Made by a program: the position numbers and the translations under genes. The notes beneath the pieces are model-generated. The model was not told the origin of the DNA. It made no database searches and saw only the letters and a program-made list of their open reading frames with translations. A stretch of DNA of 64,000 bases from Candidatus Bathyarchaeia archaeon (GTDB taxonomy: Archaea; Thermoproteota; Bathyarchaeia; Bathyarchaeales; Bathycorpusculaceae). Positions within the stretch are counted from its first letter, which is position 1. Every line of letters begins with the position of its first letter. The stretch covers positions 128,001 to 192,000 of the forward strand of contig JAVZLM010000001.1 in NCBI GenBank assembly GCA_038883775.1, read 5' to 3'. Of this stretch, positions 1-64,000 are shown piece by piece.

Positions 1-2
1 CC

Positions 3-2075
3 CGCGCAGCCGTTGTAGAGTTTGCCACACAAAGAGAAATCGCAGAAACAGTAGCTTCGGAAGAAAAAGCCTTAAGAAGCATAGAAGAACTAGGCGAGTT
101 AGGCGTAATTCCAGGCGTTTATGGAAGACTCCGCAAGCTCATCAAAATTGACAAGACTTATCAACAAGCAATTGAGGCTGCTGCGGCAGGATGGCTTGAC
201 GCCATAGTTGTTAAAGATTTTGACTCAGCCTTCACCTGCGCAGAAACTTTGAGAAGAATGAAATTGGGGAGAATAAAAATAATCCCACTGCAAGGAACAT
301 TAACTCCTAAAACCATAAAAATCCCAGAAAAAGAGGGCATAAACGGCGCAGCCCCCTACTTTATAAAATGCGAAAAACATTACGAGCCAGCCATAAACTT
401 TGTTTTCGGCGACACGCTAATTGTTTCGGATGATAAAACGGCCTTTGCACTCTCAAGCGAAGGTTACAGAGCAGTCACGGTTAATGGAGACCTTTATGAG
501 GCTGGCGGTGCTGCTCTCGAAGGTGGCTATTATCGGGCTCCAATCGACTTTTCCACAATTATTCCAAGCGAAGTAGCCATAAAAAGCCTCGACGAAGCCG
601 TCAACGCCCTCCAACAACATCTTTCAAGAAGAACAAGCGATATTGCCTCCTTTGAAGAGGAAATAGATAAGACGCGGGTTGAAATTGCACGCTTATCTGA
701 AGCTATAACCACATTAGATAGGGAAATTGCAAGGGTTAAAAGAAGTGTTAAAAGAACAAGGGGCAACGTCCGAAGGGTTGACCGTTACATCTCAAAGTTT
801 GAGAAGGAAATTGAGGATGAAAAGACTCAGATGTGGCTGAACAAGGCTGAAAGAAGCTCCATACAGAAAGAATTAAGGAAACTTCAAGATGAGCTAACTT
901 CTCTTAGGCGCAAAACAGACCCATCGCACATTCAAGAATTAGAGGTTAAAAGAGAGAAGCTTTCAGAAGAAATTATCATTTTAAGGCAGAAGCTGGGCAC
1001 GCTTCAAACTGAAATTTCAACCCTTCAATCCCAATTCGACAATGTTTTAAGAGTCGGTTATAAAAACGCAAAAATTGAACTTGGTAAAGTCGAACAACAG
1101 CTTAGAAGGGTTGAGAAGGAAGTTGCTGATGCATTGCAAGAACGGGAATCGCTAAAGCAAGAGCTTTCAGAACTGGAGAAAAGCCGTATTGAGCTTTCTA
1201 AAACAGTTTTCTCCGCAAGGGAGGAAGCTAAAAAATTCACTGCACAAATAGATGACATCGATAAAGAGCTTCGAAAGCTTGACTCAGAATACGAACAAGC
1301 AGACCGCTTATTAAACCAGCTTCAGCTTAACATTCAAACATCTCTACTTCAGCTTGAGCAATACAAAAGCGAGCTTAAACAGCTTGGCTACGAACAGCCC
1401 TTAGACGTAACGCCTAAACAAGTCGAAGAAGCCGAATTGTCGATGAGAATGATGAAGCTTGAACTTGAAAGGATAGGCGCTGTGAACCAGCTTGCCTTAT
1501 CACATTACGCCGAACAAATCTCACGTTATAAAGAGCTATCCTTAAGGTTGAACGAGCTGGAGAGGGAAAAGCAAGCCATAGTCCAGTTCACGGACGAAAT
1601 TGAAAAGAAGAAAAGGAAAGTATTCATGGAAGCCTTTGAAAAAATTAACGCCAACTTGCAAAAATACTTCTCAAAACTCACCGGCGGGGGAAATGCCACC
1701 TTGAAACTTGAGAATCCTGATGAGCCATTTTCTGGCGGAATCGACATGCTAGTTCAGTTTCCCCACAAACCTTCCATAGTTGTAAGCGGAGCAAGCGGCG
1801 GCGAACGCTCTGTTGCGGCTGTCGCCTTCCTTTTCACGCTTAAGGAGATTACGCCCACATCCTTCTACATCCTCGACGAAATAGACGCCCACTTAGACGC
1901 TTTCCACGTTTCAAAGCTTGCCGACCTCCTTGTGGAGGAGTCTGAAAAGACCCAGTTTATAGTCATCACCTTAAAACCTGAAATGGTGAATAAGGCTCAG
2001 AAGGTTTATGGAGTTTATGAACGCAATGGAGTTTCAAATGTTATTTCAGCCAAATTCTTAGAGGTGCCAAGCTGA
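3..2075 (+). CDS. smc: Chromosome segregation protein SMC (5'-truncated by window edge)
   Basis: Frame open from base 3 (hinge region GVYGRLRKLI...G); long coiled coil; C-terminal head with SGGE signature and LDEIDAHLD Walker B/D-loop; followed by scpA/scpB. Confidence 0.95.
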   Translation, partial: RAAVVEFATQREIAETVASEEKALRSIEELGELGVIPGVYGRLRKLIKIDKTYQQAIEAAAAGWLDAIVVKDFDSAFTCAETLRRMKLGRIKIIPLQGTLTPKTIKIPEKEGINGAAPYFIKCEKHYEPAINFVFGDTLIVSDDKTAFALSSEGYRAVTVNGDLYEAGGAALEGGYYRAPIDFSTIIPSEVAIKSLDEAVNALQQHLSRRTSDIASFEEEIDKTRVEIARLSEAITTLDREIARVKRSVKRTRGNVRRVDRYISKFEKEIEDEKTQMWLNKAERSSIQKELRKLQDELTSLRRKTDPSHIQELEVKREKLSEEIIILRQKLGTLQTEISTLQSQFDNVLRVGYKNAKIELGKVEQQLRRVEKEVADALQERESLKQELSELEKSRIELSKTVFSAREEAKKFTAQIDDIDKELRKLDSEYEQADRLLNQLQLNIQTSLLQLEQYKSELKQLGYEQPLDVTPKQVEEAELSMRMMKLELERIGAVNQLALSHYAEQISRYKELSLRLNELEREKQAIVQFTDEIEKKKRKVFMEAFEKINANLQKYFSKLTGGGNATLKLENPDEPFSGGIDMLVQFPHKPSIVVSGASGGERSVAAVAFLFTLKEITPTSFYILDEIDAHLDAFHVSKLADLLVEESEKTQFIVITLKPEMVNKAQKVYGVYERNGVSNVISAKFLEVPS

Positions 2076-2773
2076 TGGCAACCACTACGGTTAAAAAGCC
2101 TTTTTATCTTCGTCCTCCATGGAACATTCTCTTTGATTTTCATAAGCTTGAGAGGCTTACCCCTTGGCACATAAACATAGCCTATTTATTGACAAGCTTT
2201 CTTGAAGAGATGGAAAAATCTGGACAGATAGATTTTAGAGCCTCTGGTGTGGCGCTTGATTCTTCAGCCCTTATATACCTTATGAAGTCAAAACTTTTGT
2301 TAAAACTTGAAGAGCCGCCACCGCCAAAAACTCCGCAGGATTTTATTCCGCCACCCTTATTTTTGCCGCTTAGGCATGAGTTAACTTCAACTACAATAAG
2401 GCATCTGCTGGAAGTTTTGGATGACGTCTTAAAAAGTGAAGGTTTGGTTCGTTTCGAAAAAGTTGTTGAGGAAAGTGTTCTTCCAACGCCTTCTGAAATT
2501 CTGCCTCAGCTAGACTTGTATTTGATGGAAATTGAGGTGCAGATGGAGAAGCTTTATACCTCTCTTGTAGAAAGGGTTAAGGGAGCAGGAATAATCGAGT
2601 TTTCAACTTTCATAAAGGGTTTAAGTCGCCTTGAAGCCATCCGCGATTTCATCTTGTTGTTGTTTTTGGCGCAGAATGGAAAAGTAAGCCTTTGGCAGAA
2701 CGAAGAAACCGAAGAAATATACATAACTATCGGGGATTTGAAACTTGCAGAAGGCGGAGAAACCAGCGCTTAA
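2075..2773 (+). CDS. scpA: Segregation and condensation protein A (kleisin)
   Basis: PWHINI N-terminal motif, C-terminal F..LLFLA..GKV.L.Q winged helix; start overlaps smc stop (TGATG). Confidence 0.88.
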   Translation: MATTTVKKPFYLRPPWNILFDFHKLERLTPWHINIAYLLTSFLEEMEKSGQIDFRASGVALDSSALIYLMKSKLLLKLEEPPPPKTPQDFIPPPLFLPLRHELTSTTIRHLLEVLDDVLKSEGLVRFEKVVEESVLPTPSEILPQLDLYLMEIEVQMEKLYTSLVERVKGAGIIEFSTFIKGLSRLEAIRDFILLLFLAQNGKVSLWQNEETEEIYITIGDLKLAEGGETSA

Positions 2774-3347
2774 TTTGAGCGTCGAGTCCCCTAAAGGGCA
2801 AGATGCGGAGAAAATGAAGCATGACTTAGCCCTATTAGAGGCTGCGCTATATGTAGCTGGGCGCCCCTTAAACTTAAACGAATTATGTTCGGTTTTGAAG
2901 ACTCGTTCAAAGAATAAGGTTAGAAAACTTGCTAAGGAGCTTATGAAAGCCTATGCGAATAGGAATACTGCCCTCGAAATTTTAGAGTTGAAGGATGAAC
3001 GGTATGTTTTGCAGTTGAAAGCCGATTTCACGCCTTATGTTAGAAAATTCGTTAACAGACCCTTGCTTTCCCTTGGTCCTTTGAAAACCCTTTCCTACAT
3101 AGCCTATAGACAACCTGTATCCCAAAAAAGAGTCGTTGAGGTTCGGGGACACCACGCTTACATTCACATAAGGATGTTGAAGGAGATGGGTTTGGTTGCT
3201 GCTGAAAGAAGCGGACGCTCAACAGTTCTTAGAACTACAGAATATTTTGCAGACTACTTCGGTTTAAGCCATGATGTTGCTGTTATGAAGAAAGAGTTGA
3301 AACATGTTTTTGAAGACTACTCAAAACAAGAGAAGCCTCAATCATAG
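2745..3347 (+). CDS. scpB: Segregation and condensation protein B
   Basis: LEAALY, L.TLSYIAYRQPV, VRG, TT..F.DYFGL motifs; operon context. Confidence 0.93.
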   Translation: MQKAEKPALNLSVESPKGQDAEKMKHDLALLEAALYVAGRPLNLNELCSVLKTRSKNKVRKLAKELMKAYANRNTALEILELKDERYVLQLKADFTPYVRKFVNRPLLSLGPLKTLSYIAYRQPVSQKRVVEVRGHHAYIHIRMLKEMGLVAAERSGRSTVLRTTEYFADYFGLSHDVAVMKKELKHVFEDYSKQEKPQS

Positions 3348-3415
3348 TATGGATAGGTTTATATGCATAAAAGACGGTGTTAGTGAACACTTAAGATTAA
3401 AAAGGGAAAATAGAA

Positions 3416-3814
3416 ATGTCGGTTTGGCATGGCGATTTACATAAGAGAAAACCTTCTGGAGGCAGAAAGAGAGCCTATAGAAGCAAAAGAAAATTTGAAG
3501 AGGGAAGATTTCCAACAGAAACAACCCTTGGCGAACCCAAAAAGAAAATGGTTAAGGGAAGAGGCAAAACCATAAAAATCAAGGCTTTAAGTGACAAGTA
3601 CGCTTGCGTAACCGACCCAAAAAGTGGAAAAACAGAAAAAGTCGAAATTATCCGTGTTGCCAAAAACCCAGTTAACATCGATTATGACCGCAGAGGCGTA
3701 ATAACAAAAGGCGCAATAATCGAAACCTCCTTAGGCTTAGCCCGCGTTACGTCCCGTCCAGGACAAGATGGGGTAATAAATGCTGTTCTCTTAGGCGAAG
3801 AAGAAAAGAGCTAA
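3416..3814 (+). CDS. rps8e: 30S ribosomal protein S8e
   Basis: KRKPSGG, RRGVITKGAII, TSRPGQDGVINAVL. Confidence 0.97.
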   Translation: MSVWHGDLHKRKPSGGRKRAYRSKRKFEEGRFPTETTLGEPKKKMVKGRGKTIKIKALSDKYACVTDPKSGKTEKVEIIRVAKNPVNIDYDRRGVITKGAIIETSLGLARVTSRPGQDGVINAVLLGEEEKS

Positions 3815-3821
3815 CCCTAAT

Positions 3822-4124
3822 CTATTTTGTTGTTGCAGTGGCGCTTCGCATTTTTGTCAACTGCTTTGCAATTTTCTTAATTATCCGAGTTTTTGCTTCC
3901 TTTTTCTTTATTAGGAGTATACCAGTTTTTTGCCAAGGTGTTTTCGGATAACCAGAATCCGAAACAATTTCATATTCTAAGCCAATTTTTTCCACAGCCT
4001 CTTTTAACTCTAAAATCTTCGGTGAGGGAACCGCCAAACTTTTAGGAACACGTCTACCGTCATTTCTTGTTTTTGTTGAGTCGAAGTATGCTGGCCAAAT
4101 AACGATTTTTTCTGTTTTGCGCAT
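3822..4124 (-). CDS. srp19: Signal recognition particle protein SRP19
   Basis: IWPAYFDS..TR..GRRVPK.LAV..P, YP..PW. Confidence 0.95.
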   Translation of the reverse strand: MRKTEKIVIWPAYFDSTKTRNDGRRVPKSLAVPSPKILELKEAVEKIGLEYEIVSDSGYPKTPWQKTGILLIKKKEAKTRIIKKIAKQLTKMRSATATTK

Positions 4125-4137
4125 GCCTTATTCGCCT

Positions 4138-5892
4138 CTATTTGTGAGCGTAATAAGCTGTTAATTTCATGTTAACCTTGTCTATTCTGACAAAGCCGAA
4201 CCTTTCAAACTGTATTATGGTGTTTGGCTTCAAACTTTTGCAAAGGTTTTCGGCTATGCCTTCTGCTAATGTTGCGTCTGGCATAACCACTTGGCATGGA
4301 ATGTCTTCGCCTATGGGTATCCAATGAATCAGTTGCGCCTTAGCTTTTCTTGCCTCTTCGTAGGATTCGCTGACAAAGGAGGCTTCAGCAGAATACGTCT
4401 CTACCTTTTCGATTTCCACATTAAACAACTCCATTAGGCGAATTATGTTGCCAATTTTTGAAGCTTCCACATCCTTCCGTGAAACCCAAAAGGTTGCAAT
4501 GCTCCCGTCTTCTTTGGGTTTTATAGTGTATTCTCTGAAGCCTCTTTCGGGATGTTCTGGATGCAAGGGAAGTCTTGCCTTAAACTCTTTTGGAATTTGC
4601 TTCACTGTTAACTCTATCGGGTTGTCTACGAAAAAGTATCTGTCGGCTGTTGCGTCCAAAATTTTGCGGTTGTAAGCGTACAAGTTTTCCCAACTTAAAA
4701 TCACGTCTGAAGTTTTGGGTCCAACATCAACTATCATCTTCTTAATGGCTTCGGGCGTGATTCCACGTTTTCGCATTGCTGCAAAAGTTGCCAAGCGTGG
4801 GTCGTCCCAATCTTTATATAGGCCTTCTCTTATTCCTTGAACAATTTTTGACTTGCTTAAAGAAGCTCCAGTTATTTTAAGCCTACCGTAATGTATGGCT
4901 TCTGGATATTGCCATCCCAAATATTTATACATGTATTCTTGCCGAACCATGTTTGTTAGGTGCTCTTTGCCTCGGATTATGTGGGTTACGCCCATAAGGT
5001 GGTCGTCTAAACCGCATGCAAAATTGTAAAGGGGCCAAACATGGTATTTGCTTCCAACCCTTGGATGCGGATATTTTTCTGAATCTATAATGCGAAGCGC
5101 TGGCCAGTCTCTAACGGCGGGGTTTGGATGGTTCAAATCTGTTTTTATTCGGAATACGGCTTCACCTTCTTTGTAATCGCCTTTTAGCATGTGTTGCCAT
5201 CTCTCAAATTGCTCCTCTGGCGGCAAATTACGGCATCTGCAAGGCTGATTGGCTAATGTTTTCTTTCTAAATTGTTCTGGCGGGCATGTACAAACATAAG
5301 CATTGCCTTCTCGAAGCAATCTTTCAGCAAACTCGTAATAAATTGGAATTCTGTCGCTTTGAATATACTCTTCATCAGGTTTGCATCCAAGCCAAGCCAA
5401 ATCCTCTCGGATACGGTCATAAAACTCCAAAACAGGCTTTTTCAACTTTGGGTCTGTATCCTCAAAACGCAAAATGAACTTGCCCTTATACATGTGGGCG
5501 TATTCATGGCATAATATTATGGCTCTTGCTGAACCCAAATGTAGTACACAATCTGGGTTTGGCGAAAACCGCGTGACAACTTTGGCATACTTGTCCACAT
5601 TCGGCAATGGCGGAAGGCGTTTCTCTTCTTCCACTTTCTCCTTTACAAGAGCTTCTGGCCATTTCTCTTCAACTATACGCTTTTGTTCTGTTAGGGATAG
5701 GCTGTTTACTTCTTGAACTATGGCGTTGACAAGGGCGGATAATTCTTTAACTCTTGTTTTTAATTCTGGTTTTTCGCCTAAAATTTTTCCGATTACGGGT
5801 CCAGCTTGGGCTTTTCCTTCATGCCTAACAGCATTTAGCAAAGCGATTTTTCGAATACTCTCTTTAAGTTCGGCATCATTTTCTAACTTCAA
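4138..5892 (-). CDS. gltX: Glutamyl-tRNA synthetase (archaeal type); start TTG 5892 or 5925
   Basis: TRFSPNPD..LHLGS (HIGH-like), LRFEDTDP, THIIRGKEH, LSKS, QFERFGF. Confidence 0.95.
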   Translation of the reverse strand: MKLENDAELKESIRKIALLNAVRHEGKAQAGPVIGKILGEKPELKTRVKELSALVNAIVQEVNSLSLTEQKRIVEEKWPEALVKEKVEEEKRLPPLPNVDKYAKVVTRFSPNPDCVLHLGSARAIILCHEYAHMYKGKFILRFEDTDPKLKKPVLEFYDRIREDLAWLGCKPDEEYIQSDRIPIYYEFAERLLREGNAYVCTCPPEQFRKKTLANQPCRCRNLPPEEQFERWQHMLKGDYKEGEAVFRIKTDLNHPNPAVRDWPALRIIDSEKYPHPRVGSKYHVWPLYNFACGLDDHLMGVTHIIRGKEHLTNMVRQEYMYKYLGWQYPEAIHYGRLKITGASLSKSKIVQGIREGLYKDWDDPRLATFAAMRKRGITPEAIKKMIVDVGPKTSDVILSWENLYAYNRKILDATADRYFFVDNPIELTVKQIPKEFKARLPLHPEHPERGFREYTIKPKEDGSIATFWVSRKDVEASKIGNIIRLMELFNVEIEKVETYSAEASFVSESYEEARKAKAQLIHWIPIGEDIPCQVVMPDATLAEGIAENLCKSLKPNTIIQFERFGFVRIDKVNMKLTAYYAHK

Positions 5893-5908
5893 AGGTTTTG
5901 CACTCTGT

Positions 5909-6982
5909 TTAGATTCTTCTTTCAATTAGGAATTTCGCGAAGGCATTTATCTTTTCCTTTGCCTCAGAATGTGGCAGAAGCCTTTCAACTTCCTTCCAAC
6001 TTTCTTCAACAATTTTTCTTGCAAAATTTTTTGCATAATCTATGGAGTCGTATTTTTCCATGATTTTTATGGCTTCGTCTTTCAGTTTTTGGTTTGAAGT
6101 GTGCATGTTAAGAATTTCAATAAGCCTTTCCTTATCTTTGGCGTCTGCCGCTTTCAAAGTGTGAATTACGATTAGGCTTCTTTTTCCTTCTGTTATATCT
6201 TGTCCACGTCCACCTTTCTTTTCTGCAAATTCTTCGCCTGTCAAATCCAATATGTCGTCTTGCATTTGGAACGCTACGCCTATACTTTCAGCGAAATGTC
6301 CAAGTTTATCTGTTAATTCTTCGTTGGCGTCTGCTAGAACCGCTGCTATTTTTGCTGACATTCTCGCTAAGGTTCCAGTTTTGTAGGCGCACATTTGTAA
6401 ATAATCCCTTTCTTCCAGTTTGTTTGCGTTTGCTATGCCCCTGTGCCACGCAATGTCCATGGCTTGTCCCAGGCTTAGGCTAATCATTTCTTGCACGTAA
6501 ATTTCGTAAACTTTGCATAATTTTTCTTTTGAGATTTTATCTCTATTTTTTATTAAGGGGAGAAGCGGAAGGTAATACATGGCATTTCCAGCGTTTATGG
6601 CTATGTCTAAACCGTAAATTTTGTATGTGCATGGTTTTCCCCTTCTGAATTCTGAGGCGTCCTCTACGTCGTCAACCATTAACGTTCCGTTGTGGATTAC
6701 TTCTGGGATTATGGCGAAATCAACAAAATCCTTTGGATTTTTACCCAAAGCCTCAATAATTAATAAGAAAAGCGCTGGACGCCACCGCTTTCCACCCCTC
6801 TCAAGAAACTCCCAGATTGGTTCAGCAATTGCCTTGTTTAATGCTTCCAGATTATGCGAATAGCTTGGTGGGTTCAATTTGAAAATTACGGCGTCTTTTG
6901 TGAATTTTCTTGGAATATATTTTTCAATGGTTTTATCAATTAAAGCAGCTTTTTCCTCAAGAAATTTTTCAACATCAAAAAT
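5909..6982 (-). CDS. idsA: Geranylgeranyl diphosphate/polyprenyl synthase; probable ATT start at 6982 (first TTG at 6877)
   Basis: GGKRWRP, DDVED..RRG (FARM), QMQDDILD (SARM), KT motif; frame stays open upstream of 6877 as IFDVEKFLEEKAALIDKTIEKYIP. Confidence 0.9.
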   Translation of the reverse strand: MFDVEKFLEEKAALIDKTIEKYIPRKFTKDAVIFKLNPPSYSHNLEALNKAIAEPIWEFLERGGKRWRPALFLLIIEALGKNPKDFVDFAIIPEVIHNGTLMVDDVEDASEFRRGKPCTYKIYGLDIAINAGNAMYYLPLLPLIKNRDKISKEKLCKVYEIYVQEMISLSLGQAMDIAWHRGIANANKLEERDYLQMCAYKTGTLARMSAKIAAVLADANEELTDKLGHFAESIGVAFQMQDDILDLTGEEFAEKKGGRGQDITEGKRSLIVIHTLKAADAKDKERLIEILNMHTSNQKLKDEAIKIMEKYDSIDYAKNFARKIVEESWKEVERLLPHSEAKEKINAFAKFLIERRI

Positions 6983-6985
6983 GGT

Positions 6986-8092
6986 TCATTTCCTCCCTCT
7001 CTTCGCATAACTTTCCACATTGAATCCTCTAGCCTTAAGCCATTCCGCCGTCTTGCCAGTTATAACAATTGGAGTTTCCCGTAAAGCTTTAATGGAATCT
7101 GCTCCCACAAGAAACATTCCATTCTTCAACTCATCAATTAAAAGCGAAAGAACACGCAGTGTTTCTTTAACCCCTTTAGAGGCTGCTCTAAGAATTGGCT
7201 GCGACAAGCTTGTTAGGCTTCCACCTAACGCTAAGGCCTTAGCAGCATCCAGACCATTGCGAATTCCTCCAGAAGCAATTACTGGAATACTTACCGTTTG
7301 AGAAACTTCAGCAACGCTTATGGCTGTTGGAATGCCCCAGTCCCAAAACACATATCCCAATCTGCGTTGAACATAATTTTCTAATCCCATTGCACGGTAA
7401 TACTCCACAGCTGCAAAGCTTGTTCCACCAGCCCCACTGACATCAATTCCTTTCACACCTGCAGCCTCAAGTTTTTTTGCTTCTTCTGCAGCGATTCCAG
7501 CGCCAGTTTCCTTTGCGATGACTGGTTTGTCAATTTTTTCTGCAATTTCGCCGATCTTTTCAAGAATTCCCTTAAAGTTTGTTTGACCTTCTGGTTGGAT
7601 GGCCTCTTGCAGCGGGTTTAAATGTATTGCTATGGCATCCGCATCAATCATTTCTATGGCTTTTTTCACTTCTCTTAGGCCGTAGCCTTGGTTTAGCTGG
7701 ACTCCGCCGATGTTGGCAATAAGAAAGGCTTTTGGAGCCTTTTTTCTTGCTATCGCAAAGGTTTTTTCGAGTTTTTTGTCTTCTATGGCTGCTCGTTGGC
7801 TTCCAACACCCATCCCTAACCCTAACTCTTCCACCGCTTCTGCTATTGCAGCGTTAATTTTTGTTGCTTCCGCGGTTCCGCCTGTTATTGCGCCTACTAT
7901 TATTGGTGCGGCAAACTTGTGGTTGAAAACCGTTGTGGACAAGTCTATTTTTTCTTTGTCAATTTCTGGCAAAGCCCTATGAATAAAATGGATGTCTTCG
8001 AAGCCTGTTGTGGTTTTTCTTGTTTGAACATGCTGGTTTAAGGCGATTTTAATGTGCTCTGCTTTCCGTTTTATTGTTTCCTTAGCCAACAT
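6986..8092 (-). CDS. fni: Isopentenyl-diphosphate delta-isomerase type 2
   Basis: RK.EHI, TGG, GVGSQR, HLNPLQE..QPEG, KETGAG, GAGGTS, SGGIRNG. Confidence 0.96.
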   Translation of the reverse strand: MLAKETIKRKAEHIKIALNQHVQTRKTTTGFEDIHFIHRALPEIDKEKIDLSTTVFNHKFAAPIIVGAITGGTAEATKINAAIAEAVEELGLGMGVGSQRAAIEDKKLEKTFAIARKKAPKAFLIANIGGVQLNQGYGLREVKKAIEMIDADAIAIHLNPLQEAIQPEGQTNFKGILEKIGEIAEKIDKPVIAKETGAGIAAEEAKKLEAAGVKGIDVSGAGGTSFAAVEYYRAMGLENYVQRRLGYVFWDWGIPTAISVAEVSQTVSIPVIASGGIRNGLDAAKALALGGSLTSLSQPILRAASKGVKETLRVLSLLIDELKNGMFLVGADSIKALRETPIVITGKTAEWLKARGFNVESYAKRGRK

Positions 8093-8892
8093 TATTCCTT
8101 CTCTATTAAGGTGCCTTCCGCCTTTTCTCCTTTTAACGTTTTATAGATATAATTTGGTTTTGCAGCATTAACAATTGTTATTGGAATTCCCTTTTCTACG
8201 GCTGGTATAAGCTCAGTTATTTTGCCAAACATTCCACCCGTGACATCGCATGCTGTAGGTTTGCCAAGATTCGCTTGAAACTTTTTCAATTCTTCCAATG
8301 TTAAATGCTTGAATAATTTTGCTGTTTTCTTCACTTTTGGGTCAGAGTCATATAATCCGTCAACATCCACACCAATAATGATTCGGTTTGCATTAAGCCT
8401 CGTAGCAATATGAGAAACAAGCTGGTCTCCTGACAAAATTGCGAATCCCCACTCTACATCTAAGACGGCGTCGCCAAAAGTGACTGGCAAAAAGCCCATT
8501 TTTAAAAAAGCCCTTAAGGGAGCATCTTCAAAGCATTGGATTCTGCCCTGTTTCGTCATTATGCACGATGAAGGTGTTATGCTTACGGCTGGGACTTCGC
8601 GCCAAATTAGTGCGTCCATGAATAAGCCGTTAAGAACAGTCATAAAATGATGGGTTTCTGCAAAACCTATCCTTTGGCTTTCTTCTTTAAATCCAGCATT
8701 TATACCATATTTTTGGGCAGCGGGATGCCCGAAGCTTCCGCCTCCATGCACAATCACCAAGTTTTTAACGTTAGCGTCATGGATTTCTTGTGCTAAGCGG
8801 TTTATGTCTTGCATTTTCGCTGCAAGTTCTCCGCTTTTGTCTGTAATCACGGAACCGCCAATCTTCAATATTGTAGGGTTAAGCTCGCTCAA
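8092..8892 (-). CDS. ipk: Isopentenyl phosphate kinase (likely TTG start 8892)
   Basis: LKIGGSVITDK, HGGGSFGH, SGD, DVTGGM; located between mvk and fni. Confidence 0.92.
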   Translation of the reverse strand: MSELNPTILKIGGSVITDKSGELAAKMQDINRLAQEIHDANVKNLVIVHGGGSFGHPAAQKYGINAGFKEESQRIGFAETHHFMTVLNGLFMDALIWREVPAVSITPSSCIMTKQGRIQCFEDAPLRAFLKMGFLPVTFGDAVLDVEWGFAILSGDQLVSHIATRLNANRIIIGVDVDGLYDSDPKVKKTAKLFKHLTLEELKKFQANLGKPTACDVTGGMFGKITELIPAVEKGIPITIVNAAKPNYIYKTLKGEKAEGTLIEKE

Positions 8893-9865
8893 TCCTTGCT
8901 CCCTCATCCGTTTTTCTTGCAATAAAAGGAGTTCCACCAGCCCTTCTGATGGCTTCTGAAACTTCTTCAAGTTTTTCATTTCTTGCTAAGGCTATCATGC
9001 ACCCGCCACCGCCTGCCCCAGTTAATTTCGCTCCTAGAGCTCCGGCTTTTCTTGCAGCATTTATTAGCCACTCTAAAGATTCATCTGACACTCCCACTCC
9101 ATAAAGGAGTGCATGGTTTATGTTCATCAACTCTCCCAAAGTTTCCAAATCCTTCTCACTAAGAGCTTCTAAAGCCCTCATTACAATTTGGCGGGCTGCC
9201 CAAGTGAGCGATTCCATTATCTGTGGATATTTTTCTCTTAACTCCCTTACTTTATCGACTTGAACACGTGTAGACCTTTCTATACCCGTGTCTCCAATGA
9301 CAAGTGGAATATCCATTTTCACCTCTAATGGTTTAAATCCGGTATCCATCTGAAACAGTAAGGCTCCACCAAAAGTGGCGATTGCCGGGTCTATCCCTGA
9401 GGGGGTGCCATGCACGATTTTTTCTGCTTCGTAAGTTATGCGAAAAACTTCTTCCTTAGAAATGTTAACATCCAACAAGTTGCTTACAGCCATGGTTACT
9501 GCGGCTACCACGGCGGCTGAAGACCCTAAGCCAGCAGCAACGGGAACAGTTGAGTTGATTTCAATGCTTAATCCAGCGGTTTCGCCGTGTTTTTCTAAAA
9601 CTTTTTCGACAGCAAGCCTAACTGGTTCAAATTTTATCCTCGCCTGTTTTGGGTCGCCCTTTTCGATTTTGAAATTTTCTCCTTCGAAGTATGCTGCAAA
9701 ATTTAGGTTTGACGAGCGTATGTAAAGGCGTTTGTCGCTGCGGTTTTCTGCTTTTGCGTAAGCTCTTTTATCTATGGCTATGACCATGGCTGGTTCGCCG
9801 TAGACAACGAAGTGTTCTCCAAAAAGTATAACTTTGGCTGGAGCTGACGCAACAACCTCCATCAT
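8879..9865 (-). CDS. mvk: Mevalonate kinase
   Basis: APAKVILFGEHFVVYG, GLGSSAA, PSGID, KLTGAGGGGC GHMP motifs. Confidence 0.96.
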   Translation of the reverse strand: MMEVVASAPAKVILFGEHFVVYGEPAMVIAIDKRAYAKAENRSDKRLYIRSSNLNFAAYFEGENFKIEKGDPKQARIKFEPVRLAVEKVLEKHGETAGLSIEINSTVPVAAGLGSSAAVVAAVTMAVSNLLDVNISKEEVFRITYEAEKIVHGTPSGIDPAIATFGGALLFQMDTGFKPLEVKMDIPLVIGDTGIERSTRVQVDKVRELREKYPQIMESLTWAARQIVMRALEALSEKDLETLGELMNINHALLYGVGVSDESLEWLINAARKAGALGAKLTGAGGGGCMIALARNEKLEEVSEAIRRAGGTPFIARKTDEGARIERA

Positions 9866-9871
9866 ACACCA

Positions 9872-10723
9872 CTATTTTTTAAAGCAGACGGCAGCATACC
9901 CAACTACGCTTGAGTAGTCACCAATTATATCTCCACTGGTTTTATAACATAACACTTTTGCCTCTTTTGCACCCAAAATTTTTGCAGCTGTAATCAAAGA
10001 TGCTATTGGACCATACCCGCAAGCGCTTATGTTATGGGCTTCAACGGTTGAATAAAATTTGGCTTCATCCATGGCTTCCACAGCCTCAAGTGCCAACCTA
10101 TCCTTTTTAGCCGCCCTTTCCCGAGGCTCATAATGGGTCATATCAGAAGAAGCTATAATAACGGCATTTTTCTCAGCCAAAACTTTAGCAACGGCTTTAC
10201 CCACATCCCTTGCTGAGGATAAATCTTGCATCAAAAAACATATGGGAACAATCTTAAATTGTGAACCGTAAAGGTACTGTAAAAAGGGAAGCTGAACTTC
10301 AATGGAATGCTCTAAACGGTGAGCAGATTCATCTACGTCAACTATACGCGATTCACGCACTATCTGTTTGGCGGTTTCGCCATCCACTTCTACATCGCCT
10401 AATGGTGTGCGCCAAACTCCCTCATCCATAACAGCCAAGGCGCTGCCATAACCAGTATGGTTTGGACCAAAAACAACCACAATATCTGGCTTGCCATCCA
10501 AAGCCAACTGATAATAGGCGTGGGTCGCCACGGGACCAGAAAACATGTAGCCAGCGTGGGGACAAACCAAACCTATTATCTTTCTCGGTCCAGCCTCGGC
10601 AACTTCAGGAATTTTTCCTGGTCCAAATTCATGAAGAAAGCAGTTTTCTATTTGTCTTTTTAATGATTCAGTTGTCCCTTCATAGAAGGCTCCTGCTTGG
10701 CATGGACGCCGAATCTTCGCCAT
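9872..10723 (-). CDS. MEMO1/AmmeMemoRadiSam protein B family
   Basis: AGAFY, PHAGY.FSG, GPNHTG, EHSIEVQLPFLQ, ASSDMTHY, CGYGP. Confidence 0.93.
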   Translation of the reverse strand: MAKIRRPCQAGAFYEGTTESLKRQIENCFLHEFGPGKIPEVAEAGPRKIIGLVCPHAGYMFSGPVATHAYYQLALDGKPDIVVVFGPNHTGYGSALAVMDEGVWRTPLGDVEVDGETAKQIVRESRIVDVDESAHRLEHSIEVQLPFLQYLYGSQFKIVPICFLMQDLSSARDVGKAVAKVLAEKNAVIIASSDMTHYEPRERAAKKDRLALEAVEAMDEAKFYSTVEAHNISACGYGPIASLITAAKILGAKEAKVLCYKTSGDIIGDYSSVVGYAAVCFKK

Positions 10724-10727
10724 TCTC

Positions 10728-11414
10728 TTAGGTTTCCTCCTCTTCCTTTGAAATCTTCGCCTCAAAATCTTCAATAGTCAAAGGCAAATCCCTGTTGGGC
10801 GGCAATTCGCCTCTTTCTCGCAATATTTGTCTCGCCAAAAGCCAATAGATAACGGCTAAGGCTCTTCTGCCCTTATTATTTGTTGGTATGACAAAATCTA
10901 CTCCAGAAAATTCGTTATCTGTACTGCATAAGGCGATTACTGGTATCCCTTCTGAGGCTGCTTCCTTAACGGCTTGGGAATCCGCTCTCGGGTCGGAAAC
11001 TATGAGCACTTCTGGTTCTATACGATTTGGATATAGTGGGTTAGATAAAAGTCCTGGAATGAACCGTCCAACCACCGGGGTTGCTCCTGTCACTTGACAG
11101 AATTTGCTGACTGGTTCTTGGGCGTAAAGGCGGGCTGCTGCTGCGGCAATTTTTGATGGCTCAAATCTCGCCAGAAACTTTGCGGCGACTCTTATGCGGT
11201 CGTCTGTTTTTTTAACGTCTAAAACGAATAAGCCGTCTGGTCTGACACGATATATAAATTGCTCCATGTCTCCAGTCTTCATTCTTGTTCCAATGTGTAT
11301 TCCTGCAGATAGCAGTGTGTCCCGCGGCAGCAAAAGTTCTTCTGTTATTTCTGCAGCTTCTTCCTCTTCAAATTTTTCCTTTTTTCCTTCTTTAATTTCT
11401 TCGTCTTCTGACAA
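10728..11414 (-). CDS. rps2: 30S ribosomal protein S2
   Basis: AGIHIGT, GRFIPG, D.QAVKEA, PTNNKGR. Confidence 0.97.
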
Positions 11415-11417
11415 CTT

Positions 11418-12680
11418 TTATCCTCCTTTTAGAATTGGAATGCTTGCCATTTTAGCCCTATCTCCTAAAAACTCCTCTATCCTTATTAACTCATTTATTT
11501 TGGCTATACGAGTTCCTTCAACAATACCACTCTTTATTATTGGGCATCTAAAAGCCACAGCTAAATGGGCAATGTGCCAATCGCATGTGTCCCCTGAACG
11601 GTGCGACATTACTGGCGCGTATCCATTTCTTTTTGCCACCTCAATTGTATCCAAAGCGTCTGTTAGAGTACCTATCTGATTTACCTTAATTATGATGGCA
11701 TTTCCAGCACGCATTTTTATTCCACGGCTTAGCCTCTCACTGTTTGTGGCGAAGAGGTCGTCTCCGCAAATTAGGCAGTTCCGAACTTTTCGAGTTAATT
11801 CTGCAAAGCTTTCGTAGTCCTTTTCATGGAATGGGTCTTCTACGTAGGCTAAATGGTATTTCTTGATTATTTCTAAAATGAATTCTAATTGTTCGCCAGA
11901 ATCCCGTTTTTTGGCTTCTCTGGCGTATACGTAAACTTTTTGTTTTTCATCCCAAATGGAGGATGCCGCAACATCTACTCCAAAACCGCAATTAAAATCT
12001 ACTTCATTGCTGACTTCTTCGCAGGCTTTAGCCAAAATCTCAAGCGCATCTAAATTGTCTATGTTGGCAATCCATGCTCCTTCATCACTTCTTCCGCCAC
12101 CAAAAAGTTTATCCTTCTTTTTGAGGATTGCCCCAGCTTTCTTGTGGATTTTGGCGTTGGCATTTGCAGCTTTAAAGAAGGATTCAGCTCCATAAGGAAG
12201 CGCCAAAAATTCTTGAATATCTGGAGATCTTCCACTTGCGTGTTTTCCGCCGCTTATGGTGTTTCCAAGGGGATAAGGCAGTTCGTTGGCAACTTGTCCG
12301 CCTAAATATTGGAAGAGAAATAAGCCATAAGAGTTTGCGGCTGCTTCGGCATTAGCTAAAGAAATGGCGAATGCTGTGTTTCCACCTATTATTCTGAAAT
12401 CCTTTGAACCATCAATCTCGTGCAGTGTCCTATCTATTTCCTCTTGAAAATCGGCATTCAACCCAACAATTTCTGGAGCAATAACCTCTTCAACTTTCTT
12501 TAATGCTTGGTCCACTCCACCCTGCGGATAATAAACAACTTCAGCTTTTCCACGGCTTTCTCCAGCGGGGGCTGAAGCCCTTCCAAAACCAGAAGTTGTT
12601 ATGACGTCAACTTCTATTGTTTCTTCTCCTCGACTGTTGAAAATTTTTCTTGCAATTACATCCTCAATAACTGTAGACAT
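11418..12680 (-). CDS. eno: Enolase
   Basis: NSRGEETIEVDV, GGKHA, QEF, DEG, EDPF, GDDL, KVNQIG, SHRSG. Confidence 0.95.
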   Translation of the reverse strand: MSTVIEDVIARKIFNSRGEETIEVDVITTSGFGRASAPAGESRGKAEVVYYPQGGVDQALKKVEEVIAPEIVGLNADFQEEIDRTLHEIDGSKDFRIIGGNTAFAISLANAEAAANSYGLFLFQYLGGQVANELPYPLGNTISGGKHASGRSPDIQEFLALPYGAESFFKAANANAKIHKKAGAILKKKDKLFGGGRSDEGAWIANIDNLDALEILAKACEEVSNEVDFNCGFGVDVAASSIWDEKQKVYVYAREAKKRDSGEQLEFILEIIKKYHLAYVEDPFHEKDYESFAELTRKVRNCLICGDDLFATNSERLSRGIKMRAGNAIIIKVNQIGTLTDALDTIEVAKRNGYAPVMSHRSGDTCDWHIAHLAVAFRCPIIKSGIVEGTRIAKINELIRIEEFLGDRAKMASIPILKGG

Positions 12681-12691
12681 CAGCTTTCCTC

Positions 12692-12922
12692 TTAATAGTA
12701 GGCTTTAGCCTCTTTTCTTTTTTCAGCCTCTTCATAAAAGCGTAAAATTTCATCTATAATATCCACATGCGAAAGCAACATCCGTCTACAACAATACCGC
12801 TTAATCCCTAAACTATCCAAAACTTCTGCTGGGTTTTCTCCAGTCTTAACTCTTTTTGCAAACTCTTCCCATAAATCTCCAATTAATTTGCCGCAAGTAA
12901 AACATCTAACAGGAATAATCAT
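12692..12922 (-). CDS. rpoN: RNA polymerase subunit N (Rpo10)
   Basis: [12 protein letters not shown]...RYCCRRM; true start is ATG 12922. Confidence 0.97.
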
Positions 12923-12932
12923 TAAACTCACC

Positions 12933-13343
12933 TTATCTATAGCTTTTCTGATCCCTAGCCCGCGCTCCTGGTCCACCAAACTTTTTAGGTTCCTTCCTTC
13001 TCGGGTCTCCAACAACCATTGTTCTGTCATATTCAGTGAATATTGTGCGTAAATGAGTGCTTTTTGTCCATTTTAATAGAGCGTTGGCTATTGCCATTCT
13101 TGCAGCTTCTGCTTGTCCCATGTAGCCTCCTCCAAAAACTTTTATGTCTATGTCCAATTGTTTCCAAACCTCGTCGCCAGCTTGTATAAGGGGTTCCATG
13201 ATTTTTTCTCTGGCGATTTCAGGTTCAAAAATTTCTATTGGAGTTTTGTTTATTCGTATCCTTCCAATTCCTGGCTTGACAACGGCCCTTGCGGTGGCTG
13301 TTTTTCTTTTTCCGCTAACGACTAAAACCTTTTTTGTTGGCAT
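12933..13343 (-). CDS. rps9: 30S ribosomal protein S9
   Basis: [35 protein letters not shown]. Confidence 0.97.
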
Positions 13344-13345
13344 AA

Positions 13346-13777
13346 CTATTCTACGCTCCATCCTATTTCTTTAGCGAATTCCTCAATTGTAAAGTAGGGG
13401 CATTTTAGTTTTTGAGCTTGTGCTTCTGGTAACGTTTCAGTTTTTTGGTTTTTGAGGTTTTCTGGTATTCCAATAAAAACTTTGAGTCTTTTGTACGCCT
13501 GTTTGCCCTTTGGTTGTTTGTATGGAAGCATTCCCCTAATGGTTCTTCTCACTATTCTGTCAGGTCTCCTATAATGAAATGGTCCCCTCCTTGGGTATCC
13601 GACTTCCAAGAATTCTTTTGCTTCCCTTATTTTGCTCTTTCTTTTCCCAGAAAGCACAGCCTTTTCAGCATTTACAATTATTACCTCTTCGCCGTTCAAC
13701 AGTTTTTTGGCGATTATGCTTGCCATTCTTCCAAGAATGAGTCCTTCAGCATTTATTATGGTGGCTTGTTTTTCCAT
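13346..13777 (-). CDS. rpl13: 50S ribosomal protein L13
   Basis: [21 protein letters not shown]. Confidence 0.97.
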
Positions 13778-13781
13778 TTTT

Positions 13782-14144
13782 TCACCCAATTATTTTGACA
13801 CCTGAGCCTTTCGGATTTTTTTTTATCAAGTCAAAGTAGGATAGGCATTTACCCTTTGCAGCTTTTATTTTCTCCTTTGCTTTTTCAGAGAAGGCGAAGG
13901 CTGCCACCGTTATTGGATGGTTTAGTTCCCCAGCGCCCAAAACCTTGCCTGGAACCGCCACCACATCGCTTTTCTGCGTGTATCTGTTTAATCGGCTTAT
14001 GTTAACTGCTATGCGTTTTCTTTTTGGTTTAGCTAATTGTTCCGCTATGTCTCGCCAAATGTTAGCTTCGTTTTCTTTACTCGTCTTCTTTAAGAAGTTG
14101 ATGAGTTCTATAAGCTGTGGGTTTGTTGCTTTAATTTTCTTCAC
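13782..14144 (-). CDS. rpl18e: 50S ribosomal protein L18e
   Basis: TNP, VNISRLNR, VPGKVLGAG, FSEKAKEKI. Confidence 0.96.
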   Translation of the reverse strand: MKKIKATNPQLIELINFLKKTSKENEANIWRDIAEQLAKPKRKRIAVNISRLNRYTQKSDVVAVPGKVLGAGELNHPITVAAFAFSEKAKEKIKAAKGKCLSYFDLIKKNPKGSGVKIIG

Positions 14145-14952
14145 TTTTCTCCACCCTAATTTGTTCTTGGAATATGCTGAACTGTTTATCTAAGATTTTG
14201 ATGGCTTCGGTCAATATTCTTTCTGGCGGAAGCGCATTTGTGGATTCGAGACTGAATATAAATGTGTCTTTTTCTTGGTCCACTTTTATTGCTGGCGGAT
14301 TTTGCGGGCAAACTTCGGCACAGTCTTGGCAGAGGGTGCAAGCCATCAAGTTTCGAACTTCTATCCTGCTTTCAGTTTTTGCTAAAACTTTTCTTGGACA
14401 GATTTCCACACATTTTCCGCAAGCATCACATTGCTTACTAATTTCTATTTTTGGAAAATACTTGTATGTGCACATGGAGACGGGTTGCCATTTTGCATGG
14501 TTCTTTCCCTTTCCAAGCCTAGCATATGCCTCAAGCCTTAATTTTTGGCCTTTCGCCAATTTTATGATTGGGATTTGGTCGCTTACGGGCACTATTTCTG
14601 GATTTTCAGATTTTAATTCGCCAGAATAAACAGTTCTAGTTCCCTCTTTTGCTTCCACATCCAATGTGAGCGTGACCCTGCAAAGGTTACATCCGAATTC
14701 ACTTTTGCATGGGCACTCTTCTGGTAAATTGTAACTATCCAAATCAGTTTTCAGTGGTATAAGCCCGAGTCTGTGAGCTATAATCTCGTCTTGCAATATG
14801 GAAGAGTTCTCAATCATTACAACCTCATCTATAGCCATGCATGGAACTTCTGAGATTATCGTCCTTCTTAAGGCATTCATAAACGGAACGTCAACTCCCT
14901 TAATGAGTAAACGCAAATTTTTCTCGTCTTTCTCAAGCACTTCTACTTCCAC
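14131..14952 (-). CDS. rpoD: RNA polymerase subunit D (Rpo3) with ferredoxin-like insert
   Basis: NALRR, HRLGLIPL, HAKWQP; CxxCxxC...CP twice; likely GTG start 14952. Confidence 0.96.
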   Translation of the reverse strand: MEVEVLEKDEKNLRLLIKGVDVPFMNALRRTIISEVPCMAIDEVVMIENSSILQDEIIAHRLGLIPLKTDLDSYNLPEECPCKSEFGCNLCRVTLTLDVEAKEGTRTVYSGELKSENPEIVPVSDQIPIIKLAKGQKLRLEAYARLGKGKNHAKWQPVSMCTYKYFPKIEISKQCDACGKCVEICPRKVLAKTESRIEVRNLMACTLCQDCAEVCPQNPPAIKVDQEKDTFIFSLESTNALPPERILTEAIKILDKQFSIFQEQIRVEKSEEN

Positions 14953-15055
14953 TATTTTAACACTCCAAACTATTTTTGTGATAAGTGTCGTGCCGTTCAA
15001 TAGAATATTAGTGCATTATTTCAATTTTTCCCCAGCAAAAGAACAATAGACTTTG

Positions 15056-15460
15056 TTAGACTCGTCTACCCCTTCTGCCACCTGGTCTCCGTGTGCCATC
15101 ATGTGGGATAGGTGTAACTTCCTCGATTCGCCCTATACGAAAACCAGCCCTTGCTAAAGCTCTTATAGCTGCTTGAGCACCCGGTCCAGGAGTTCTTGGA
15201 CCTGAACCTCCAGGGGCTCTAACTTTTATGTGTATGGCTGTTATTCCCTTGTCTTTGGCTACTTCTGCTGCGGCTGAAGCTGCCCGCATGGCTGCGTATG
15301 GGGAGGACTCCATTCTGTCTGCTTTTACAAACATTCCGCCGGAGGTTCTAGCGATGGTTTCCGCGCCTGAAATGTCTGTTATGTGCACTAATGTGTTGTT
15401 GTAGGAGCTGTATATGTGGACCACAGCCCATCTATCTGTTTTTTTGGCAGCGCTACTCAA
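15056..15460 (-). CDS. rps11: 30S ribosomal protein S11
   Basis: [31 protein letters not shown]. Confidence 0.98.
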
Positions 15461-15462
15461 TT

Positions 15463-16026
15463 TTATTTCTCCTCTTGTGTTTCAGATTTTGTTCCAGTTG
15501 TGGCTGCCACAGCGATTGTTTGGCGTATTGGATGGTTTGGATTTGCAATGGGGCTTTTTGGTGTATAAGCTATTTGGTTTTCTTCTTCTCTTGTCACCAT
15601 GTACCCGGGCACGGTGACTCTTTGTTTTCCTATGGATATGTGTCCATGGGTTATGAGTTGGCGGGCTTGATGTATGGTTTTTGCGAGTCCTTTTCTGAAA
15701 ACTATTGTTTGTAGCCTGCGTTCAAGAATGTCTTCTACTGTCAAGTCTAAAACGTCGTCTAATACTGCTGTTTCTGGGAGGATGCCAAGTCTTTTGAGGC
15801 GGGTTAGGAGTTCTTTTTCCATTTTTCCACGTTCTTCTGGCGCTTTGCCTATGAGGGAGCGGGCTATTCCTCTAAACTTTGAAAGCATTGTTTCATGGCG
15901 CCACAATTCATGCTTGTTTCTTAAGCCGTATTGACCCAAAAGTTTTAGTTCTTCCTGGAGAACGTCGGTTCTCCATGGAAAACGTGGTTTCTCATACTTT
16001 TTCCTTTGCTTTTTCGGGTCTCCCAC
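15463..16026 (-). CDS. rps4: 30S ribosomal protein S4
   Basis: [30 protein letters not shown]. Confidence 0.98.
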
Positions 16027-16027
16027 G

Positions 16028-16504
16028 CTATTTACCTTCCTTTCTTACAGCTTCCTTCTTCTTAACGCCCAAGGCTTTTCCAGTTCTTCCTGTGGTTCTG
16101 GTTCTTTGTCCGCGCACCTTTAATCCATAGGAGTGGCGGTATCCCCGCCATGATTTGAGTTCCTTCATTTGTTCTATGTCCATTTTTGTTCTTAGGACGA
16201 GGTCTGCGCTGATGAGGTGCATGTCCTTTCCAGTTTCCAAATCCTTTCTCCTGTTTAAGAGCCAGTTTGGCAATCCAAACCTTGTTGGTTCGTTAATAAT
16301 CTCCTCTATCCTTTCAACTTCTGCTTCTGTTAAAAATCCCGCCCTTATGTCAGGGTTTATTCCCGCCTTTTTTAATATGGCGTTGGCGAGGTTTAGGCTT
16401 ATTCCCTTAATTTTTCTTAAAGCGTAAGGCGCCTTTAGAGTGCCATCTACATCGGTGTCGATTATTCTTAGTATGTGGCGGAATTCCCCTGACATTTGCG
16501 TCAT
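16028..16504 (-). CDS. rps13: 30S ribosomal protein S13
   Basis: IKGI, NRRKD.ETG, RGYRH..GLKVRGQRTRTTGR. Confidence 0.98.
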   Translation of the reverse strand: MTQMSGEFRHILRIIDTDVDGTLKAPYALRKIKGISLNLANAILKKAGINPDIRAGFLTEAEVERIEEIINEPTRFGLPNWLLNRRKDLETGKDMHLISADLVLRTKMDIEQMKELKSWRGYRHSYGLKVRGQRTRTTGRTGKALGVKKKEAVRKEGK

Positions 16505-16545
16505 CCATTATTATACTTAGGCTAACTACGAAATAAGCCATAATT

Positions 16546-16553
16546 TATTTAAA
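16546..16553 (-). promoter_or_regulatory. Candidate TATA box (TTTAAATA) of the rps13 superoperon
   Basis: Consensus-like archaeal TATA about 45 nt upstream of the rps13 ATG, with purine-rich sequence on its 5' side. Confidence 0.5.
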
Positions 16554-16574
16554 CCTTACTAGTCCAGTAACCAA

Positions 16575-16875
16575 TTATATTCTCCTCTCATAAACTACTT
16601 CTGTGGTATCTGACAGTTCAAAACCTAATTTTTCTAATGTGGTCGTTATGGGTTTATAGTTGCATGCGAATCCATAAATCCTTTTGTTTTTCGCACATAA
16701 CAGATACTTCCATCCATTCCGAGTTTCTACTTTTCTCTTTTATCTGATTCTGTTACGAGTCTTGCAACTTTTGCGCCTTTCTTTTTGGCGTTTCGCAAAA
16801 TTTAAAAGTCGTCTCACTGTCGGAGTCTCTGTCTCTTCTTACATAAATTTTTGCTTTTACGGTTTGATTTTGCAT
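16575..16875 (-). pseudogene. Degraded GNAT-like acetyltransferase remnant
   Basis: Fragments in shifting frames: AKKKGAKVARLVTESD and ...KPITTTLEKLGFE...VVYERRI*; no intact ORF. Confidence 0.35.
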
Positions 16876-16966
16876 GCCGTTATTAAAAATTGCAGGGAGA
16901 ATAAAAGATTTTGCGTTAAAGTTAAGAACTTAACTCAATTTTGTTTCTATTTAAGGAGATATGCGC

Positions 16967-17167
16967 ATGCCAGTTGTTCATGTGAACGTTTGGGAAGGAT
17001 TCGGTAAAGAAAAAGCGAAAACTCTAATACGAAACATAACAAAGGTCTTTGAAGACTTAGGTATACCGAGGCAAGCTGTGGAAGTTTTAGTGTATGAAAT
17101 TCCAAAATCTCATTGGGGAATTGGCGGAGAAGCAGCCTCAGAAAAATTTCCAGAAAAACAAAAATAA
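16967..17167 (+). CDS. 4-oxalocrotonate tautomerase family protein
   Basis: N-terminal Pro1 (MPVVHV), about 66 aa, E.P..HWGIGG motif. Confidence 0.9.
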   Translation: MPVVHVNVWEGFGKEKAKTLIRNITKVFEDLGIPRQAVEVLVYEIPKSHWGIGGEAASEKFPEKQK

Positions 17168-17275
17168 CCGCTAATGAAAGCCAATAATCTCCCAAATTTT
17201 TATGAAAAGTGAATAGCTTAAATCATATAAAAAATAAACCGATGTTTCTCCTGAAACACTTTAGTTTATAATAAG

Positions 17276-17350
17276 TGGACCGGGGGGGATTTGAACCCCC
17301 GACCTCCTGAGTGCAAGTCAGGCGTTCATACCAAACTGAACTACCGGCCC
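17276..17350 (-). tRNA. tRNA-Ala(UGC)
   Basis: GGGCCGG...CCGGTCC-A acceptor stem with G3:U70; CCTGA-CT TGC AC-TCAGG anticodon arm; GGTTCAAATCC T-arm. Confidence 0.97.
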
Positions 17351-17490
17351 ACAAATTTTCACTAATGGAGCCATTATTTAGGAGTTTTGGGTCAAAATAG
17401 CATGACCCATTTAGATCGAAATTACGTGCTTGTTCATTAAATGAGATGGAAGTTGAAAATGTCTTGTAAAGTCTTATATGCATGGGATCA

Positions 17491-17817
17491 TTATTCGGAG
17501 TATTGTTGTCCATAGTAGCTTGCTATTGTGACTAGGTCGTAAATGTCTATGCGATTCCATGGTGGAGCGTAATTAACGTTTGGGTTCCAGTTCAGCTCAT
17601 CTTCTCTGGAATCATATATTGAGGTTGCTAATATTATGTCGAAAATGTCCACCTTTCCATCACAGTTCACATCGGCATCAGGCGGGTTTATGCTTCCATC
17701 AGCTTTTATATAGACTGTCCCAGTCCATTCACTTCTAATTAGTTTAATTTCGATAGTCAATGCTAGCAAACCTATAAAAAGTAGTAGAAACATAATTCCA
17801 GAAGCAATTCTTTTCAA
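17491..17817 (-). CDS. Small secreted dockerin-like domain protein
   Basis: Signal peptide, short VYIKADGSINPP segment, then DVNCDGKVDIFDI...WNPN...IDIYDL duplicated dockerin-type loops. Confidence 0.7.
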   Translation of the reverse strand: MKRIASGIMFLLLFIGLLALTIEIKLIRSEWTGTVYIKADGSINPPDADVNCDGKVDIFDIILATSIYDSREDELNWNPNVNYAPPWNRIDIYDLVTIASYYGQQYSE

Positions 17818-17888
17818 TGACCTTTCCCTTCTCCTAATAATTTACTTCTCAGTTAAAAATATATTTTTTATGGAAACCTTTGCCTCGT

Positions 17889-19547
17889 TCATGTTTTAAT
17901 TTTGCTAAGGCGATTTGATCGGTGCTGGAGAACTTTTCCAGGGAAAATTCCTCGGTGCTTCCCTTTTTCAATCACCACCTCTCCGTTAACTATTACATAT
18001 TCTATACCTTCTGGGTATTTGTGTGGATAGTTTTTAAGAGGGAAACTATAGGGAAATCGGCTCGTTGCCCTATCTTTGATTGCGTCAAAATTAAATATGA
18101 CAATATCAGCCCACATGCCTTCCCTCAATAATCCCCTGTCTCTTAAACCTAATTTCTGAGCAGGAAAAGATGTCATTTTTCTAATAGCCTCCTGAAGCGT
18201 TATAACTTTCTCCTCTCTAACGTATTTCTCTAAAATGTATGGATACTCACCATAGCTGCAAGGCGAATATCCTTTAATTTTTCCAAGTACACCATGTCTA
18301 GATGAAACTGCACCATCGCTGCAAACCATCATTAAAGGATGCCGGAGCAAAGTCCGTATATCTTCCTCCTCAATATAATCAAAAAGAGCACTCACATCGC
18401 ATTCTTCCTCGATTATTAAATCAAAAAAAATGTCAAAGGCATCTTTATTCTTAATCCTTGAAATTTCTTCAAGGCTTTTACCTATCAAATTTCTATTTCT
18501 CTTACAATGAAATAGAACAATTCTATCCCAACGTTGGTGTTTTACGAGTCCCACATATCCGGGTCCTGGATATCTATCTTCAATTATTTCCTTTCTAATT
18601 CTTTCTCGAGTATCTGGGTCTTGCAATCTTTCCACTATTTTTTTCTTTCCGCCTACTTGCGCCCATTGTGGAAGTGCTTGAGTGAGTCTAGGGTTAAGAT
18701 CTGTATGTGCATCATTGTCTAATGTAACGTCAACGCCTCGGGCTCTTGCCTTCTCATAAATCTCAAACATTTCTTTAAGTTTCCCGTGACCTCCATATTT
18801 TGGACAATTGTGGGATACTTGCACCGGTACGCCTGCTTGCTCACCTATCTCAATCGCCTCTTTCAGTGCATCTACTATTGTTTCCCGCTCACCCCTTATG
18901 TGAGATGTGTAAAAACCTCCATATCGAGCTACTACTTTACAAAGTTCAATTAATTCTCTTGTTTCAGCAAAACAACCTGGTGGATATACGAGACCACTCG
19001 ATAAGCCGAAAGCTCCAGCCTCCATAGACTCTGCAACCAGATTTTTCATTTCCTCAAGTTCTTTTTCGGTTGGTTGTCTATTCTCAGCTCCTATAACCGC
19101 GGTTCTAACCGTGCCATGTCCTACAAGAGAAGCGACATTAGTGGATATTCCACGCCTCAATTGATTCAAGTATTCATCAAATGTGGTCCAATTCCATTTA
19201 ACTTTTTCAGCGGTCGAACCCCATTGATCTTTAAGCAAATTTAATGTGCGTTTATTTACCGGTGCAGCGCTTAAGCCACAATTGCCAATAACTTCTGTTG
19301 TGACTCCCTGTCTAATTTTACTCTCGGCACGCGGCTCTATTAAAAGCGTAAGATCAGAATGTGTATGAATGTCTATGAAACCTGGAGAAACTATCAATCC
19401 TTTCACGTTTAAAACTTTTTCAGCTTTAGCATCAATTTCAGTGTTAATTTCTACTATTTTTCCGTTTGAAACTCCGATATCCGCCTTAAACCACGGATTT
19501 CCTGCACCATCAATGACGAAACCGTTTTTTATAAGTAAATCAAACAT
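17889..19547 (-). CDS. N-acyl-D-amino-acid deacylase (D-aminoacylase family amidohydrolase)
   Basis: MFDLLIKNG.VIDG.G, PGFIDIHTHSD, GVTTEV.GNCG, SHIRGE, SDG, G..ADIVIF. Confidence 0.92.
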   Translation of the reverse strand: MFDLLIKNGFVIDGAGNPWFKADIGVSNGKIVEINTEIDAKAEKVLNVKGLIVSPGFIDIHTHSDLTLLIEPRAESKIRQGVTTEVIGNCGLSAAPVNKRTLNLLKDQWGSTAEKVKWNWTTFDEYLNQLRRGISTNVASLVGHGTVRTAVIGAENRQPTEKELEEMKNLVAESMEAGAFGLSSGLVYPPGCFAETRELIELCKVVARYGGFYTSHIRGERETIVDALKEAIEIGEQAGVPVQVSHNCPKYGGHGKLKEMFEIYEKARARGVDVTLDNDAHTDLNPRLTQALPQWAQVGGKKKIVERLQDPDTRERIRKEIIEDRYPGPGYVGLVKHQRWDRIVLFHCKRNRNLIGKSLEEISRIKNKDAFDIFFDLIIEEECDVSALFDYIEEEDIRTLLRHPLMMVCSDGAVSSRHGVLGKIKGYSPCSYGEYPYILEKYVREEKVITLQEAIRKMTSFPAQKLGLRDRGLLREGMWADIVIFNFDAIKDRATSRFPYSFPLKNYPHKYPEGIEYVIVNGEVVIEKGKHRGIFPGKVLQHRSNRLSKIKT

Positions 19548-19686
19548 ATGGAACCCTTCATGTGCTATCAAATCATATTCTTTAAATATTTTTCGAACAA
19601 TGATTGAGAACTTTATCTTATGGCGAAAAAGATTTAGAGTTGCAAATGTTTGTAAATTACCCTTTAACAGGAGAAAACGATGTGAA

Positions 19687-20970
19687 GTGTCAAAGAATTC
19701 GAAAATAGTATTTTTCAATTTAAGCCTTTTTCAGCTGCTGTCTTTCGTTAGAAGAGGCGTGTTTTACACTTTCATGATAAATTACCTCTTCGATCTTATG
19801 CAAACTGTCACTTCAACAACATTACTTGGAACTTTCAACATGATTTTTTCAGCTTTGGGTCAAAACCTATTATGGGGAAAAATATCAGATCGTTATAGGC
19901 TTAGGGCGAGACTGATAATTGCAGGCGAATCCATAGCTGCCGTCACATACCTAATCGTCTTTTTAATCCACAAGTCTTTGCTAAATGTGCAAGCTAATTT
20001 TGCAGCTGGAGCTTCGTTGATTGTTGGGCTTTCTTTCCTTGAGTTCTTCTGGTCTATGTCAGACGTGGGATGGGCTGCACTGTTAACAGACATAACGACA
20101 ACTAGAACCCGAGGTGGAATAGTTGGCGCACTTAATTTTATTGCATCACTTGGGAGAATGATTGGAATATCTTTTGCAGGCTTCCTATACAACAATGGGG
20201 AAGGTTTCCGCCAAGGAATAATATTCTACATAGTCATTGCGATGCTTATCGCCAGTGCAACAATAATGTGGATCACTTCAATGTTTACGGAAAAAGCCAA
20301 CATAAAAACCGAAGAAGTTATCGTAAAAGACGAGAAAATTGATATTTCCACAAAGAGCAGCAACGGACAAATTTACAAGTGGTTCCTCATATGCCTCATC
20401 ACAATAGTGATTGGTACAGCATGCATAAACCAAGTTTTTCTACTTTTCATTAAACTCCCAGAAGGATTAAACGTGAGTGATCCGGAAATGAGCTTTATAT
20501 TAACAGCTTGGACTTTGGGCGGAATGCTAACTAGTTTAGCCTCTGGATGGTTTGCAGATAGAATTGGAAGAATTCCGGTACTCTTCACAGGATTAATTTT
20601 GGCAATAATAACTCCATCCCTTTATCATTTAGCCTCCAATGTTTTGGGCATGGCGCTAATTTATGGATTAAATGGGATAGGCTTTTGGACAATTCAAACG
20701 GTGGGATTCGCCTTCGCTGGAGACATAATACCCGAAAACAAAAGAGGAAGACTATTCAGTAGGTATAATACTGTGATGGCTTTAGGCTGGGGTCCAGCAG
20801 GATTTTTGGTTGGTGGACCACTGGCAGATATTCAAACCAAAGTTTTTGGTCTAACACCTTACATAGCCTACGTAAACACTTTTTATGCATCATCCATTTT
20901 AACAGCGATAGGCACAGTGTTGTTCGGTTTAAAAGTTGCAGCTCGGAAACGAAAATCCCTTAAATTTTAA
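19687..20970 (+). CDS. MFS transporter
   Basis: About 12 hydrophobic segments; WGKISDRY and GWFADRIGR motif A copies; likely GTG start 19687. Confidence 0.9.
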   Translation: MSKNSKIVFFNLSLFQLLSFVRRGVFYTFMINYLFDLMQTVTSTTLLGTFNMIFSALGQNLLWGKISDRYRLRARLIIAGESIAAVTYLIVFLIHKSLLNVQANFAAGASLIVGLSFLEFFWSMSDVGWAALLTDITTTRTRGGIVGALNFIASLGRMIGISFAGFLYNNGEGFRQGIIFYIVIAMLIASATIMWITSMFTEKANIKTEEVIVKDEKIDISTKSSNGQIYKWFLICLITIVIGTACINQVFLLFIKLPEGLNVSDPEMSFILTAWTLGGMLTSLASGWFADRIGRIPVLFTGLILAIITPSLYHLASNVLGMALIYGLNGIGFWTIQTVGFAFAGDIIPENKRGRLFSRYNTVMALGWGPAGFLVGGPLADIQTKVFGLTPYIAYVNTFYASSILTAIGTVLFGLKVAARKRKSLKF

Positions 20971-21008
20971 AAAGAAGTTTCGGCTAAATTGCCAAATAGG
21001 CGATTTCA

Positions 21009-21497
21009 ATGCTTGAATTTAAAACAGTAAAAATCGAAGTTCCAGAAGGCTGCAACGTAATTTTAGGCATGGCCCATTTCATAAAAACTGTTGAAGACCT
21101 ATACGAGGCTTTGGTGAATGCTGTCCCAAACATAAAATTTGGAATCGGTTTCTGCGAAAGCTCTGGACCCTGTCTTGTAAGGCATGAAGGGAATGATGAG
21201 GAATTGAGGCGACTAGCAGCGGAAAAAGCCTACGAAATCGCCTGCGGTCACAGTTTCATAATCTTCATGAAGAATGCTTATCCAATAAACGTTTTAGACA
21301 AAATCAAAGGAGTTCCAGAAGTTTGCACAATTTACGCTGCTACGGCAAACCCCTTAGAGGTTTTAATCGTAGAGACAGAGGGTGGTAGAGGAATCGTCGG
21401 CGTCATAGATGGGATGAAGAGCAAGGGAATTGAGAAGGACGAGGATATTAGGGCAAGGAAAGAATTTTTACGGAAAATTGGTTACAAGCTTGGCTAA
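21009..21497 (+). CDS. Adenosine-specific kinase family (DUF355-like)
   Basis: [43 protein letters not shown]. Confidence 0.88.
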
Positions 21498-21561
21498 GTG
21501 TTTTCCATAAAAAGCTGAGGCAGAGTGAAAGTTGCCTCGGATTTAAAGTTGTTTTACGCTT

Positions 21562-21798
21562 TTATCTATGAGCCATCAATTCTTGCTGTATTTCAAAAGG
21601 AACCTTTTCTTTCATTCTTTCGGCTGCGTGGACAACCAATTGTTTAAATTGTTTTTCAGTAAGGACCCCACGGGCTCTTGACAGAATTTCTAGGCATATT
21701 TCTTTAAAAACTAGGTCGGCGCAACCCATTTTTGCGTCGTCGATTAATTCTTTGCAAGCTTGAAGGATTTGTTCACTCAAGGCAACTTCACCCTGCAA
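21562..21798 (-). CDS. Small hypothetical protein
   Basis: 78-aa helical ORF, divergent from mrp. Confidence 0.6.
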   Translation of the reverse strand: MQGEVALSEQILQACKELIDDAKMGCADLVFKEICLEILSRARGVLTEKQFKQLVVHAAERMKEKVPFEIQQELMAHR

Positions 21799-21936
21799 TC
21801 AAATACCTTTACCAATAAATATTAAAACACTTATGAATTTGAAAACCGTATTGGAAATCCACATTTTGACTTGCATTTTTAGAACAAAAACTCTATTAGT
21901 GACATGCACGTCGAACCAGCATGGAGTATTAAAATC

Positions 21937-22800
21937 ATGACAAGTGATAAGCAAATAGTTGAAGAATGGAGAAAACAACTTTTGGAACAGCAAGAGAAAT
22001 TGAATATCAGAATGAGTAAAGTAAAACATAAAATCGCAGTGATAAGCGGAAAAGGAGGCGTCGGCAAAAGCACCATAACCGTCAACCTTGCAGTAGCTTT
22101 CGCACTGCAAGGACACGTCAATCACGTTGGCATTTTAGACGCAGACATCCATGGACCAAGTATCCCAAAGATTTTAGGTTTGTCTGGTCAGAGGCTTCAA
22201 GCCGGACCAGCAGGGGTTTTTCCAGCTTTAGGCTCTTTAGGGATTAAGGTTGTTTCTATGGATTTTCTTTTACCGGATGAAAATGCGCCTGTTATTTGGC
22301 GTGGACCATTAAAAATGACCGCCATACGTCAATTTCTCTCAGACATTGTTTGGGGCGACTTGGACATATTACTCATTGATTTGCCGCCTGGAACGGGTGA
22401 TGAACCATTGAGCATCGCTCAACTCTTGCCAGACATAGACGGCGTAATAATAGTGACCATTCCCTCTGAAGTTTCGCAAATCGTTGTTAAGAAGGCTGCC
22501 ACTTTCGCAAGGAGACTTGGAATGCCAATAATAGGCGTAATAGAAAACATGAGCGGATTTATCTGCCCAAACTGCGGCGCAAAAGTTGACATATTCCAAT
22601 CTGGAGGCGGGAAGAAAATAGCTGAAGAAATGGGCATACAGTCTCTCGGAAGTATACCAATAGACCAAAAAATAAGCGAAGCCTCTGACAAGGGGACACC
22701 CTTTATAATAAAGTATCCGGATTCGCCAGCATCAAAAGCCTTTATGGAAATTGTAAAAAAGGTTAAGGAATTTCTGAAAAGCAGAGATGCCGAAACATGA
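21937..22800 (+). CDS. Mrp/Nbp35 (ApbC) Fe-S cluster carrier ATPase
   Basis: SGKGGVGKST, DADIHGPS, WRGP, DLPPGTGD, ENMS..CP.C. Confidence 0.95.
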   Translation: MTSDKQIVEEWRKQLLEQQEKLNIRMSKVKHKIAVISGKGGVGKSTITVNLAVAFALQGHVNHVGILDADIHGPSIPKILGLSGQRLQAGPAGVFPALGSLGIKVVSMDFLLPDENAPVIWRGPLKMTAIRQFLSDIVWGDLDILLIDLPPGTGDEPLSIAQLLPDIDGVIIVTIPSEVSQIVVKKAATFARRLGMPIIGVIENMSGFICPNCGAKVDIFQSGGGKKIAEEMGIQSLGSIPIDQKISEASDKGTPFIIKYPDSPASKAFMEIVKKVKEFLKSRDAET

Positions 22801-23228
22801 GAAGAAAGGCGAAAATTCAATTTATTGGCGTTGTGAAGAGAGAAGGGGAACAAAAAGCAATAATACGAATTTTTCCGAAATTTTGCGCTGGGTTGAAAGG
22901 CATAGAAAATTATTCCCACCTAATCATTCTATACTGGATTCACTTAAGAGACAACAAAGAAGATAGAGGAACACTATTGGTCTTTCCAAAAAAGCATGCA
23001 GTGAAAATTGAAACAGGCGTTTTTGCTTGCCGAAGTCCCTCCCGCCCGAATCCAATAGGCTTATGCGTAGTAGAGCTTTTAAAAGTGGAAAGATGCATAT
23101 TAACAGTTAAGGGGCTTGACGCTTTTGGAGGCTCACCGATAATAGATATTAAACCATACAATCCAAGAGCAGATTCTATCTCCAACGCTAAGGTTCCAGA
23201 ATGGGCACAACACGGCAAACTCACATAA
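22797..23228 (+). CDS. tsaA: tRNA (t6A37)-N6-methyltransferase TrmO/TsaA-like
   Basis: GVFACRSPSRPNPIGL, GLDA..GSPIIDIKPY. Confidence 0.9.
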   Translation: MRRKAKIQFIGVVKREGEQKAIIRIFPKFCAGLKGIENYSHLIILYWIHLRDNKEDRGTLLVFPKKHAVKIETGVFACRSPSRPNPIGLCVVELLKVERCILTVKGLDAFGGSPIIDIKPYNPRADSISNAKVPEWAQHGKLT

Positions 23229-23247
23229 GATAGGCATCGACTTGCTC

Positions 23248-23280
23248 TATAGCTCTATTTTCAGTGCGGGGAGTCGGATT
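23248..23280 (+). repeat. Degenerate copy 1 of tRNA-Leu 3'-end/att-like repeat
   Basis: tatagctctattttcagtgcggggagtcggatt resembles 27017-27051. Confidence 0.7.
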
Positions 23281-23479
23281 TACGCACAAATTTGCCGAGT
23301 AAATTTTACTCTTTATGAGGAGATAGTTCAAGCTTGGGCTTTAACTTTGCTTGTTATCTCTCTATCCTTTTCAAGCTTTCAACTAGGTTGTGAGCCTCTT
23401 TGAGCACAGTTTCTTGGTCTTAAAATTTCAGCTCCACCTATAAATCTAAAAAACAAGCTTTTTAGCCAAAATAAGCCCG

Positions 23480-23513
23480 TATAAGGCTCTATTTTAAGTG
23501 CGGGGGTGGGATT
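23480..23513 (+). repeat. Copy 2 of tRNA-Leu 3'-end/att-like repeat
   Basis: tataaggctctattttaagtgcgggggtgggatt is identical to 27017-27051 except one G fewer. Confidence 0.9.
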
Positions 23514-23597
23514 TCAACACAAATTTACCAGTAAAATATAATATCACTAAGAGAATCCAGTTTTCTATTAAACGTTACTAACAGAATAAAATGTACC

Positions 23598-23643
23598 CTC
23601 TGCGATCTTTAAGTCGTATACTCTGCGATCTTTAAGTCGTATA
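23598..23643 (+). repeat. Perfect 23-bp tandem duplication
   Basis: ctctgcgatctttaagtcgtata x2. Confidence 0.9.
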
Positions 23644-23660
23644 GAATGGGAGAAAGAGAG

Positions 23661-24730
23661 TTATACGATGTTGAACAGTCCGTTGCTACTTTTGCTTGTG
23701 GGTGTGGTTTTCTTAGCGAGGTATAACCATGCTCCGGAAAGAGCCATGATTAACGTCAATGAAAGGGAGTTGGGGATTTCCGGGATTGGTGTTTGTGTGA
23801 TGGTGAAATAGGCGTTGACTAATCCCCATCCATAATATGGGTCCCAACCACTTTCTCCGAGGTCTTCTGCATAATAATAGAGAGTTTCTGTAACTTCCTG
23901 ATGTGTCAGATTCGGGTGCTTAGATAATAGGAGGGCGGCAACGCCTGCAACAAAAGGCGCGGCAAAGGAGGTGCCGCTTCCATAGGCGTATGTGCTATTC
24001 ACCATTGTTGAAAGGATGTTCACGCCTGGAGCACATATATCTATGTAATCGCCAAAATTGCTGAACTCTGCTTTTCTGTCGCTCTGATCTATGGCTGAAA
24101 CGGCTATAACCTTATCGTAGGCGGCTGGATAAAAGGGCTCGCTATTATTGTCGTTACCTGCAGCAGCCACTAGTATGCAGCCCTTCTGATAAGCATAATT
24201 GATGGCGGCTTGCGTGGCAGTGTCGAAGAGGAGGGAGCTTCTTCCTCCAAGGCTCATTGTGATTATATCAGCGCCATGGTTAGCTGCGTATATTATTGCC
24301 AAGTTGAGATCGATCCAGCCGCCACCTTTACTTGTTAACACTTCAACGGCATAATCTTAACTTCGGGCGCTGCACCAGCAATGCCTATGCCATTGTTGGC
24401 CATCGCCGCGATGATGCCAGCCACCATGGTTCCATGCCCATCCAAATCGGTGACATCATCGTTTTTATCAACAAAATTATAACCACTAATAAGATTATCC
24501 TGCAAGTCGGGATGCGTCGTGTCCACCCCAGTGTCAAGTGTCGCAACGATGACCCCTAAACCGCGAAATCCCGTGTCATAAGCCATGTCACATTGGATTC
24601 GTAGCCAGCCCCACTGATCTGGCACGAAAGGGTCATTTACAGAACTTGCTGAGTAAGCCATAACATTGCAGATGAGAATTACAGAAAGCAGCCAAAATGT
24701 TAAGAAAAACACGCGGACGCAACTCGGCAT
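23661..24730 (-). pseudogene. Membrane-anchored subtilisin-like S8 protease, frameshifted near 24341
   Basis: LDTG and GHGT in the upstream frame; AAAGN and SGTSFAAP in the downstream frame; MPLK|VLTS is restored by adding 1 nt; C-terminal IPE + TM + KK. Confidence 0.85.
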
Positions 24731-25082
24731 ATCACATCCTCTCATGAATGTTTCAATTTTGCATATCAGTTTTCTGCAGTACCAATTCATACCTAAAATT
24801 AACTTACAAAGTGCCTATCTCCTTTCAAGAAATACTTTAAATGCGTCGAAAACGTGGCGAAAGATGTAGCTTCTGATCAGTCCTTTGAATAGTGTAAAGT
24901 ATAAATTTTGGCTGTCTATTTCCATATTTTTAAACTTGTTTCTTCTGAATCCCTAAACTCCTCTAAATAAATAGCCGACAGATCTGACAGATACTAACAG
25001 ATCATTAACGGTAAGGTTTAGGTTTTTAATGCAAAAATAGTTACTTATTTTGGATAAATATCTACAGTTAACAATGTTTTAA

Positions 25083-26786
25083 TTGTCAAGTAGACGCTTT
25101 CATATTGGTGTCTACTTGTTGAAGGCTAGAATGGAATATGAATGGTTACACTCCCTTCTAATAGCTTCTATGTTGTTGTCAATTGTAAGCGTGGCGAGCA
25201 TAAAAGTTGGTGGGGCGGTTTCTTACGCTGGTGTTGCTAAATCTATGGAGTTCTACTTTCACTATAGCAACACCCCAGTTCATGTGGCGGGCATAGAAAC
25301 ACATTACATTATGAACACTAGCAAAGTTTTTCAGGCTTACAACAATTCCTTCTATAAACCTATAGGCCTTCCCAAAATTGTTGTGGACTTTTACCTATAC
25401 CCCAATTTCGCTGGACCTGTGGAAATTAATGGTTCTTGGCAAGTTTTCATTTGGGCGAACTCCTCAGCCTACAAACCGGCAACATTTACGCTTCTATTTA
25501 AAGAAGTAACCGTCGGCGGTGTTCTCCTTTGGGATTCAGGGTTACTAAATCCCGTTGTGACAAGCACCATAGGGGGCTACTTGGATGTTCCCGTATACTG
25601 CTATAACCTTACAGTTTCGCTTTCGCATGTATTTAACGCGGATTCAACATTACTTGTTGAAATTGAAGTTAATGCTGGTTCTTCGGCTGATACAAGAATA
25701 TGGTTTGACTCGCCCCAGTTTCCAAGCAAGGCAATCCTACCCGCCCGAGATTATGCAAGACCAGCATGGATTAAAACCTATTCAGTGGATGGTTCAGAAA
25801 CAAACATGTTCTACTACAATGTCAGCGAAAACGAGCGCAAAGTAATTGTCCGCGTAAACGTCACCAACCCCTTTGGAGGATACGACATATATAAAGTGAA
25901 CATAACCGTCATCGACCCTGAAGGCAACCGAGTCATAAACAACAATGACATGATTAGGATTTCCAACGGCTTATGGTTTATAAAATACTCTAACATTTTC
26001 GAATTGAACTGGACTTATCCGTCAACAGTTCCCTTAGGCAACTACACAGTCATTGTTACGGCCATCGACAATAACGGACACTACCATTATGTTGAAATGG
26101 GCACATACCATCCCTTCATCGAAGAGGCAACACACACATTTACTATGGGCACAATAGTGTATTATAGCCCATCGTTCCTGATAACCGACGATGTCGAAGA
26201 CCCACTGCCTAACGCACAAGTGTTCATCACATGGCGAAACGGCACAACAGATAGGCTTCCACGTTACACTTCAAACAACGGCTACATAAACCTCACAGAC
26301 ATTCAACCTGGAAACTATGGATTCACAATCCTCTGGAAAGACACTATCGTAAGCCAAACCACCATATACGTTGACTCCGACGGACCATACACAATAAAGA
26401 CAAACGTCTATCAGCTGACAGTGAACCTTTACGGAAACGATGGAAGACCAGTCCACGGAGCATACATAATCATTTACACTATGTCGGGCGTAGGATACGG
26501 CCTCGACATTACAGATGCAGCAGGCAAAGCCATCTTCAAACTGCCATCCGGAACATACAGGATAGAAGCCTACTACACAACTGACTACTGGCTAACAACC
26601 GTTAAATCAAAAGCCACCGAACAAGCTACAATAACATCATCAACCACAAAAAACATAAGACTATCAGATTACCCACCGGCAATATGGACAACAACAGGAT
26701 TCCTATTACTAATAGCAATAATCATAGCCGCCACAATAGCTGTAGCTTACGCCATAATCACCATCCACAGAAAAGCTCACCAGTAA
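25083..26786 (+). CDS. Membrane-anchored surface glycoprotein with Ig/carboxypeptidase-regulatory-like repeats (start probably 25119-25131)
   Basis: Signal peptide, many N-x-S/T sequons, PLPNAQV..T.NNG..L..PGNY and PV.GA.I..TD..G.A.F.LP.GTY repeats, C-terminal TM. Confidence 0.8.
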   Translation: MSSRRFHIGVYLLKARMEYEWLHSLLIASMLLSIVSVASIKVGGAVSYAGVAKSMEFYFHYSNTPVHVAGIETHYIMNTSKVFQAYNNSFYKPIGLPKIVVDFYLYPNFAGPVEINGSWQVFIWANSSAYKPATFTLLFKEVTVGGVLLWDSGLLNPVVTSTIGGYLDVPVYCYNLTVSLSHVFNADSTLLVEIEVNAGSSADTRIWFDSPQFPSKAILPARDYARPAWIKTYSVDGSETNMFYYNVSENERKVIVRVNVTNPFGGYDIYKVNITVIDPEGNRVINNNDMIRISNGLWFIKYSNIFELNWTYPSTVPLGNYTVIVTAIDNNGHYHYVEMGTYHPFIEEATHTFTMGTIVYYSPSFLITDDVEDPLPNAQVFITWRNGTTDRLPRYTSNNGYINLTDIQPGNYGFTILWKDTIVSQTTIYVDSDGPYTIKTNVYQLTVNLYGNDGRPVHGAYIIIYTMSGVGYGLDITDAAGKAIFKLPSGTYRIEAYYTTDYWLTTVKSKATEQATITSSTTKNIRLSDYPPAIWTTTGFLLLIAIIIAATIAVAYAIITIHRKAHQ

Positions 26787-27035
26787 ACAAAACCATCGGC
26801 AAAAGCCACTAAACTGGCGCCTACAACCCAAGGTTTCCCTATTTTCCCTTTTTATTGGCTGAGCAGCATACGCAATGACACAACTTACTATTAGTCGCTG
26901 TTAATTGAACGTAAATTTAAACAATCGCAGAAGATCTTTATTGGTAATTTTACGTTGAAATCTAAGCCCCGCCAACAACGCCATCAAATTTGGGTTATTT
27001 CGCTAAAATACGCTTTTATAAGGCTCTATTTTAAG

Positions 27036-27159
27036 TGCGGGGGGTGGGATTCGAACCCACGGAGGCCTACGCCAGAGGATCTTAAGTCCTCCCCCTTATC
27101 TTAGGCTGTTAGGCATTTCTGGCCCACTGCCTATTTAGACCTGGCTCGGGTACCCCCGC
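27036..27159 (-). tRNA. tRNA-Leu(UAA) with 39-nt intron at position 22/23 (27096-27134)
   Basis: GCGGGGG/CCCCCGC acceptor stem, GAGGA-CT TAA GA-TCCTC, long variable arm; splice motif with GUCU/AGAU helix and AAA, AAG bulges. Confidence 0.92.
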
Positions 27160-27245
27160 ACCACATATTGTGAGGTTGTGTTGCATAGTTTAAGTTTTTT
27201 GTGGGATGCATTAAGTTAAAATCTGATTTTGCTTATTTATTGTTT

Positions 27246-27332
27246 GGGCGGGTAGCCTAGCATGGATAGGGCGCAAGCCTCCTAACAGGCGGAGAGAGCT
27301 TGTGGTCGTGGGTTCAAATCCCACCCCGCCCG
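27246..27332 (+). tRNA. tRNA-Arg(CCU) with 12-nt intron at 37/38 (27285-27296)
   Basis: GGGCGGG/CCCGCCC acceptor stem, CAAGC/GCTTG anticodon stem, CTCC:GGAG central helix. Confidence 0.93.
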
Positions 27333-27352
27333 CTTTGTATTCAAATCATTTT

Positions 27353-28270
27353 TTATGTTATTTCTTTCATTTTTTCTATGGCTTCTTTTACTATAGCCAC
27401 TGATTTTTTGAATTCTTCTTTTGCTTCAAAGTCTAATTTAAGTTCCAAAATCTTTTCTATGCCATTTTTTCCAAGAATGCAAGGAACGCCTATGGAGACA
27501 TCTGAAAATCCGTATTCGCCTTGGAGGTATGTGGAAACGCTTATGACGCGGTTTCTTCCCCTTAAAACGGCGTCAGTCATTATTGCGATTACTACTGCTG
27601 GCGCATATGTGGTTGCGCCTTTAAGTTTGATGACGTCGGCGCCAGAGGTTTTTGTTAAGTTTACTATTTTTTCAATTTGTTCTTTATTAAGCAAAGCGGT
27701 TATTGGTATTCCAGAAACTGAGGCATAATTTACCAACGGCACCATGGAATCTCCATGTTCTCCGATGACTAGGGCGCGGATGTCTTCTCTTGAAACGCCG
27801 AGTTCTAAGGCAATATAAGAACGGAAACGAAGCGTGTCCAAAATGTTTCCCATTCCGAAGACTCGGTTTCTTTCGAATCCAGATTCTTTATAGGCAATAT
27901 AGGTCATAACGTCCACTGGATTTGTTACCATCATTAGTTTGCAGTCTGGAGCGTATTTGACAACTTCTTTAACTATGGATTTAACTATCTTTGCATTTTT
28001 AGCCATCAAATCTAATCGGCTCATGCCTGGTTTTCGGGCTTCTCCAGCCGTTACAATTACAAGTTCTGAGCCTTCCATTTCGCTGAAGTCGCTTGTTCCT
28101 TTTATCCTTCCATCAAACTCTATTGCGGGGGCGGCTTGCATCATGTCAAGGGCTTCGCCATGTGCCAAATTTTCAGCTATGTCTATCAAAACTACATCGC
28201 TAATTCTAAACTCCAAAATTCTGAAAGCCGCGGAACTTCCAACCTTTCCAGCACCAATTATTGAAATCAT
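27353..28270 (-). CDS. mdh: Malate dehydrogenase (LDH-like)
   Basis: IIGAGKVG, RKPGMSRLDL, TNPVD, LD..R, GEHGD. Confidence 0.93.
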   Translation of the reverse strand: MISIIGAGKVGSSAAFRILEFRISDVVLIDIAENLAHGEALDMMQAAPAIEFDGRIKGTSDFSEMEGSELVIVTAGEARKPGMSRLDLMAKNAKIVKSIVKEVVKYAPDCKLMMVTNPVDVMTYIAYKESGFERNRVFGMGNILDTLRFRSYIALELGVSREDIRALVIGEHGDSMVPLVNYASVSGIPITALLNKEQIEKIVNLTKTSGADVIKLKGATTYAPAVVIAIMTDAVLRGRNRVISVSTYLQGEYGFSDVSIGVPCILGKNGIEKILELKLDFEAKEEFKKSVAIVKEAIEKMKEIT

Positions 28271-28398
28271 AATTTGTTAATGAGATCAAGTTTTACATAA
28301 ATGTAACGAAACTGCCTTTCGTATAAAACTTCAAGAAAAACTTAAGATTCTCTTTTATATATAATCGTTCTAAAATAATGCGAAAGTTGGAAAAGTAA

Positions 28399-28581
28399 AT
28401 GAAGGATAACGAACTAAGAGGCTGGTTTTGCTTCGTAACATTCTGGCTAACCTTAATACTAGCAACCATTAGTGAAGGTTTCACAGTCAAATTAATATTA
28501 TATCTTCTTGCAATTGCCATGATATTCCTAGCAATCATGTTAATGGGAGGAGAAGCAGAACTCCACGCAAAAGAGAGTTAA
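28399..28581 (+). CDS. Small two-TM hypothetical protein
   Basis: 60-aa ORF with two hydrophobic segments filling an intergenic space. Confidence 0.55.
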   Translation: MKDNELRGWFCFVTFWLTLILATISEGFTVKLILYLLAIAMIFLAIMLMGGEAELHAKES

Positions 28582-28699
28582 AAGAAACAAAATACCTTCA
28601 GTTAAAATTAAACGCTTCTTTTAAATAAACGTAGTTTATCAAGAAAAGTTAATTAATTAAAATTCTACTTTACTCTTTCGGCGCCTTTGGCCTTCGACA

Positions 28700-28777
28700 G
28701 CCCTGGTAGTATAGTCCGGTCTAGTATAAGCGGCTGTCGCCCGCTAGACCCGGGTTCAAATCCCGGCCAGGGCGCCA
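28700..28777 (+). tRNA. tRNA-Asp(GUC), CCA encoded
   Basis: GCCCTGG/CCAGGGC-G-CCA; AGCGG-CT GTC GC-CCGCT; CCGGGTTCAAATCCCGG. Confidence 0.96.
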
Positions 28778-28790
28778 AATTTCATGGGTT

Positions 28791-29918
28791 TCATGGCTTT
28801 TTATGGTGAGAGTTTAGGAAATCTTTGAATCGTGATAATCCTTCTTTTAAGGTTTCGGTTCTGCATCCATAACCAATGCGTAAGTATCCTTCCATTCCAA
28901 AGCATAAGCCTGGAACAAGCAGTGTTCCCTTTTCTTTGATTAGGTTTAGGCAAAGAGTTTCTGACGGTATCTTTAAGTTATAGTGTAAGAAGGCGATGCT
29001 TCCCGCCTTCGAAGGAGTCCAGTCAATTAAGGGTTCATTTTCAATCCATTGGGAGAGAATGCGGTGGTTGGTGCGGATGATTTTTAGGTTACGTTTAAAG
29101 ATTTTATCCACGTTTTTAACAGCGAGAGTAGCGAGAGCATCATCTATTAAGCCGTTACTGATTGTTGTATAATCTCTGTGAAGTTTGCAGTCCTCAACAA
29201 TTTCTTCGCTGGCGGCTATCCATCCTAACCGCAAACCTGTAAGCGAAAAAGTCTTAGAAAAAGACCCAGTCACTATGGCTTTATCGCTTAAATCCACAGT
29301 CGAAGAAACATAATCGTCTGGGTTTATGTAAAGACCCCTGTAGGCTTCGTCGCATAGTAAATATGCATTTGCATCTTCTGCAATGGCGCAGATTTCTTTC
29401 AAAAGCTTATCGTCGATGAGGCTTCCTGTGGGGTTGTGGGGGTTTATGAGCACAATTAGTTTGGTTTTTTTGTCAACAAGTTCGGATAATTCGTTAACAT
29501 CTGGCAGCCAACGATTTTCTTCGCGTAATTTTAAGAGTTTAACGTTGGCGCCGAAGGATTTAGCCACGCTGTAGAGTTGTTGATAGGCTGGAAAAATGGA
29601 AATAACCGTGTCTCCGGGTTCAACAAGAGTGTAGAAAACAAGGAAGTTGGCGCCAATGGCTCCGCCAGAAATGAGGATGTTTTCTGGTTTCATGTTTTTG
29701 TATAGTTTTGCAATTCCTTTTCTGAGTTCGGGAGAACCGTCAACGAAACCATATGTAAGTTGTGTTTCTTTAATTTCTTCAAAAAACTTTTCTCTGCCCA
29801 TAAGGGTTAGAAACTCGCCTAAGGTGAATGGGTTAACGCATGTTTCTGCAAGATTAAGCTCCACTTCATGTTCATATGCGCCTATGAATCTTTCAACCAA
29901 GAATTTATCCACTTTCAT
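28791..29918 (-). CDS. PLP-dependent aminotransferase class I/II
   Basis: NPHNPTG, DEAY, SFSKTFSLTGLRLGW, LRIGYG. Confidence 0.92.
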   Translation of the reverse strand: MKVDKFLVERFIGAYEHEVELNLAETCVNPFTLGEFLTLMGREKFFEEIKETQLTYGFVDGSPELRKGIAKLYKNMKPENILISGGAIGANFLVFYTLVEPGDTVISIFPAYQQLYSVAKSFGANVKLLKLREENRWLPDVNELSELVDKKTKLIVLINPHNPTGSLIDDKLLKEICAIAEDANAYLLCDEAYRGLYINPDDYVSSTVDLSDKAIVTGSFSKTFSLTGLRLGWIAASEEIVEDCKLHRDYTTISNGLIDDALATLAVKNVDKIFKRNLKIIRTNHRILSQWIENEPLIDWTPSKAGSIAFLHYNLKIPSETLCLNLIKEKGTLLVPGLCFGMEGYLRIGYGCRTETLKEGLSRFKDFLNSHHKKP

Positions 29919-30035
29919 GGGTTTCAGCTCCTTTTTGGAAGCTTAAATTTTGATGTGTGAACAGTTAAGTTTTTCTTTGGAGCGATTGACAGAAAGCATA
30001 TGAATGTGTTTTAATCAAATTTGTGATGAGTAAAG

Positions 30036-31391
30036 TTGTGGTCTTCTCCAAGGCGTGTGGATAGGTGTTCGCCGAATGTTTGGTTACTTGACATTTTAGA
30101 AGGCTCAAATGTTGGAGCGGAGGTGAAATTTGATGAAAACCTTTTGGTTACTAAGGCTTCGTCAAGCGGTTTATGTGTTGCCTGTAAGGGTTCCCGTTTT
30201 TTGTGCGGCAAAACCCGCTGTCCAATAATTGTGAAGGCTAACTACTTTCTGAAAAGCGTTCCCTTAATGCAAAGCGAAGACATTGCTGGGGCTTCTCCAC
30301 CAAGCGTTTTCGTTGGAAGAATTGGCTATCCATACGTTTATGCTGGTCCCCTTGTTCCGCCAGTTCAAGAAGACACGAGCGTTTATGATTTGCCAGAGTT
30401 TTGGTTTGGAAAATCCATAGACGAGATTGTTGGCTTTCGTTCTATGCTTATCCGTGGAAAACATAGGGTTCATGTGCAGAAGTTTGAAGAGGCTGGAAAA
30501 ATAATTGACAAAACTCGCGAATTGGCTTTGGCAGTAAAGCCCGTGGATGTTGAGCTTATCCTTAAGAAAAAACCAAGAGGCTTCATACTCTTGGACGATG
30601 AGGTTCAACCATTCGGTCCTTCCGCTCCTATCCGAGATTTGATTGTTGGCAATGCCCGTTGGGACCATCAAATAGAGAAAGCCTACAATGACACGGATTT
30701 GAGGGCTGCTGAAGCAGTTTTAGAGCTTTACAGCAAAGGCGTATTAGTTACTAAAATTCAAAGGGCTTTCAGTGTCGGCTCCTTTGGTTTGGAGAAGAAT
30801 AGGCGTTTTGTGCCAACCCGCTGGAGCATAACAGCCGTTGACAGCATAATCTCAAAAGAGCTTATGGAGAAAGTCAAAACTTTTCCCGAAATTAGCGAAT
30901 ACCGCGTTTACGAATCAGTTTATTTGGACAACATTTTTGAAGTTTTAATGCTTCCAAATGCATGGAGTTATGAAGCCATAGAAGCATGGTATCCTGGCAC
31001 AGTTTGGAATCCAAACGGCAGAAACGTTGTCATGTTTTCTGATTGGGAAGGCTATGAGGGAAGAACCACTTATGCAGAAATTGGCGGATGTTATTACGCT
31101 GCACGCCTAGCAGTTTGCGAACAACTCGTAAAAGAGCAACGCCAAGCCACAGTCATAGTCTTGCGCGAGGCGCATCCGGGCTACATAATGCCAGTCGGCG
31201 TATGGCAAGTCCGTGAAAACGTGAGGAATGCTATGCGCCAAAAACCATACATTTTCAAAACTTTGGATGACGCCCTACGCTTTATTGCAGGAAAATTCCA
31301 AATCCCAATACAACGGTGGATAATGAGGAGCGAACTGTTAAAGAATGCGCTCTTTCAAAGGAAGATAACGGATTTTATTTCTAAAATGTGA
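30036..31391 (+). CDS. nreA: DNA repair protein NreA (start uncertain)
   Basis: CVACKG...CGK..CP, SPPSVFVGR.GYP, VPTRWSITAVD, PVGVWQVRENVR, C-terminal PIP box QRKITDF. Confidence 0.92.
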   Translation: MWSSPRRVDRCSPNVWLLDILEGSNVGAEVKFDENLLVTKASSSGLCVACKGSRFLCGKTRCPIIVKANYFLKSVPLMQSEDIAGASPPSVFVGRIGYPYVYAGPLVPPVQEDTSVYDLPEFWFGKSIDEIVGFRSMLIRGKHRVHVQKFEEAGKIIDKTRELALAVKPVDVELILKKKPRGFILLDDEVQPFGPSAPIRDLIVGNARWDHQIEKAYNDTDLRAAEAVLELYSKGVLVTKIQRAFSVGSFGLEKNRRFVPTRWSITAVDSIISKELMEKVKTFPEISEYRVYESVYLDNIFEVLMLPNAWSYEAIEAWYPGTVWNPNGRNVVMFSDWEGYEGRTTYAEIGGCYYAARLAVCEQLVKEQRQATVIVLREAHPGYIMPVGVWQVRENVRNAMRQKPYIFKTLDDALRFIAGKFQIPIQRWIMRSELLKNALFQRKITDFISKM

Positions 31392-31445
31392 TGTTTGAAA
31401 TTTAAGTAATGGATAAAAACGTGAATAGCGAAACAGTTATGGGCG

Positions 31446-32081
31446 ATGCTCACGAAGGGATCTAAAATTAAAGGTTTCTTTAAATTGCTTCGAGGCATAC
31501 TTACTGGCTTATACAATGCTCTTTTTGGTTTCGTGCTTCACTCTTTTAAGAGTCTAAACCTTAAGGTTAGGTCAAAGTTTCCCGTTTGGCGTATGGAAGA
31601 AGAAACTTTGGAGCATGTTCGCTCTGTGGTTGAGGTTTTTAAGTGGATAGTTTTGCCGGCAAGCCTCATCTATGTTTTTGCAGCTTTCTACTTTTTTAAT
31701 GAAAATGCTTTGGACTCTATGTTTTGGGGAGTACTAATTTTCTTTTACAGCAATTTCCTTCCCGATTTGCCTTTCATGTACAGAAGAAAGAAGGATGAAG
31801 AAACAGAAGATTTGCCATGGTACAAGAAGTATTTTCTTTTGTTGTTTGCGCCTTTGCTAATTTGGATTTTGTTTTCTGGAATACGCCTAAGCTGGAAAAC
31901 CCAAGAAACATTTCATGACTTTAAATCTTTAACAGTTTATGGTATCTTTCTTTTTATATTGGGGTTTTGTGCTTTTGTCAAATTTCCAATTAGTGTTGGA
32001 AACGTGTTCGAGGTCATGTCTTTGCCGCTTTACGGTATTGTCGGATATCTAACCCATTTGAAAGTGGATAAAATTTGGTAA
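31446..32081 (+). CDS. Membrane protein, possible metal-dependent hydrolase (YdjM-like)
   Basis: Several TMs with LPDL, TFH and GYLTHL..D motifs. Confidence 0.55.
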   Translation: MLTKGSKIKGFFKLLRGILTGLYNALFGFVLHSFKSLNLKVRSKFPVWRMEEETLEHVRSVVEVFKWIVLPASLIYVFAAFYFFNENALDSMFWGVLIFFYSNFLPDLPFMYRRKKDEETEDLPWYKKYFLLLFAPLLIWILFSGIRLSWKTQETFHDFKSLTVYGIFLFILGFCAFVKFPISVGNVFEVMSLPLYGIVGYLTHLKVDKIW

Positions 32082-32091
32082 AAAATGAGTT

Positions 32092-33033
32092 TTATGCTGT
32101 TATGATGGCTTGAAATATAATGTAAACAATTATTAACATTATTCCACCAAATTGTGAAACTCCACCCTTTGTAAGGTAACGCCATAAAATGAGAGTTGTT
32201 ATCAATATAAAGGGAACAATTTCAGCAAGAATTGAAAGATTAACCGACTCGGCTTGGGAAAACAACAAAACAATTCCTAAAATAAGAGTAATATTTGTCA
32301 AGTTGGAGCCAATCAAGTCTCCAAGGGCAAGATTAACTCGTCCTCTGCGAACAGCCGTTAAGTCAAGCGCAAGTTCTGGCATTGACGTTCCTATGGCGAT
32401 AATTTTTGCGCCTATAAGTATAGGTGCAACGCCGAGGATTATTGAAATGTTAGATGCCGACATTATGATAAGCTCGGCTGCTGCAATAACCACGGCGATT
32501 CCAACAGTGATTTTAAAAATGACAGCTTTTTTGCTTATCGCTTTGTTGTTTATTTCATTATTAATCAATATTTGCTGTTTTCTCTTCTTTGTCATTTCAC
32601 GAACGCTAAATATGAAAATCCCCATAAGCGCTGCGCCCACCAAAAAGTGAGCTGCTCCAAAGACGACAAGAATTAAGGGAATCAATGACGAAAGAAATAG
32701 AATGTCAACAAGCTCTGTTAAAAGCTCGGTGGAACATTTTTTAAGGAAACCCATTGTCGCTAAAATGCCCACTACAATTCCTATGTTAAACACATTAGAA
32801 CCAAGCACGTCGCCTACGGAAAATCCAGGTTTACCATGCAGAACAGATGATGCAGCAACAAAAATCTCAGGGATACTTGTCATTATAGACATTACGACAA
32901 AGCCTATGGACGCTTCACTGAGGCGTGTAAGCTCAACTAACCTTTCAATTGATTTAATTGTAAATTGGCTAGACACAGCTAATATGATCAGCGAAAGAGC
33001 TAATGCCAAAACATTTAGTATAAGATCAAACAC
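32092..33033 (-). CDS. Na+/Ca2+ exchanger (CaCA, YrbG-like)
   Basis: Alpha repeats TSIPE...GSNVFN and GTSMPE...GSNLTN. Confidence 0.92.
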   Translation of the reverse strand: MFDLILNVLALALSLIILAVSSQFTIKSIERLVELTRLSEASIGFVVMSIMTSIPEIFVAASSVLHGKPGFSVGDVLGSNVFNIGIVVGILATMGFLKKCSTELLTELVDILFLSSLIPLILVVFGAAHFLVGAALMGIFIFSVREMTKKRKQQILINNEINNKAISKKAVIFKITVGIAVVIAAAELIIMSASNISIILGVAPILIGAKIIAIGTSMPELALDLTAVRRGRVNLALGDLIGSNLTNITLILGIVLLFSQAESVNLSILAEIVPFILITTLILWRYLTKGGVSQFGGIMLIIVYIIFQAIITA

Positions 33034-33149
33034 ATCAAGACACGCGTCCGACCACATATGCATACCTTCTCGTATTTTATCTTTTATTTACACATTTGAC
33101 GAAAATTCTTTAAGTAGCATTATTAATTAGGGGATAAAGGTTTAGATAT

Positions 33150-34391
33150 ATGGATCCTGTTACGCTTGCATTGATACTCGCTGGTTCAATAATTGTGATA
33201 GGTTTTCTTGGCAATTACTTGTTTGAACGTAAGGGTTTTCCAGACATGCTCCTCCTCATAATTTTGGGCATGCTGTTTGGACCAGTTTTCGGTTGGGTGG
33301 ACGCCTCTTCTATCATGGGTTTGGCTCCATATTTGGCTGCTTTGGCATTGGTTTTCATATTGTTTGATGGCGGGATGGCTATGAATATTTATCGTGTTTT
33401 CGCCGAAAGTCCCAGAGCCTTCATTCTTGCCATAGTCGGATTTGTGTTAAGCGTCATTGCAACAACACTATTTATGGCTTACATAGTGATTCCGTCGGAT
33501 GTGCCAATTTTGTATTCTGTTCTGTTTGGAACGATTTTTGGAGGAAGCTGTAGTGTTGCAATAATTCCCTTAACTTCACGCCTTAAAATCAGTGAAAAAT
33601 GTTCAACAGTCTTAAGTCTCGAATCTGCACTTACGGATATTTTTTGTATAGTTTTTTCATTGGTAATCATAGAAATAATATTAAAAGGTGCCGTGGACTT
33701 AACAACAATCGGACAATCAATTGCAAGTCGATTCTCAACTGGGATAGTGCTTGGAATAATTTTCGGCCTAATCTGGTTAAGCGTATTAAAGCGAATTGCA
33801 AAAGCCTCTTACGTTTACATACTCACCTTGGCTGTGGTGCTTTTAGCTTATTCCCTTTCCGAATTTTTAGGTGGAAGTGGTTCCCTCTGTTCCCTCCTGT
33901 TTGGCATTATGTTGGGTAATGAAAAGGAGATTTACAAAATTCTTAGGATGGAGAGACCCCCAAACATGGTGGTAGATGTGGGATTAAAAAGGTTTGAGTC
34001 CGAAGTTGCTTTCCTTTTAAGAACCTTCTTTTTTGTCTATATAGGTTTAATTGTGTCAATTACTGATGTTGCAATTGTGATAACTGGAATAATTCTTTCA
34101 CTTATACTTCTTTTGGTTAGATTTGGCGCTGTGGCATTAACAACTGTCCGCAGCGATGACCTCGCAAAGGAACGGTTGATTATGAGCGTAATGCTGACAA
34201 GGGGCTTAGCGGCGGCTGTTTTGGCAACATTACCACTACAATATGCTGATCCATTAAAATATCCAGAAGCAAGTTCCATTTTTGAGGTTTTGTCGCCCAT
34301 CTACATCAATCTTGCGGTTATAGTAATTTTGGCTACCGCAATAATAGCTACTGTGGGCATTCCATTACTTAAACGAAGGGCAGAATCATAG
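33150..34391 (+). CDS. Cation:proton antiporter (CPA1/NhaP-like)
   Basis: ILFDGG, LESALTD, FFFVYIG, RGLAAAVLA. Confidence 0.92.
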   Translation: MDPVTLALILAGSIIVIGFLGNYLFERKGFPDMLLLIILGMLFGPVFGWVDASSIMGLAPYLAALALVFILFDGGMAMNIYRVFAESPRAFILAIVGFVLSVIATTLFMAYIVIPSDVPILYSVLFGTIFGGSCSVAIIPLTSRLKISEKCSTVLSLESALTDIFCIVFSLVIIEIILKGAVDLTTIGQSIASRFSTGIVLGIIFGLIWLSVLKRIAKASYVYILTLAVVLLAYSLSEFLGGSGSLCSLLFGIMLGNEKEIYKILRMERPPNMVVDVGLKRFESEVAFLLRTFFFVYIGLIVSITDVAIVITGIILSLILLLVRFGAVALTTVRSDDLAKERLIMSVMLTRGLAAAVLATLPLQYADPLKYPEASSIFEVLSPIYINLAVIVILATAIIATVGIPLLKRRAES

Positions 34392-34453
34392 TTGCATGTT
34401 ATTCGTAAAACATTTAAACCAAACATATCCTTAACATTGTAAATCGGTGAACC

Positions 34454-36079
34454 TTGTCTCAAAAAATTCAAAAGCTAATTCTTCCTTTTTCGGTTCCGTC
34501 GGAAAATCGTACAGAACCCTTCTCAAGCGAGATGGAAAAGGGCGCCATTTACTGTTTGGCCGAGTTAGAGCGCGAAAGAGGTGGCGGTTTAATATTAAAA
34601 AAGCCTGAGGAGAAACTGGTTTTTCTGGCTAAGTTCGGTTATCCATTATGGGTTTTGCAGTGGGACTATTTAAGCCTAATCTTTGATGGGTTAAAAACAA
34701 AGGTGCATAATCTGACTTACAAAATTGTTCCCGACGTGAAAAATTTCATGGAGAATGTGCAGAGGAGCTCAAAAAGCATAGAGACTTACATAACTTTTCT
34801 GTCTGACAACATTAACTATTTTCAAATTTCAGCAAGCGAAAAAACGATGACGATTGATGCGCTTATTACAGAACCAAACTTCCTTAACGAGTTTAGCTTA
34901 TACCTTTCAGAGATTACCGCGGTTGAGGCTTCGTCTTTTGATATGGTGTTTTTGCCACCAGTCATCGATGAAATCGCAATTTTATCTGCTGTTCAAGAGC
35001 TTGGAAACCTAAAATCACAATTTGAAGAGGATGTCGCACTTCTTTACAATAGCATGAAACTCCTAAACAAAACAACCCGCAACTTCGTTAAAACATTACG
35101 TGGCAAAATAAGAGCAGTCAAAGAAGAAGTCAACAGCGAAATTGAAAAGCAAAAAGAGGCTATAATGCCAAAGGTTGAACGCATAAACGAAGAATATGAT
35201 GAGCTAATAACTCAGCTAACAAGAAATTTTGAGAAGCAACTCCTTTCCCTACAAAAGGAGAAGGTAAAATATGAAAAACTTAGAGAGCAAACTCTCACAA
35301 AAATTGAACGATGCAAAATGGAAGCAAAAACATGCGCCGCTAATAAGGATAGTGTTGGCGAAAGGAAATGGAAAGAGAAAGAGGCGGAAGGCAGAAAAGA
35401 GTTTTCTGAAATTGAAGTTAAGATAGAGGAACTTGAAGGGAAGATAAAGGAAATAGAAGATAACAAGTCTGCTGAAACTTTTAGATTAAGGTCTGAATGG
35501 GAAGCCAAAATTAAAGAAGCCCAGAAGGAGTTGCTGGAGCTTGAAGCCTCGAGGGATGCTAAAATCCAACTTCATATACAAGAAATGGAAAAGCTGGAAA
35601 AACAGACTTCTGCCATAATTGAGCAAATTAATAAAATGGCTAAAATGAGGGAAATGGAAATTTCCAATTTTGAAACTTTGGGAATCAGACAAACACGGGT
35701 GAAAAGCGCTTTAATCTACATACCTTTCTACGTGGCTTGTTACCAGTCTGAATCAAAAAAGCGTTATGTTTTATTTCCACCGTCAATAGTGAACAGTGTA
35801 AGTTTTTTAGCGAAGATTAAAGGAGCCTTAGGCAAGACAAAAGTTAAACAGCTCCTCGTTCCAAGGTTCAAAACTATAACACTCTTCCTCCAACAACTTC
35901 CCACAATAATCGCGCGTGATGCGGTTTTTGAGAGAGAAATAAGTGAAAGTGGCGAAAAAGCTGACATTTTAAAAACTAATGTGATACGTGAAAAAATCAA
36001 AAGCGGGCTTGAAAAGCTCAAGACAGAAGGATGGTTTTCAGAAAAGGAGCATGAGGCTATTAAACAAGGATTGACTTAA
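34454..36079 (+). CDS. Hypothetical protein with long central coiled coil
   Basis: 541-aa ORF; E/K-rich heptads over roughly aa 180-405, flanked by globular regions. Confidence 0.8.
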   Translation: MSQKIQKLILPFSVPSENRTEPFSSEMEKGAIYCLAELERERGGGLILKKPEEKLVFLAKFGYPLWVLQWDYLSLIFDGLKTKVHNLTYKIVPDVKNFMENVQRSSKSIETYITFLSDNINYFQISASEKTMTIDALITEPNFLNEFSLYLSEITAVEASSFDMVFLPPVIDEIAILSAVQELGNLKSQFEEDVALLYNSMKLLNKTTRNFVKTLRGKIRAVKEEVNSEIEKQKEAIMPKVERINEEYDELITQLTRNFEKQLLSLQKEKVKYEKLREQTLTKIERCKMEAKTCAANKDSVGERKWKEKEAEGRKEFSEIEVKIEELEGKIKEIEDNKSAETFRLRSEWEAKIKEAQKELLELEASRDAKIQLHIQEMEKLEKQTSAIIEQINKMAKMREMEISNFETLGIRQTRVKSALIYIPFYVACYQSESKKRYVLFPPSIVNSVSFLAKIKGALGKTKVKQLLVPRFKTITLFLQQLPTIIARDAVFEREISESGEKADILKTNVIREKIKSGLEKLKTEGWFSEKEHEAIKQGLT

Positions 36080-36113
36080 CAAACATTTTCGAGAAATTAA
36101 ATGAAGTTTAATC

Positions 36114-37900
36114 TTAAGAAGAAAGTTTTTTCTCCACCAATGCCAACGCTAGTTCAGCATAATCGATTGAATTATGAATTGCGTCGCAAACTCGGTTTTT
36201 TTCTCTTATAAATTTCGTCTCCCAAAGCTTAAAATCTTCGTCTCTTTCATCCAACTCGGTGATTTTTTTGATTGAAACATAAAGTCTTGGAATGGGTTTC
36301 TGGGCGATTATATAGCCGTAGGGGTCCTGGCCATATCTCCCGGCTTCAGACCATAACACATGAGAGAGCTCGTAGCTCATCTTCATTAAGGATTTATTAA
36401 GCAAGTGGGTAATTTCCTCTATTTTTTCTTTATCTTCAAATTCCTCGTAGCATTTTTCTATTTTCTGTCGATATTCGTTCATTTTTTCTGCTACTTTTTT
36501 TAACTTTTCAGTTTTTTTAATTAAATCGCTAAAGTTTAATCTTCGTTCAAGCTTATTTAGTTCCTTTAAGTCTTGCATGAGCTTGTCAGCTACTAAAACA
36601 AAGTTGTACGGAATCACGAGCGCATTACATAACCTGAGTATAAGTAAAGTGTAAAAAAGTAAATGTTTCGAAAATAGCTCTTTATCTATTTTGTCTAGGG
36701 TGTCTGCTTCGCTATGTATCCAAGGGCTTAAAGAAGCCCAATTTAGCTCTTTCAGTTTTTCCGAGGTGTAACCAGTATAAAACGATAGGTACGGAATGCC
36801 TATTCCGAAGAAGGATTCGTCCCCTCCTTTATATGCGTCATGCCATTCGCCTTCTCCCCAGAACTCTTTTACAGTATTCTCAAGAAAATCTTTGATTATC
36901 GTTACGCCATGCATTATCGGAATACTGGTTTCTGCTATTCCGGGATTGTCGATGTTTACATAAGCTATGCAGTTGCCTCTAAGTTCATCCCAGCTGGTAT
37001 CAACAAACCATGTGGATCCCGCAGCTTCAGCTACTTCGTGGCCATCCCAAAATGCGAAGATGATGCTTCTCCTTAACTTATTTCTGTGTTTTGCAAGGAC
37101 TCTTGCTAACTCTAAGGTTAGTGAGTTACCAGAGGAGTTACAAATTGCTGTTTTTCCCCATGCTTCAAGATGCCCGCCAACTAAAACAAATTCTTCGAGG
37201 CCTTCTCTTCCTCTAAGTATTCCAATGGGCTGATAGGCTTTAACCCATTCACGTGTCGCTTCCGCCCGAAGCCACACTCTGACGTTCCCCTTTTGGGAAA
37301 GTCTTTTCAGGTATTCTCCAGCAGTTCTCGTTATGCTTATCACCGTTATTTGAGGAATCTTTTTGAATGTTTCTGGAGTGGGGTTGCCCCACACCGACTT
37401 AATAGCGCCCAATTGAATGACGGGATTATCAGCTCTTCCCCAATTCATTATGATCATAGCCTTCGCTCTTTTTTCACACGCTATTCTCGCTTTTTCAGGT
37501 CGCGGAGGCGCCCAGGTCATATCTACAAGCACAATCTTGTCTCTAACATCTTTTTCAATATAGTTTTCATATCCACCTGCCCAACATAGACGAGTTCACC
37601 TTCAATTCCCTCAGGCAGTGTTGAAACAATGTGACAAAATGGTTTTGCGTGTATAACCCTGGTTTCGGGGTGTAGAACTCTGAGTTCTGCATTAATGGGG
37701 TAGCTATGATAAATGTAGAAATTGTCTATTCTTGCTTCTAATTCGTAGGATTCCAGTTCTTTTCTGATGTATTCTGCCGCCTGCCTCATTTTTTCTGTCC
37801 CTGCAGGCCTTTCTCCAATCTCATTAACTAGAAACTCCATATGTTTAAACGCTTCTTCCAGTGACAACTCCTTTAGAATTTCCTTTTCAACGAGTTTCAG
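36114..37900 (-). pseudogene. M28 family peptidase with PA domain, frameshifted near 37581
   Basis: ERPAGT, EGELVYVG|AGGYENY..DVRDKIVL restored by adding 1 nt in the GGG run; GGHLEAW, DGHE, NIDNPG, HSEADTLDKID; probable CTG start at 37900 after GGAGG. Confidence 0.82.
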
Positions 37901-38140
37901 TTTAACTCCTCCGTTTAAATCTAATGTTTTTACCACAATATTTAATGTTCTCTTTTATTTTTAAACTGTAAAAAGCTTCCCTTGTCTTTAATAAGTCAAT
38001 AACAATTACTGTGAAGCTTCTTTTCTTCAGCTTTCATTGTGTTAGTTCGCGACGTTGCTGCCTCTGCAATTATTGTTTAAACCTCAAATAAAGTAAGAAT
38101 TAAATATTACAAACCAGCATTACCCTTAAGAGGGAAAAAT

Positions 38141-40504
38141 ATGAAGAATAAAAAAGGAATAATGCTAGTTATGGCTTTAGTTGCTTTGACAAGTCTTATA
38201 CTTATGCCAGGTGTTTACGCAACGAATCCGCCACCAAATCCTTATGAACTTATAGTTGATAGACTTTCGGGTTATCTTGTTGCTACGCTAGACAGTCACA
38301 ACTCTTACGATGGACCGAGTGGTGAGTTGATTCAGAACGTTTATGATCCTTTGATTTACTGGGAGGGTGAACCTTACGATGTCTTCGTTCCTAAATTGGC
38401 TACGCAGGTTTGGATTGCTCCTCCCGACCCAACAGCACCCCCATACACAAACTTCACCATCTACTTCAAAATACGCGAAAACGTACTCTTCCACAACAAA
38501 TGTAGAACTGACTACCCGATGGACTGGTCAAACCTAGCTCCAATCTACCTAACACCGGAAGACGTGGAATACAGCTTTGAACGCTTGCTGGTACATGATT
38601 ACGCAAACGGTGCTCAATGGATGGTTTTTGAAGCAGTTTTAGGAGTTGAACAAGCAGATACTTCATGGCCGAGTAATGAGAGTAACCCCATTAACTTGGC
38701 CTTCGAAAGCAACGCAACCCACTTCTGGATGAACATCGCAAACAGGGGCTTTGCCCCATCCCAAGGAACAACATCTTTCACACCCATCCAACTGTTCGAC
38801 CAAACAGGCCGCCAAAGAGCCACATTCTGGCAAGAATTGAGTAATGCTAAATTATGTTATCCAATAGCGATAACGCTTCAAGTGATTGGAGAACCTTGGT
38901 TCCTAATTGTTAGTAAGCGTTGGACTCTTGAATGGCTCATCCCAACAGGCACCGCTCAAGGCCTGGACCTAAACGAAACCGCACCAGGAACACAAATCGA
39001 CTGGCCCGGAACATGGGACAATTGGATAGACTACGAAGGCTGGGCCGAAAGCCCCTACGACAAAATAGGCACAGAAAAACCAGGCGTGGTCTGCGGAACA
39101 GGCCCATACATCCTAGACAGGTACGACCCAACACTAACTGGAGGATATTCATTAGTGAAAAATGACAACTATTGGGGAGGGTGGCCAGCTAGTTATCCAA
39201 ATCCACCATACGTGCCTCAACCAGCCAGCGGGCTTAAACCAGCAGGCTATGTAACACGAGTAACGGTTAGACAGCAGACGTTAACGAACTTGATATCTAA
39301 TATGATCGCTGGAGATTGTGACCTTACGTTTCCTCCAAGTCCTAATATGGGTCAGCTTCATGTTGGTAATGACCGGAATGCTGAGACACTTCCTGGTATA
39401 AGGCTTGACTATCCATGCTTCCTCTTTAGTATGGGTTCTTTGCATCCGACTTTTGACATTACCCCAACACCTGACAACAGATATGGCAAAATAAACGATT
39501 ACGGCGTTTACACCTCCGACGGAATACCAAGAGATTTCTTCAACGACACCCACATCCGCAAAGCCTTCTTCTACCTCGTAAATCACTCCGTACTCATCGA
39601 CGAATACTTCTTAGGCGAAGCCTACCAACCTAACACCATAGTACCCATGGGCCTCAAATACCAAAACCCAGACCAAGAAGGCTACAAACTAAATATAACC
39701 CGCGCCGTAGAAGAATTTAACCAAGCCAACCCAGCCGTAAGAGAAACCGGCTTCACTGTAACCCTAATCTACGCCTTAGCCCTAGAAGAAGGAAGAGTCA
39801 TATTAGAAGATCTAGCAGCAAGAATCAACCAAATAGGGCAAGACTACTTCAACGGAAAATTCCACGCAACTGTTATGGGCATATCATGGACTGAGTTCTT
39901 CCCCGCTTGGGTTAACCTTTGGTTGCCGTTCTGGCATATGACTTGGGGAGCGGACTACGCTGATATACACAATTTCGCTCAACCCTTCATGCACAGTAGA
40001 GGAGTCTATCCAATGTTCCAAGGATATCATAATGACTACTTGGATAGCCTAGTTGAAGCCGGAATAACGGCGCCTGAGGGTCCAGAAAGGCAAGCCATAT
40101 ACTACGAGGCGCAGAGAATATACTTCGAAGAAGCCATTGGCCTCCCACTTGACGTTCCAGTCTTTAGGCGATATTTGAGAGAATGGGTTGCTGGAAGATA
40201 TTACAACGCACTTTACCAAGGCATGGTTTATGCTTATAACTTGTGGAAGTGGGAGTACATCCGCGGCAATGTCAATTGCGACGACAAAGTCTTCATGGAT
40301 GACATCCTCGCCATTATCGACGCCTTCGGCTCCTACTACGGCAAGGCAGGATTACCAAAGTTTCACCAAAGATGGAACTTCCGCTGTGACATACCAGGCA
40401 ACCCGAGAGAAACATGGACTGACAGAAAAATTGATATGTACGATATAACAGCAGCCCTAGACAACTTCGGAAAAACCCAAACACCATGGCAACCACCACC
40501 CTAA
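38141..40504 (+). CDS. ABC peptide substrate-binding protein (family 5) with C-terminal dockerin-like domain
   Basis: Signal peptide, VPKLA, LTPEDVEYSFER, GTGPY, IRKAF, WGADYAD, PERQAIY; tail GNVNCDDKV..DDI...DRKIDMYDI. Confidence 0.9.
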   Translation: MKNKKGIMLVMALVALTSLILMPGVYATNPPPNPYELIVDRLSGYLVATLDSHNSYDGPSGELIQNVYDPLIYWEGEPYDVFVPKLATQVWIAPPDPTAPPYTNFTIYFKIRENVLFHNKCRTDYPMDWSNLAPIYLTPEDVEYSFERLLVHDYANGAQWMVFEAVLGVEQADTSWPSNESNPINLAFESNATHFWMNIANRGFAPSQGTTSFTPIQLFDQTGRQRATFWQELSNAKLCYPIAITLQVIGEPWFLIVSKRWTLEWLIPTGTAQGLDLNETAPGTQIDWPGTWDNWIDYEGWAESPYDKIGTEKPGVVCGTGPYILDRYDPTLTGGYSLVKNDNYWGGWPASYPNPPYVPQPASGLKPAGYVTRVTVRQQTLTNLISNMIAGDCDLTFPPSPNMGQLHVGNDRNAETLPGIRLDYPCFLFSMGSLHPTFDITPTPDNRYGKINDYGVYTSDGIPRDFFNDTHIRKAFFYLVNHSVLIDEYFLGEAYQPNTIVPMGLKYQNPDQEGYKLNITRAVEEFNQANPAVRETGFTVTLIYALALEEGRVILEDLAARINQIGQDYFNGKFHATVMGISWTEFFPAWVNLWLPFWHMTWGADYADIHNFAQPFMHSRGVYPMFQGYHNDYLDSLVEAGITAPEGPERQAIYYEAQRIYFEEAIGLPLDVPVFRRYLREWVAGRYYNALYQGMVYAYNLWKWEYIRGNVNCDDKVFMDDILAIIDAFGSYYGKAGLPKFHQRWNFRCDIPGNPRETWTDRKIDMYDITAALDNFGKTQTPWQPPP

Positions 40505-40605
40505 CAATACGAACAAAACCCATTATTTCTCTATCCATTTCTGTTCTTTTTATAATATTTTTATAGTAAATACCTAAAAAATAAGCAATAAGTAACGTTA
40601 AAATG

Positions 40606-41670
40606 CTAAAGTTTTTTAAGAGTCTTAGTTAAAATTTCAACATGATCGCCCACATACACATCATCTTCTATTCTGACTCCTCCTAAATCAGGAATGTATA
40701 TTCCCGGTTCCACTGTAAACACATATCCCCTCTTCACTTTCTCTGTTGTGGTCATACTAACAATCGGTTCATCATGCCCCAATCCAAGTCCATGACCAAT
40801 GCAGTGGGTGAAGTATTCATCGTAACCATACTCTTTAAAAAGCGACCGGCATCTCTCTTCAACTAGCCTTAAATCTTGCCCAATCTTTATCGCTTTTATA
40901 GCTTCTTCTTGCCCCTCTACTACAATGTCAAGAATCTCTAAAAGCTTCTCTGAAACATTGCCCACCGGATATGTTCTGGTCAAATCAGAGAAGTACCCCT
41001 CGTAGACTGCTCCAAAATCACAAATCACAAGCTCTCCCTCCGAGAGTTTCTTGTTTGTAGGTATATGATGGGGAAACGCGGAATTTTTTCCAGCTGCTAT
41101 TATAGTCGGAAAACTCATCAGTTGAGCTCCCTTAGATCGCACAACCCGATCAATTTCAATTGCTATTTCAGCTTCAGTCTTTCCCTCCCTTAGAATCTCC
41201 TCTACAAGGATCTTAGCGCCGTAGTCAACCAACTCTGCAGCTTTCCTAAGCTTTTCCACCTCATCTGGCTGTTTGCAGGCTCTCATCTCTCGAATGAAAT
41301 CATCCTTTTCCACCCTTATACCACTAATCTTATACTCCTCATCGCAAAGAATGCTCTTTACATTGAGGTTCATAAGAAGCTTTTTAACCATTTCATTCTC
41401 AACTTTTGGATTAGGTGCAACATCTGGGTAAAATCTCACATCCTTAATTGCACAGTGTTCTTTCACCCTGTTCTTTTCAAGAGGATATGCCAAGCCCACA
41501 GGATCGCCATCCGCTGGGATAATAACATGATTCAACAACGTATAGAAGGGCAGGTGAGTGGAAGAGAGGTAACGAATGTTTTCTGGCTGTTTAACAAGGA
41601 ATGCATCAAATTCTCTTTCAACGAGCATCTCCCGAATTGTAGACCATCGCCTTTCGTAGTAGTTTAGCAT
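40606..41670 (-). CDS. Xaa-Pro peptidase (M24B)
   Basis: PHH, D.GA...GYFSDLTRT, H.IGHGLG, TVEPGIY, GVRIEDD. Confidence 0.94.
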   Translation of the reverse strand: MLNYYERRWSTIREMLVEREFDAFLVKQPENIRYLSSTHLPFYTLLNHVIIPADGDPVGLAYPLEKNRVKEHCAIKDVRFYPDVAPNPKVENEMVKKLLMNLNVKSILCDEEYKISGIRVEKDDFIREMRACKQPDEVEKLRKAAELVDYGAKILVEEILREGKTEAEIAIEIDRVVRSKGAQLMSFPTIIAAGKNSAFPHHIPTNKKLSEGELVICDFGAVYEGYFSDLTRTYPVGNVSEKLLEILDIVVEGQEEAIKAIKIGQDLRLVEERCRSLFKEYGYDEYFTHCIGHGLGLGHDEPIVSMTTTEKVKRGYVFTVEPGIYIPDLGGVRIEDDVYVGDHVEILTKTLKKL

Positions 41671-41886
41671 TTTTCTTCACTTCGGCAAAGAAATCTATCG
41701 TATAATGTTATATGTTTTTCGGGAGTCCTTCGGCTCTGATAAAACATTATTAGTACAACATCTTCTTCAATTGGCTATAACTTTAGTCTTAATAGTATAG
41801 AGATTTTTGATTTTAGAAACTGTTAAATATACTTAATAAACTACTTACATTGTTTTAGATTAAGAAATTTAGTAGAGGGAAGAGAA

Positions 41887-44259
41887 ATGGTTCAGAAAAA
41901 TCTTATGTCAGCGGTTTTTCTCGTTATCTTAATATCGCTTATAGTTATCCCAAACAATACTTCTGCAGCTCCTAATCTATCTAATCCGCCGAAAAATCCA
42001 TATGAGCTTATCATAGACGTACCATTAGGCGCTGGAGGTGATAGTGTTGATCCTGCTATGGGAAATGTATTCGTTCCATGGCACGTATGTGAAGTCCCTA
42101 TAGGTTTTGACGGCGAACGTTACGATGTCTTTATTCCTTTAGCGGCCACTCAAGCTTGGATAGGTCCGCCACAAAATAACCCGACTTATGGTCCCCTGTC
42201 TCCACCTTATACAAATTATACAATATACTTCAAAATACGCACAGGCATACCTTTCCACAACAGATGTAGAACTGATGAGCCATTCAATTTTAATCAGTAT
42301 TACTTAACAACCATTGATGTGGAATACAGCATTGAAAGAGTGTTGGTGCACGACTTTTTAGCTTCGTGGACAACTGTTTATTTATATGAACCTTTGCTGG
42401 ACTGTCAAACTGGAGACCCTACAGATCCAAATTTTGGAACGAAGATAGATAACGCAGCTCAGAGCAATGAAACACATGTTTGGCTAAATATTGCAAATCC
42501 AGGCTTGAGTGAAGGTGGATCCGTTTCATTTGCTCCAGTCAAAATGTTTGAAACCGAAGATGGACGTTTTAGCGCAACATTTTGGGATGAAATTGCGCAT
42601 CTCCCTCTAGGATATCCTGTCAGAATAATTCTACAAGTAATTGCTGAGACATGGGTAGGCATCATAAGCAAACAATGGGTGCTCGACTTTGTGATTCCAT
42701 GGGGTGTCACTAACAACATAGATTTGAACCCCGATGTGGAGGGAATACAGTTTGAATGGGATGGAGATTTCACTCATTGGGCTGACTACTGGCGTTGGGG
42801 AGAAAGCCCGCTTGATAAAATAGGTACCTTACACCCGGGTGTAATCATCGGGACAGGTCCATATATACTGGACCGATGGGATGCAACGCCTGCGGGAGAA
42901 GTGTCGCTTGTTAGGTTTGATGAGTATTGGGGAGGATGGCCAGCAAGATTGCCGAGTCCACCCTATTCGCCGCAACCAAGCAGTGGCATAAAACCAGCAG
43001 GTTACGTAACAAGAGTAACTATGAAGCGTAAGACTGAAGCCAGCATCATAGCTGATCTTTTATCTGGAGACTGCGACCTTGCACCCGAAATCTCAAGAGG
43101 AAGTTGCGTATCACTGCATGAAGATTATGACCTAAAAGGTCCAACACGCCCAGGGATTAGACTCCACTTCTATCCTTTCTTGGAGGTCATGTCATACCAT
43201 TTTACATTTATCATTCAACCTACGTTGGACAATAGATGGGGAAAAGTTATCGCAAATAACACGTTCAGCGATGATGCCATACCTGCAAATTTCTTCAACG
43301 ACTCCCATGTACGCAAAGCATTTGCCTATCTCATAAATTACACCATGATAATCCAAGACATGTTATTCGGCGAAGCATACCAGCCTGTTACATGCGCACC
43401 ATCTGGCATACCCTACGTCAATCTCACTCAGCCGCACTACACACAGAACATAACTAAAGCTATCGAAGAGTTCAACTTAGCCTTTGATGGGCAACTTGCA
43501 GAAACAGGCTTCACTATCAAACTGTATTATTTAGCCTTCGATATATGGCCTGCCATCACCGAAGATCTCGCAGCAACTATAAACAAGGTGGGAAATGAAT
43601 ATTTTAATGGCAAATTCCACGCTGAGTCACATGAAATCTCTTCAGCTGAATTTTACACAGCACTATTCGAACATCAGCTTGCAGCTTATCCGATGGGTTG
43701 GATTGGGGACTATGCGGATATACATAACTTTATAGTCTGTTACATGGGCAGCAGTGGTTATTGGGCTTATGCTTCAGTTTATAGCAACCCGGAGGCAGAT
43801 CAATTAATACAAAAAGGAATGAGAACGCCTGACGGCCCTGAAAGACAAGCGATCTACCAAAGACTACAGGAGATATACTATGAAGATGTTCCTAGTGTAC
43901 CAACCCATGTTGAGGTGAGAAGATGGTACGCAAGAACGTGGGTTCAAGGAAATCAGCCAACCCATCCACTTTATACTACTACTTTTGGATATGCCCATTG
44001 GAAATGGGAGTATCTTCGGGGCAATGTGAACTATGACGACAAAGTCTTCATGGATGACATCCTCGCCATTATCGACGCCTTCGGCTCCTACTACGGCAAG
44101 GCGAATATACCAATAATGCACCCAAGATGGAACTTTCACTGCGACGTTGACGGAAATCCCTTTGACTCGTGGCGTGACAGAAAAATTGATATGTACGATA
44201 TAACAGCAGCCCTAGACAACTTCGGAAAAACCCAAACACCATGGCAACCACCACCCTAA
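41887..44259 (+). CDS. Second ABC peptide substrate-binding protein (family 5) with C-terminal dockerin-like domain
   Basis: Paralog of 38141-40504; DVEYSIER, GTGPY, VRKAF, GWIGDYAD; near-identical dockerin-like tail. Confidence 0.9.
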   Translation: MVQKNLMSAVFLVILISLIVIPNNTSAAPNLSNPPKNPYELIIDVPLGAGGDSVDPAMGNVFVPWHVCEVPIGFDGERYDVFIPLAATQAWIGPPQNNPTYGPLSPPYTNYTIYFKIRTGIPFHNRCRTDEPFNFNQYYLTTIDVEYSIERVLVHDFLASWTTVYLYEPLLDCQTGDPTDPNFGTKIDNAAQSNETHVWLNIANPGLSEGGSVSFAPVKMFETEDGRFSATFWDEIAHLPLGYPVRIILQVIAETWVGIISKQWVLDFVIPWGVTNNIDLNPDVEGIQFEWDGDFTHWADYWRWGESPLDKIGTLHPGVIIGTGPYILDRWDATPAGEVSLVRFDEYWGGWPARLPSPPYSPQPSSGIKPAGYVTRVTMKRKTEASIIADLLSGDCDLAPEISRGSCVSLHEDYDLKGPTRPGIRLHFYPFLEVMSYHFTFIIQPTLDNRWGKVIANNTFSDDAIPANFFNDSHVRKAFAYLINYTMIIQDMLFGEAYQPVTCAPSGIPYVNLTQPHYTQNITKAIEEFNLAFDGQLAETGFTIKLYYLAFDIWPAITEDLAATINKVGNEYFNGKFHAESHEISSAEFYTALFEHQLAAYPMGWIGDYADIHNFIVCYMGSSGYWAYASVYSNPEADQLIQKGMRTPDGPERQAIYQRLQEIYYEDVPSVPTHVEVRRWYARTWVQGNQPTHPLYTTTFGYAHWKWEYLRGNVNYDDKVFMDDILAIIDAFGSYYGKANIPIMHPRWNFHCDVDGNPFDSWRDRKIDMYDITAALDNFGKTQTPWQPPP

Positions 44260-44405
44260 CAATACGAACAAAACTCATCATCCTCATTTCTTATCTTTTA
44301 AAGGACTAATTCGAAATTGACCACAATCAAAGCCTCCGACAAAGTTATAAATTAGATGTTCTTTGCTACCTTAAAGAAACGGGCACTAAAAGAAGTGAGC
44401 ATCAA

Positions 44406-45440
44406 TTGGGTTTGCGAGAATATATCATAAGAAGAATCATTTTGCTAATACCTGTAGTCTTTGGAGCAGTTATACTTGTTTTCGCTATCACACAGATGAT
44501 TCCGCCTGCTTCGAGGGCATACCTTTACATAAGGTCAGAAAAAGATATTCAAAAAATATCAGAATTCATAAAAGCTTACCATCTAGACGCTTCTCCTCTG
44601 GAGCAGTTCTATTACTGGTTCCAAGAAGTTTTAAAAGGGAATTTAGGCTGGTCAACAGAGGGAAGAGCCCCTGTTTTAAGCGTGATCAGGACCTCTTGGC
44701 CTGCTACAATTGAAATAGTGCTTTTTTCAGCTCCAATAACAATACTTTTGGGTATATACCTAGGAGTGCTATCTGCTGTCCATCGTGATAAACTAGTTGA
44801 CCATGCCACACGCTTATTTTCAATAACCGGCTACTCCCTTCCAGCTTTTTGGCTAGCACTCATATTACTTTCGATTGCATTTTCCTTAACGGGAGAAAAC
44901 ATAACAGGTAGAGTTTCTCCAGAACTCCAGAATGTCGTGACAAACTCGCTCATATTTAAAACCTATACTGGTCTATACACAATTGATGGAATATTAAACG
45001 GAAGGTTAGACGTAACTATTGATGCACTTAAACATTTGATCCTACCCGTTATTACGATAACCACGGTTAACGTCGCAGGCCTAATTAGACTCATGCGATC
45101 CAGCATGCTTGAGGCCCTTACAAAAGGCTATATAGTCACAGCTAAGGCTAAAGGTCTAAAAAATAGTCAAGTAATAAACAAACATGCCAGAAGGAACGCC
45201 TTAATACCAGTAGTTACGATGTCGGGAATGTTAGTCATCTGGATGCTCTCAGGTTTGGTTATAACTGAAACTATTTTTAATTTTGGTGGCTTGGGAAGTT
45301 GGGCGGCAAGATGTGCATTACGATTAGATATAGCATCAGTAGTTGGTTTCACACTTTTTACGGCATTACTTTTCGTTATTTCAAACTTAGTAATTGACAT
45401 TTTGTACGCCTACATTGATCCGAGAATAAGGCTGGGATGA
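44406..45440 (+). CDS. dppB: Oligo/dipeptide ABC permease DppB/OppB
   Basis: YIIRR, GNLGWS, SLPAFWL, RLMRSSMLE....Y..TAKAKGL (EAA), YAYIDPRI. Confidence 0.93.
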   Translation: MGLREYIIRRIILLIPVVFGAVILVFAITQMIPPASRAYLYIRSEKDIQKISEFIKAYHLDASPLEQFYYWFQEVLKGNLGWSTEGRAPVLSVIRTSWPATIEIVLFSAPITILLGIYLGVLSAVHRDKLVDHATRLFSITGYSLPAFWLALILLSIAFSLTGENITGRVSPELQNVVTNSLIFKTYTGLYTIDGILNGRLDVTIDALKHLILPVITITTVNVAGLIRLMRSSMLEALTKGYIVTAKAKGLKNSQVINKHARRNALIPVVTMSGMLVIWMLSGLVITETIFNFGGLGSWAARCALRLDIASVVGFTLFTALLFVISNLVIDILYAYIDPRIRLG

Positions 45441-45441
45441 T

Positions 45442-46620
45442 ATGCGTTCAAAAAAATTCAAATTAAAATTCTATGAATGGAAAAAGGCTAATGAGCCAAC
45501 AATAAAAGAATTCAAATTTATGTTGAGCAATATTAGAAAAAGTCCGTTGTCAATTATTGGCATGTTCATTATTTTATTTTATGTGCTTGTTGCATTATCA
45601 GCACCCTATCTTGCTCCCCCGTATCCATCATGGGACGTGGCGAAAATAAATGATCCCTTCGCTATTCCGCGTGCTGGTAGCAAATTTCTTCCTTCACCAC
45701 CCACTCCAGAACATCCATTTGGGCTAACAATCGATCAATATGATATATACTATGGATGTATATGGGGGAGCATAACCGCCTTCCGTGTAGGAGTCTACGT
45801 TGTGGCAATATCTTTATTGATAGGCCTGACTTTAGGATTAGTTGCTGGCTATTATGGAGGTTTAGTGGACGAAATTTTAATGCGGTTCACAGACATCATT
45901 ATGGCATTTCCAGGTTTGATACTGGCTATGACGTTTACCATAGCATTACCCGGAACGTTAACAATTCCTCTGACAGTCATTTTAATATTATTGACAGTTT
46001 TTTTCTTAATTTTAACTACAAGGAATCTTTCAAGCATCGAAAGAAGAGAAATTTTAAAAACGAGAACTTTCACAATTCCAATTAGTGTAACCTTAGCGTT
46101 AATGGCCGTTGTAGCCGCAATATTTTTTGGATACATCTCTGATGTGGGAATTTTAAACATACCTTTAACACGACTTGATAAAGTTTTAATATCACTAATT
46201 CTTGTCGGATGGCCCGGATACGCGAGGCTGATAAGAGGAGAAGTTCTCCGTACAAAAAACGAAGATTATGTGGAAGCTGCTAAGGCCATTGGATGCAGCG
46301 ACTTACGGATAATTCTGAGGCATATTGTTCCTAACACGATCTATCCTATAATCATCTTGGGGTCACTAGACATAGGCTCGATTGTTCTCTCCGCGGCTGC
46401 GTTAAGTTTCCTAGGCATAGGCGCAGAGAAAAATTTCGCAGACTGGGGACAACTAGTTCAAAAATCACAGCAAATTATGACAGCAGGCGCGCAGAGTTTG
46501 CTTTTTTACTGGTACATATGGTTAATTCCAGGAGCGTTCATCTTTATATTTGGTTTGGGATGGAACCTTCTTGGAGACGCACTTAGAGACATTTTGGATC
46601 CAACATTGAGAAGGCGATAG
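45442..46620 (+). CDS. dppC: Oligo/dipeptide ABC permease DppC/OppC with two-TM insertion
   Basis: HPFG, AGYYGG.VDE.LMR, WPGYARLIRG, YVEAAKAIG, LGDALRD.LDP. Confidence 0.93.
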   Translation: MRSKKFKLKFYEWKKANEPTIKEFKFMLSNIRKSPLSIIGMFIILFYVLVALSAPYLAPPYPSWDVAKINDPFAIPRAGSKFLPSPPTPEHPFGLTIDQYDIYYGCIWGSITAFRVGVYVVAISLLIGLTLGLVAGYYGGLVDEILMRFTDIIMAFPGLILAMTFTIALPGTLTIPLTVILILLTVFFLILTTRNLSSIERREILKTRTFTIPISVTLALMAVVAAIFFGYISDVGILNIPLTRLDKVLISLILVGWPGYARLIRGEVLRTKNEDYVEAAKAIGCSDLRIILRHIVPNTIYPIIILGSLDIGSIVLSAAALSFLGIGAEKNFADWGQLVQKSQQIMTAGAQSLLFYWYIWLIPGAFIFIFGLGWNLLGDALRDILDPTLRRR

Positions 46621-46622
46621 AA

Positions 46623-47747
46623 TTGCAAAGTGATAGCCTAATAAAAGTTGAAGGTTTAGTATTAAGATTTTACACTTACGAAGGCATAGTTGAAGCGTTA
46701 GACAACGTGAACTTACAGATAAAACCTGGCGAAATACTTGGGCTTGTTGGCGAAACTGGATGTGGAAAGAGCGTTACAAGTCTTTCAATACTTAACATAG
46801 TCCCTCCACCGGGAGTAATTGAAGGTGGAAAAATAATCATAAACACAGATGGAAAAGAAATAGATCTTTTAAAACAGAAAGAAGATTTTTTGAGGAAAGT
46901 TCGTGGCAACGATATATCCATGGTTTTTCAGGAGCCAAAGGCGTACCTTAACCCGGTCTATACTGTGGCAGATCAAATTGGAGAAGTTTTAATCGAACAT
47001 AGAAAAAAGGAATTTATCGATCGTGTACTTGAAGAGCTTAAACAAAAGAATGAAAGTTTTTATTTACGCCTATATACGAAAATGGCTAAAAATCCGAACG
47101 CTTTGTCCATTAAGGTTCTTTCTAAAATACCATTGATCAGAAGATTCGAAAACCCACTTAAAAGTGAAATCAGAAAGGAAGTAATCAAAATCCTTAGAAG
47201 TTTGGAGATCGCCGACCCTGAAAGGGTTGCTGATATGTATCCACATGAACTAAGCGGTGGAATGGCGCAAAGAGTTGTGATCGCAATGGCCCTTGCATGC
47301 AACCCCAAGCTTCTGATATGCGATGAACCTACCACAAATTTGGACGTAACTGTGCAGGCTCAAATATTGGAGCTCATAAGAATTTTAAGGCAAAACTTCA
47401 AATCCTCAATACTTTATATTACGCACGATTTGGGAGTCATCGCCGAACTTTGTGAACGGGTAGCAGTAATGTACGCCGGGAATGTTGTTGAAATTGCTGA
47501 AGTTATAGAGATTTTCAAGAAACCTTTACACCCGTATACTCAAGCATTGCTTGAGTCAATTCCAAGACCGGGAAAAAAATTTAAATCAATTCCTGGGATG
47601 GTGCCGAGTCTAATTAACCCTCCGAAAGCATGTCGATTTTATGATAGATGCTATTACACAATGGATATATGCCAAAAGATTAAACCTAAACTCATAGAAG
47701 TTACAAAAAATCATTTCGTTGCTTGCCATATGTATGGAGAAAAATAG
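46623..47747 (+). CDS. dppD: Oligo/dipeptide ABC ATPase DppD/OppD
   Basis: GETGCGKS, YPHELSGGMAQR, DEPTT, HPYT, C-terminal CRF..RC...C...VACH. Confidence 0.94.
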   Translation: MQSDSLIKVEGLVLRFYTYEGIVEALDNVNLQIKPGEILGLVGETGCGKSVTSLSILNIVPPPGVIEGGKIIINTDGKEIDLLKQKEDFLRKVRGNDISMVFQEPKAYLNPVYTVADQIGEVLIEHRKKEFIDRVLEELKQKNESFYLRLYTKMAKNPNALSIKVLSKIPLIRRFENPLKSEIRKEVIKILRSLEIADPERVADMYPHELSGGMAQRVVIAMALACNPKLLICDEPTTNLDVTVQAQILELIRILRQNFKSSILYITHDLGVIAELCERVAVMYAGNVVEIAEVIEIFKKPLHPYTQALLESIPRPGKKFKSIPGMVPSLINPPKACRFYDRCYYTMDICQKIKPKLIEVTKNHFVACHMYGEK

Positions 47748-48824
47748 ATGTACGAGCTAATACTTTACATAAAAGAACTAAAAAAATACTATCCAATACT
47801 CGGCGGAATCCTAAGGAAAAAAGTTGCAGAAGTCAAAGCAGTAGATAACGTAAGCTTTCAGATATTCAGAGGCGAGTGCTTAGGACTTGTTGGCGAGTCG
47901 GGATGTGGAAAAACTACATTGGGAAAAACAATAATAAGACTTCTTAATCCAACATCGGGTCACATATACTTTAGTATTCAAGATAACATATACAAAGAAG
48001 CTGAAAGCTCAGAACAAAGTTCAATAAACATGGAAGAATTACAAAAAATTGGAATCAGCCCAAGCCAAGTAAAGAACATGGCTGACATTTCAACGTTCAA
48101 GGGATTAAAGCTTAAAAAGCTTCGTAGAAGAATGCAAATAGTTTATCAAGATCCTACGACTTCCCTAAATCCAAGAATGCTTGTAAAGGATATAGTGGGC
48201 GAACCCTTAATCGTCCAAAAAATTGTTAAAAAATCTGAAGTTCTGCCTAAAGTTACTGAAATGTTACACAAAGTGGGAATGGGTGAACAGCACCTTTACA
48301 GATATCCACACGAATTTAGCGGGGGACAAAGACAACGAATTGCTATAGCAAGAGCACTCATTACGAACCCGGAATTTGTAGTCTTAGATGAACCAACATC
48401 TGCAGTTGACGTTTCTGTTAGAGCTCAATTGTTGGAACTATTTCAAGGACTACAGAAAAGCATGGGATTGACCTATCTCTTTGTAAGCCACGACTTGAGC
48501 GTTGTAGAATGCATAAGTCACAGAGTTGCCGTGATGTATCTTGGAAAAATAGTTGAGTTAGCTGAAACAGAGAAAATATTCAAGAATCCTTTGCATCCCT
48601 ATACTCAAGCACTTATGAATTCGATTCCAATACCTGACCCGACTAAACGCAGGATGCGAGCTATCCTAAGAGGAGAAGTTCCAAGCCCAATTAATCCTCC
48701 AATAGGCTGTAGATTTCATCCACGTTGTTCATTAGCGATGGATATATGTCGCAAAGAAGAACCATTGTTACAGGATGCCGGAAACCATCATATGGTAGCA
48801 TGTCATGCAATTAAAGGCAAATAA
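47748..48824 (+). CDS. dppF: Oligo/dipeptide ABC ATPase DppF/OppF
   Basis: GESGCGKTT, YPHEFSGGQRQR, DEPTSA, GEVPSP.NPP.GCRFHPRC. Confidence 0.94.
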   Translation: MYELILYIKELKKYYPILGGILRKKVAEVKAVDNVSFQIFRGECLGLVGESGCGKTTLGKTIIRLLNPTSGHIYFSIQDNIYKEAESSEQSSINMEELQKIGISPSQVKNMADISTFKGLKLKKLRRRMQIVYQDPTTSLNPRMLVKDIVGEPLIVQKIVKKSEVLPKVTEMLHKVGMGEQHLYRYPHEFSGGQRQRIAIARALITNPEFVVLDEPTSAVDVSVRAQLLELFQGLQKSMGLTYLFVSHDLSVVECISHRVAVMYLGKIVELAETEKIFKNPLHPYTQALMNSIPIPDPTKRRMRAILRGEVPSPINPPIGCRFHPRCSLAMDICRKEEPLLQDAGNHHMVACHAIKGK

Positions 48825-48847
48825 AAGCGAATGGGCGCATGCAATTT

Positions 48848-49492
48848 TCAGCGTTTTCTAAAAAGTTTTCTTTTCCTCTTGTATAGTTCATATGATGTTA
48901 AAACTACACCTAAAACGGTTAGTGTGACACCGACAGGTAAAAGAAACATGTAAGGATAAGAAACTTCTTGTTTCAGCAACCAAATTCGTGCCGGGGGATC
49001 TTCGGATCCGAAATTATTAAAAATTGACTTCTCATCAACTATAACGGTAAAGTTTCCCTCTTTCTTAACCACTCCACCAATGTAATCTTGAACTTTTTCT
49101 ACAGATAATGATGATTCACTACTTGATCCTCCTGCACCTACACTTGCAGTTGCGTTGAGTAATGATAAAACTGGCGTGATGCTTAAAGGTGATCCTTGGT
49201 ATACATAGAAATAACATACAAAGTCAATACGAGTAGCGTCTGGACCAGTGATGGTGACGTTAATCGCAACTGTGCGTCCACCCGCAAGAAATCGTCCCCA
49301 CTCGCGATGTGCCCTTATGTCGACGATCATCATTTCACCTTTTCTATAATATCCTGTGACATTCCAAACAAAGTATTCCTGTTTTACAGATAATTGATCA
49401 GGGGATATGTTAGAAATATTGGAAACACTCATAAGTGAGAAACTCGCAATTAAAAGAAAAATGCCCATGTAAAGGGAAGTATTTTTTCTCAT
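48848..49492 (-). CDS. Hypothetical protein with signal peptide, beta-rich ectodomain and C-terminal TM
   Basis: Hydrophobic N- and C-termini, basic tail, N-glycosylation sequons. Confidence 0.75.
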   Translation of the reverse strand: MRKNTSLYMGIFLLIASFSLMSVSNISNISPDQLSVKQEYFVWNVTGYYRKGEMMIVDIRAHREWGRFLAGGRTVAINVTITGPDATRIDFVCYFYVYQGSPLSITPVLSLLNATASVGAGGSSSESSLSVEKVQDYIGGVVKKEGNFTVIVDEKSIFNNFGSEDPPARIWLLKQEVSYPYMFLLPVGVTLTVLGVVLTSYELYKRKRKLFRKR

Positions 49493-49646
49493 CAGTTGAG
49501 CACCAAAATGTTAACATTGCTTGAACATTTATGTTTTTCTTTGAAAGAGAAAACATTTTAAATTTTCAGTTAGAACGAACATTTTAATGTAGGTTGTGCT
49601 CAACAAACTTATAAATCGCTTTGATAACCTCTATACGTGGTTGAAA

Positions 49647-50756
49647 ATGAAACATAAATGGTTAACAAGGGCAACCTTGCTTACTGTGATATTACTATTA
49701 TCTTTGCTGGCGCCTCTTTCTACGATAGTCGTTAAAGCCCAAGAAGAGGCTACGATAAGGATTATAAATCCCTTGTCAGGTGACAACAAGTTCATTTTTA
49801 ACATTGCGGATTTTCCAGTGAACACCACCTTCACTGTTGAATTTTACATCGAAAATGTAACTGCACTACTAAGTTGGCAAATATTCATAAAATGGAACAA
49901 TACAATTATACACTTTCAAAAGGGTTGGATACCTGACAACAACGTTTTCGCTGAAGCTATTGACCAAGGCGCTACGCTAATAGCACCGCCGCCATCCGTG
50001 GAGATAGTAGAGGATACTGGCTACTTGAAATATGGTGCCTCAATACTTCCATTAACACCAGTTAATGTGCCTGACAGCGCCCTTTTATGCAAGCTAAACT
50101 TCACGATAGCAATAGAGCCTCAAGACAGCCAGGAATTCACAAACATAGAATTGATACCAAAAGAGGAAGGAAGTACATCCTTAGACACTTTTGTCATCCT
50201 TAAAAAAGACTCATCTCGGACACCTATTCCCGTGTACGCCCAACCGGCAATCGTGAGAATTTTAAAGGAGGAAATTTCGATAATTCGAGATCTTGCGATA
50301 CACTTGCTTAAGGTTGAACCATCAATTGTTGATGCTGGCGACACATTAACGATCACATTAGTGCTCATCAATTTCGGTAATGATCTGGAAACTGCTAATA
50401 TCACAATACGTTATAACGAAACGATACTTATAAACTTTGAACAATCATTGGGAGCCAACCAAAACTTCATTAAAGAAAAAACATGGAACACAACAGGTGT
50501 TAAGCCTGGACTTTACATAATTTCAGTTGATATTGCCATACTTCCCGGCGAGACAAACACGACGAACAACCATGCAGAAAATATGGTAATTATTAACAAA
50601 AAGCTAGAAATTCAAGAGTATATAGTTTGGATTCTTATTTTATGGCTTAACACACCACTGGGAATATTAGCAATAACATACACCTTGATTTTCATAGGAA
50701 TTTTCACATTATTATCGATACGTAAGAAACTAAAAGTTATACGAAGTAAGCTGTAA
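49647..50756 (+). CDS. Membrane-anchored cohesin-like + CARDB-like surface protein
   Basis: Signal peptide; FTVEFYIENVTALLSWQIFIKWNNTII...LLCKLNFTI cohesin-like pattern; DLAI..L.V.P...G..L.I...L.N.G...E...WNTTG..PG.Y.I......PGETNTTNN CARDB-like; C-terminal TM. Confidence 0.75.
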   Translation: MKHKWLTRATLLTVILLLSLLAPLSTIVVKAQEEATIRIINPLSGDNKFIFNIADFPVNTTFTVEFYIENVTALLSWQIFIKWNNTIIHFQKGWIPDNNVFAEAIDQGATLIAPPPSVEIVEDTGYLKYGASILPLTPVNVPDSALLCKLNFTIAIEPQDSQEFTNIELIPKEEGSTSLDTFVILKKDSSRTPIPVYAQPAIVRILKEEISIIRDLAIHLLKVEPSIVDAGDTLTITLVLINFGNDLETANITIRYNETILINFEQSLGANQNFIKEKTWNTTGVKPGLYIISVDIAILPGETNTTNNHAENMVIINKKLEIQEYIVWILILWLNTPLGILAITYTLIFIGIFTLLSIRKKLKVIRSKL

Positions 50757-50982
50757 AACTAAATAACTGTAAACAAAAAGATATTATATAAAGCGTTTTT
50801 ATTTTGCCATGCGAAAAAGGAAGATTAAGAACGGTTCAAGAAAAACTTAGTGCAAATAGCTACTTAGTTTAGTGCTTAGGTTGTGCGATGAGAGGTTCAT
50901 TTTATGCGTTGGTTTTTAAACGATGCTTGAGAAATAGCAAATTTAAAATATTTCTTTGTGGAAAAACTTAGCCAAGGTGAGA

Positions 50983-52059
50983 ATGTTGAATAAAAAATTA
51001 GTGATCGCGTTGATTCTGATGACGTTTATATGGTTAATACATTTATCGCTGTTGAATCAAGTGAAAGCCCAAACGTCGACAATTTCAATAATTAACCCAG
51101 GCCCAGCAAGTAAACCTGCAAAATGGACTGCTGCACCACCGCCTCCTGGAGAAATAGGTGGACCAAGCTTTACTTTTTACGCCCCTCAAACAGCTTTGGA
51201 GTCGACTTTCTTCATAAACTTAACCATTGAAAATGCTGTTAACATTAGAAGTTGGGGCATAGGTCTAGTCTATGAAAACGCGTCAATCGCTTATGTTTCG
51301 GCATGGAGACCTACAGATCACATATTTGCCCCCGCAGAAAGTGGCGGTGCAACCCCAATTGTTCCATCAGTTACCTTAGAAGGTATTAACACAACACATA
51401 CAATCCTAAAATGGGGCTATGCGTACCTTTGGAAGGATGAGGAAGGAAATCCGATAAGATGGGGATTTAATGGGTCAGGCGTATTATGCCAAATACAATT
51501 CAAATTGGTTAAAGCGGTAGATTCCGGCCAATGGACAACTGTTTTAGCATTGGATCCGGAGTGGACGCAAGTTTATCCTTTTGACATGCCCCCAGAAACT
51601 CCAAATGTAGAACCCGGCTATGTCACTTACATTTATGATGATACTCCTCCACTAATTCAGAACGTCACACAAACTCCTCCGGCAAATAATGTTCAACCAA
51701 ATGAACCTGTAATTGTTTCAGCAAACGTCACAGATGATAATGGAGTAAAAAGTGTAATATTAAATTACACAATCGACAATGGCGAAACTTGGACATCCGT
51801 AGCTATGACATATAATGAAGATTCAGGTTTGTATGAAGGAACGATCCCGGGACAAGCTGCGGGAACAAACGTAAAATATCAAATACATGCTGAAGATAAC
51901 GCTGGAAACATAGCCACAAACGACAATGAAGGAGAGTATTTCCCCTACATCGTTATTCCAGAGTTAACTATTGCAGCAATAGTTTTACTATTGACATTCG
52001 TGTCTCTGTTCATCATAATCGCTGCAAAACGCAATAAAAGACCAGTGATAAGAGCATAA
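50983..52059 (+). CDS. Membrane-anchored cohesin-like + Ig-like surface protein with IPE(F/L)-type C-terminal sorting signal
   Basis: FFINLTIENAVNIRSWGIGLVYE...GFNGSGVLCQIQFKLV cohesin-like; DTPPLIQNV...V.VSANVTDD.GV.SV.L.Y Ig-like; VIPEL + TM + basic tail. Confidence 0.75.
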   Translation: MLNKKLVIALILMTFIWLIHLSLLNQVKAQTSTISIINPGPASKPAKWTAAPPPPGEIGGPSFTFYAPQTALESTFFINLTIENAVNIRSWGIGLVYENASIAYVSAWRPTDHIFAPAESGGATPIVPSVTLEGINTTHTILKWGYAYLWKDEEGNPIRWGFNGSGVLCQIQFKLVKAVDSGQWTTVLALDPEWTQVYPFDMPPETPNVEPGYVTYIYDDTPPLIQNVTQTPPANNVQPNEPVIVSANVTDDNGVKSVILNYTIDNGETWTSVAMTYNEDSGLYEGTIPGQAAGTNVKYQIHAEDNAGNIATNDNEGEYFPYIVIPELTIAAIVLLLTFVSLFIIIAAKRNKRPVIRA

Positions 52060-52115
52060 ACATACTCATTTTTCCATTTTTAATTTTTATCGATACATTT
52101 TTAAGAGATTTTATA

Positions 52116-52526
52116 ATGCAATTAAACAGTATGAAAAGAAAATTCTCCGGCGGAAAAGTAAATCTTGCTTTACTTACCGATAGTATAGTGAATTTTTTTG
52201 TGGCAAAGGATTTCGAAGTAATACGAGGCGAATCTAAAAAGGGTTTTCAAATCTTCGCTTACGACTCGTCACAAGTTAAGCTTGGTAGTCCTGTCAGCGT
52301 AACCATTGAAGGTGAAAAAGATGATTTTGAAGTTAATTTTGAGCTTTCTGATAAACCAAATAAACGCTCTTGGTTTCCATCGTATTTCTTAACGATAATG
52401 TTGGGAGGTGGCTACTTTCTTGTGAAAAAGTTTAGATCTGATGAAGCTTTCTTAAAACTTGAAAAAGAGTTTTGGACGTATATTTATGGTATAATTGCGG
52501 ATCTTGAATATTTGAAAGAAGAATGA
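52116..52526 (+). CDS. Hypothetical protein
   Basis: 136-aa ORF with one hydrophobic segment. Confidence 0.65.
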   Translation: MQLNSMKRKFSGGKVNLALLTDSIVNFFVAKDFEVIRGESKKGFQIFAYDSSQVKLGSPVSVTIEGEKDDFEVNFELSDKPNKRSWFPSYFLTIMLGGGYFLVKKFRSDEAFLKLEKEFWTYIYGIIADLEYLKEE

Positions 52527-52612
52527 TCTTTGATTTTGTTTACTACTGCTTCTACAACCGCTTTTCATAAGCGAAATTTAGATGGTGTACTCTGAATGCT
52601 TTAGGCGAAGGC

Positions 52613-53905
52613 TCATAGAAACTTTATGTAGGCTGGTAAGTCTAGAAAGCCATGTCCAGTCACATTAAACGCTATAACCTTCTTTTTATTTTCCCTCTTA
52701 CATTTAATTGCCTCGTCTATTGCACCTCTAATGGAGTAGGCCGCCTCCACAGCTGGCAAGAAGCCCTCGGTGCTCACAAAAATTTTTGCAGCTTCAAATA
52801 TAGCCTTCTCGTCAACTGGATAAGCAACCGCATCAATTAGGCCGTTATGCCTAAGTAAACTTACAACTGGAGAAGTGCATGTCTCTCGGAGGCCTTCAGC
52901 GTAAATTTCTGGCATCTCAAACGTGTGGCCAAGCGTGTACATTTTAAATAATGGTGGCAGTTCAGAGTATGTTTGATAGTCATATTTGTACTCGCCCTTA
53001 ATTAAAGTTGGAGAAGCCATAGATTGAACAGCTATAAATTTACATGTTAATTTCCCTTTAAGCACCTCTCTCATAAAAGGGAAAATAAAACCGGGCAAGT
53101 TACTCCCTGCTCCGCAACAGCTCACCATAACATTTGGTTTTTCGTCAATCAACTCAAACTGTTTCATTGTTTCAAGTCCTATTATAGTGTCGTGCAATAT
53201 GACATGATTAAAAAAGCTCCCAACAACTCGAGCATAACCATGTTCAATAGAATATTCAGTCGCTTCGGCAGTCGCAATAGAATCAGATCCCATATGGTTC
53301 GGCTTCTCCTTCAAAAGCATCTTACCAAGCTCGGTAAGGTTGCTTGGAGAAGGCACTACGGCGGCTCCGTACATTTTCATAAGAGCTCTTCGTTCTTTTT
53401 TCCACTTGTATGCCTTACGAACCCAAAAAATCTTGGCTTTTAATCCAGTCATGGCCGCTGCATATGCAACAGCTGTTCCCCATTGACCAGCGCCCGTCGC
53501 TGTACAAAGTCCTTTTGCTCCTTCTTTAGCAGCATAGTAAGCTTGCGGAAGCGCTGTGCATAGTTTAAAGCTTCCGGTAGGGTTTAAGTCTTCTCTTTTG
53601 TAATACATATGCGCGGGTGTTTTCAAAAATCTCTCCAGTCCAAACGCTCGGCACAGCGCTGTAGGTCTTCCAGCACCTATGTACAGATCTATTACTTCCT
53701 CCGGGATTGGAATGTACCTTTCATTTGAGTGCTCTTGTGCCATACATGCTTTTATGCGAGTTTTGTAAATTTTGTCCATTTTTTCTTTTAGCGGTTCGGG
53801 GACTATTTCTGGAGGTAAGGGTTCTGGTAAATCTGGCAAAATGTTGTACCAATACTTAGGTATTTCTTCGATAGTCAATTGGATCTGCTTTGGTTCTGTC
53901 ATCAT
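52613..53905 (-). CDS. Divergent TrpB2-like PLP-dependent enzyme
   Basis: IPKYWYNILPDLPEPLPP, GRPT.L.RA..LE, PTGS.K (PLP Lys), TGAGQWG, KMYTLGH, GHG.LDL. Confidence 0.88.
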   Translation of the reverse strand: MMTEPKQIQLTIEEIPKYWYNILPDLPEPLPPEIVPEPLKEKMDKIYKTRIKACMAQEHSNERYIPIPEEVIDLYIGAGRPTALCRAFGLERFLKTPAHMYYKREDLNPTGSFKLCTALPQAYYAAKEGAKGLCTATGAGQWGTAVAYAAAMTGLKAKIFWVRKAYKWKKERRALMKMYGAAVVPSPSNLTELGKMLLKEKPNHMGSDSIATAEATEYSIEHGYARVVGSFFNHVILHDTIIGLETMKQFELIDEKPNVMVSCCGAGSNLPGFIFPFMREVLKGKLTCKFIAVQSMASPTLIKGEYKYDYQTYSELPPLFKMYTLGHTFEMPEIYAEGLRETCTSPVVSLLRHNGLIDAVAYPVDEKAIFEAAKIFVSTEGFLPAVEAAYSIRGAIDEAIKCKRENKKKVIAFNVTGHGFLDLPAYIKFL

Positions 53906-53911
53906 CTTCGC

Positions 53912-55036
53912 CTAAGTTAAGAATCGTTTTGCGGTTTCCAAGTATATGTCAGTTAGTTTCTTAAGACTTTCTATCTCAACATATTCATTGGCAATATGTG
54001 AATTTCCGCCTCTAGGACCAAATATTATGTAATCTATATTAGCTATCGTTACGAAGTAGTTTTCATCAGCGGTTTCTAATATTTTAGTTTTCAAGTCTAT
54101 TCCATATTCTCTGCATACCTGTTCCAAACACTGTATTATCGGTGTCTTTTCCGTGTTCAGCACATAAGGCTCTTGCCAAGGGGTGGGTCTTTCAGCTAGT
54201 TTAACCCTTACATCTGCTTTAATATTGATGCTTTTAAGAAATTTTTTAAACTCCTGAAGGCTCCCGTCGACAGTTTCATCTATGCTCAAGTTTCGGTTAA
54301 TCCATATTTTACACTTGTCCGGTACTATGTCCGTCTCAACGTTTCCGCCTTCCACTTTCAATGTCATTAATGTGCCTTTTATGGGCATTCTATTAAGCAA
54401 AGTGATTATTTTTGCGGCTTCGTCTAACGCATTTACAGCATTTTCCGGTATTAAAAAATGAGAGCTTTTTCCAACAACCTCAATTTCATAAACCACCCTG
54501 GAGCATGCTCCAATGATTGTTTCTTCCATGTTTCCTTCAAAATCTGGACATAAACCGGCGTTAATCCCACTAAGGAGACCGCTTTTGCAAAGCGCATAAC
54601 TTCCTCTTGAGTATCGTTCTTCCTCACTAACAGCTGCGAAAACCAATTTTCCCTTTAAATTCATCTCAGCAAGTTTATTAAAAATCACCATATTTACTGC
54701 TAATCCGCCTTTCATATCAAAAGCGCCTCTGCCATACAACCGGCCGTTTTCAATGACGGCGTTGAAAGGGTCCTTTGTCCATCCTAAATGAACGTCTGCT
54801 ACGTCCGTATGTCCTTCCAACATTAGGCCTCGTCCATCTTCAGAATACTCATGAACTGCGATCACATCAGGACCGCAGTTTGGGACTTCAACCATTTTAA
54901 CGTTAAAACCTTTTTCTTTTAACCAGTCTGCTATGAAGTTAGCGATTTGGTGTTCCCTTTGGCTTGGGCTTTGTATGGAGATAAGCTTCTTAGTTAACCC
55001 GATGACTTCCTCATAAATGTTCATACTCGTCCTCAT
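53912..55036 (-). CDS. M20 family metallopeptidase/deacylase (ArgE/DapE-like)
   Basis: GHTDV, LYGRGAFDMKGG, EEE, GKSSH, FGP...SH..NE. Confidence 0.9.
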   Translation of the reverse strand: MRTSMNIYEEVIGLTKKLISIQSPSQREHQIANFIADWLKEKGFNVKMVEVPNCGPDVIAVHEYSEDGRGLMLEGHTDVADVHLGWTKDPFNAVIENGRLYGRGAFDMKGGLAVNMVIFNKLAEMNLKGKLVFAAVSEEERYSRGSYALCKSGLLSGINAGLCPDFEGNMEETIIGACSRVVYEIEVVGKSSHFLIPENAVNALDEAAKIITLLNRMPIKGTLMTLKVEGGNVETDIVPDKCKIWINRNLSIDETVDGSLQEFKKFLKSINIKADVRVKLAERPTPWQEPYVLNTEKTPIIQCLEQVCREYGIDLKTKILETADENYFVTIANIDYIIFGPRGGNSHIANEYVEIESLKKLTDIYLETAKRFLT

Positions 55037-55158
55037 AATAGAAATTTCTTTGTAGCTTTTAAAATTTCAACTAAGAGCAGTTTAATATTTACGATGCATT
55101 AAATCTTTAAATACAAAAGATGCGATTACTTTTAGTTCTAAAATTAAGAGGCTAGATT

Positions 55159-56073
55159 ATGATTAAAACAAATAAAGACAAACTACTTATAACTGAAATT
55201 TTAGGCGAGATAACTCATCCTGCGCTTGCTATGGAAATGGCGTATACGACAACATGGAATGGGAAATCCAAACTTGGCATTGGCATGGGCAGCATCAAAT
55301 ACAATGTGAAGATTGGAGACCCATGTTTTGGATGGGCTGAGGGAGAAAACGTTGAGCCAGGAGTCGCTGTTGACTCCATACAAAAGGAACCAGGTCAATC
55401 AATTATGGAAGAAAACGCATTTAGGATACTAGCCTGTATAGGGAATGAGGCTGTTGTGGTTTCAGGAGATGCAAAAGGCGCTAAAGGCGTAGTTGTTGGA
55501 AAACACGGTTATATTCCTCGCGGTGAGGGACTGAGGGGAGGCCACCATGTCTTAATATCATTTGAGGATTCAGACTTAGAAAAACTGGTGATAGGGGACA
55601 AAGTCCTAGTAAAAAGTCGTGGTGTAGGGCTGGAAATCGAAGGTTTCCAAAACGTGAAAGTTCTTAACATCGACCCTGAACTTTTGGAACGTATAGTAGA
55701 AATAGAAGATGGAAAACTCGTGGTACCAGTAGTTATGGAGGTTCCAGCATACATTATGGGTCAAGGTTCTGGGGGCATGCCCGCTGAGACAAGTAGTTAT
55801 GAAATTCAAACATCATCTCCAGTTGACGTAGAAGAGCTTGGTTTAAAGAGACTAAGACTAGGAGATATTGTAGCATGTAAAGATATCCTAACGGCTTGGG
55901 GGCGTGGCTACTATAAGGGAGCAGTAACGATAGGTGTAGTTTCATGCGGTTCAAGCGACTTGGCAGGTCATGGAATAGGGCTTACAAGCATTCTTACGTG
56001 TAAAGAAAAAAGAATTATGCACAAGCTTGATCCTAAAGCAAACATTGGCTACTGTCTTGGAATTTTAAAATAG
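55159..56073 (+). CDS. DUF4438-like protein, paralog 1
   Basis: MIKTNKDKL, YNVKIGDP.FGW, VEPGV, ACIGNEA.V.SG.AKG.KG, LRLGD, GHG.G, ANI. Confidence 0.8.
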   Translation: MIKTNKDKLLITEILGEITHPALAMEMAYTTTWNGKSKLGIGMGSIKYNVKIGDPCFGWAEGENVEPGVAVDSIQKEPGQSIMEENAFRILACIGNEAVVVSGDAKGAKGVVVGKHGYIPRGEGLRGGHHVLISFEDSDLEKLVIGDKVLVKSRGVGLEIEGFQNVKVLNIDPELLERIVEIEDGKLVVPVVMEVPAYIMGQGSGGMPAETSSYEIQTSSPVDVEELGLKRLRLGDIVACKDILTAWGRGYYKGAVTIGVVSCGSSDLAGHGIGLTSILTCKEKRIMHKLDPKANIGYCLGILK

Positions 56074-56090
56074 GAGGTTGTTAAGATAAA

Positions 56091-56966
56091 ATGATCGAAA
56101 CAAACAAAGATAAACTGCTTAAGATTGCCGCTTTAGGAGAAATCATCAATCCTTGGGTTATGAGCTACGCTTCTACGTGGGATGGAAAAACGAAGATGGT
56201 AATAGGCATGGGCGGGATCAATTATAACATAAAAATAGGTGACCCATGTTACGGCTGGGCCAGTGGAGATCACGTAGAACCAGGTGTTATCATTCAAGGA
56301 AAAGAGAAACGTCAACCATCTGCCTGTGCGTTGGCAAACCTTGCATGTATAGGGAATGAGGCTGTTGTGGTTTCAGGAGATGCAAAAGGCGCTAAAGGAA
56401 TGTATATTGGTAGACACGCGGGGGCCGATTGTATTTGCTGGTTCAAAGATGAAGACATTCAAAAACTTGTTATTGGAGACAAGGTTCAAGTCAAAACGTG
56501 GGGTGTGGGCTTAAAAATCAAAGGCTTCGAAGATGTTAAAACAAACAAGCTATCGCCTTCGCTTCTAGAGAAGATGAATATAGCAATCAAGGACGACAAG
56601 CTTGAAGTGCCGGTGGTCATGGAGATTCCAGGATACCTCATGGGCTCTGGTATAGGATTTGCGCCCATAACTGAACCAATTGACTACGACATCCAAACAA
56701 CATGTCCTGAAGTGGTTGAAGAATTGGGACTTAAAAAACTGCGCCTCGGCGATGTTGTAGCCTTAAAAGATCAAGCCTGTGTCTATGGTCGCGGGCATCA
56801 TCGAGGAGCTCTCACAATAGGCGTGATAATCCATGGTTTCAGTGACCTAAGCGGTCATGGTCCTGGAGTAAACCCCATCTTAAGCTCTCTTAACGGCAAA
56901 ATAACGACCCGTTTAGATCCAAACGCAAACATAGCGCTATACTTAGGATTAAGAGAAAGACTGTAG
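56091..56966 (+). CDS. DUF4438-like protein, paralog 2
   Basis: Same motifs (GDHVEPGV, DYDIQT, GHGPG); GGAGG upstream. Confidence 0.8.
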   Translation: MIETNKDKLLKIAALGEIINPWVMSYASTWDGKTKMVIGMGGINYNIKIGDPCYGWASGDHVEPGVIIQGKEKRQPSACALANLACIGNEAVVVSGDAKGAKGMYIGRHAGADCICWFKDEDIQKLVIGDKVQVKTWGVGLKIKGFEDVKTNKLSPSLLEKMNIAIKDDKLEVPVVMEIPGYLMGSGIGFAPITEPIDYDIQTTCPEVVEELGLKKLRLGDVVALKDQACVYGRGHHRGALTIGVIIHGFSDLSGHGPGVNPILSSLNGKITTRLDPNANIALYLGLRERL

Positions 56967-57024
56967 GATGAAAAGCTTAGAAGAGCGGATAGAACCCAGG
57001 AAAACGCAAAATTTGACTACGATT

Positions 57025-57576
57025 TTAAGGTTTAATTGTTGGAATTGTTTTGTTAAGCTCCTTGAACTTTTTGATGGCGTAATTCACGATTTTCTTTGCT
57101 TCTTCAGCGTTTCTCCATTCCTTAAACCTAACCCATTTGTGCGGTTCTAATCGCTTATAGGTTTCAAAGAATTCTTGTATTTCCACAAGTTTATGCTTGT
57201 GCACATCCGTAATATCCTTATAGCCCTCAAATCTTGCGTCGTTAACGAGCACGGACAAGATTTTTGGGTCTTCTCCTTCTTCGTCTTCCACTATTAAGGC
57301 TCCTATGACTCTAACCTTAACTATACAGCCAACCTCAAGCGGTTCATAACTTAGCACCATTATGTCAAGGGGGTCATTATCGTCAAACCATGTTTGTGGA
57401 ACAAATCCATAATCAACTGGAAAAACTACGGATGATGGTATGATGCGGTCTAAAACAAAGGATTCCCACTCAAGATTATACTCATACTTGTCCCTCGAAC
57501 CCATTATGACTTCAACAACCATGTTGAGCAGTTCTGGAGGCTTATCGCCTGAGGGGATGTCTTTCCAAATGTTCAT
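57025..57576 (-). CDS. ppa: Inorganic pyrophosphatase (family I)
   Basis: KYEY, DR, YGFVPQT..DDNDPLD, D.KI, FFETYKRLE. Confidence 0.95.
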   Translation of the reverse strand: MNIWKDIPSGDKPPELLNMVVEVIMGSRDKYEYNLEWESFVLDRIIPSSVVFPVDYGFVPQTWFDDNDPLDIMVLSYEPLEVGCIVKVRVIGALIVEDEEGEDPKILSVLVNDARFEGYKDITDVHKHKLVEIQEFFETYKRLEPHKWVRFKEWRNAEEAKKIVNYAIKKFKELNKTIPTIKP

Positions 57577-57624
57577 GGGCATAGCCTTCAAGCTAAATAG
57601 CGAACTTGCCTAATTTAGTTTTCC

Positions 57625-58536
57625 TCACTCCTCGCGCAATGTACGCTTTTTGCCCTTATACTCCATTTCGCCATATTTTGCATAAAGCTCCTTCCTCAAA
57701 GCCTCAAGCATCTCAATCTTTCTCCCACAAAATTCTGCTGCCGTAACAACTTTCACCCCACGCTTTTCAGCAACTTCATAAACTGGCTTTATCCTCAATC
57801 TATAGTTTAAGTCTCGTAGAAAATGGTGGTCCAAAACCAAAGTATGAAGGTTTGTCTCTTTTATGGCTTTAACCAAGTTAGCGTTTGAAATTTCTAGACT
57901 TTTGAAGGAATAGCGGAAGCCAAGCATGTATGTCATTGGTCCATCAACGAAAAGGGTGTCTGGCTTTTCGTCAAGAATGAAGCCTATTTGATCCTCCAGC
58001 GAAAGACCTTCAACATCAGACGTGTAAAGAAATTTTTCGTTGTTACTTTTTATGCTTACTTCTGTCACGTATCCGAGGCGTGGATTTGTTCCGTGGCAAA
58101 CAGCCTTTGAAAAACTTAAATGCGTTTTGCCAAGTTGGAAGTTTTTTGCGTCGGCAATTTCGAGTTTTTTTGGCATTCTTTTTATAGCTTCTAAGAAAAA
58201 GGCCGCCCTTTCTTTTTGGCTTAGGTTTATGTTTTCTGTTGGGTGTTTTATAAAGACGGTTTTCGCCTTATAAAGTTCTGGAGTGTCTGGGTCATGATGA
58301 TCATAGTGGTAATGTGTAACAATTAAAACATCGGCATTCTCCGCATACTGCTTAATGACTTCCCAAGTTTCATCAAGCCTCTGCCACTCTAAAGGATGCG
58401 GTTCTAATCCATAACGGATGGGCGCCAAAGCAACTCCAGGGTCTATTAAAATTTTTAAGTCGTCTGTTTCTATGAAAGTTGCCATTGAACGAACACCAAA
58501 ACTGTCAAAGGCTAAAGGAACAATTTTCTGAATCAA
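57625..58536 (-). CDS. MBL-fold hydrolase (UPF0282-like)
   Basis: DSFGVRSMAT, DPGVALAP.RYGL.P, THYHYDH, DHHFLRD. Confidence 0.88.
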   Translation of the reverse strand: MIQKIVPLAFDSFGVRSMATFIETDDLKILIDPGVALAPIRYGLEPHPLEWQRLDETWEVIKQYAENADVLIVTHYHYDHHDPDTPELYKAKTVFIKHPTENINLSQKERAAFFLEAIKRMPKKLEIADAKNFQLGKTHLSFSKAVCHGTNPRLGYVTEVSIKSNNEKFLYTSDVEGLSLEDQIGFILDEKPDTLFVDGPMTYMLGFRYSFKSLEISNANLVKAIKETNLHTLVLDHHFLRDLNYRLRIKPVYEVAEKRGVKVVTAAEFCGRKIEMLEALRKELYAKYGEMEYKGKKRTLREE

Positions 58537-58623
58537 TGTGCTCCTTTCCAGCAGATTTTTGCTTTACGAAAAATTTATATGTTTGTCAGCCTCTTAAGGC
58601 TTACTTAGGGAAGTTCAGTTGCA

Positions 58624-59085
58624 ATGAGCTTAACCACGGGTTATCTTACTTCTAAACAAAAATTGATTTGGGATTTGAAAAGTAAGGGGTTATCCGAAGC
58701 AAGCATTGCTAGAAAACTCGAAGTTACCCGCCAAACTGTTCATAAGGCTTTGGACATTGCAATTTCCAAAATCCATGCAGCCCTTGAAGAAGCAGCCACA
58801 ATAAATAAAATTAGGATCAAAACAATGGATCCGACTCAGGGAATATTGGTTGGTTATAGCCCAGATTTCAAAACAGATGCGATAATTACGTTCTCAGCAA
58901 AAAACGGTGTTCAAGTATGGTACAAACATGAAGGAGACTGCAGGAATTGTGATCAACTTCAAACTTGCAGAAAAATGTTGCTGGTAGAGGCAGAAGAGCG
59001 CAATATGCAGCTGGCAGAAAACGCAAACTCAATGATGCCCTCTAAATTGGCTGAAATTCTATTCTCAAAAATTATAGGTGAATGA
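58624..59085 (+). CDS. HTH transcriptional regulator with C-terminal Cys cluster
   Basis: GLSEASIARKLEVTRQTVHK HTH; HEGDCRNC...C. Confidence 0.8.
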   Translation: MSLTTGYLTSKQKLIWDLKSKGLSEASIARKLEVTRQTVHKALDIAISKIHAALEEAATINKIRIKTMDPTQGILVGYSPDFKTDAIITFSAKNGVQVWYKHEGDCRNCDQLQTCRKMLLVEAEERNMQLAENANSMMPSKLAEILFSKIIGE

Positions 59086-59909
59086 AAATGGGCATCCGTC
59101 AAAAGTTATGGAATTGGTGTCCAAAACCCAAAAAGCCAGTTTTAGCAAGTTTCACTAGATTAGCCGCACCGATAATATACATTTCATTCCTGATCGGAGG
59201 CTTGTTATTTACCGCATGCGCTGCCATGGCTTTTTTGCCATCAATATTCTTTTCAAATTTTGACGAAAGTGAATGGAGTCCAAGAGAGATAGAAAGGATA
59301 AGTTTCTTAGGCGGTGACATAATAGTACGCGAAATGCGCTATAATCCACAAGAAAAAGGCTATATATCCATCCACATAGAAGCCTATATAACCTCTGAAG
59401 AAAACCTCATGGCTTATGTAAATTCAAGAACAAATGCTCTGAATGCACTCTTAGAAACCATTAACGCCGAGTCTTTAATCGAAGCTTTTATAACTTTTAA
59501 AAATCCCATAAACCCTGAAAACTTAACGAGTTTATGCGAAACCTCATTAGTAAAGCTTGGCGAATACGCAATTATTGTAACAGATAAAAAGGCTGGCACT
59601 AAATGTGCTGGTGTTCTTTGGTTTCCTAGACCTCAAGATTCAGATTTCATTCAAAATCTAACCCTAATTAGAGAAGGCTATATGTTAGAAGGAATTATTG
59701 CGATTGAATGTTACATAAAAGCTGAAACGATAAGAATCCTACAATCCGACTCAAGAACCCTCCTAATAGATCCAATAGAAGATCCGATGATAAGTGAAAT
59801 CAAAGAGAAGTATAAGTCAATGGGCTTCAGCGTTCAGGTGGAAAGACCCTTTTCGCAAGAAATGTGGAGGCAATATGCAACATTCAAATATGATGCTACT
59901 GATTTTTAA
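59082..59909 (+). CDS. Single-TM membrane protein with N-terminal WCP motif
   Basis: KLWNWCPKP followed by a TM and a soluble domain; overlaps the regulator stop (ATGA). Confidence 0.75.
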   Translation: MKMGIRQKLWNWCPKPKKPVLASFTRLAAPIIYISFLIGGLLFTACAAMAFLPSIFFSNFDESEWSPREIERISFLGGDIIVREMRYNPQEKGYISIHIEAYITSEENLMAYVNSRTNALNALLETINAESLIEAFITFKNPINPENLTSLCETSLVKLGEYAIIVTDKKAGTKCAGVLWFPRPQDSDFIQNLTLIREGYMLEGIIAIECYIKAETIRILQSDSRTLLIDPIEDPMISEIKEKYKSMGFSVQVERPFSQEMWRQYATFKYDATDF

Positions 59910-59956
59910 ACGTAATTTAAATGGCTTCTAATCCATTTACTAAAAGCGTAAAACCA

Positions 59957-60736
59957 CTATTTGAAAAATGCTTCTAGTTTTCTAGTTTCAGTCTTTGTTA
60001 GGATTTCCGCGCACTTTTTAGGGTCTAAGGGCTTAAATTCCAGTTTAAGGGTTTCAAGAAGCCTTTGAACGTCTTTGGCGATGTTTGGAGCTGCAAGGAT
60101 TCCTCGCACTTCACGGTTTGCTTTGAGTTTGATGGCTTCTATGTATTTTGCGAGTTGAAGGGCTGCTTCCCTTCCAGCCGTTTTCCGTTTAATCTCAACC
60201 ACAACCAATTTCCCACTCTTATCCACGCCGTAAACGTCCACAAAACCTGGTTCAACCTTCTTTTCATAACTAATTGGTTTGAAGCCTTCCTCTAATAATG
60301 AAGGCTCTAACAATATGGCTTTATGCATGTCCTCTTCGCTTGCGTACAAAGCGAATTCGCCAGAATCCACAAGGTCTAAGGCGGAGAAAAGTTGGATTTT
60401 GTCAAAAAACACTTTCACGGATTCGGCTGGCTTACGCCTCACAGCCCGAATTTCTAGGGCATCATTTTTGGTTTGGATTTGGAAGAGGCAGCCTGGAGGT
60501 TGCCAGTTCACTGGTTCATAGCCTACTGAACGGTGGACAAGCAGCGAACCGTCCTCTTTGATTATTAGTATGCGTTCGCCTGGTTCCAGTTTCGATTTTG
60601 CTCTTCCGAGATAGTGAACCCAACATTTACCCACAACAATGACCGTTTTATGTTGCGAAACCGCATCCCTAACAGCCTCAGCTGCCTCAGCCAAGGTTGG
60701 GTTTACCAGCACATTTAAACTCTTGGAGTTTGCCAC
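59957..60736 (-). CDS. nucS: Endonuclease NucS/EndoMS
   Basis: Y.GRA.S.L..G.R..IIK.DGS..VH, PVNWQPPG, G.VD, VEIKR, QL.KY. Confidence 0.95.
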   Translation of the reverse strand: MANSKSLNVLVNPTLAEAAEAVRDAVSQHKTVIVVGKCWVHYLGRAKSKLEPGERILIIKEDGSLLVHRSVGYEPVNWQPPGCLFQIQTKNDALEIRAVRRKPAESVKVFFDKIQLFSALDLVDSGEFALYASEEDMHKAILLEPSLLEEGFKPISYEKKVEPGFVDVYGVDKSGKLVVVEIKRKTAGREAALQLAKYIEAIKLKANREVRGILAAPNIAKDVQRLLETLKLEFKPLDPKKCAEILTKTETRKLEAFFK

Positions 60737-60796
60737 TTTATTTCGCCAATAATTTTAGAAGGGCGCATGAATACATAAGACTTCTGAAGAATCACT

Positions 60797-61357
60797 ATGA
60801 GCGTGTGGAAGAAAAAACGCAGTATAATGCGTCGTTACGATTTGACGGCGCATATTTATGATATGCGCTACGCTGAAGAGCAAACAGCAAAAATTAAAGC
60901 AGCATTGGAAGAGTTAGCGATGGAGAAATTCGCTTGGGTTTTTGATGTGGGTTGTGGAACTGGAATTTTATTTGATTATGTAACTGAAAAGGCTGAAGCG
61001 ATTGTTGGGTTGGATATTTCTAAAAAAATTTTGCTTTACGCCAAGAACCGTGCAAAAAATTTTGGCAATTTGCATTTAGTTTTGGCTGATGCTGATAATA
61101 TTCCCATAAAAGACAATGTGTTTACTCATGTTTTTGGGATTACTGTCCTCCAAAACATGCCAAGCCCAACTAAAACATTAGAGGAAATTAAGCGAGTTGC
61201 AAAAGAGAATGCAGTCATTGTTGTTTCTGGTTTAAAAAAAAGCTTCACAAAAGAAGAGTTTGAAGAGTTACTGCGTCATGCTCACCTCAAACCTTATAGT
61301 TTGAAGAGTGAAGGCTTGAAGTGTTATGTGGCTGTTTGCACCAAAATTTATCATTAA
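60797..61357 (+). CDS. Class I SAM-dependent methyltransferase
   Basis: DVGCGTG, GLDIS, ADA..IP. Confidence 0.9.
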   Translation: MSVWKKKRSIMRRYDLTAHIYDMRYAEEQTAKIKAALEELAMEKFAWVFDVGCGTGILFDYVTEKAEAIVGLDISKKILLYAKNRAKNFGNLHLVLADADNIPIKDNVFTHVFGITVLQNMPSPTKTLEEIKRVAKENAVIVVSGLKKSFTKEEFEELLRHAHLKPYSLKSEGLKCYVAVCTKIYH

Positions 61358-61458
61358 ATAATGGGAAGTTTTAAAACCAAACTATATATGAAAGTGAGTT
61401 TATAGGCTATACTTCAATTACGGCTACCACATCGTGAAGATGCGGTTTGGTGAAATCG

Positions 61459-62382
61459 ATGCCGTTAAAAACTATGAAAACGGATACAGCCCAAACATTA
61501 ACTTTAGAATGGATTTTGCATGTAAAAAATTACAAGCTAAACCTTAACAAAGATTTATGCGTGGGCTGCCAAATCTGCGCTTTAGCATGTCCAAAAGAAG
61601 CCATCAAAATTGAAAAACAACCTAAAATTCAGGGAGAAAAAGCTAAAAAAGCCAAAGTTGACATTGACTTGACGAAATGCAATTTTTGTGGAATATGCGA
61701 CATATTGTGTCCCTTCGGGGCGATAAAAGTAACCGTTAACGGTGAACATATTCTTTCGATTATTGAGAAGGAAAGCTTTCCACAGTTAATACGGGAAATT
61801 CAGGTTGACACAAGCAAATGCCCCATAAAATGTGTTGAATGCGAAGAGGCTTGTCCTTTAGGCTTAATTAAGATTGGATGGATGACAGAGGATGGAAAAG
61901 TTCTAGAAACCAGACCGAAAAGGAAGAGGAAAGGGCTTAAAGTGAAAATTGACATTGAAAAGGAACGTTGCCCATGCTGCAGAATATGCGAATTCAAATG
62001 CCCAGAAGACGCCATTCACGTACGCAAATTCTTCCATGGAAAAATCCTCATTAACCAAGAAAAATGTCCAGAAGGCTGCACAGACTGTTTAGACGTTTGC
62101 CCAATAACTGGTGCCCTATACCTTTCTGATGAAGACAAGAAGGTTCATGTAAACGAGGCTTTCTGCGTTTACTGTGGAGCCTGCAGAGTTGTTTGCCCAG
62201 TGGAAGAAGCGTTAGAGCTTAAAAGAACAAAAATAATTCACACGCCAGTCCGTTCTGGAGCCTGGAATAAAGCTTTGGAAAGGCTGGCATCTCCAATCGT
62301 GATGAGTAAGGAGTTGAAGGCTAAAGGTTCTCAAAAAGTTATGGAGTCTGTGGAAAAAAGGTTGGGGTGGATGGGTGCATAA
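61459..62382 (+). CDS. Polyferredoxin (six 4Fe-4S motifs, FwdF-like)
   Basis: Six CxxCxxCxxxCP-type motifs. Confidence 0.88.
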   Translation: MPLKTMKTDTAQTLTLEWILHVKNYKLNLNKDLCVGCQICALACPKEAIKIEKQPKIQGEKAKKAKVDIDLTKCNFCGICDILCPFGAIKVTVNGEHILSIIEKESFPQLIREIQVDTSKCPIKCVECEEACPLGLIKIGWMTEDGKVLETRPKRKRKGLKVKIDIEKERCPCCRICEFKCPEDAIHVRKFFHGKILINQEKCPEGCTDCLDVCPITGALYLSDEDKKVHVNEAFCVYCGACRVVCPVEEALELKRTKIIHTPVRSGAWNKALERLASPIVMSKELKAKGSQKVMESVEKRLGWMGA

Positions 62383-62383
62383 T

Positions 62384-64000
62384 ATGGCTGAAAAGAAAAT
62401 TGAAAGTGCAGAACCACGAATTGGAGTTTTCATATGCCACTGCGGCTTAAACATTGCAGGTGTCTTGGACATAAAAGAGCTTGTTGAATACGCAAAAACC
62501 TTGCCAAACGTTGTTTATGTTAAGGATAATCGCTACACATGTGCAGACCCGGGACAGGAAGAAATAAGGAAGGGGATTAAGGAGCATAAACTTAATCGTG
62601 TTGTTGTTGCAGCCTGTTCACCGCGAATGCATGAGCCAACATTTCGAAGAACAGTTTCCGATGTAAATTTGAATCCCTATTTGTTTGAGATGGCAAATAT
62701 CCGCGAATTCTCTTCGTGGTGCCATCCAAGCACACCGAAGGAAGCAACAGAAAAGGCGAAAGAACTGATAAAAATGGCTGTTGCCAAAGCGAGGCTGCTC
62801 CAACCTCTTGAAACAATACAAGTTCCAGTAATCAACAAGGCGTTAGTCATAGGCGGCGGCATTGCTGGAATGAATGCAGCCCTAGACCTGGCGGAAATGG
62901 GCTTTAAGGTTTACTTGCTTGAGAAGGGAGAAAGCATAGGCGGTCACATGGCTCAGTTGGATAAGACCTTTCCAACTCTTGACTGTTCCATATGCATTGA
63001 AGGTCCAAAAATGGTTGATGTGGGACGGCATCCGAACATTGAAATTATAGCTTTTGCTGATTTGCTAAGTGTTAGTGGTTTTATAGGGAATTTTAAGGTT
63101 AGGATTCGTAAAAATCCCCGTTATGTTATAGCTGAAAACTGCACTGGTTGTGGCGAATGCAAAGAAGTTTGTCCCATTGAATATCCCAACGAGTGGGACA
63201 TGAATTTAGGCGTTAGAAAAGCCATATCTGTCCCCTTCGACCAGGCGGTTCCGCTTGTTTACACCATAAACAAGGATTATTGCATTGAATGCTACAAGTG
63301 TGTTGACGCCTGCGGAGCAAGACAAGCCATAAACTTTGAACAGAAACCAGAAGAAATAGAGTTGGAAGTTGGCGCCATAATTGTGGCAACAGGCTACGAT
63401 ATTTATCTGCCTTATGACAACCAATTATACGGGTATGGCAAATACTCCAATGTGGTAACGTCTCTCGAATTTGAACGGTTAATTCTTGCAGCGGGACCAA
63501 CGGGCGGCAAGGTTGTTAGGGCTTCTGATGGGCAAAAACCGCATAGTGTGGCCTTCATCCAATGCGTTGGCTCAAGAGACACAAACAAGTATCCATACTG
63601 CTCCAACTTCTGCTGCATGTACACACTCAAACATGTAGTCCAACTTAAGGAGAAGTACAAGGATGATGTGGAAGTTTACGTTTTCTACATGGATATACGG
63701 AGCAACTTTAAGGGCTTTGAAGAATTTTATCAAAGGGCAAGGGAACTCGGTGTAAACTTTATTCGTGGAAGGGTAAGCCGCGTTTTGGAGGTTCCAGAAA
63801 CAAAGAACTTGATTTTGCATGCTGAAGACATGACATTGGGTCAACCAATAGAAATTGAAGCCGATATGGTTGTTCTTGCGACAGCAGCCATACCTAAAAA
63901 GGGTTCAGAAGAAATAGCTCGAATACTCAACTTGACAAGGGGAGCAGACGGGTTTTTCATGGAAAGCCATCCAAAGCTTAAACCCCTAGATGCGCCGACT
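62384..64000 (+). CDS. hdrA: Heterodisulfide reductase subunit A (3'-truncated by window; absent from the ORF track)
   Basis: MAEKK..RIGVFICHCG.NIA, AACSPRMHE, VIGGGIAG, DKTFPTLDCSIC, CTGCGEC, IQCVGSRD..YCSNFCC. Confidence 0.95.
   Translation, partial: MAEKKIESAEPRIGVFICHCGLNIAGVLDIKELVEYAKTLPNVVYVKDNRYTCADPGQEEIRKGIKEHKLNRVVVAACSPRMHEPTFRRTVSDVNLNPYLFEMANIREFSSWCHPSTPKEATEKAKELIKMAVAKARLLQPLETIQVPVINKALVIGGGIAGMNAALDLAEMGFKVYLLEKGESIGGHMAQLDKTFPTLDCSICIEGPKMVDVGRHPNIEIIAFADLLSVSGFIGNFKVRIRKNPRYVIAENCTGCGECKEVCPIEYPNEWDMNLGVRKAISVPFDQAVPLVYTINKDYCIECYKCVDACGARQAINFEQKPEEIELEVGAIIVATGYDIYLPYDNQLYGYGKYSNVVTSLEFERLILAAGPTGGKVVRASDGQKPHSVAFIQCVGSRDTNKYPYCSNFCCMYTLKHVVQLKEKYKDDVEVYVFYMDIRSNFKGFEEFYQRARELGVNFIRGRVSRVLEVPETKNLILHAEDMTLGQPIEIEADMVVLATAAIPKKGSEEIARILNLTRGADGFFMESHPKLKPLDAPT

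Follow-up and report, generated by a model that had tools for sequence, protein, structure and literature searches.

Diverged dockerin tails on two peptide-type binding proteins and candidate membrane-anchored cohesins beside an Opp/Dpp-type importer in a Bathyarchaeia archaeon

Archaeal solute-binding proteins (SBPs) are normally held by a C-terminal transmembrane (TM) helix or by an N-terminal lipid or TM anchor. In the bacterial cellulosome, dockerin-tagged cargo, a glycoside hydrolase, is held by anchored cohesins, several of which are borne by one scaffoldin that is itself attached through SLH or sortase anchoring. Non-cellulosomal archaeal modules of both kinds are said to be known from Archaeoglobus fulgidus, from work linked with the names of Bayer (1999), Haimovitz (2008) and Peer (2009), and their biological role was reportedly left open. 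For ANME archaea, dockerin-bearing substrate-binding proteins of the NikA/OppA and TroA types have been described (Chadwick et al. 2022, PLoS Biol, PMC9012536); according to the supplement of that paper the dockerin/cohesin proteins include PF00496 domains, and its text states that archaeal cohesin-dockerin modules have been verified to bind.

The locus described here lies in a window of 64,000 nucleotides, by which the whole analysed stretch of DNA is meant, from an uncultured hot-spring archaeon. As in the ANME case, an archaeal family-5 (PF00496) SBP bears a dockerin and cohesins are encoded in the same genome; in both cases the function was assigned from annotation only. The host belongs to a different phylum, and TM-anchored single-cohesin receptors at a transporter locus, conserved synteny and the replacement, within one genome, of a TM anchor by a dockerin, all three noted here, are not mentioned in the section concerned of the ANME account (PMC9012536). 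Since the dockerins and cohesins of the window are divergent and missed by domain annotation, the case would be invisible to surveys of that kind. The preliminary description of this DNA knew of no earlier account of the arrangement; its novelty is limited, as dockerin-bearing SBPs of the OppA/NikA type are already in print for ANME archaea (PMC9012536). The features are listed below in window coordinates, with predicted domains.

17491..17817, minus strand: dockerin-only protein, 108 aa
38141..40504, plus strand: SBP1, 787 aa; signal peptide, family-5 solute-binding core, C-terminal dockerin (Pfam SBP_bac_5, E 9.9e-28)
40253..40501, plus strand: dockerin module of SBP1, aa 705-787, two loop-helix repeats (hhalign, AF2 model, VIA, phmmer)
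40606..41670, minus strand: M24 Xaa-Pro-type metallopeptidase, between the SBP1 and SBP2 genes (Pfam Peptidase_M24, E 2.8e-60; Creatinase_N)
41887..44259, plus strand: SBP2, 790 aa; signal peptide, family-5 core, C-terminal dockerin at 44008-44256 (Pfam SBP_bac_5, E 1.2e-24)
44406..45440, plus strand: dppB/oppB-type permease (Pfam BPD_transp_1, E 8.5e-38)
45442..46620, plus strand: dppC/oppC-type permease (Pfam BPD_transp_1, E 1e-28; OppC_N)
46623..47747, plus strand: dppD/oppD-type ATPase (Pfam ABC_tran, oligo_HPY)
47748..48824, plus strand: dppF/oppF-type ATPase (Pfam ABC_tran, oligo_HPY)
48848..49492, minus strand: P7, 214 aa, TM segments at the N- and C-terminus (TM scan)
49596..50756, plus strand: P8, 386 aa (369 aa if the alternative ATG at 49647 is used); signal peptide, cohesin ~49746-50183, CARDB ~50277-50603, C-terminal TM, basic tail
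50956..52059, plus strand: P9, 367 aa; signal peptide, cohesin (HMM match ~51190-51534), Ig-like DUF7743-type domain (~51634-51948), C-terminal TM, basic tail
52116..52526, plus strand: P10, 136 aa, conserved neighbour of the SBP-dockerin operon

The combination found by Pfam, SBP_bac_5 with two BPD_transp_1 permeases and two ABC_tran ATPases with oligo_HPY, is that of Opp/Dpp-type ABC importers, and the substrates are most likely peptides. Peptidase genes of families M24 and M28 adjoin the operon (Pfam); a signal peptide was not seen in the M24 protein. A single permease/ATPase set, dppBCDF, stands against two secreted family-5 SBPs. The two cohesin genes, which had been placed directly after dppBCDF, are indeed downstream of dppF, but P7 intervenes on the opposite strand, and P8 and P9 therefore lie outside the dppBCDF transcript in the window. 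Neither Pfam nor the Atlas yielded a function for P7 or P10.

The C-terminal tails of SBP1 and SBP2 were assessed as dockerins, that is, as a segment of ~22 residues present in duplicate, each copy with an EF-hand-like Ca loop followed by a helix. The Pfam model Dockerin_1 (PF00404) gave no match on either tail even at E<=10, and the tails were not among its 11 matches in the whole genome. A profile of 33 tails was compared by hhalign with seven dockerins of the same genome, chosen from the Dockerin_1 matches and including one above cut-off, and reached 98.3% (E 2.5e-14) over 60 columns across both repeats; against cohesins, as a negative control, the tail profile reached 0.1%. An HMM of the own-genome dockerins scored the window tails weakly (E 0.33 and 0.38), and sequence searches of the PDB returned no significant match. 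When the 83-aa tail was run by phmmer against 1.84 billion representatives, 43 matches were obtained at E<=1e-3. A Pfam scan of 39 of these showed 17 reaching the SBP_bac_5 cut-off, with the tail nearly always at or near the C-terminus, and 11 reaching that of Dockerin_1 (e.g. P0049 with 282 bits and P0054 with 76 bits). The same type of tail was also found on unrelated proteins, namely NosD/beta-helix proteins, CARDB proteins and small proteins comprising little beyond the tail.

The AF2 model of the SBP1 tail (pLDDT 79.5) has helices at tail residues 25-33 and 72-80. In a VIA search of 48,161 PDB chains this model gave Z>=2 with 16 chains, all 16 of them dockerins; the best match was 2ozn_B (Z 6.8, rmsd 1.8, 55 aligned), and as the Z values are under the VIA caution line of 8, the support for the fold rests on the exclusivity of the matches. 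With Foldseek, ranks 1-24 were all dockerin-bearing chains, the best E being just 0.03. The first repeat is near-canonical (N-x-N-x-D...D), with F in place of D/N at loop position 9. The second has the canonical end K-I-D-M-x-D, and its Ca loop is split by an insertion of ~8 residues, which makes Ca binding at that loop uncertain. The insertion is missing from relatives, whose two repeats both show canonical D-x-N-x-D...D loops; it also sets the window tails apart from cellulosome dockerins, as does a sequence likeness too low for Pfam. Judged by profile homology and predicted fold, the tails are diverged dockerins that Pfam misses, and the duplicated loop-helix module recognised in the preliminary description is discernible, its second loop being split by the insertion.

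The rest of that description for the SBPs, a signal-like N-terminus and neither a lipobox nor a C-terminal TM, was borne out. In a hydrophobicity scan a single N-terminal hydrophobic segment was found in each protein (aa 3-28 in SBP1, aa 1-29 in SBP2), no C-terminal TM was found in either, and Cys is absent from the first 30 residues of both. The host genome has seven SBP_bac_5 genes. Three encode ordinary SBPs, two with a C-terminal TM anchor and one (C2_194906) with an N-terminal TM. The other four are large (770-812 aa), SBP1 and SBP2 among them; they end in a dockerin and lack a C-terminal TM. The dockerin would substitute for a membrane anchor in these four SBPs. The receptor family is that of the TM- or lipid-anchored archaeal SBPs, and so is the need for surface retention in a cell without an outer membrane, but the covalent or integral anchor would give way to non-covalent docking, like a plug in a socket, on a second protein that sits in the membrane.

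Candidates for this protein are P8 and P9. Their N-terminal domains had no match to Pfam Cohesin (PF00963), even at E<=10, and the 12 Pfam Cohesin matches of the genome are all on one contig, C3. A cohesin HMM was built from 11 Pfam-matched modules of contig C3 (6 above cut-off) and used to search 6568 ORFs. Apart from the modules it was trained on, the sole matches were P8 (E 9e-9) and P9 (E 3.3e-7), and E rose to 0.43 at the next ORF. By hhalign to cohesins, P8 reached 95.9% (E 5.6e-9) and P9 97.4% (E 1e-11), and P9 against the P8 family 99.8%. The N-terminal domain of the P8 model resembled type II cohesins, with Z 11.0 for 2y3n_A (rmsd 2.2, 116 aligned), 10.9 for 1tyj and 10.8 for 3fnk_C, values that come from realignment of chains already listed by Foldseek. 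The P8 model is moderately confident (mean pLDDT 66.8, pTM 0.39), and it is for P8 alone that a structure model indicates the cohesin fold, the assignment of P9 being by sequence profiles. The second domain of P8 is a CARDB domain in the model (2kl6, Z 14.1, rmsd 1.9, 105 aligned); that of P9 matched a DUF7743/Ig-like domain below threshold, at 25.4 bits where the cut-off is 27. Both proteins have an N-terminal hydrophobic signal and a C-terminal TM (aa 327-360 in P9) followed by basic residues, and a C-terminal TM with a basic tail is also present in the homologues of relatives. We therefore regard P8 and P9, on profile evidence and for the fold of P8 on its model, as membrane-anchored proteins with one cohesin each, in agreement with the build of signal, cohesin-like domain, beta stalk and C-terminal TM proposed earlier.

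The P8 cohesin (aa 30-185 of the 369-aa form) was modelled together with two Ca and the SBP1 tail. The ipSAE values of three runs were 0.77, 0.74 and 0.81 (median 0.77), the best of three controls reaching 0.02; at least 87% of contacts were in agreement between runs, and the partner pLDDT was at least 75. Among solved complexes 58 of 80 attain the pass mark, as against 2 of 110 among mismatched pairs; these counts are rough here owing to own alignments and a riding ligand. In the model, both dockerin helices and part of the insertion lie against one face of the cohesin sandwich, as both dockerin helices do in bacterial cellulosome pairs of types I and II (2y3n, 2ozn, 2ccl, 1tyj, 3fnk), with which the same two folds are also shared, as is, apart from the split second Ca loop, the duplicated loop-helix build of the dockerin. 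Cohesin-dockerin complexes are textbook solved pairs, and so the pass may come from likeness; since close cousins of a true partner pass in the calibration, P8 is not singled out over P9 or the contig C3 cohesins. By this model the P8 cohesin may bind the SBP1 tail; such binding would presumably depend on Ca.

In the related genomes G012, G003 and G021 and in the metagenome loci L062/L063, on two contigs, SBP-dockerin genes are again followed by dppBCDF and then by cohesin genes. Tail-type SBPs and P8/P9-type cohesins adjoin in four genomes. In G021, the gene for a 393-aa TM-anchored P8-like cohesin starts ~20 nt or less from the dppF stop, with an overlap of 4 nt if the longest ORF is taken. 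Homologues of P7 lie beside the SBP in G012 and L062/L063, and a P7 paralogue heads the cohesin cluster of contig C3; P10 homologues (38-45% identity) adjoin the operon in G012, G003, G021 and L062/L063. A further SBP of G012 bears this type of tail but is an orphan, with no permease gene adjacent.

Taken together, we consider it probable that the SBP dockerins plug into anchored cohesins, those of P8 and possibly P9, and so hold the receptors on the cell surface, close to the permease. Both SBPs would be exported by way of a cleavable signal peptide. The diverged dockerin, standing where ordinary SBPs bear a C-terminal TM helix, would insert into the cohesin of a neighbouring gene's product, the type-I membrane protein P8 and possibly also P9, whose CARDB or Ig-like stalk would raise the cohesin above the membrane. 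Because the same contact helices are present on both tails, SBP1 and SBP2 could share sockets, and an orphan SBP encoded elsewhere could use them too. The preliminary view of the SBPs as interchangeable modules fits two SBPs with near-identical tails at one permease set and the orphan of G012. The docked-SBP reading it put forward is, overall, partly supported.

In one variant of this reading, the tails would be real dockerins that dock to other cohesins, e.g. the multi-cohesin TM-anchored proteins of contig C3, and P8 and P9 would take other cargo such as the 108-aa dockerin-only protein. Besides P8 and P9 the genome encodes at least seven cohesin proteins, of which C3_61678, C3_70546 and C3_74739 are TM-anchored, and it has at least ten more dockerin proteins; the calibration passes close cousins, and in G012 P9-like cohesins are clustered with general-type dockerins. 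We nevertheless think such a pairing unlikely, as the tails and the P8/P9 cohesins are both divergent, Pfam-invisible subtypes at one locus and adjoin in four genomes, and as the modelled complex scored far above its controls. A second variant, in which the N-terminal segment is an uncleaved signal anchor and the dockerin recruits cohesin-bearing partners or clusters receptors, is suggested by the long hydrophobic core (~19 residues), by the apparently N-terminal anchoring of the ordinary SBP C2_194906 and by a single protein in G012 (L076) that fuses SBP, dockerin, cohesin and dockerin, an order more suggestive of receptor chaining than of simple anchoring. The N-termini speak for cleavage, however: the signal peptide of SBP1 would comprise aa 1-27, ending in V-Y-A and followed by TNPPP, and a small-x-small motif (AFA, AHA, VYA, TSA, ANA...) directly precedes the conserved mature N-terminus in all 10 dockerin-SBP N-termini inspected. 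Moreover, a C-terminal TM is present in addition on the two ordinary SBPs whose N-terminal signals are similar, and it would be redundant without cleavage; we regard an uncleaved anchor as decidedly improbable.

Given the altered Ca loops of both repeats and the missing Pfam match, the tail could also be read as a relic of a dockerin, degenerate and reduced to a C-terminal cap that Ca stabilises; it would then bind no cohesin and lie near cohesin genes by coincidence. This we hold to be very improbable indeed. The tails of SBP1 and SBP2 are 83% identical in amino acids while the cores are 49% identical (55% in core DNA), and two exact DNA blocks of 68 nt and 100 nt, common to both tails, cover both predicted contact helices, the second extending ~15 nt beyond the stop codon. 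The occurrence of the tail on unrelated proteins, the cohesin synteny recurring in four genomes and the controlled complex model also speak against a relic. To judge from the sequences, the identical blocks fit gene conversion, by which the two tails would stay suited to a single partner.

The anchored cohesin proposed here resembles the cellulosome anchor in holding dockerin-tagged cargo, but the cargo is a transport receptor and a single cohesin on a TM-anchored stalk replaces the scaffoldin. The dockerin cargo examined in the genome consists of SBPs, peptidases of families S8 and M14, and one protein each of the NosD/beta-helix and CARDB repeat kinds, with no glycoside hydrolase among them, and neither a multi-cohesin scaffoldin nor a glycoside hydrolase is present at the locus. 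Identity with a cellulosome was rejected, since P8 and P9 have one cohesin each and the cargo examined includes no glycoside hydrolase, and of the cellulosome-style assembly proposed earlier only the coupling principle stands.

Compared with the modules of Archaeoglobus fulgidus, which are likewise archaeal and non-cellulosomal, the cargo and anchor at this locus suggest a role. In the genome, dockerins are carried by four SBPs of the peptide type and also by two peptidases, a subtilase (S8) and a carboxypeptidase of family M14. A wider reading, possible though rather doubtful, is that the locus forms one arm of a surface peptide-harvesting assembly, in which secreted proteases and SBPs would be co-assembled above permeases on membrane-anchored cohesins of at least two specificity types, those of P8/P9 and of contig C3, coupling extracellular proteolysis directly to uptake. 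If true, the identical helix DNA blocks would reflect selection keeping exchangeable receptors compatible with one socket, and archaeal cohesin-dockerin modules, termed enigmatic since 1999, would gain a defined physiological role.

The binding-protein locus belongs to a draft genome of 1.69 Mb (28 contigs, 91% complete). Runs of three studies that bear the label hot-springs metagenome contain DNA nearly identical to it, and one of these studies may be the source. The genes between 38141 and 52526 are as follows.

38141-40504, plus strand: SBP1, family-5 binding protein, 787 aa
Between the SBP1 and SBP2 genes, minus strand: M24 peptidase
41887-44259, plus strand: SBP2, family-5 binding protein, 790 aa
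Within 38141-52526, plus strand: dppB, dppC, dppD and dppF, the transporter genes
48848-49492, minus strand, between dppF and P8: P7, 214 aa, two transmembrane (TM) helices
49596-50756, plus strand: P8, 386 aa
50956-52059, plus strand: P9, 367 aa
52116-52526, plus strand: P10, 136 aa

Pfam placed SBP_bac_5 on SBP1 and SBP2, BPD_transp_1 on dppB and dppC (with OppC_N also on the second permease), and ABC_tran together with oligo_HPY on both ATPases, dppD and dppF. P8 matched no Pfam family in the full-protein scan, and the C-terminal half of P9 gave sub-threshold matches only, of the Ig-like/DUF7743 kind. Two runs with metatranscriptomic library text, flagged as probably DNA, cover SBP1, SBP2, dppC/D and P9 in part with 0-6 differences; no listed piece of their contigs falls on P8, and neither the coverage nor this gap counts for or against expression. 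At 36114-37936 on the minus strand an M28-family peptidase appears to be divided between two ORFs of 137 aa and 472 aa, which lie in different frames and overlap by 10 nt, owing to a frameshift or else to a mistake in the assembly.

Archaeal ABC receptors are normally held on cells by lipid or TM anchors. The genome has seven SBP_bac_5 genes. Two of the three ordinary proteins (552-647 aa) have a signal peptide and, at the C-terminus, a TM helix and basic tail, and the third has an N-terminal TM helix; the four large ones (770-812 aa) carry no C-terminal TM helix and have a dockerin at the end. A count of further dockerin-tailed receptors, proposed in the preliminary description, thus gave two in addition to SBP1 and SBP2, namely C3_78433 and C3_27079 on contig C3. 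In 10 of 10 dockerin-tailed receptors inspected, a small-x-small motif closes the N-terminal signal just ahead of the conserved mature N-terminus, and signal-peptide cleavage fits this pattern.

A bona fide cohesin-dockerin system is present in this genome outside the window, on contig C3. All 12 matches to Pfam Cohesin lie there at 41-76 kb, six of them above the cut-off (one of these only if its score is added to those of neighbouring matches in the frame), and Dockerin_1 gave 11 matches at E ≤ 10 across the genome, one above the cut-off. The island, at about 40-90 kb, encodes multi-cohesin proteins, three of which have C-terminal TM anchors, several dockerin-ended proteins, and the third large receptor, C3_78433 (812 aa), which has behind it a dppBCDF set of its own and an S8 subtilase ending in a dockerin. 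A P7 paralogue stands at the head of the island, and a dockerin-ended M14 carboxypeptidase is encoded on contig C20. Within the window, a 108-aa ORF (17491-17817, minus strand) is made up of nothing but a hydrophobic segment at the N-terminus and a dockerin of the general type, which was recognised by an HMM built from seven dockerins of the genome (E 2.7e-21); the protein may serve one of the anchored cohesins as cargo or as an adaptor. To our knowledge, cohesin-dockerin modules of archaea have gone without an assigned role in the more than two decades since they came to notice.

The C-terminal 83-residue tails of SBP1 and SBP2 had been described as dockerin-like, and the N-terminal domains of P8 and P9 as cohesin-like. 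No Pfam family was found at E ≤ 10 when each of the four modules was scanned alone, so standard annotation does not decide these calls. A PDB sequence search with the SBP1 tail had the dockerin 2y3n_B as its sole match, which was not significant (E 1), and an HMM made from the two tails reached significance among the ORFs of the genome for SBP1 and SBP2 only. When 1.84 billion representatives were searched with the SBP1 tail by phmmer, 43 proteins had E ≤ 1e-3, and for 21 the value was E ≤ 1e-10. Pfam was run on 39 of the 43, leaving aside a protein of 6340 aa and three that have only 57-66 aa. The cut-off for SBP_bac_5 was reached by 17, nearly all of which carry the tail at the C-terminus or close to it, and that for Dockerin_1 by 11; others were NosD/beta-helix proteins, CARDB proteins and small proteins barely larger than the tail. 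Since its relatives span all of these, the tail is, as judged from sequence, a mobile module with recognised dockerins among its kin. Three metagenomic proteins with the same tail (P0028, P0039 and P0045) join a partial SBP_bac_5 to a Peptidase_C14 (caspase) domain, a receptor-protease fusion of which we know no description.

Alignment of 33 tails showed canonical Ca loops in both repeats of the relatives and an insertion of about 8 residues in the second loop of the window proteins and their nearest kin. The own-genome dockerin HMM picked up more dockerins, including those of C3_78433 (E 1.3e-10) and C3_27079 (E 1.1e-10), and the window tails were its first sub-threshold matches (E 0.33 and 0.38), in alignments that span the full length and contain two gaps. 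In profile-profile comparison the 33 tails matched the seven own-genome dockerins with 98.3% probability (E 2.5e-14, 60 columns, both repeats), and the cross-control of tails against cohesins gave 0.1%. An AF2 model of the tail had two helices (pLDDT 79.5, pTM 0.71). In a search of 48,161 representative PDB chains, independent of Foldseek, all 16 chains with Z ≥ 2 were dockerins, the best being 2ozn_B (Z 6.8, rmsd 1.8, 55 aligned); these Z values are below the caution line of 8, and the weight lies on the exclusivity of the matches. Foldseek ranks 1-24 were likewise dockerin-bearing chains throughout, with a best E of just 0.03. The dockerin-like character of the tails was therefore borne out by the phmmer links, the alignment, the profile match and the fold search.

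For the proposed partner domains, a cohesin HMM was built from 11 Pfam-matched modules of contig C3 (six above the cut-off) and run over the 6568 ORFs of at least 50 aa in the genome. Beyond the training proteins it found only P8 (E 9e-9) and P9 (E 3.3e-7), the next ORF having E 0.43. By hhalign, the contig C3 cohesins were matched by the P8 family (13 sequences) with 95.9% probability (E 5.6e-9) and by the P9 family (14 sequences) with 97.4% (E 1e-11); P8 against P9 gave 99.8% and P8 against dockerins 0.3%. PDB sequence searches with P8, run once with the sequence itself and once with a profile, returned one irrelevant match each (E 0.7 and 1.5). In fold alignments that revisited the Foldseek list, the AF2 model of P8, of moderate quality (pLDDT 66.8), resembled type II cohesins over residues 34-179 (2y3n_A, Z 11.0, rmsd 2.2, 116 aligned; 1tyj, Z 10.9; 3fnk_C, Z 10.8) and the CARDB domain 2kl6 over residues 211-319 (Z 14.1). 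Both P8 and P9, like the homologues in relatives, begin with a hydrophobic signal and end in a TM helix followed by basic residues, so a type-I topology with the cohesin outside fits. The proposed N-terminal cohesin-like domain and C-terminal anchor thus held for P8 by HMM, hhalign, fold and TM helix, and for P9 by HMM, hhalign and TM helix, P9 being a predicted cohesin from profile evidence alone. Pfam Cohesin matches on the P9 homologues P0086 and P0091 were rejected as evidence for P9, as they sit on a second cohesin module.

Complex prediction had also been suggested. The cohesin of P8 (aa 30-185 in the numbering of the 369-aa form) was modelled with two Ca and the SBP1 tail (alignment residues 8-93), and the pair passed with ipSAE values of 0.77, 0.74 and 0.81 (median 0.77, verdict "supports binding") against 0.02 for the best of three controls. 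In the calibration, 58 of 80 solved complexes came up to this mark, as did 2 of 110 mismatched pairs; these counts hold only roughly here because the alignments were our own and a ligand was included in the model. Contact agreement between runs was at least 87% and partner pLDDT at least 75, and the modelled contacts involved part of the loop-2 insertion and both dockerin helices, the contact helices being tail residues 28-37 and 71-82 of the 93-aa construct. The model supports the ability of the SBP1 tail to sit on the P8 cohesin in dockerin fashion. The pass may, however, reflect likeness, because cohesin-dockerin complexes have already been solved, and since near relatives of a genuine partner also pass, it does not single out P8 over P9 or a contig C3 cohesin. 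A second P8-like cohesin in the related genome G012 was considered as an aid to pairing P8 with the tail and rejected, being dockerin-fused and not beside a binding protein. A broader reading, that of a peptide-harvesting surface complex, is kept open by the S8 and M14 peptidases among the dockerin cargo of the genome.

The docking of receptors on anchored cohesins was also considered in terms of gene neighbourhood. Among 41 relatives, the tail profile gave strong matches in four genomes, G012 (E 1e-47, 1.6e-35 and 8.5e-26), G003 (E 1.2e-16), G004 (E 3.8e-14) and G021 (E 3.4e-13), and the surrounding regions, together with two metagenome contigs, were annotated with the window proteins and the HMMs made here. 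P10, a dockerin-tailed receptor, dppBCDF and then cohesin proteins were found in G012, the metagenome contigs, G003 and G021; those of G012 and G003 include TM-anchored P8-like and P9-like proteins. Counting the genome under study, the arrangement occurs in four of the five genomes with a tail-type receptor, the G004 contig ending at the receptor gene. In G021 (L073:4238-6555) the gene for a 393-aa P8-like TM-anchored cohesin starts no more than about 20 nt from the stop of dppF (the longest ORF overlaps it by 4 nt and the first ATG follows about 18 nt later), which points to co-transcription with the transporter there. G012 has an orphan tail-type receptor with no permease beside it and a 1041-aa fusion (L076:5853-8978) of a family-5 binding protein, a tail-type dockerin, a P8-like cohesin and a second tail-type dockerin, which could let receptors chain onto one another. 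P7 and P10 are conserved companions of the operon in G012 and the metagenome contigs, P10 also in G003 and G021; Pfam gave no function for either, and the Atlas only hypothetical-protein clusters. In an order-wide sample of 151 genomes, which left out G012, the tail profile matched seven at E ≤ 1e-6, those besides the genome under study being generic dockerins (best E 3.5e-9). A search of genome contigs with the P8 alignment was uninformative, its 43 pattern matches yielding one locus, where a distant paralogue of 271 aa has no transporter near it.

The two receptors share 49% protein and 55% DNA identity in the core, against 83% and 85% in the tail, and the same codon is used at 59 of 69 identical tail residues versus 161 of 335 in the core. 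Two stretches of DNA, 68 nt and 100 nt long, are exactly the same in both genes; they span the two helix regions of the tails, with a diverged loop between them, and the second extends about 15 nt past the stop codon. We infer that gene conversion, or very strong constraint, keeps SBP1 and SBP2 fitted to one socket.

The observation in the preliminary description is confirmed at the locus, and the best-supported reading, a fairly probable one, is that dockerin-tailed receptors dock on membrane-anchored cohesins. The claim that such a system had not been described stands in part. Fusions of dockerins to family-5 binding proteins are known: Chadwick et al. 2022 reported binding proteins of the OppA/NikA type that bear dockerins in ANME archaea, list PF00496 domains among ANME dockerin/cohesin proteins in supplement S4, and ask for experiments on which modules bind (PMC9012536); Timmers et al. 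2017 give dockerin/cohesin domain counts only (PMC5244752). In the full-text literature, with subscription journals mostly outside the search, neither TM-anchored cohesins encoded at a transporter locus nor a binding test was found. To this the window contributes a dockerin/cohesin subtype that Pfam does not see, a clean exchange of anchor for dockerin inside one genome, a conserved gene order, a complex model that passed, and the pattern of identical blocks in the SBP1 and SBP2 tails.

The locus makes a small case open to testing: one importer, two receptors with dockerin tails, and two membrane stalks with a single cohesin each. It has a natural control built in because sister receptors of the same genome bear TM anchors. 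Such systems are undercounted by domain-model surveys, since the dockerin and cohesin here are invisible to Pfam. If the binding is true, a non-covalent plug and socket would be a third mode of anchoring archaeal ABC receptors, besides lipid and TM anchors, and would explain the sharing of a permease by orphan binding proteins.

Follow-up and report, generated by a model that had tools for sequence, protein, structure and literature searches.

A hot-spring archaeon of the Bathyarchaeia carries, as the third TrpB2-like copy in its genome, a protein (here called TrpB2v) that appears to be a working PLP enzyme derived from a TrpB2 tryptophan synthase, one that has lost the use of indole and is coupled to an M20 metallohydrolase; judging from sequence, we put the probability of this reading at roughly 0.6. 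Because nearly all the residues that handle indole have been replaced and the gene is partnered with that of a hydrolase, TrpB2v probably runs an amino-acid reaction different from tryptophan synthesis. The features on which the argument draws are collected in Table 1, with positions given in the window, that is, the whole 64,000-nucleotide stretch of contig JAVZLM010000001.1 that was analysed.

Table 1. Coordinates of TrpB2v, its partner gene, the neighbouring DUF4438 genes and the accessory island
Feature	Position in window	Strand	Basis
TrpB2v, variant TrpB2-like PLP enzyme, 430 aa	52613..53905	-	ORF list; PF00291, 130 bits
Ala136 codon GCG, site of the indole-activating Glu (PfTrpB E104)	53498..53500	-	alignment and strand read
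Lys114 codon, PLP Schiff-base lysine inside GSFKLCT	53564..53566	-	aligned to the K of GSHK (6hul_B) and PfTrpB K82
Spacer GCGAAG, 6 nt, from M20 stop codon TAG to TrpB2v start codon	53906..53911	-	sequence read
M20 metallohydrolase of ArgE/DapE type (374 aa), next gene upstream of TrpB2v	53912..55036	-	PF01546, 99.2 bits; PF07687, 40.8
Divergent intergenic region, A/T-rich, with boxes TTTTAAAA and TTTAAATA	55037..55158		sequence read
DUF4438 protein 1, 304 aa, divergent from M20/TrpB2v	55159..56073	+	PF14505, PF20999
DUF4438 protein 2, 291 aa, 56% identical to protein 1	56091..56966	+	Pfam
Rest of accessory island (beyond the M20/TrpB2v/DUF4438 genes)	36114..48824		Pfam/NCBIfam and synteny
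M28 peptidase	36114-37532	-	Pfam/NCBIfam
SBP_bac_5 binding protein	38141-40504	+	Pfam/NCBIfam
M24 Xaa-Pro-type peptidase	40606-41670	-	Pfam/NCBIfam
SBP_bac_5 binding protein	41887-44259	+	Pfam/NCBIfam
Opp-type permeases	44406-45440 and 45442-46620	+	Pfam/NCBIfam
ATPases	46623-47747 and 47748-48824	+	Pfam/NCBIfam

Fold, cofactor site and indole sub-site of TrpB2v

That the protein is a TrpB2-like enzyme, as the initial annotation held, is borne out by the match of its modelled fold to S. solfataricus TrpB2 (PDB 6hul_B) and by a phylogenetic tree described below. The gene is full-length and free of internal stops, and it opens with two consecutive ATG codons, the second of which, one codon in, is the start of the database copy P0001. 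The NF009057 model gives 518.6 bits, above its cut-off of 366, and TIGR01415 gives 503.2 bits, below its cut-off of 518.85; the two canonical TrpB2 copies of the genome have family-HMM scores of 679.7 and 576.1. An AlphaFold model of TrpB2v (pLDDT 93.9, pTM 0.93) finds 6hul_B as its best PDB match (TM 0.92/0.95, rmsd 1.5 Å, 47% identity), and the two sequences align with an E value of 7.8e-123. With the TrpB2 enzymes (S. solfataricus TrpB2, PDB 6hul_B, 4qys, 6hte) TrpB2v shares fold and length, the PLP lysine, the carboxylate loop, an Arg where TrpB1 has Asp, and its position as a stand-alone gene outside a trp operon, whereas it departs from them in having Ala for Glu, in the replacement of family-conserved columns, in missing the TIGR01415 cut-off and in being accompanied by an M20 gene in all known copies (a co-occurrence judged by equal contig sizes). 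The fold-type II enzymes at large (Ser/Thr dehydratases, CysK/CysM, SbnA) have the PF00291 superfamily in common with TrpB2v and would resemble it in the aminoacrylate chemistry proposed here, but TrpB2v does not belong to the dehydratases or cysteine synthases at the family level: the Ser/Thr dehydratase models NF005292 and TIGR01127 give 39.5 of 371 and 34.6 of 378.75 bits, and the best dehydratase and cysteine synthase models reach 39.5 and 38.7 bits with cut-offs above 350. We take the “SFK” before the lysine and the small residue at the Glu site to resemble dehydratase motifs.

The initial annotation had read TATGAGQWG for TETGAGQWG, with GCG as the codon of the new residue, and the same is seen both in the minus strand, where 53480-53512 translates as G L C T A T G A G Q W, and in a residue-by-residue alignment to 6hul_B; we take Ala136 to be at the position of StTrpB E109. 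The other departures it listed are all present in that alignment (GSFKLCT against GSHKINT, CGAGSN against GGGSN, AEGLRETC against AGGLRYHG, PAVEAAY against PAPESAH and NVTGHG against NLSGHG), and the PLP lysine, Lys114, and the reading frame are intact, as it had stated. It should be noted that the Glu of AEGL and the Tyr of PAPESSY also occur in canonical Bathyarchaeia-type sequences and do not set TrpB2v apart from its nearest relatives, and that Thr at the Ser position of NxSGHG is found in 4 of 65 canonical TrpB2 sequences as well. The catalytic Glu itself is present in all 65 sequences of this broad canonical panel and in the TrpB1 profile, while all five known variant lineages have Ala; among the best 120 of 7966 homologues, TATGAGQWG occurs in three, namely TrpB2v and two sequences at 86-87% identity.

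The change extends well beyond this one residue. With a threshold of 90% conservation or more, the 65 canonical sequences have 98 conserved columns; TrpB2v departs from 13 of these, in each case with a residue identical across the five variant lineages, and most of the 13 fall, by alignment, at or next to the indole sub-site of TrpB1. Five fixed replacements, L208D, G209S, Y226R, V231F and D312T, are additional to those of the initial annotation. Y341E, L208D, Y226R and V231F, the last three at conserved Leu, Tyr and Val positions of the COMM domain, are fixed in 5/5 lineages, and D208, R226, E341, T342 and C343 are invariant among them; H113F and N116C are further changes in the pocket region, and L232F is a change relative to the near Bathyarchaeia-type relatives.

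TrpB2 positions were mapped to TrpB1 by phmmer against PfTrpB and by hhalign of TrpB2 against TrpB1 profiles. In TrpB, Glu109 activates indole and Phe306 walls the indole sub-site, according to the available passages of PMC9512447. E136A is accordingly placed where it is predicted to delete the indole-activating carboxylate, and Y341E where it is predicted to remove the aromatic wall (the St Phe306 equivalent). L208 would be the equivalent of St Leu166 on a motif- and helix-based reading, which depends on the placing of a TrpB2-specific insertion that phmmer and hhalign put on the other side. As aligned, the residues of the sub-site for indole, the beta-substituent, appear to have been exchanged for a fixed new set (E136A, Y341E, L208D, G209S, Y226R, V231F, H113F and N116C). 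The pocket would thereby pass from hydrophobic to small, polar or charged, and the beta-substituent that it takes or expels might be polar or charged, or absent altogether.

TrpB2v is also predicted to retain all the residues for binding PLP and L-Ser or O-phospho-L-Ser and for forming the aminoacrylate. Lys114 and the carboxylate loop T137-G143 (TGAGQWG) are invariant in a 50-row alignment that includes the variants, and Arg340, the TrpB2-specific Arg that replaces the TrpB1 Asp305 equivalent (GLRY versus GLDY), is kept, as are G265/S268/N269 of the phosphate loop and, in the form of a Ser-to-Thr change, the PLP N1 contact. A Gly-to-Ala change in the phosphate loop and the His-to-Phe change beside the lysine could weaken PLP binding.

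Selection on the variant clade and the genome's other TrpB2 genes

The five variant lineages are 82-93% identical to each other and vary at 115 of 430 positions. Where canonical TrpB2 is conserved to 95% or more, 10 of 169 columns vary within the clade (6%), as against 31/88, 30/70, 30/82 and 14/21 in the less conserved bins (35-67%), and this low variation at conserved columns marks TrpB2v as a protein maintained by purifying selection, not a decaying copy. Of the differences between strains, one metagenome run lists seven: six are synonymous, and the seventh is S378R. Relaxed selection, together with a lack of PLP binding, had been named in the initial annotation as something that would speak against a natural enzyme of new specificity; purifying selection was seen instead, at the protein level and in the strain differences. 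Separately, read differences at high depth (53152/53153) and joints (53001/53154 and 53498/53814-53820) within the gene were set aside, most likely arising because conserved motifs are matched by canonical TrpB2 paralogues of other organisms.

The variants form a single clade in the tree (SH-aLRT 100), which has a long stem of 0.45 and a shallow crown; its neighbour is the group of Bathyarchaeia-type TrpB2 to which the genome's own paralogue belongs. No orthologue of TrpB2v (best 57% identity) or of the M20 protein (best 34%) was found in 60 related genomes, and scans for TrpB2v relatives returned canonical TrpB2 only, at 33 loci on metagenome contigs (best 57% identity) and 48 loci on genome contigs (best 54%).

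A check for a separate canonical trpB, as proposed in the initial annotation, found two canonical stand-alone TrpB2 genes elsewhere in the genome, one of them at C7:73945-75201, so that the making of Trp from indole is already covered. In the 91%-complete genome we found no TrpB1, no TrpA (TIGR00262, best 21.6 bits against a cut-off of 102.35) and no IGPS (best 18.5 bits against 27), and in the same genome neither an IlvA-type dehydratase above cut-off nor an Fe-S serine dehydratase.

The M20 partner and its neighbourhood

The M20 protein has both the catalytic and the dimerisation domain of its Pfam family. Its best family model, TIGR01910, gives 205.6 bits, below its cut-off of 217.6, and equivalog-level models (DapE, ArgE, LysK and others) all stay far under theirs. 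The motifs GHTDV, GRGAFDMKG, SEEE, CPDFEG, SSHF and GGNSH align to DapE structures, the Asp of CPDFEG falling on the Glu of the DapE “GEP”, and are kept in 5/5 relatives. By analogy with DapE, the metal-ligand and general-base residues are presumably the His of GHTDV, the Asp of FDMKG, the Glu-Glu of SEEE, the Asp of CPDFEG and the His of GGNSH; the catalytic motifs are thus intact by alignment. The same-strand order of the two genes and the short spacer between them suggest that M20 and TrpB2v share one transcript; one 194-nt contig from RNA-library run X8 is identical to part of M20, which is not proof of transcription. Close relatives of both proteins occur on four other metagenomic contigs (16927, 140946, 6259 and 6664 long), the next M20 homologue beyond these being 35% identical, and the link between the two genes appears to be conserved, their co-occurrence on these contigs having been judged from equal contig sizes and not from gene order.

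The intergenic region that separates this pair from the DUF4438 pair likely holds promoters for both, given the resemblance of its boxes to archaeal TATA boxes. Relatives of DUF4438 protein 1 at 80-84% lie on the contigs 140946 and 6664 long, alongside the M20 and TrpB2v relatives, and DUF4438 protein 2 is homologous to TM1086 (PDB 3dcl/3n99, function unknown); a literature search on DUF4438 returned nothing. The genome's core DUF4438 copy at C7:110774-111640 has CBS-domain proteins and an amidohydrolase-like ORF as neighbours, as judged by eye from the translations, and these offered no clue to function.

M20/TrpB2v, together with two peptidases (M28 and M24) and an ABC transporter of the Opp peptide type, make up part of an accessory island of ∼21 kb, a context seen in this genome only. 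Two genomes of the same genus, G002 and G004, are syntenic with the window from its right end as far as the pyrophosphatase gene (57025-57591) and again from about window position 36076; between these points they carry two unrelated ABC genes. A search for tRNA genes at the island borders found none within 30000-62000.

Candidate reactions and alternatives

We propose that the Opp-type transporter would import a dipeptide or N-acyl amino acid, that the M20 hydrolase would cleave it and so feed TrpB2v, and that TrpB2v would convert the Ser, phospho-Ser or Cys-type amino acid thus released via the aminoacrylate. Because the island couples a peptide transporter to M28 and M24 peptidases, catabolism by beta-elimination is at least as likely as biosynthesis, and we tentatively favour beta-elimination to pyruvate and ammonia within peptide catabolism as the reaction that TrpB2v may carry out. 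Counting against our main reading, canonical TrpB enzymes are described in the available part of PMC1854888 as poor serine deaminases.

Set against this catabolic direction, and itself a sub-case of our main reading, is biosynthetic beta-replacement, for which the case is rather doubtful: TrpB2v could join Ser or phospho-Ser to a polar or charged, non-indole nucleophile (an amine, amino acid or thiol) to give a beta-substituted alanine other than tryptophan, with M20 supplying the nucleophile or deprotecting the product. The retained Arg340 fits this, an Arg linked to O-phosphoserine use in TrpB2 (Busch 2014, as cited in the available passages of PMC11917138), and the invariant D208, R226, E341, T342 and C343 look as though they specifically recognise a partner that is zwitterionic or cationic, although D208, R226 and E341 could merely pair together and shut the pocket. 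M20 enzymes of the ArgE/DapE type are classic biosynthetic deprotecting enzymes, but the neighbourhood is one of peptide uptake and peptidases and not of biosynthesis, the cluster shows no tailoring gene such as one for a ligase or a carrier protein, and the M20/TrpB2v pair is accessory, missing from the 60 relatives. Engineered TrpB enzymes without the Glu also take other nucleophiles, and the claim of the initial annotation that a small residue at this site redirects nucleophile choice fits the tyrosine synthase TyrS4 (E105G; available passages of PMC13174591) and the title of PDB 8egy (TmTyrS). In these enzymes loss of the Glu goes with a non-indole nucleophile and the same PLP chemistry; they are, however, lab-made, with a TrpB1 scaffold and a hydrophobic phenol pocket, whereas TrpB2v is natural and adds Asp, Arg and Glu. 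In its most specific form, which we regard as unlikely, TrpB2v would be the first case in prokaryotes of a natural TrpB-family enzyme that does not use indole, performing Ser- or phosphoserine-dependent beta-substitution with an Asp/Arg/Glu pocket for an amine or amino-acid nucleophile that M20 delivers or deprotects, the product being a beta-substituted alanine of the diaminopropionate or lanthionine/cystathionine type. Our literature searches, which covered titles and selected passages, found no prokaryotic TrpB2 lacking the Glu among the papers listed.

Catalysis should not be assumed, given the precedent of a plant pseudoenzyme: in the available passages of PMC12727527, plant TSB-like is a natural TrpB paralogue that nearly always has Ala at the same Glu, is selected beside a canonical copy, as is TrpB2v, and is catalytically dead, allosterically activating TrpA. 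TrpB2v might likewise be non-catalytic, keeping its fold and perhaps PLP and serving as a binding or regulatory subunit for canonical TrpB2, M20 or DUF4438, and numerous catalytic-site residues are indeed altered together. We nevertheless consider this improbable: plant TSB-like is a TrpB1-type activator of TrpA, whereas TrpB2v has a TrpB2 scaffold, more pocket residues changed and fixed, and a genome in which TrpA and IGPS were not found at 91% completeness; moreover, the PLP lysine, carboxylate loop, phosphate-loop Ser and Asn and N1 contact are kept, and the replaced pocket residues are invariant, not relaxed. Finally, continued indole salvage as a tryptophan synthase, with E341 or D208 standing in for the lost Glu, would draw on the two new acidic residues in or near the former indole sub-site and on the TrpB2-like scaffold and Arg340, but is very improbable, the indole-fitting Y341, L208, V231 and Y226 all being gone, two canonical TrpB2 genes being at hand and the Glu being invariant in canonical TrpB2.

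TrpB is among the enzymes most heavily engineered for non-canonical amino acids, and taking out its catalytic Glu is an established way to have it accept new nucleophiles in the laboratory. A Glu-less TrpB2 lineage that arose naturally, stayed under selection and has its whole nucleophile pocket apparently rebuilt would offer a ready-made starting scaffold and a test of the fold's range in nature. If the beta-substitution reading is true, nature has done what engineers do by removing this Glu; if TrpB2v is a dehydratase-like lyase or a pseudoenzyme, the finding would be more ordinary, yet a clear case of neofunctionalisation. TrpB2v would represent the recruitment of a biosynthetic enzyme by an accessory peptide-utilisation island, and it bears on the old question of why TrpB2 genes persist in archaea that lack a trp pathway.

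Active site of the variant TrpB2-like enzyme

The variant protein (TrpB2v) is predicted to be a PLP enzyme of the TrpB2 kind: it has the fold-type II domain (PF00291, 130 bits), scores 518.6 bits against NF009057 (cut-off 366) and 503.2 bits against TIGR01415, slightly below the cut-off of 518.85, and reaches only 113.9 bits with the TrpB1 model TIGR00263. Its AlphaFold2 model (pLDDT 93.9, pTM 0.93) superposes on the solved SsTrpB2 structure 6hul_B with TM-scores of 0.92/0.95 and an rmsd of 1.5 Å. When TrpB2v is aligned to 6hul_B (E 7.8e-123), every motif substitution listed in the initial annotation is seen; the reported change of the catalytic Glu to Ala is borne out by a GCG codon for Ala136, and the PLP lysine (Lys114) and an open reading frame are present, as had been stated. 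The motif TETGAGQWG occurs in 117 of the best 120 of 7966 homologues and TATGAGQWG in the other three, that is, the window protein and two proteins at 86–87% identity. With members added via cluster look-ups, the variant spans five distinct lineages of 82–93% mutual identity, with identical motifs in all.

We compared these lineages with a canonical panel of 65 archaeal and bacterial TrpB2 proteins, in which 98 columns are at least 90% conserved. At thirteen of the 98, all five variant lineages share a single replacement residue (H113F, N116C, E136A, L208D, G209S, Y226R, V231F, G266A, D312T, Y341E, H342T, P386V, and S416T); Glu136, Gly266, and Asp312 are present in 65/65 canonical proteins. 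Retained are Lys114, the T137–G143 carboxylate loop, G265, S268, and N269 of the phosphate loop, and Arg340, E387, G417, and G419. Within the active site, the half that binds PLP and the amino acid is conserved, and the indole half has given way to a fixed, more polar set of Ala, Asp, Ser, Arg, Phe, Glu, Thr, and Cys.

TrpB1 equivalences were taken from a phmmer alignment to PfTrpB (Pf) and a profile–profile alignment to a TrpB1 set from related genomes. K114, A136, F113, C116, R226, and F231/F232 correspond to Pf K82, E104, H81, N84, Y181, and V186/V187, respectively, R340-E341 to Pf D300-Y301 (D305-F306 in Salmonella TrpB, St), and T416 to the Ser of the LSGRG motif. L208 probably corresponds to St Leu166 (Pf Leu161), because an S/T-L-x-x-A-x-[NS]-E-A motif is common to both and the model has a helix at 208–222, although the two sequence aligners place the TrpB2-specific insertion otherwise. 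For His86 and the N1-contacting Ser, the usual TrpB roles are assumed. That the lost Glu positions indole, as the initial annotation held, agrees with a review in which the St Glu109 carboxylate is hydrogen-bonded to indole N1 and essential for C–C bond formation, and the indole sub-site has the Phe306 ring as a wall (PMC9512447); another paper has the 183–185 loop adjoining E104 (PMC11917138).

An 88-row maximum-likelihood tree places the variants in one clade (SH-aLRT 100), with a long stem (0.45 changes per column) and a shallow crown; the presumed kinship with TrpB2 holds, the clade adjoining a Bathyarchaeia-type TrpB2 group that includes a paralogue from the same genome. Conservation bins were defined on 117 near canonical sequences. 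Columns at least 95% conserved there vary within the variant clade in 10/169 cases, a pattern unlike the relaxed selection that, together with absent PLP binding, was named beforehand as a refutation; successively less conserved bins vary in 31/88, 30/70, 30/82, and 14/21, and the 13 replaced positions are all invariant, compared with variation at 115 of 430 overall. One hot-spring metagenome run gives, as a small sample from contigs of related strains, seven listed differences in TrpB2v (six synonymous and S378R) and one, synonymous, in the upstream M20 gene. These patterns suggest that an episode of rapid change gave way to conservation, in a gene that does not appear to be decaying. Elsewhere, a Paenibacillus mesotrionivorans record (L093) contains another TrpB2-like protein that has diverged strongly (39% identity, tree branch 1.3–1.5), with pre-lysine His to Phe, Asn to Ser, GQWG Trp to Thr, L208 to Ile, and Y226 to Asn changes, and with the catalytic Glu retained.

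Gene neighborhood and distribution

Coordinates of the features discussed (G000, the genome carrying the window; L001, a stretch of its contig C7)
Feature	Sequence	Position	Strand	Size
Accessory island	window	~36.1–57.0 kb (~36076–57024)		~21 kb
ORF without firm family	window	48848–49492	-	
ORFs without firm family	window	49596–52059	+	
TrpB2v	window	52613–53905	-	430 aa
Ala136 codon	window	53498–53500		
M20 hydrolase	window	53912–55036	-	374 aa
DUF4438 gene 1	window	55159–56073	+	
DUF4438 gene 2	window	56091–56966	+	
Pyrophosphatase gene	window	57025–57591		
Third DUF4438 gene	G000:C7	110774–111640		
Canonical TrpB2	L001	1453–2808		
ParB-like ORF	L001	2819–3442	+	207 aa
Divergent TrpB2-like protein	L093	8001–9176		

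The upstream gene, on the same strand, is separated from TrpB2v by 6 nt (TAG, GCGAAG, then ATG ATG). Its product is a predicted M20 ArgE/DapE-type hydrolase (PF01546, 99.2 bits; M20 dimerisation domain, 40.8 bits; TIGR01910, 205.6 bits, below the cut-off of 217.6), whose catalytic motifs match DapE structures in alignment and are conserved in 5/5 sequences. It has only four close relatives (78–85% identity; the next homologue is at 35%), on contigs of sizes 16927, 140946, 6259, and 6664, identical to those carrying the other TrpB2v sequences; because the sizes are exactly equal, the two genes are taken to co-occur on four other contigs, as read from contig size and not gene order. Near-identical copies of window 52613–55036 are found in metagenome runs X1–X5 from three studies (P1–P3), of which X1 may be the sample of origin.

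Two DUF4438 genes are transcribed away from the pair, and the A/T-rich stretch of 122 bp in between contains TATA-like boxes. Close relatives also lie on the 140946 and 6664 contigs; the link is weaker than that between M20 and TrpB2v, because none is among the matches listed for the 16927 contig and proteins at 68–79% identity occur on contigs without sign of the pair. In all, three DUF4438 (TM1086-like) genes are present in the genome, the two extras being this tandem pair; a match occurs in 38 of 61 genomes, relatives with any mostly having one, and fused double-DUF4438 proteins of ~450–530 aa exist elsewhere (e.g., P0255 and P0259). Our literature search found no paper naming DUF4438.

In two same-genus genomes (G002 and G004), synteny at ~90% protein identity runs from the window's right end to the pyrophosphatase gene and resumes near the island's left edge; two unrelated ABC-transporter genes occupy the slot, and their orthologues are on contig C6 of the window's genome. 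The intervening segment is therefore an accessory island, absent from both relatives. Besides the M20, TrpB2v, and DUF4438 genes, it encodes an M28 peptidase, an M24 Xaa-Pro-type peptidase, several secreted or membrane proteins, and two family-5 solute-binding proteins with two Opp-type permeases and two ATPases. The binding proteins of this Opp-type peptide ABC transporter are very large (787 and 790 aa). Between the transporter and TrpB2v genes lie three ORFs with no firm family assignment (one, of 367 aa, has weak Ig-like/CBM matches, all under cut-offs); their ends resemble signal or transmembrane segments, and they may be cell-surface proteins of the island. Among 60 related genomes (four same-genus), neither TrpB2v nor M20 has an orthologue (best other matches, 57% and 34% identity). 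Source names of the nearest homologues point to Bathyarchaeia, and runs with the locus are labelled hot-spring metagenomes.

As to a separate canonical trpB, raised in the initial annotation, the genome (1.69 Mb, 28 contigs, 91% complete) encodes two more TrpB2 proteins, both stand-alone and both above the TIGR01415 cut-off (679.7 and 576.1 bits). No TrpB1 above cut-off, TrpA (best 21.6 bits; cut-off 102.35), or IGPS (best 18.5 bits; cut-off 27) was found in it; it therefore resembles archaea such as P. horikoshii that keep TrpB2 without the trp pathway (PMC1854888), and the organism seems to have done the same. Directly 3′ of one canonical TrpB2 gene is a ParB-like ORF with no Pfam match and a weak, N-terminal-only match to the ADP-dependent L-serine kinase SerK (47.4 bits; cut-off 380). 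Were it a serine kinase, it would supply O-phosphoserine, which TrpB2 enzymes use (PMC5120207, PMC11917138).

Candidate reactions

TrpB2v would still make the aminoacrylate from Ser, phospho-Ser, or a Cys-type substrate, which the M20 enzyme may release from a peptide or N-acyl precursor, and would neither activate nor fit indole. We tentatively favor beta-elimination in peptide catabolism, with a probability of about 0.35. The peptide transporter and peptidases of the island speak for it, as do the "SFK" and Ala features, which we take to resemble those of dehydratases, and the finding of neither an IlvA-type enzyme over cut-off nor an Fe-S serine dehydratase in the genome; against it, serine deamination by canonical TrpB enzymes is poor (PMC1854888). 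The invariant Asp/Arg/Glu pocket would instead suit beta-replacement with a polar nucleophile, a somewhat less probable reading to which the retained Arg340, associated with phosphoserine use (PMC11917138), and engineered precedents (PMC13174591) also point. It is improbable that TrpB2v is a pseudoenzyme like plant TSB-like, which has the same E-to-A change (PMC12727527), since its cofactor site is conserved and no TrpA partner was found in the 91% complete genome; residual Trp synthesis is very improbable.

Neofunctionalised paralogues of PLP enzymes are already known, as is an E-to-A TrpB paralogue in plants. A literature search at the level of records and excerpts gave no description of a prokaryotic TrpB2 without the Glu; what is new here is how much of the pocket has been rebuilt, that this happened on a TrpB2 scaffold, and the fixed partnership with an M20 enzyme.
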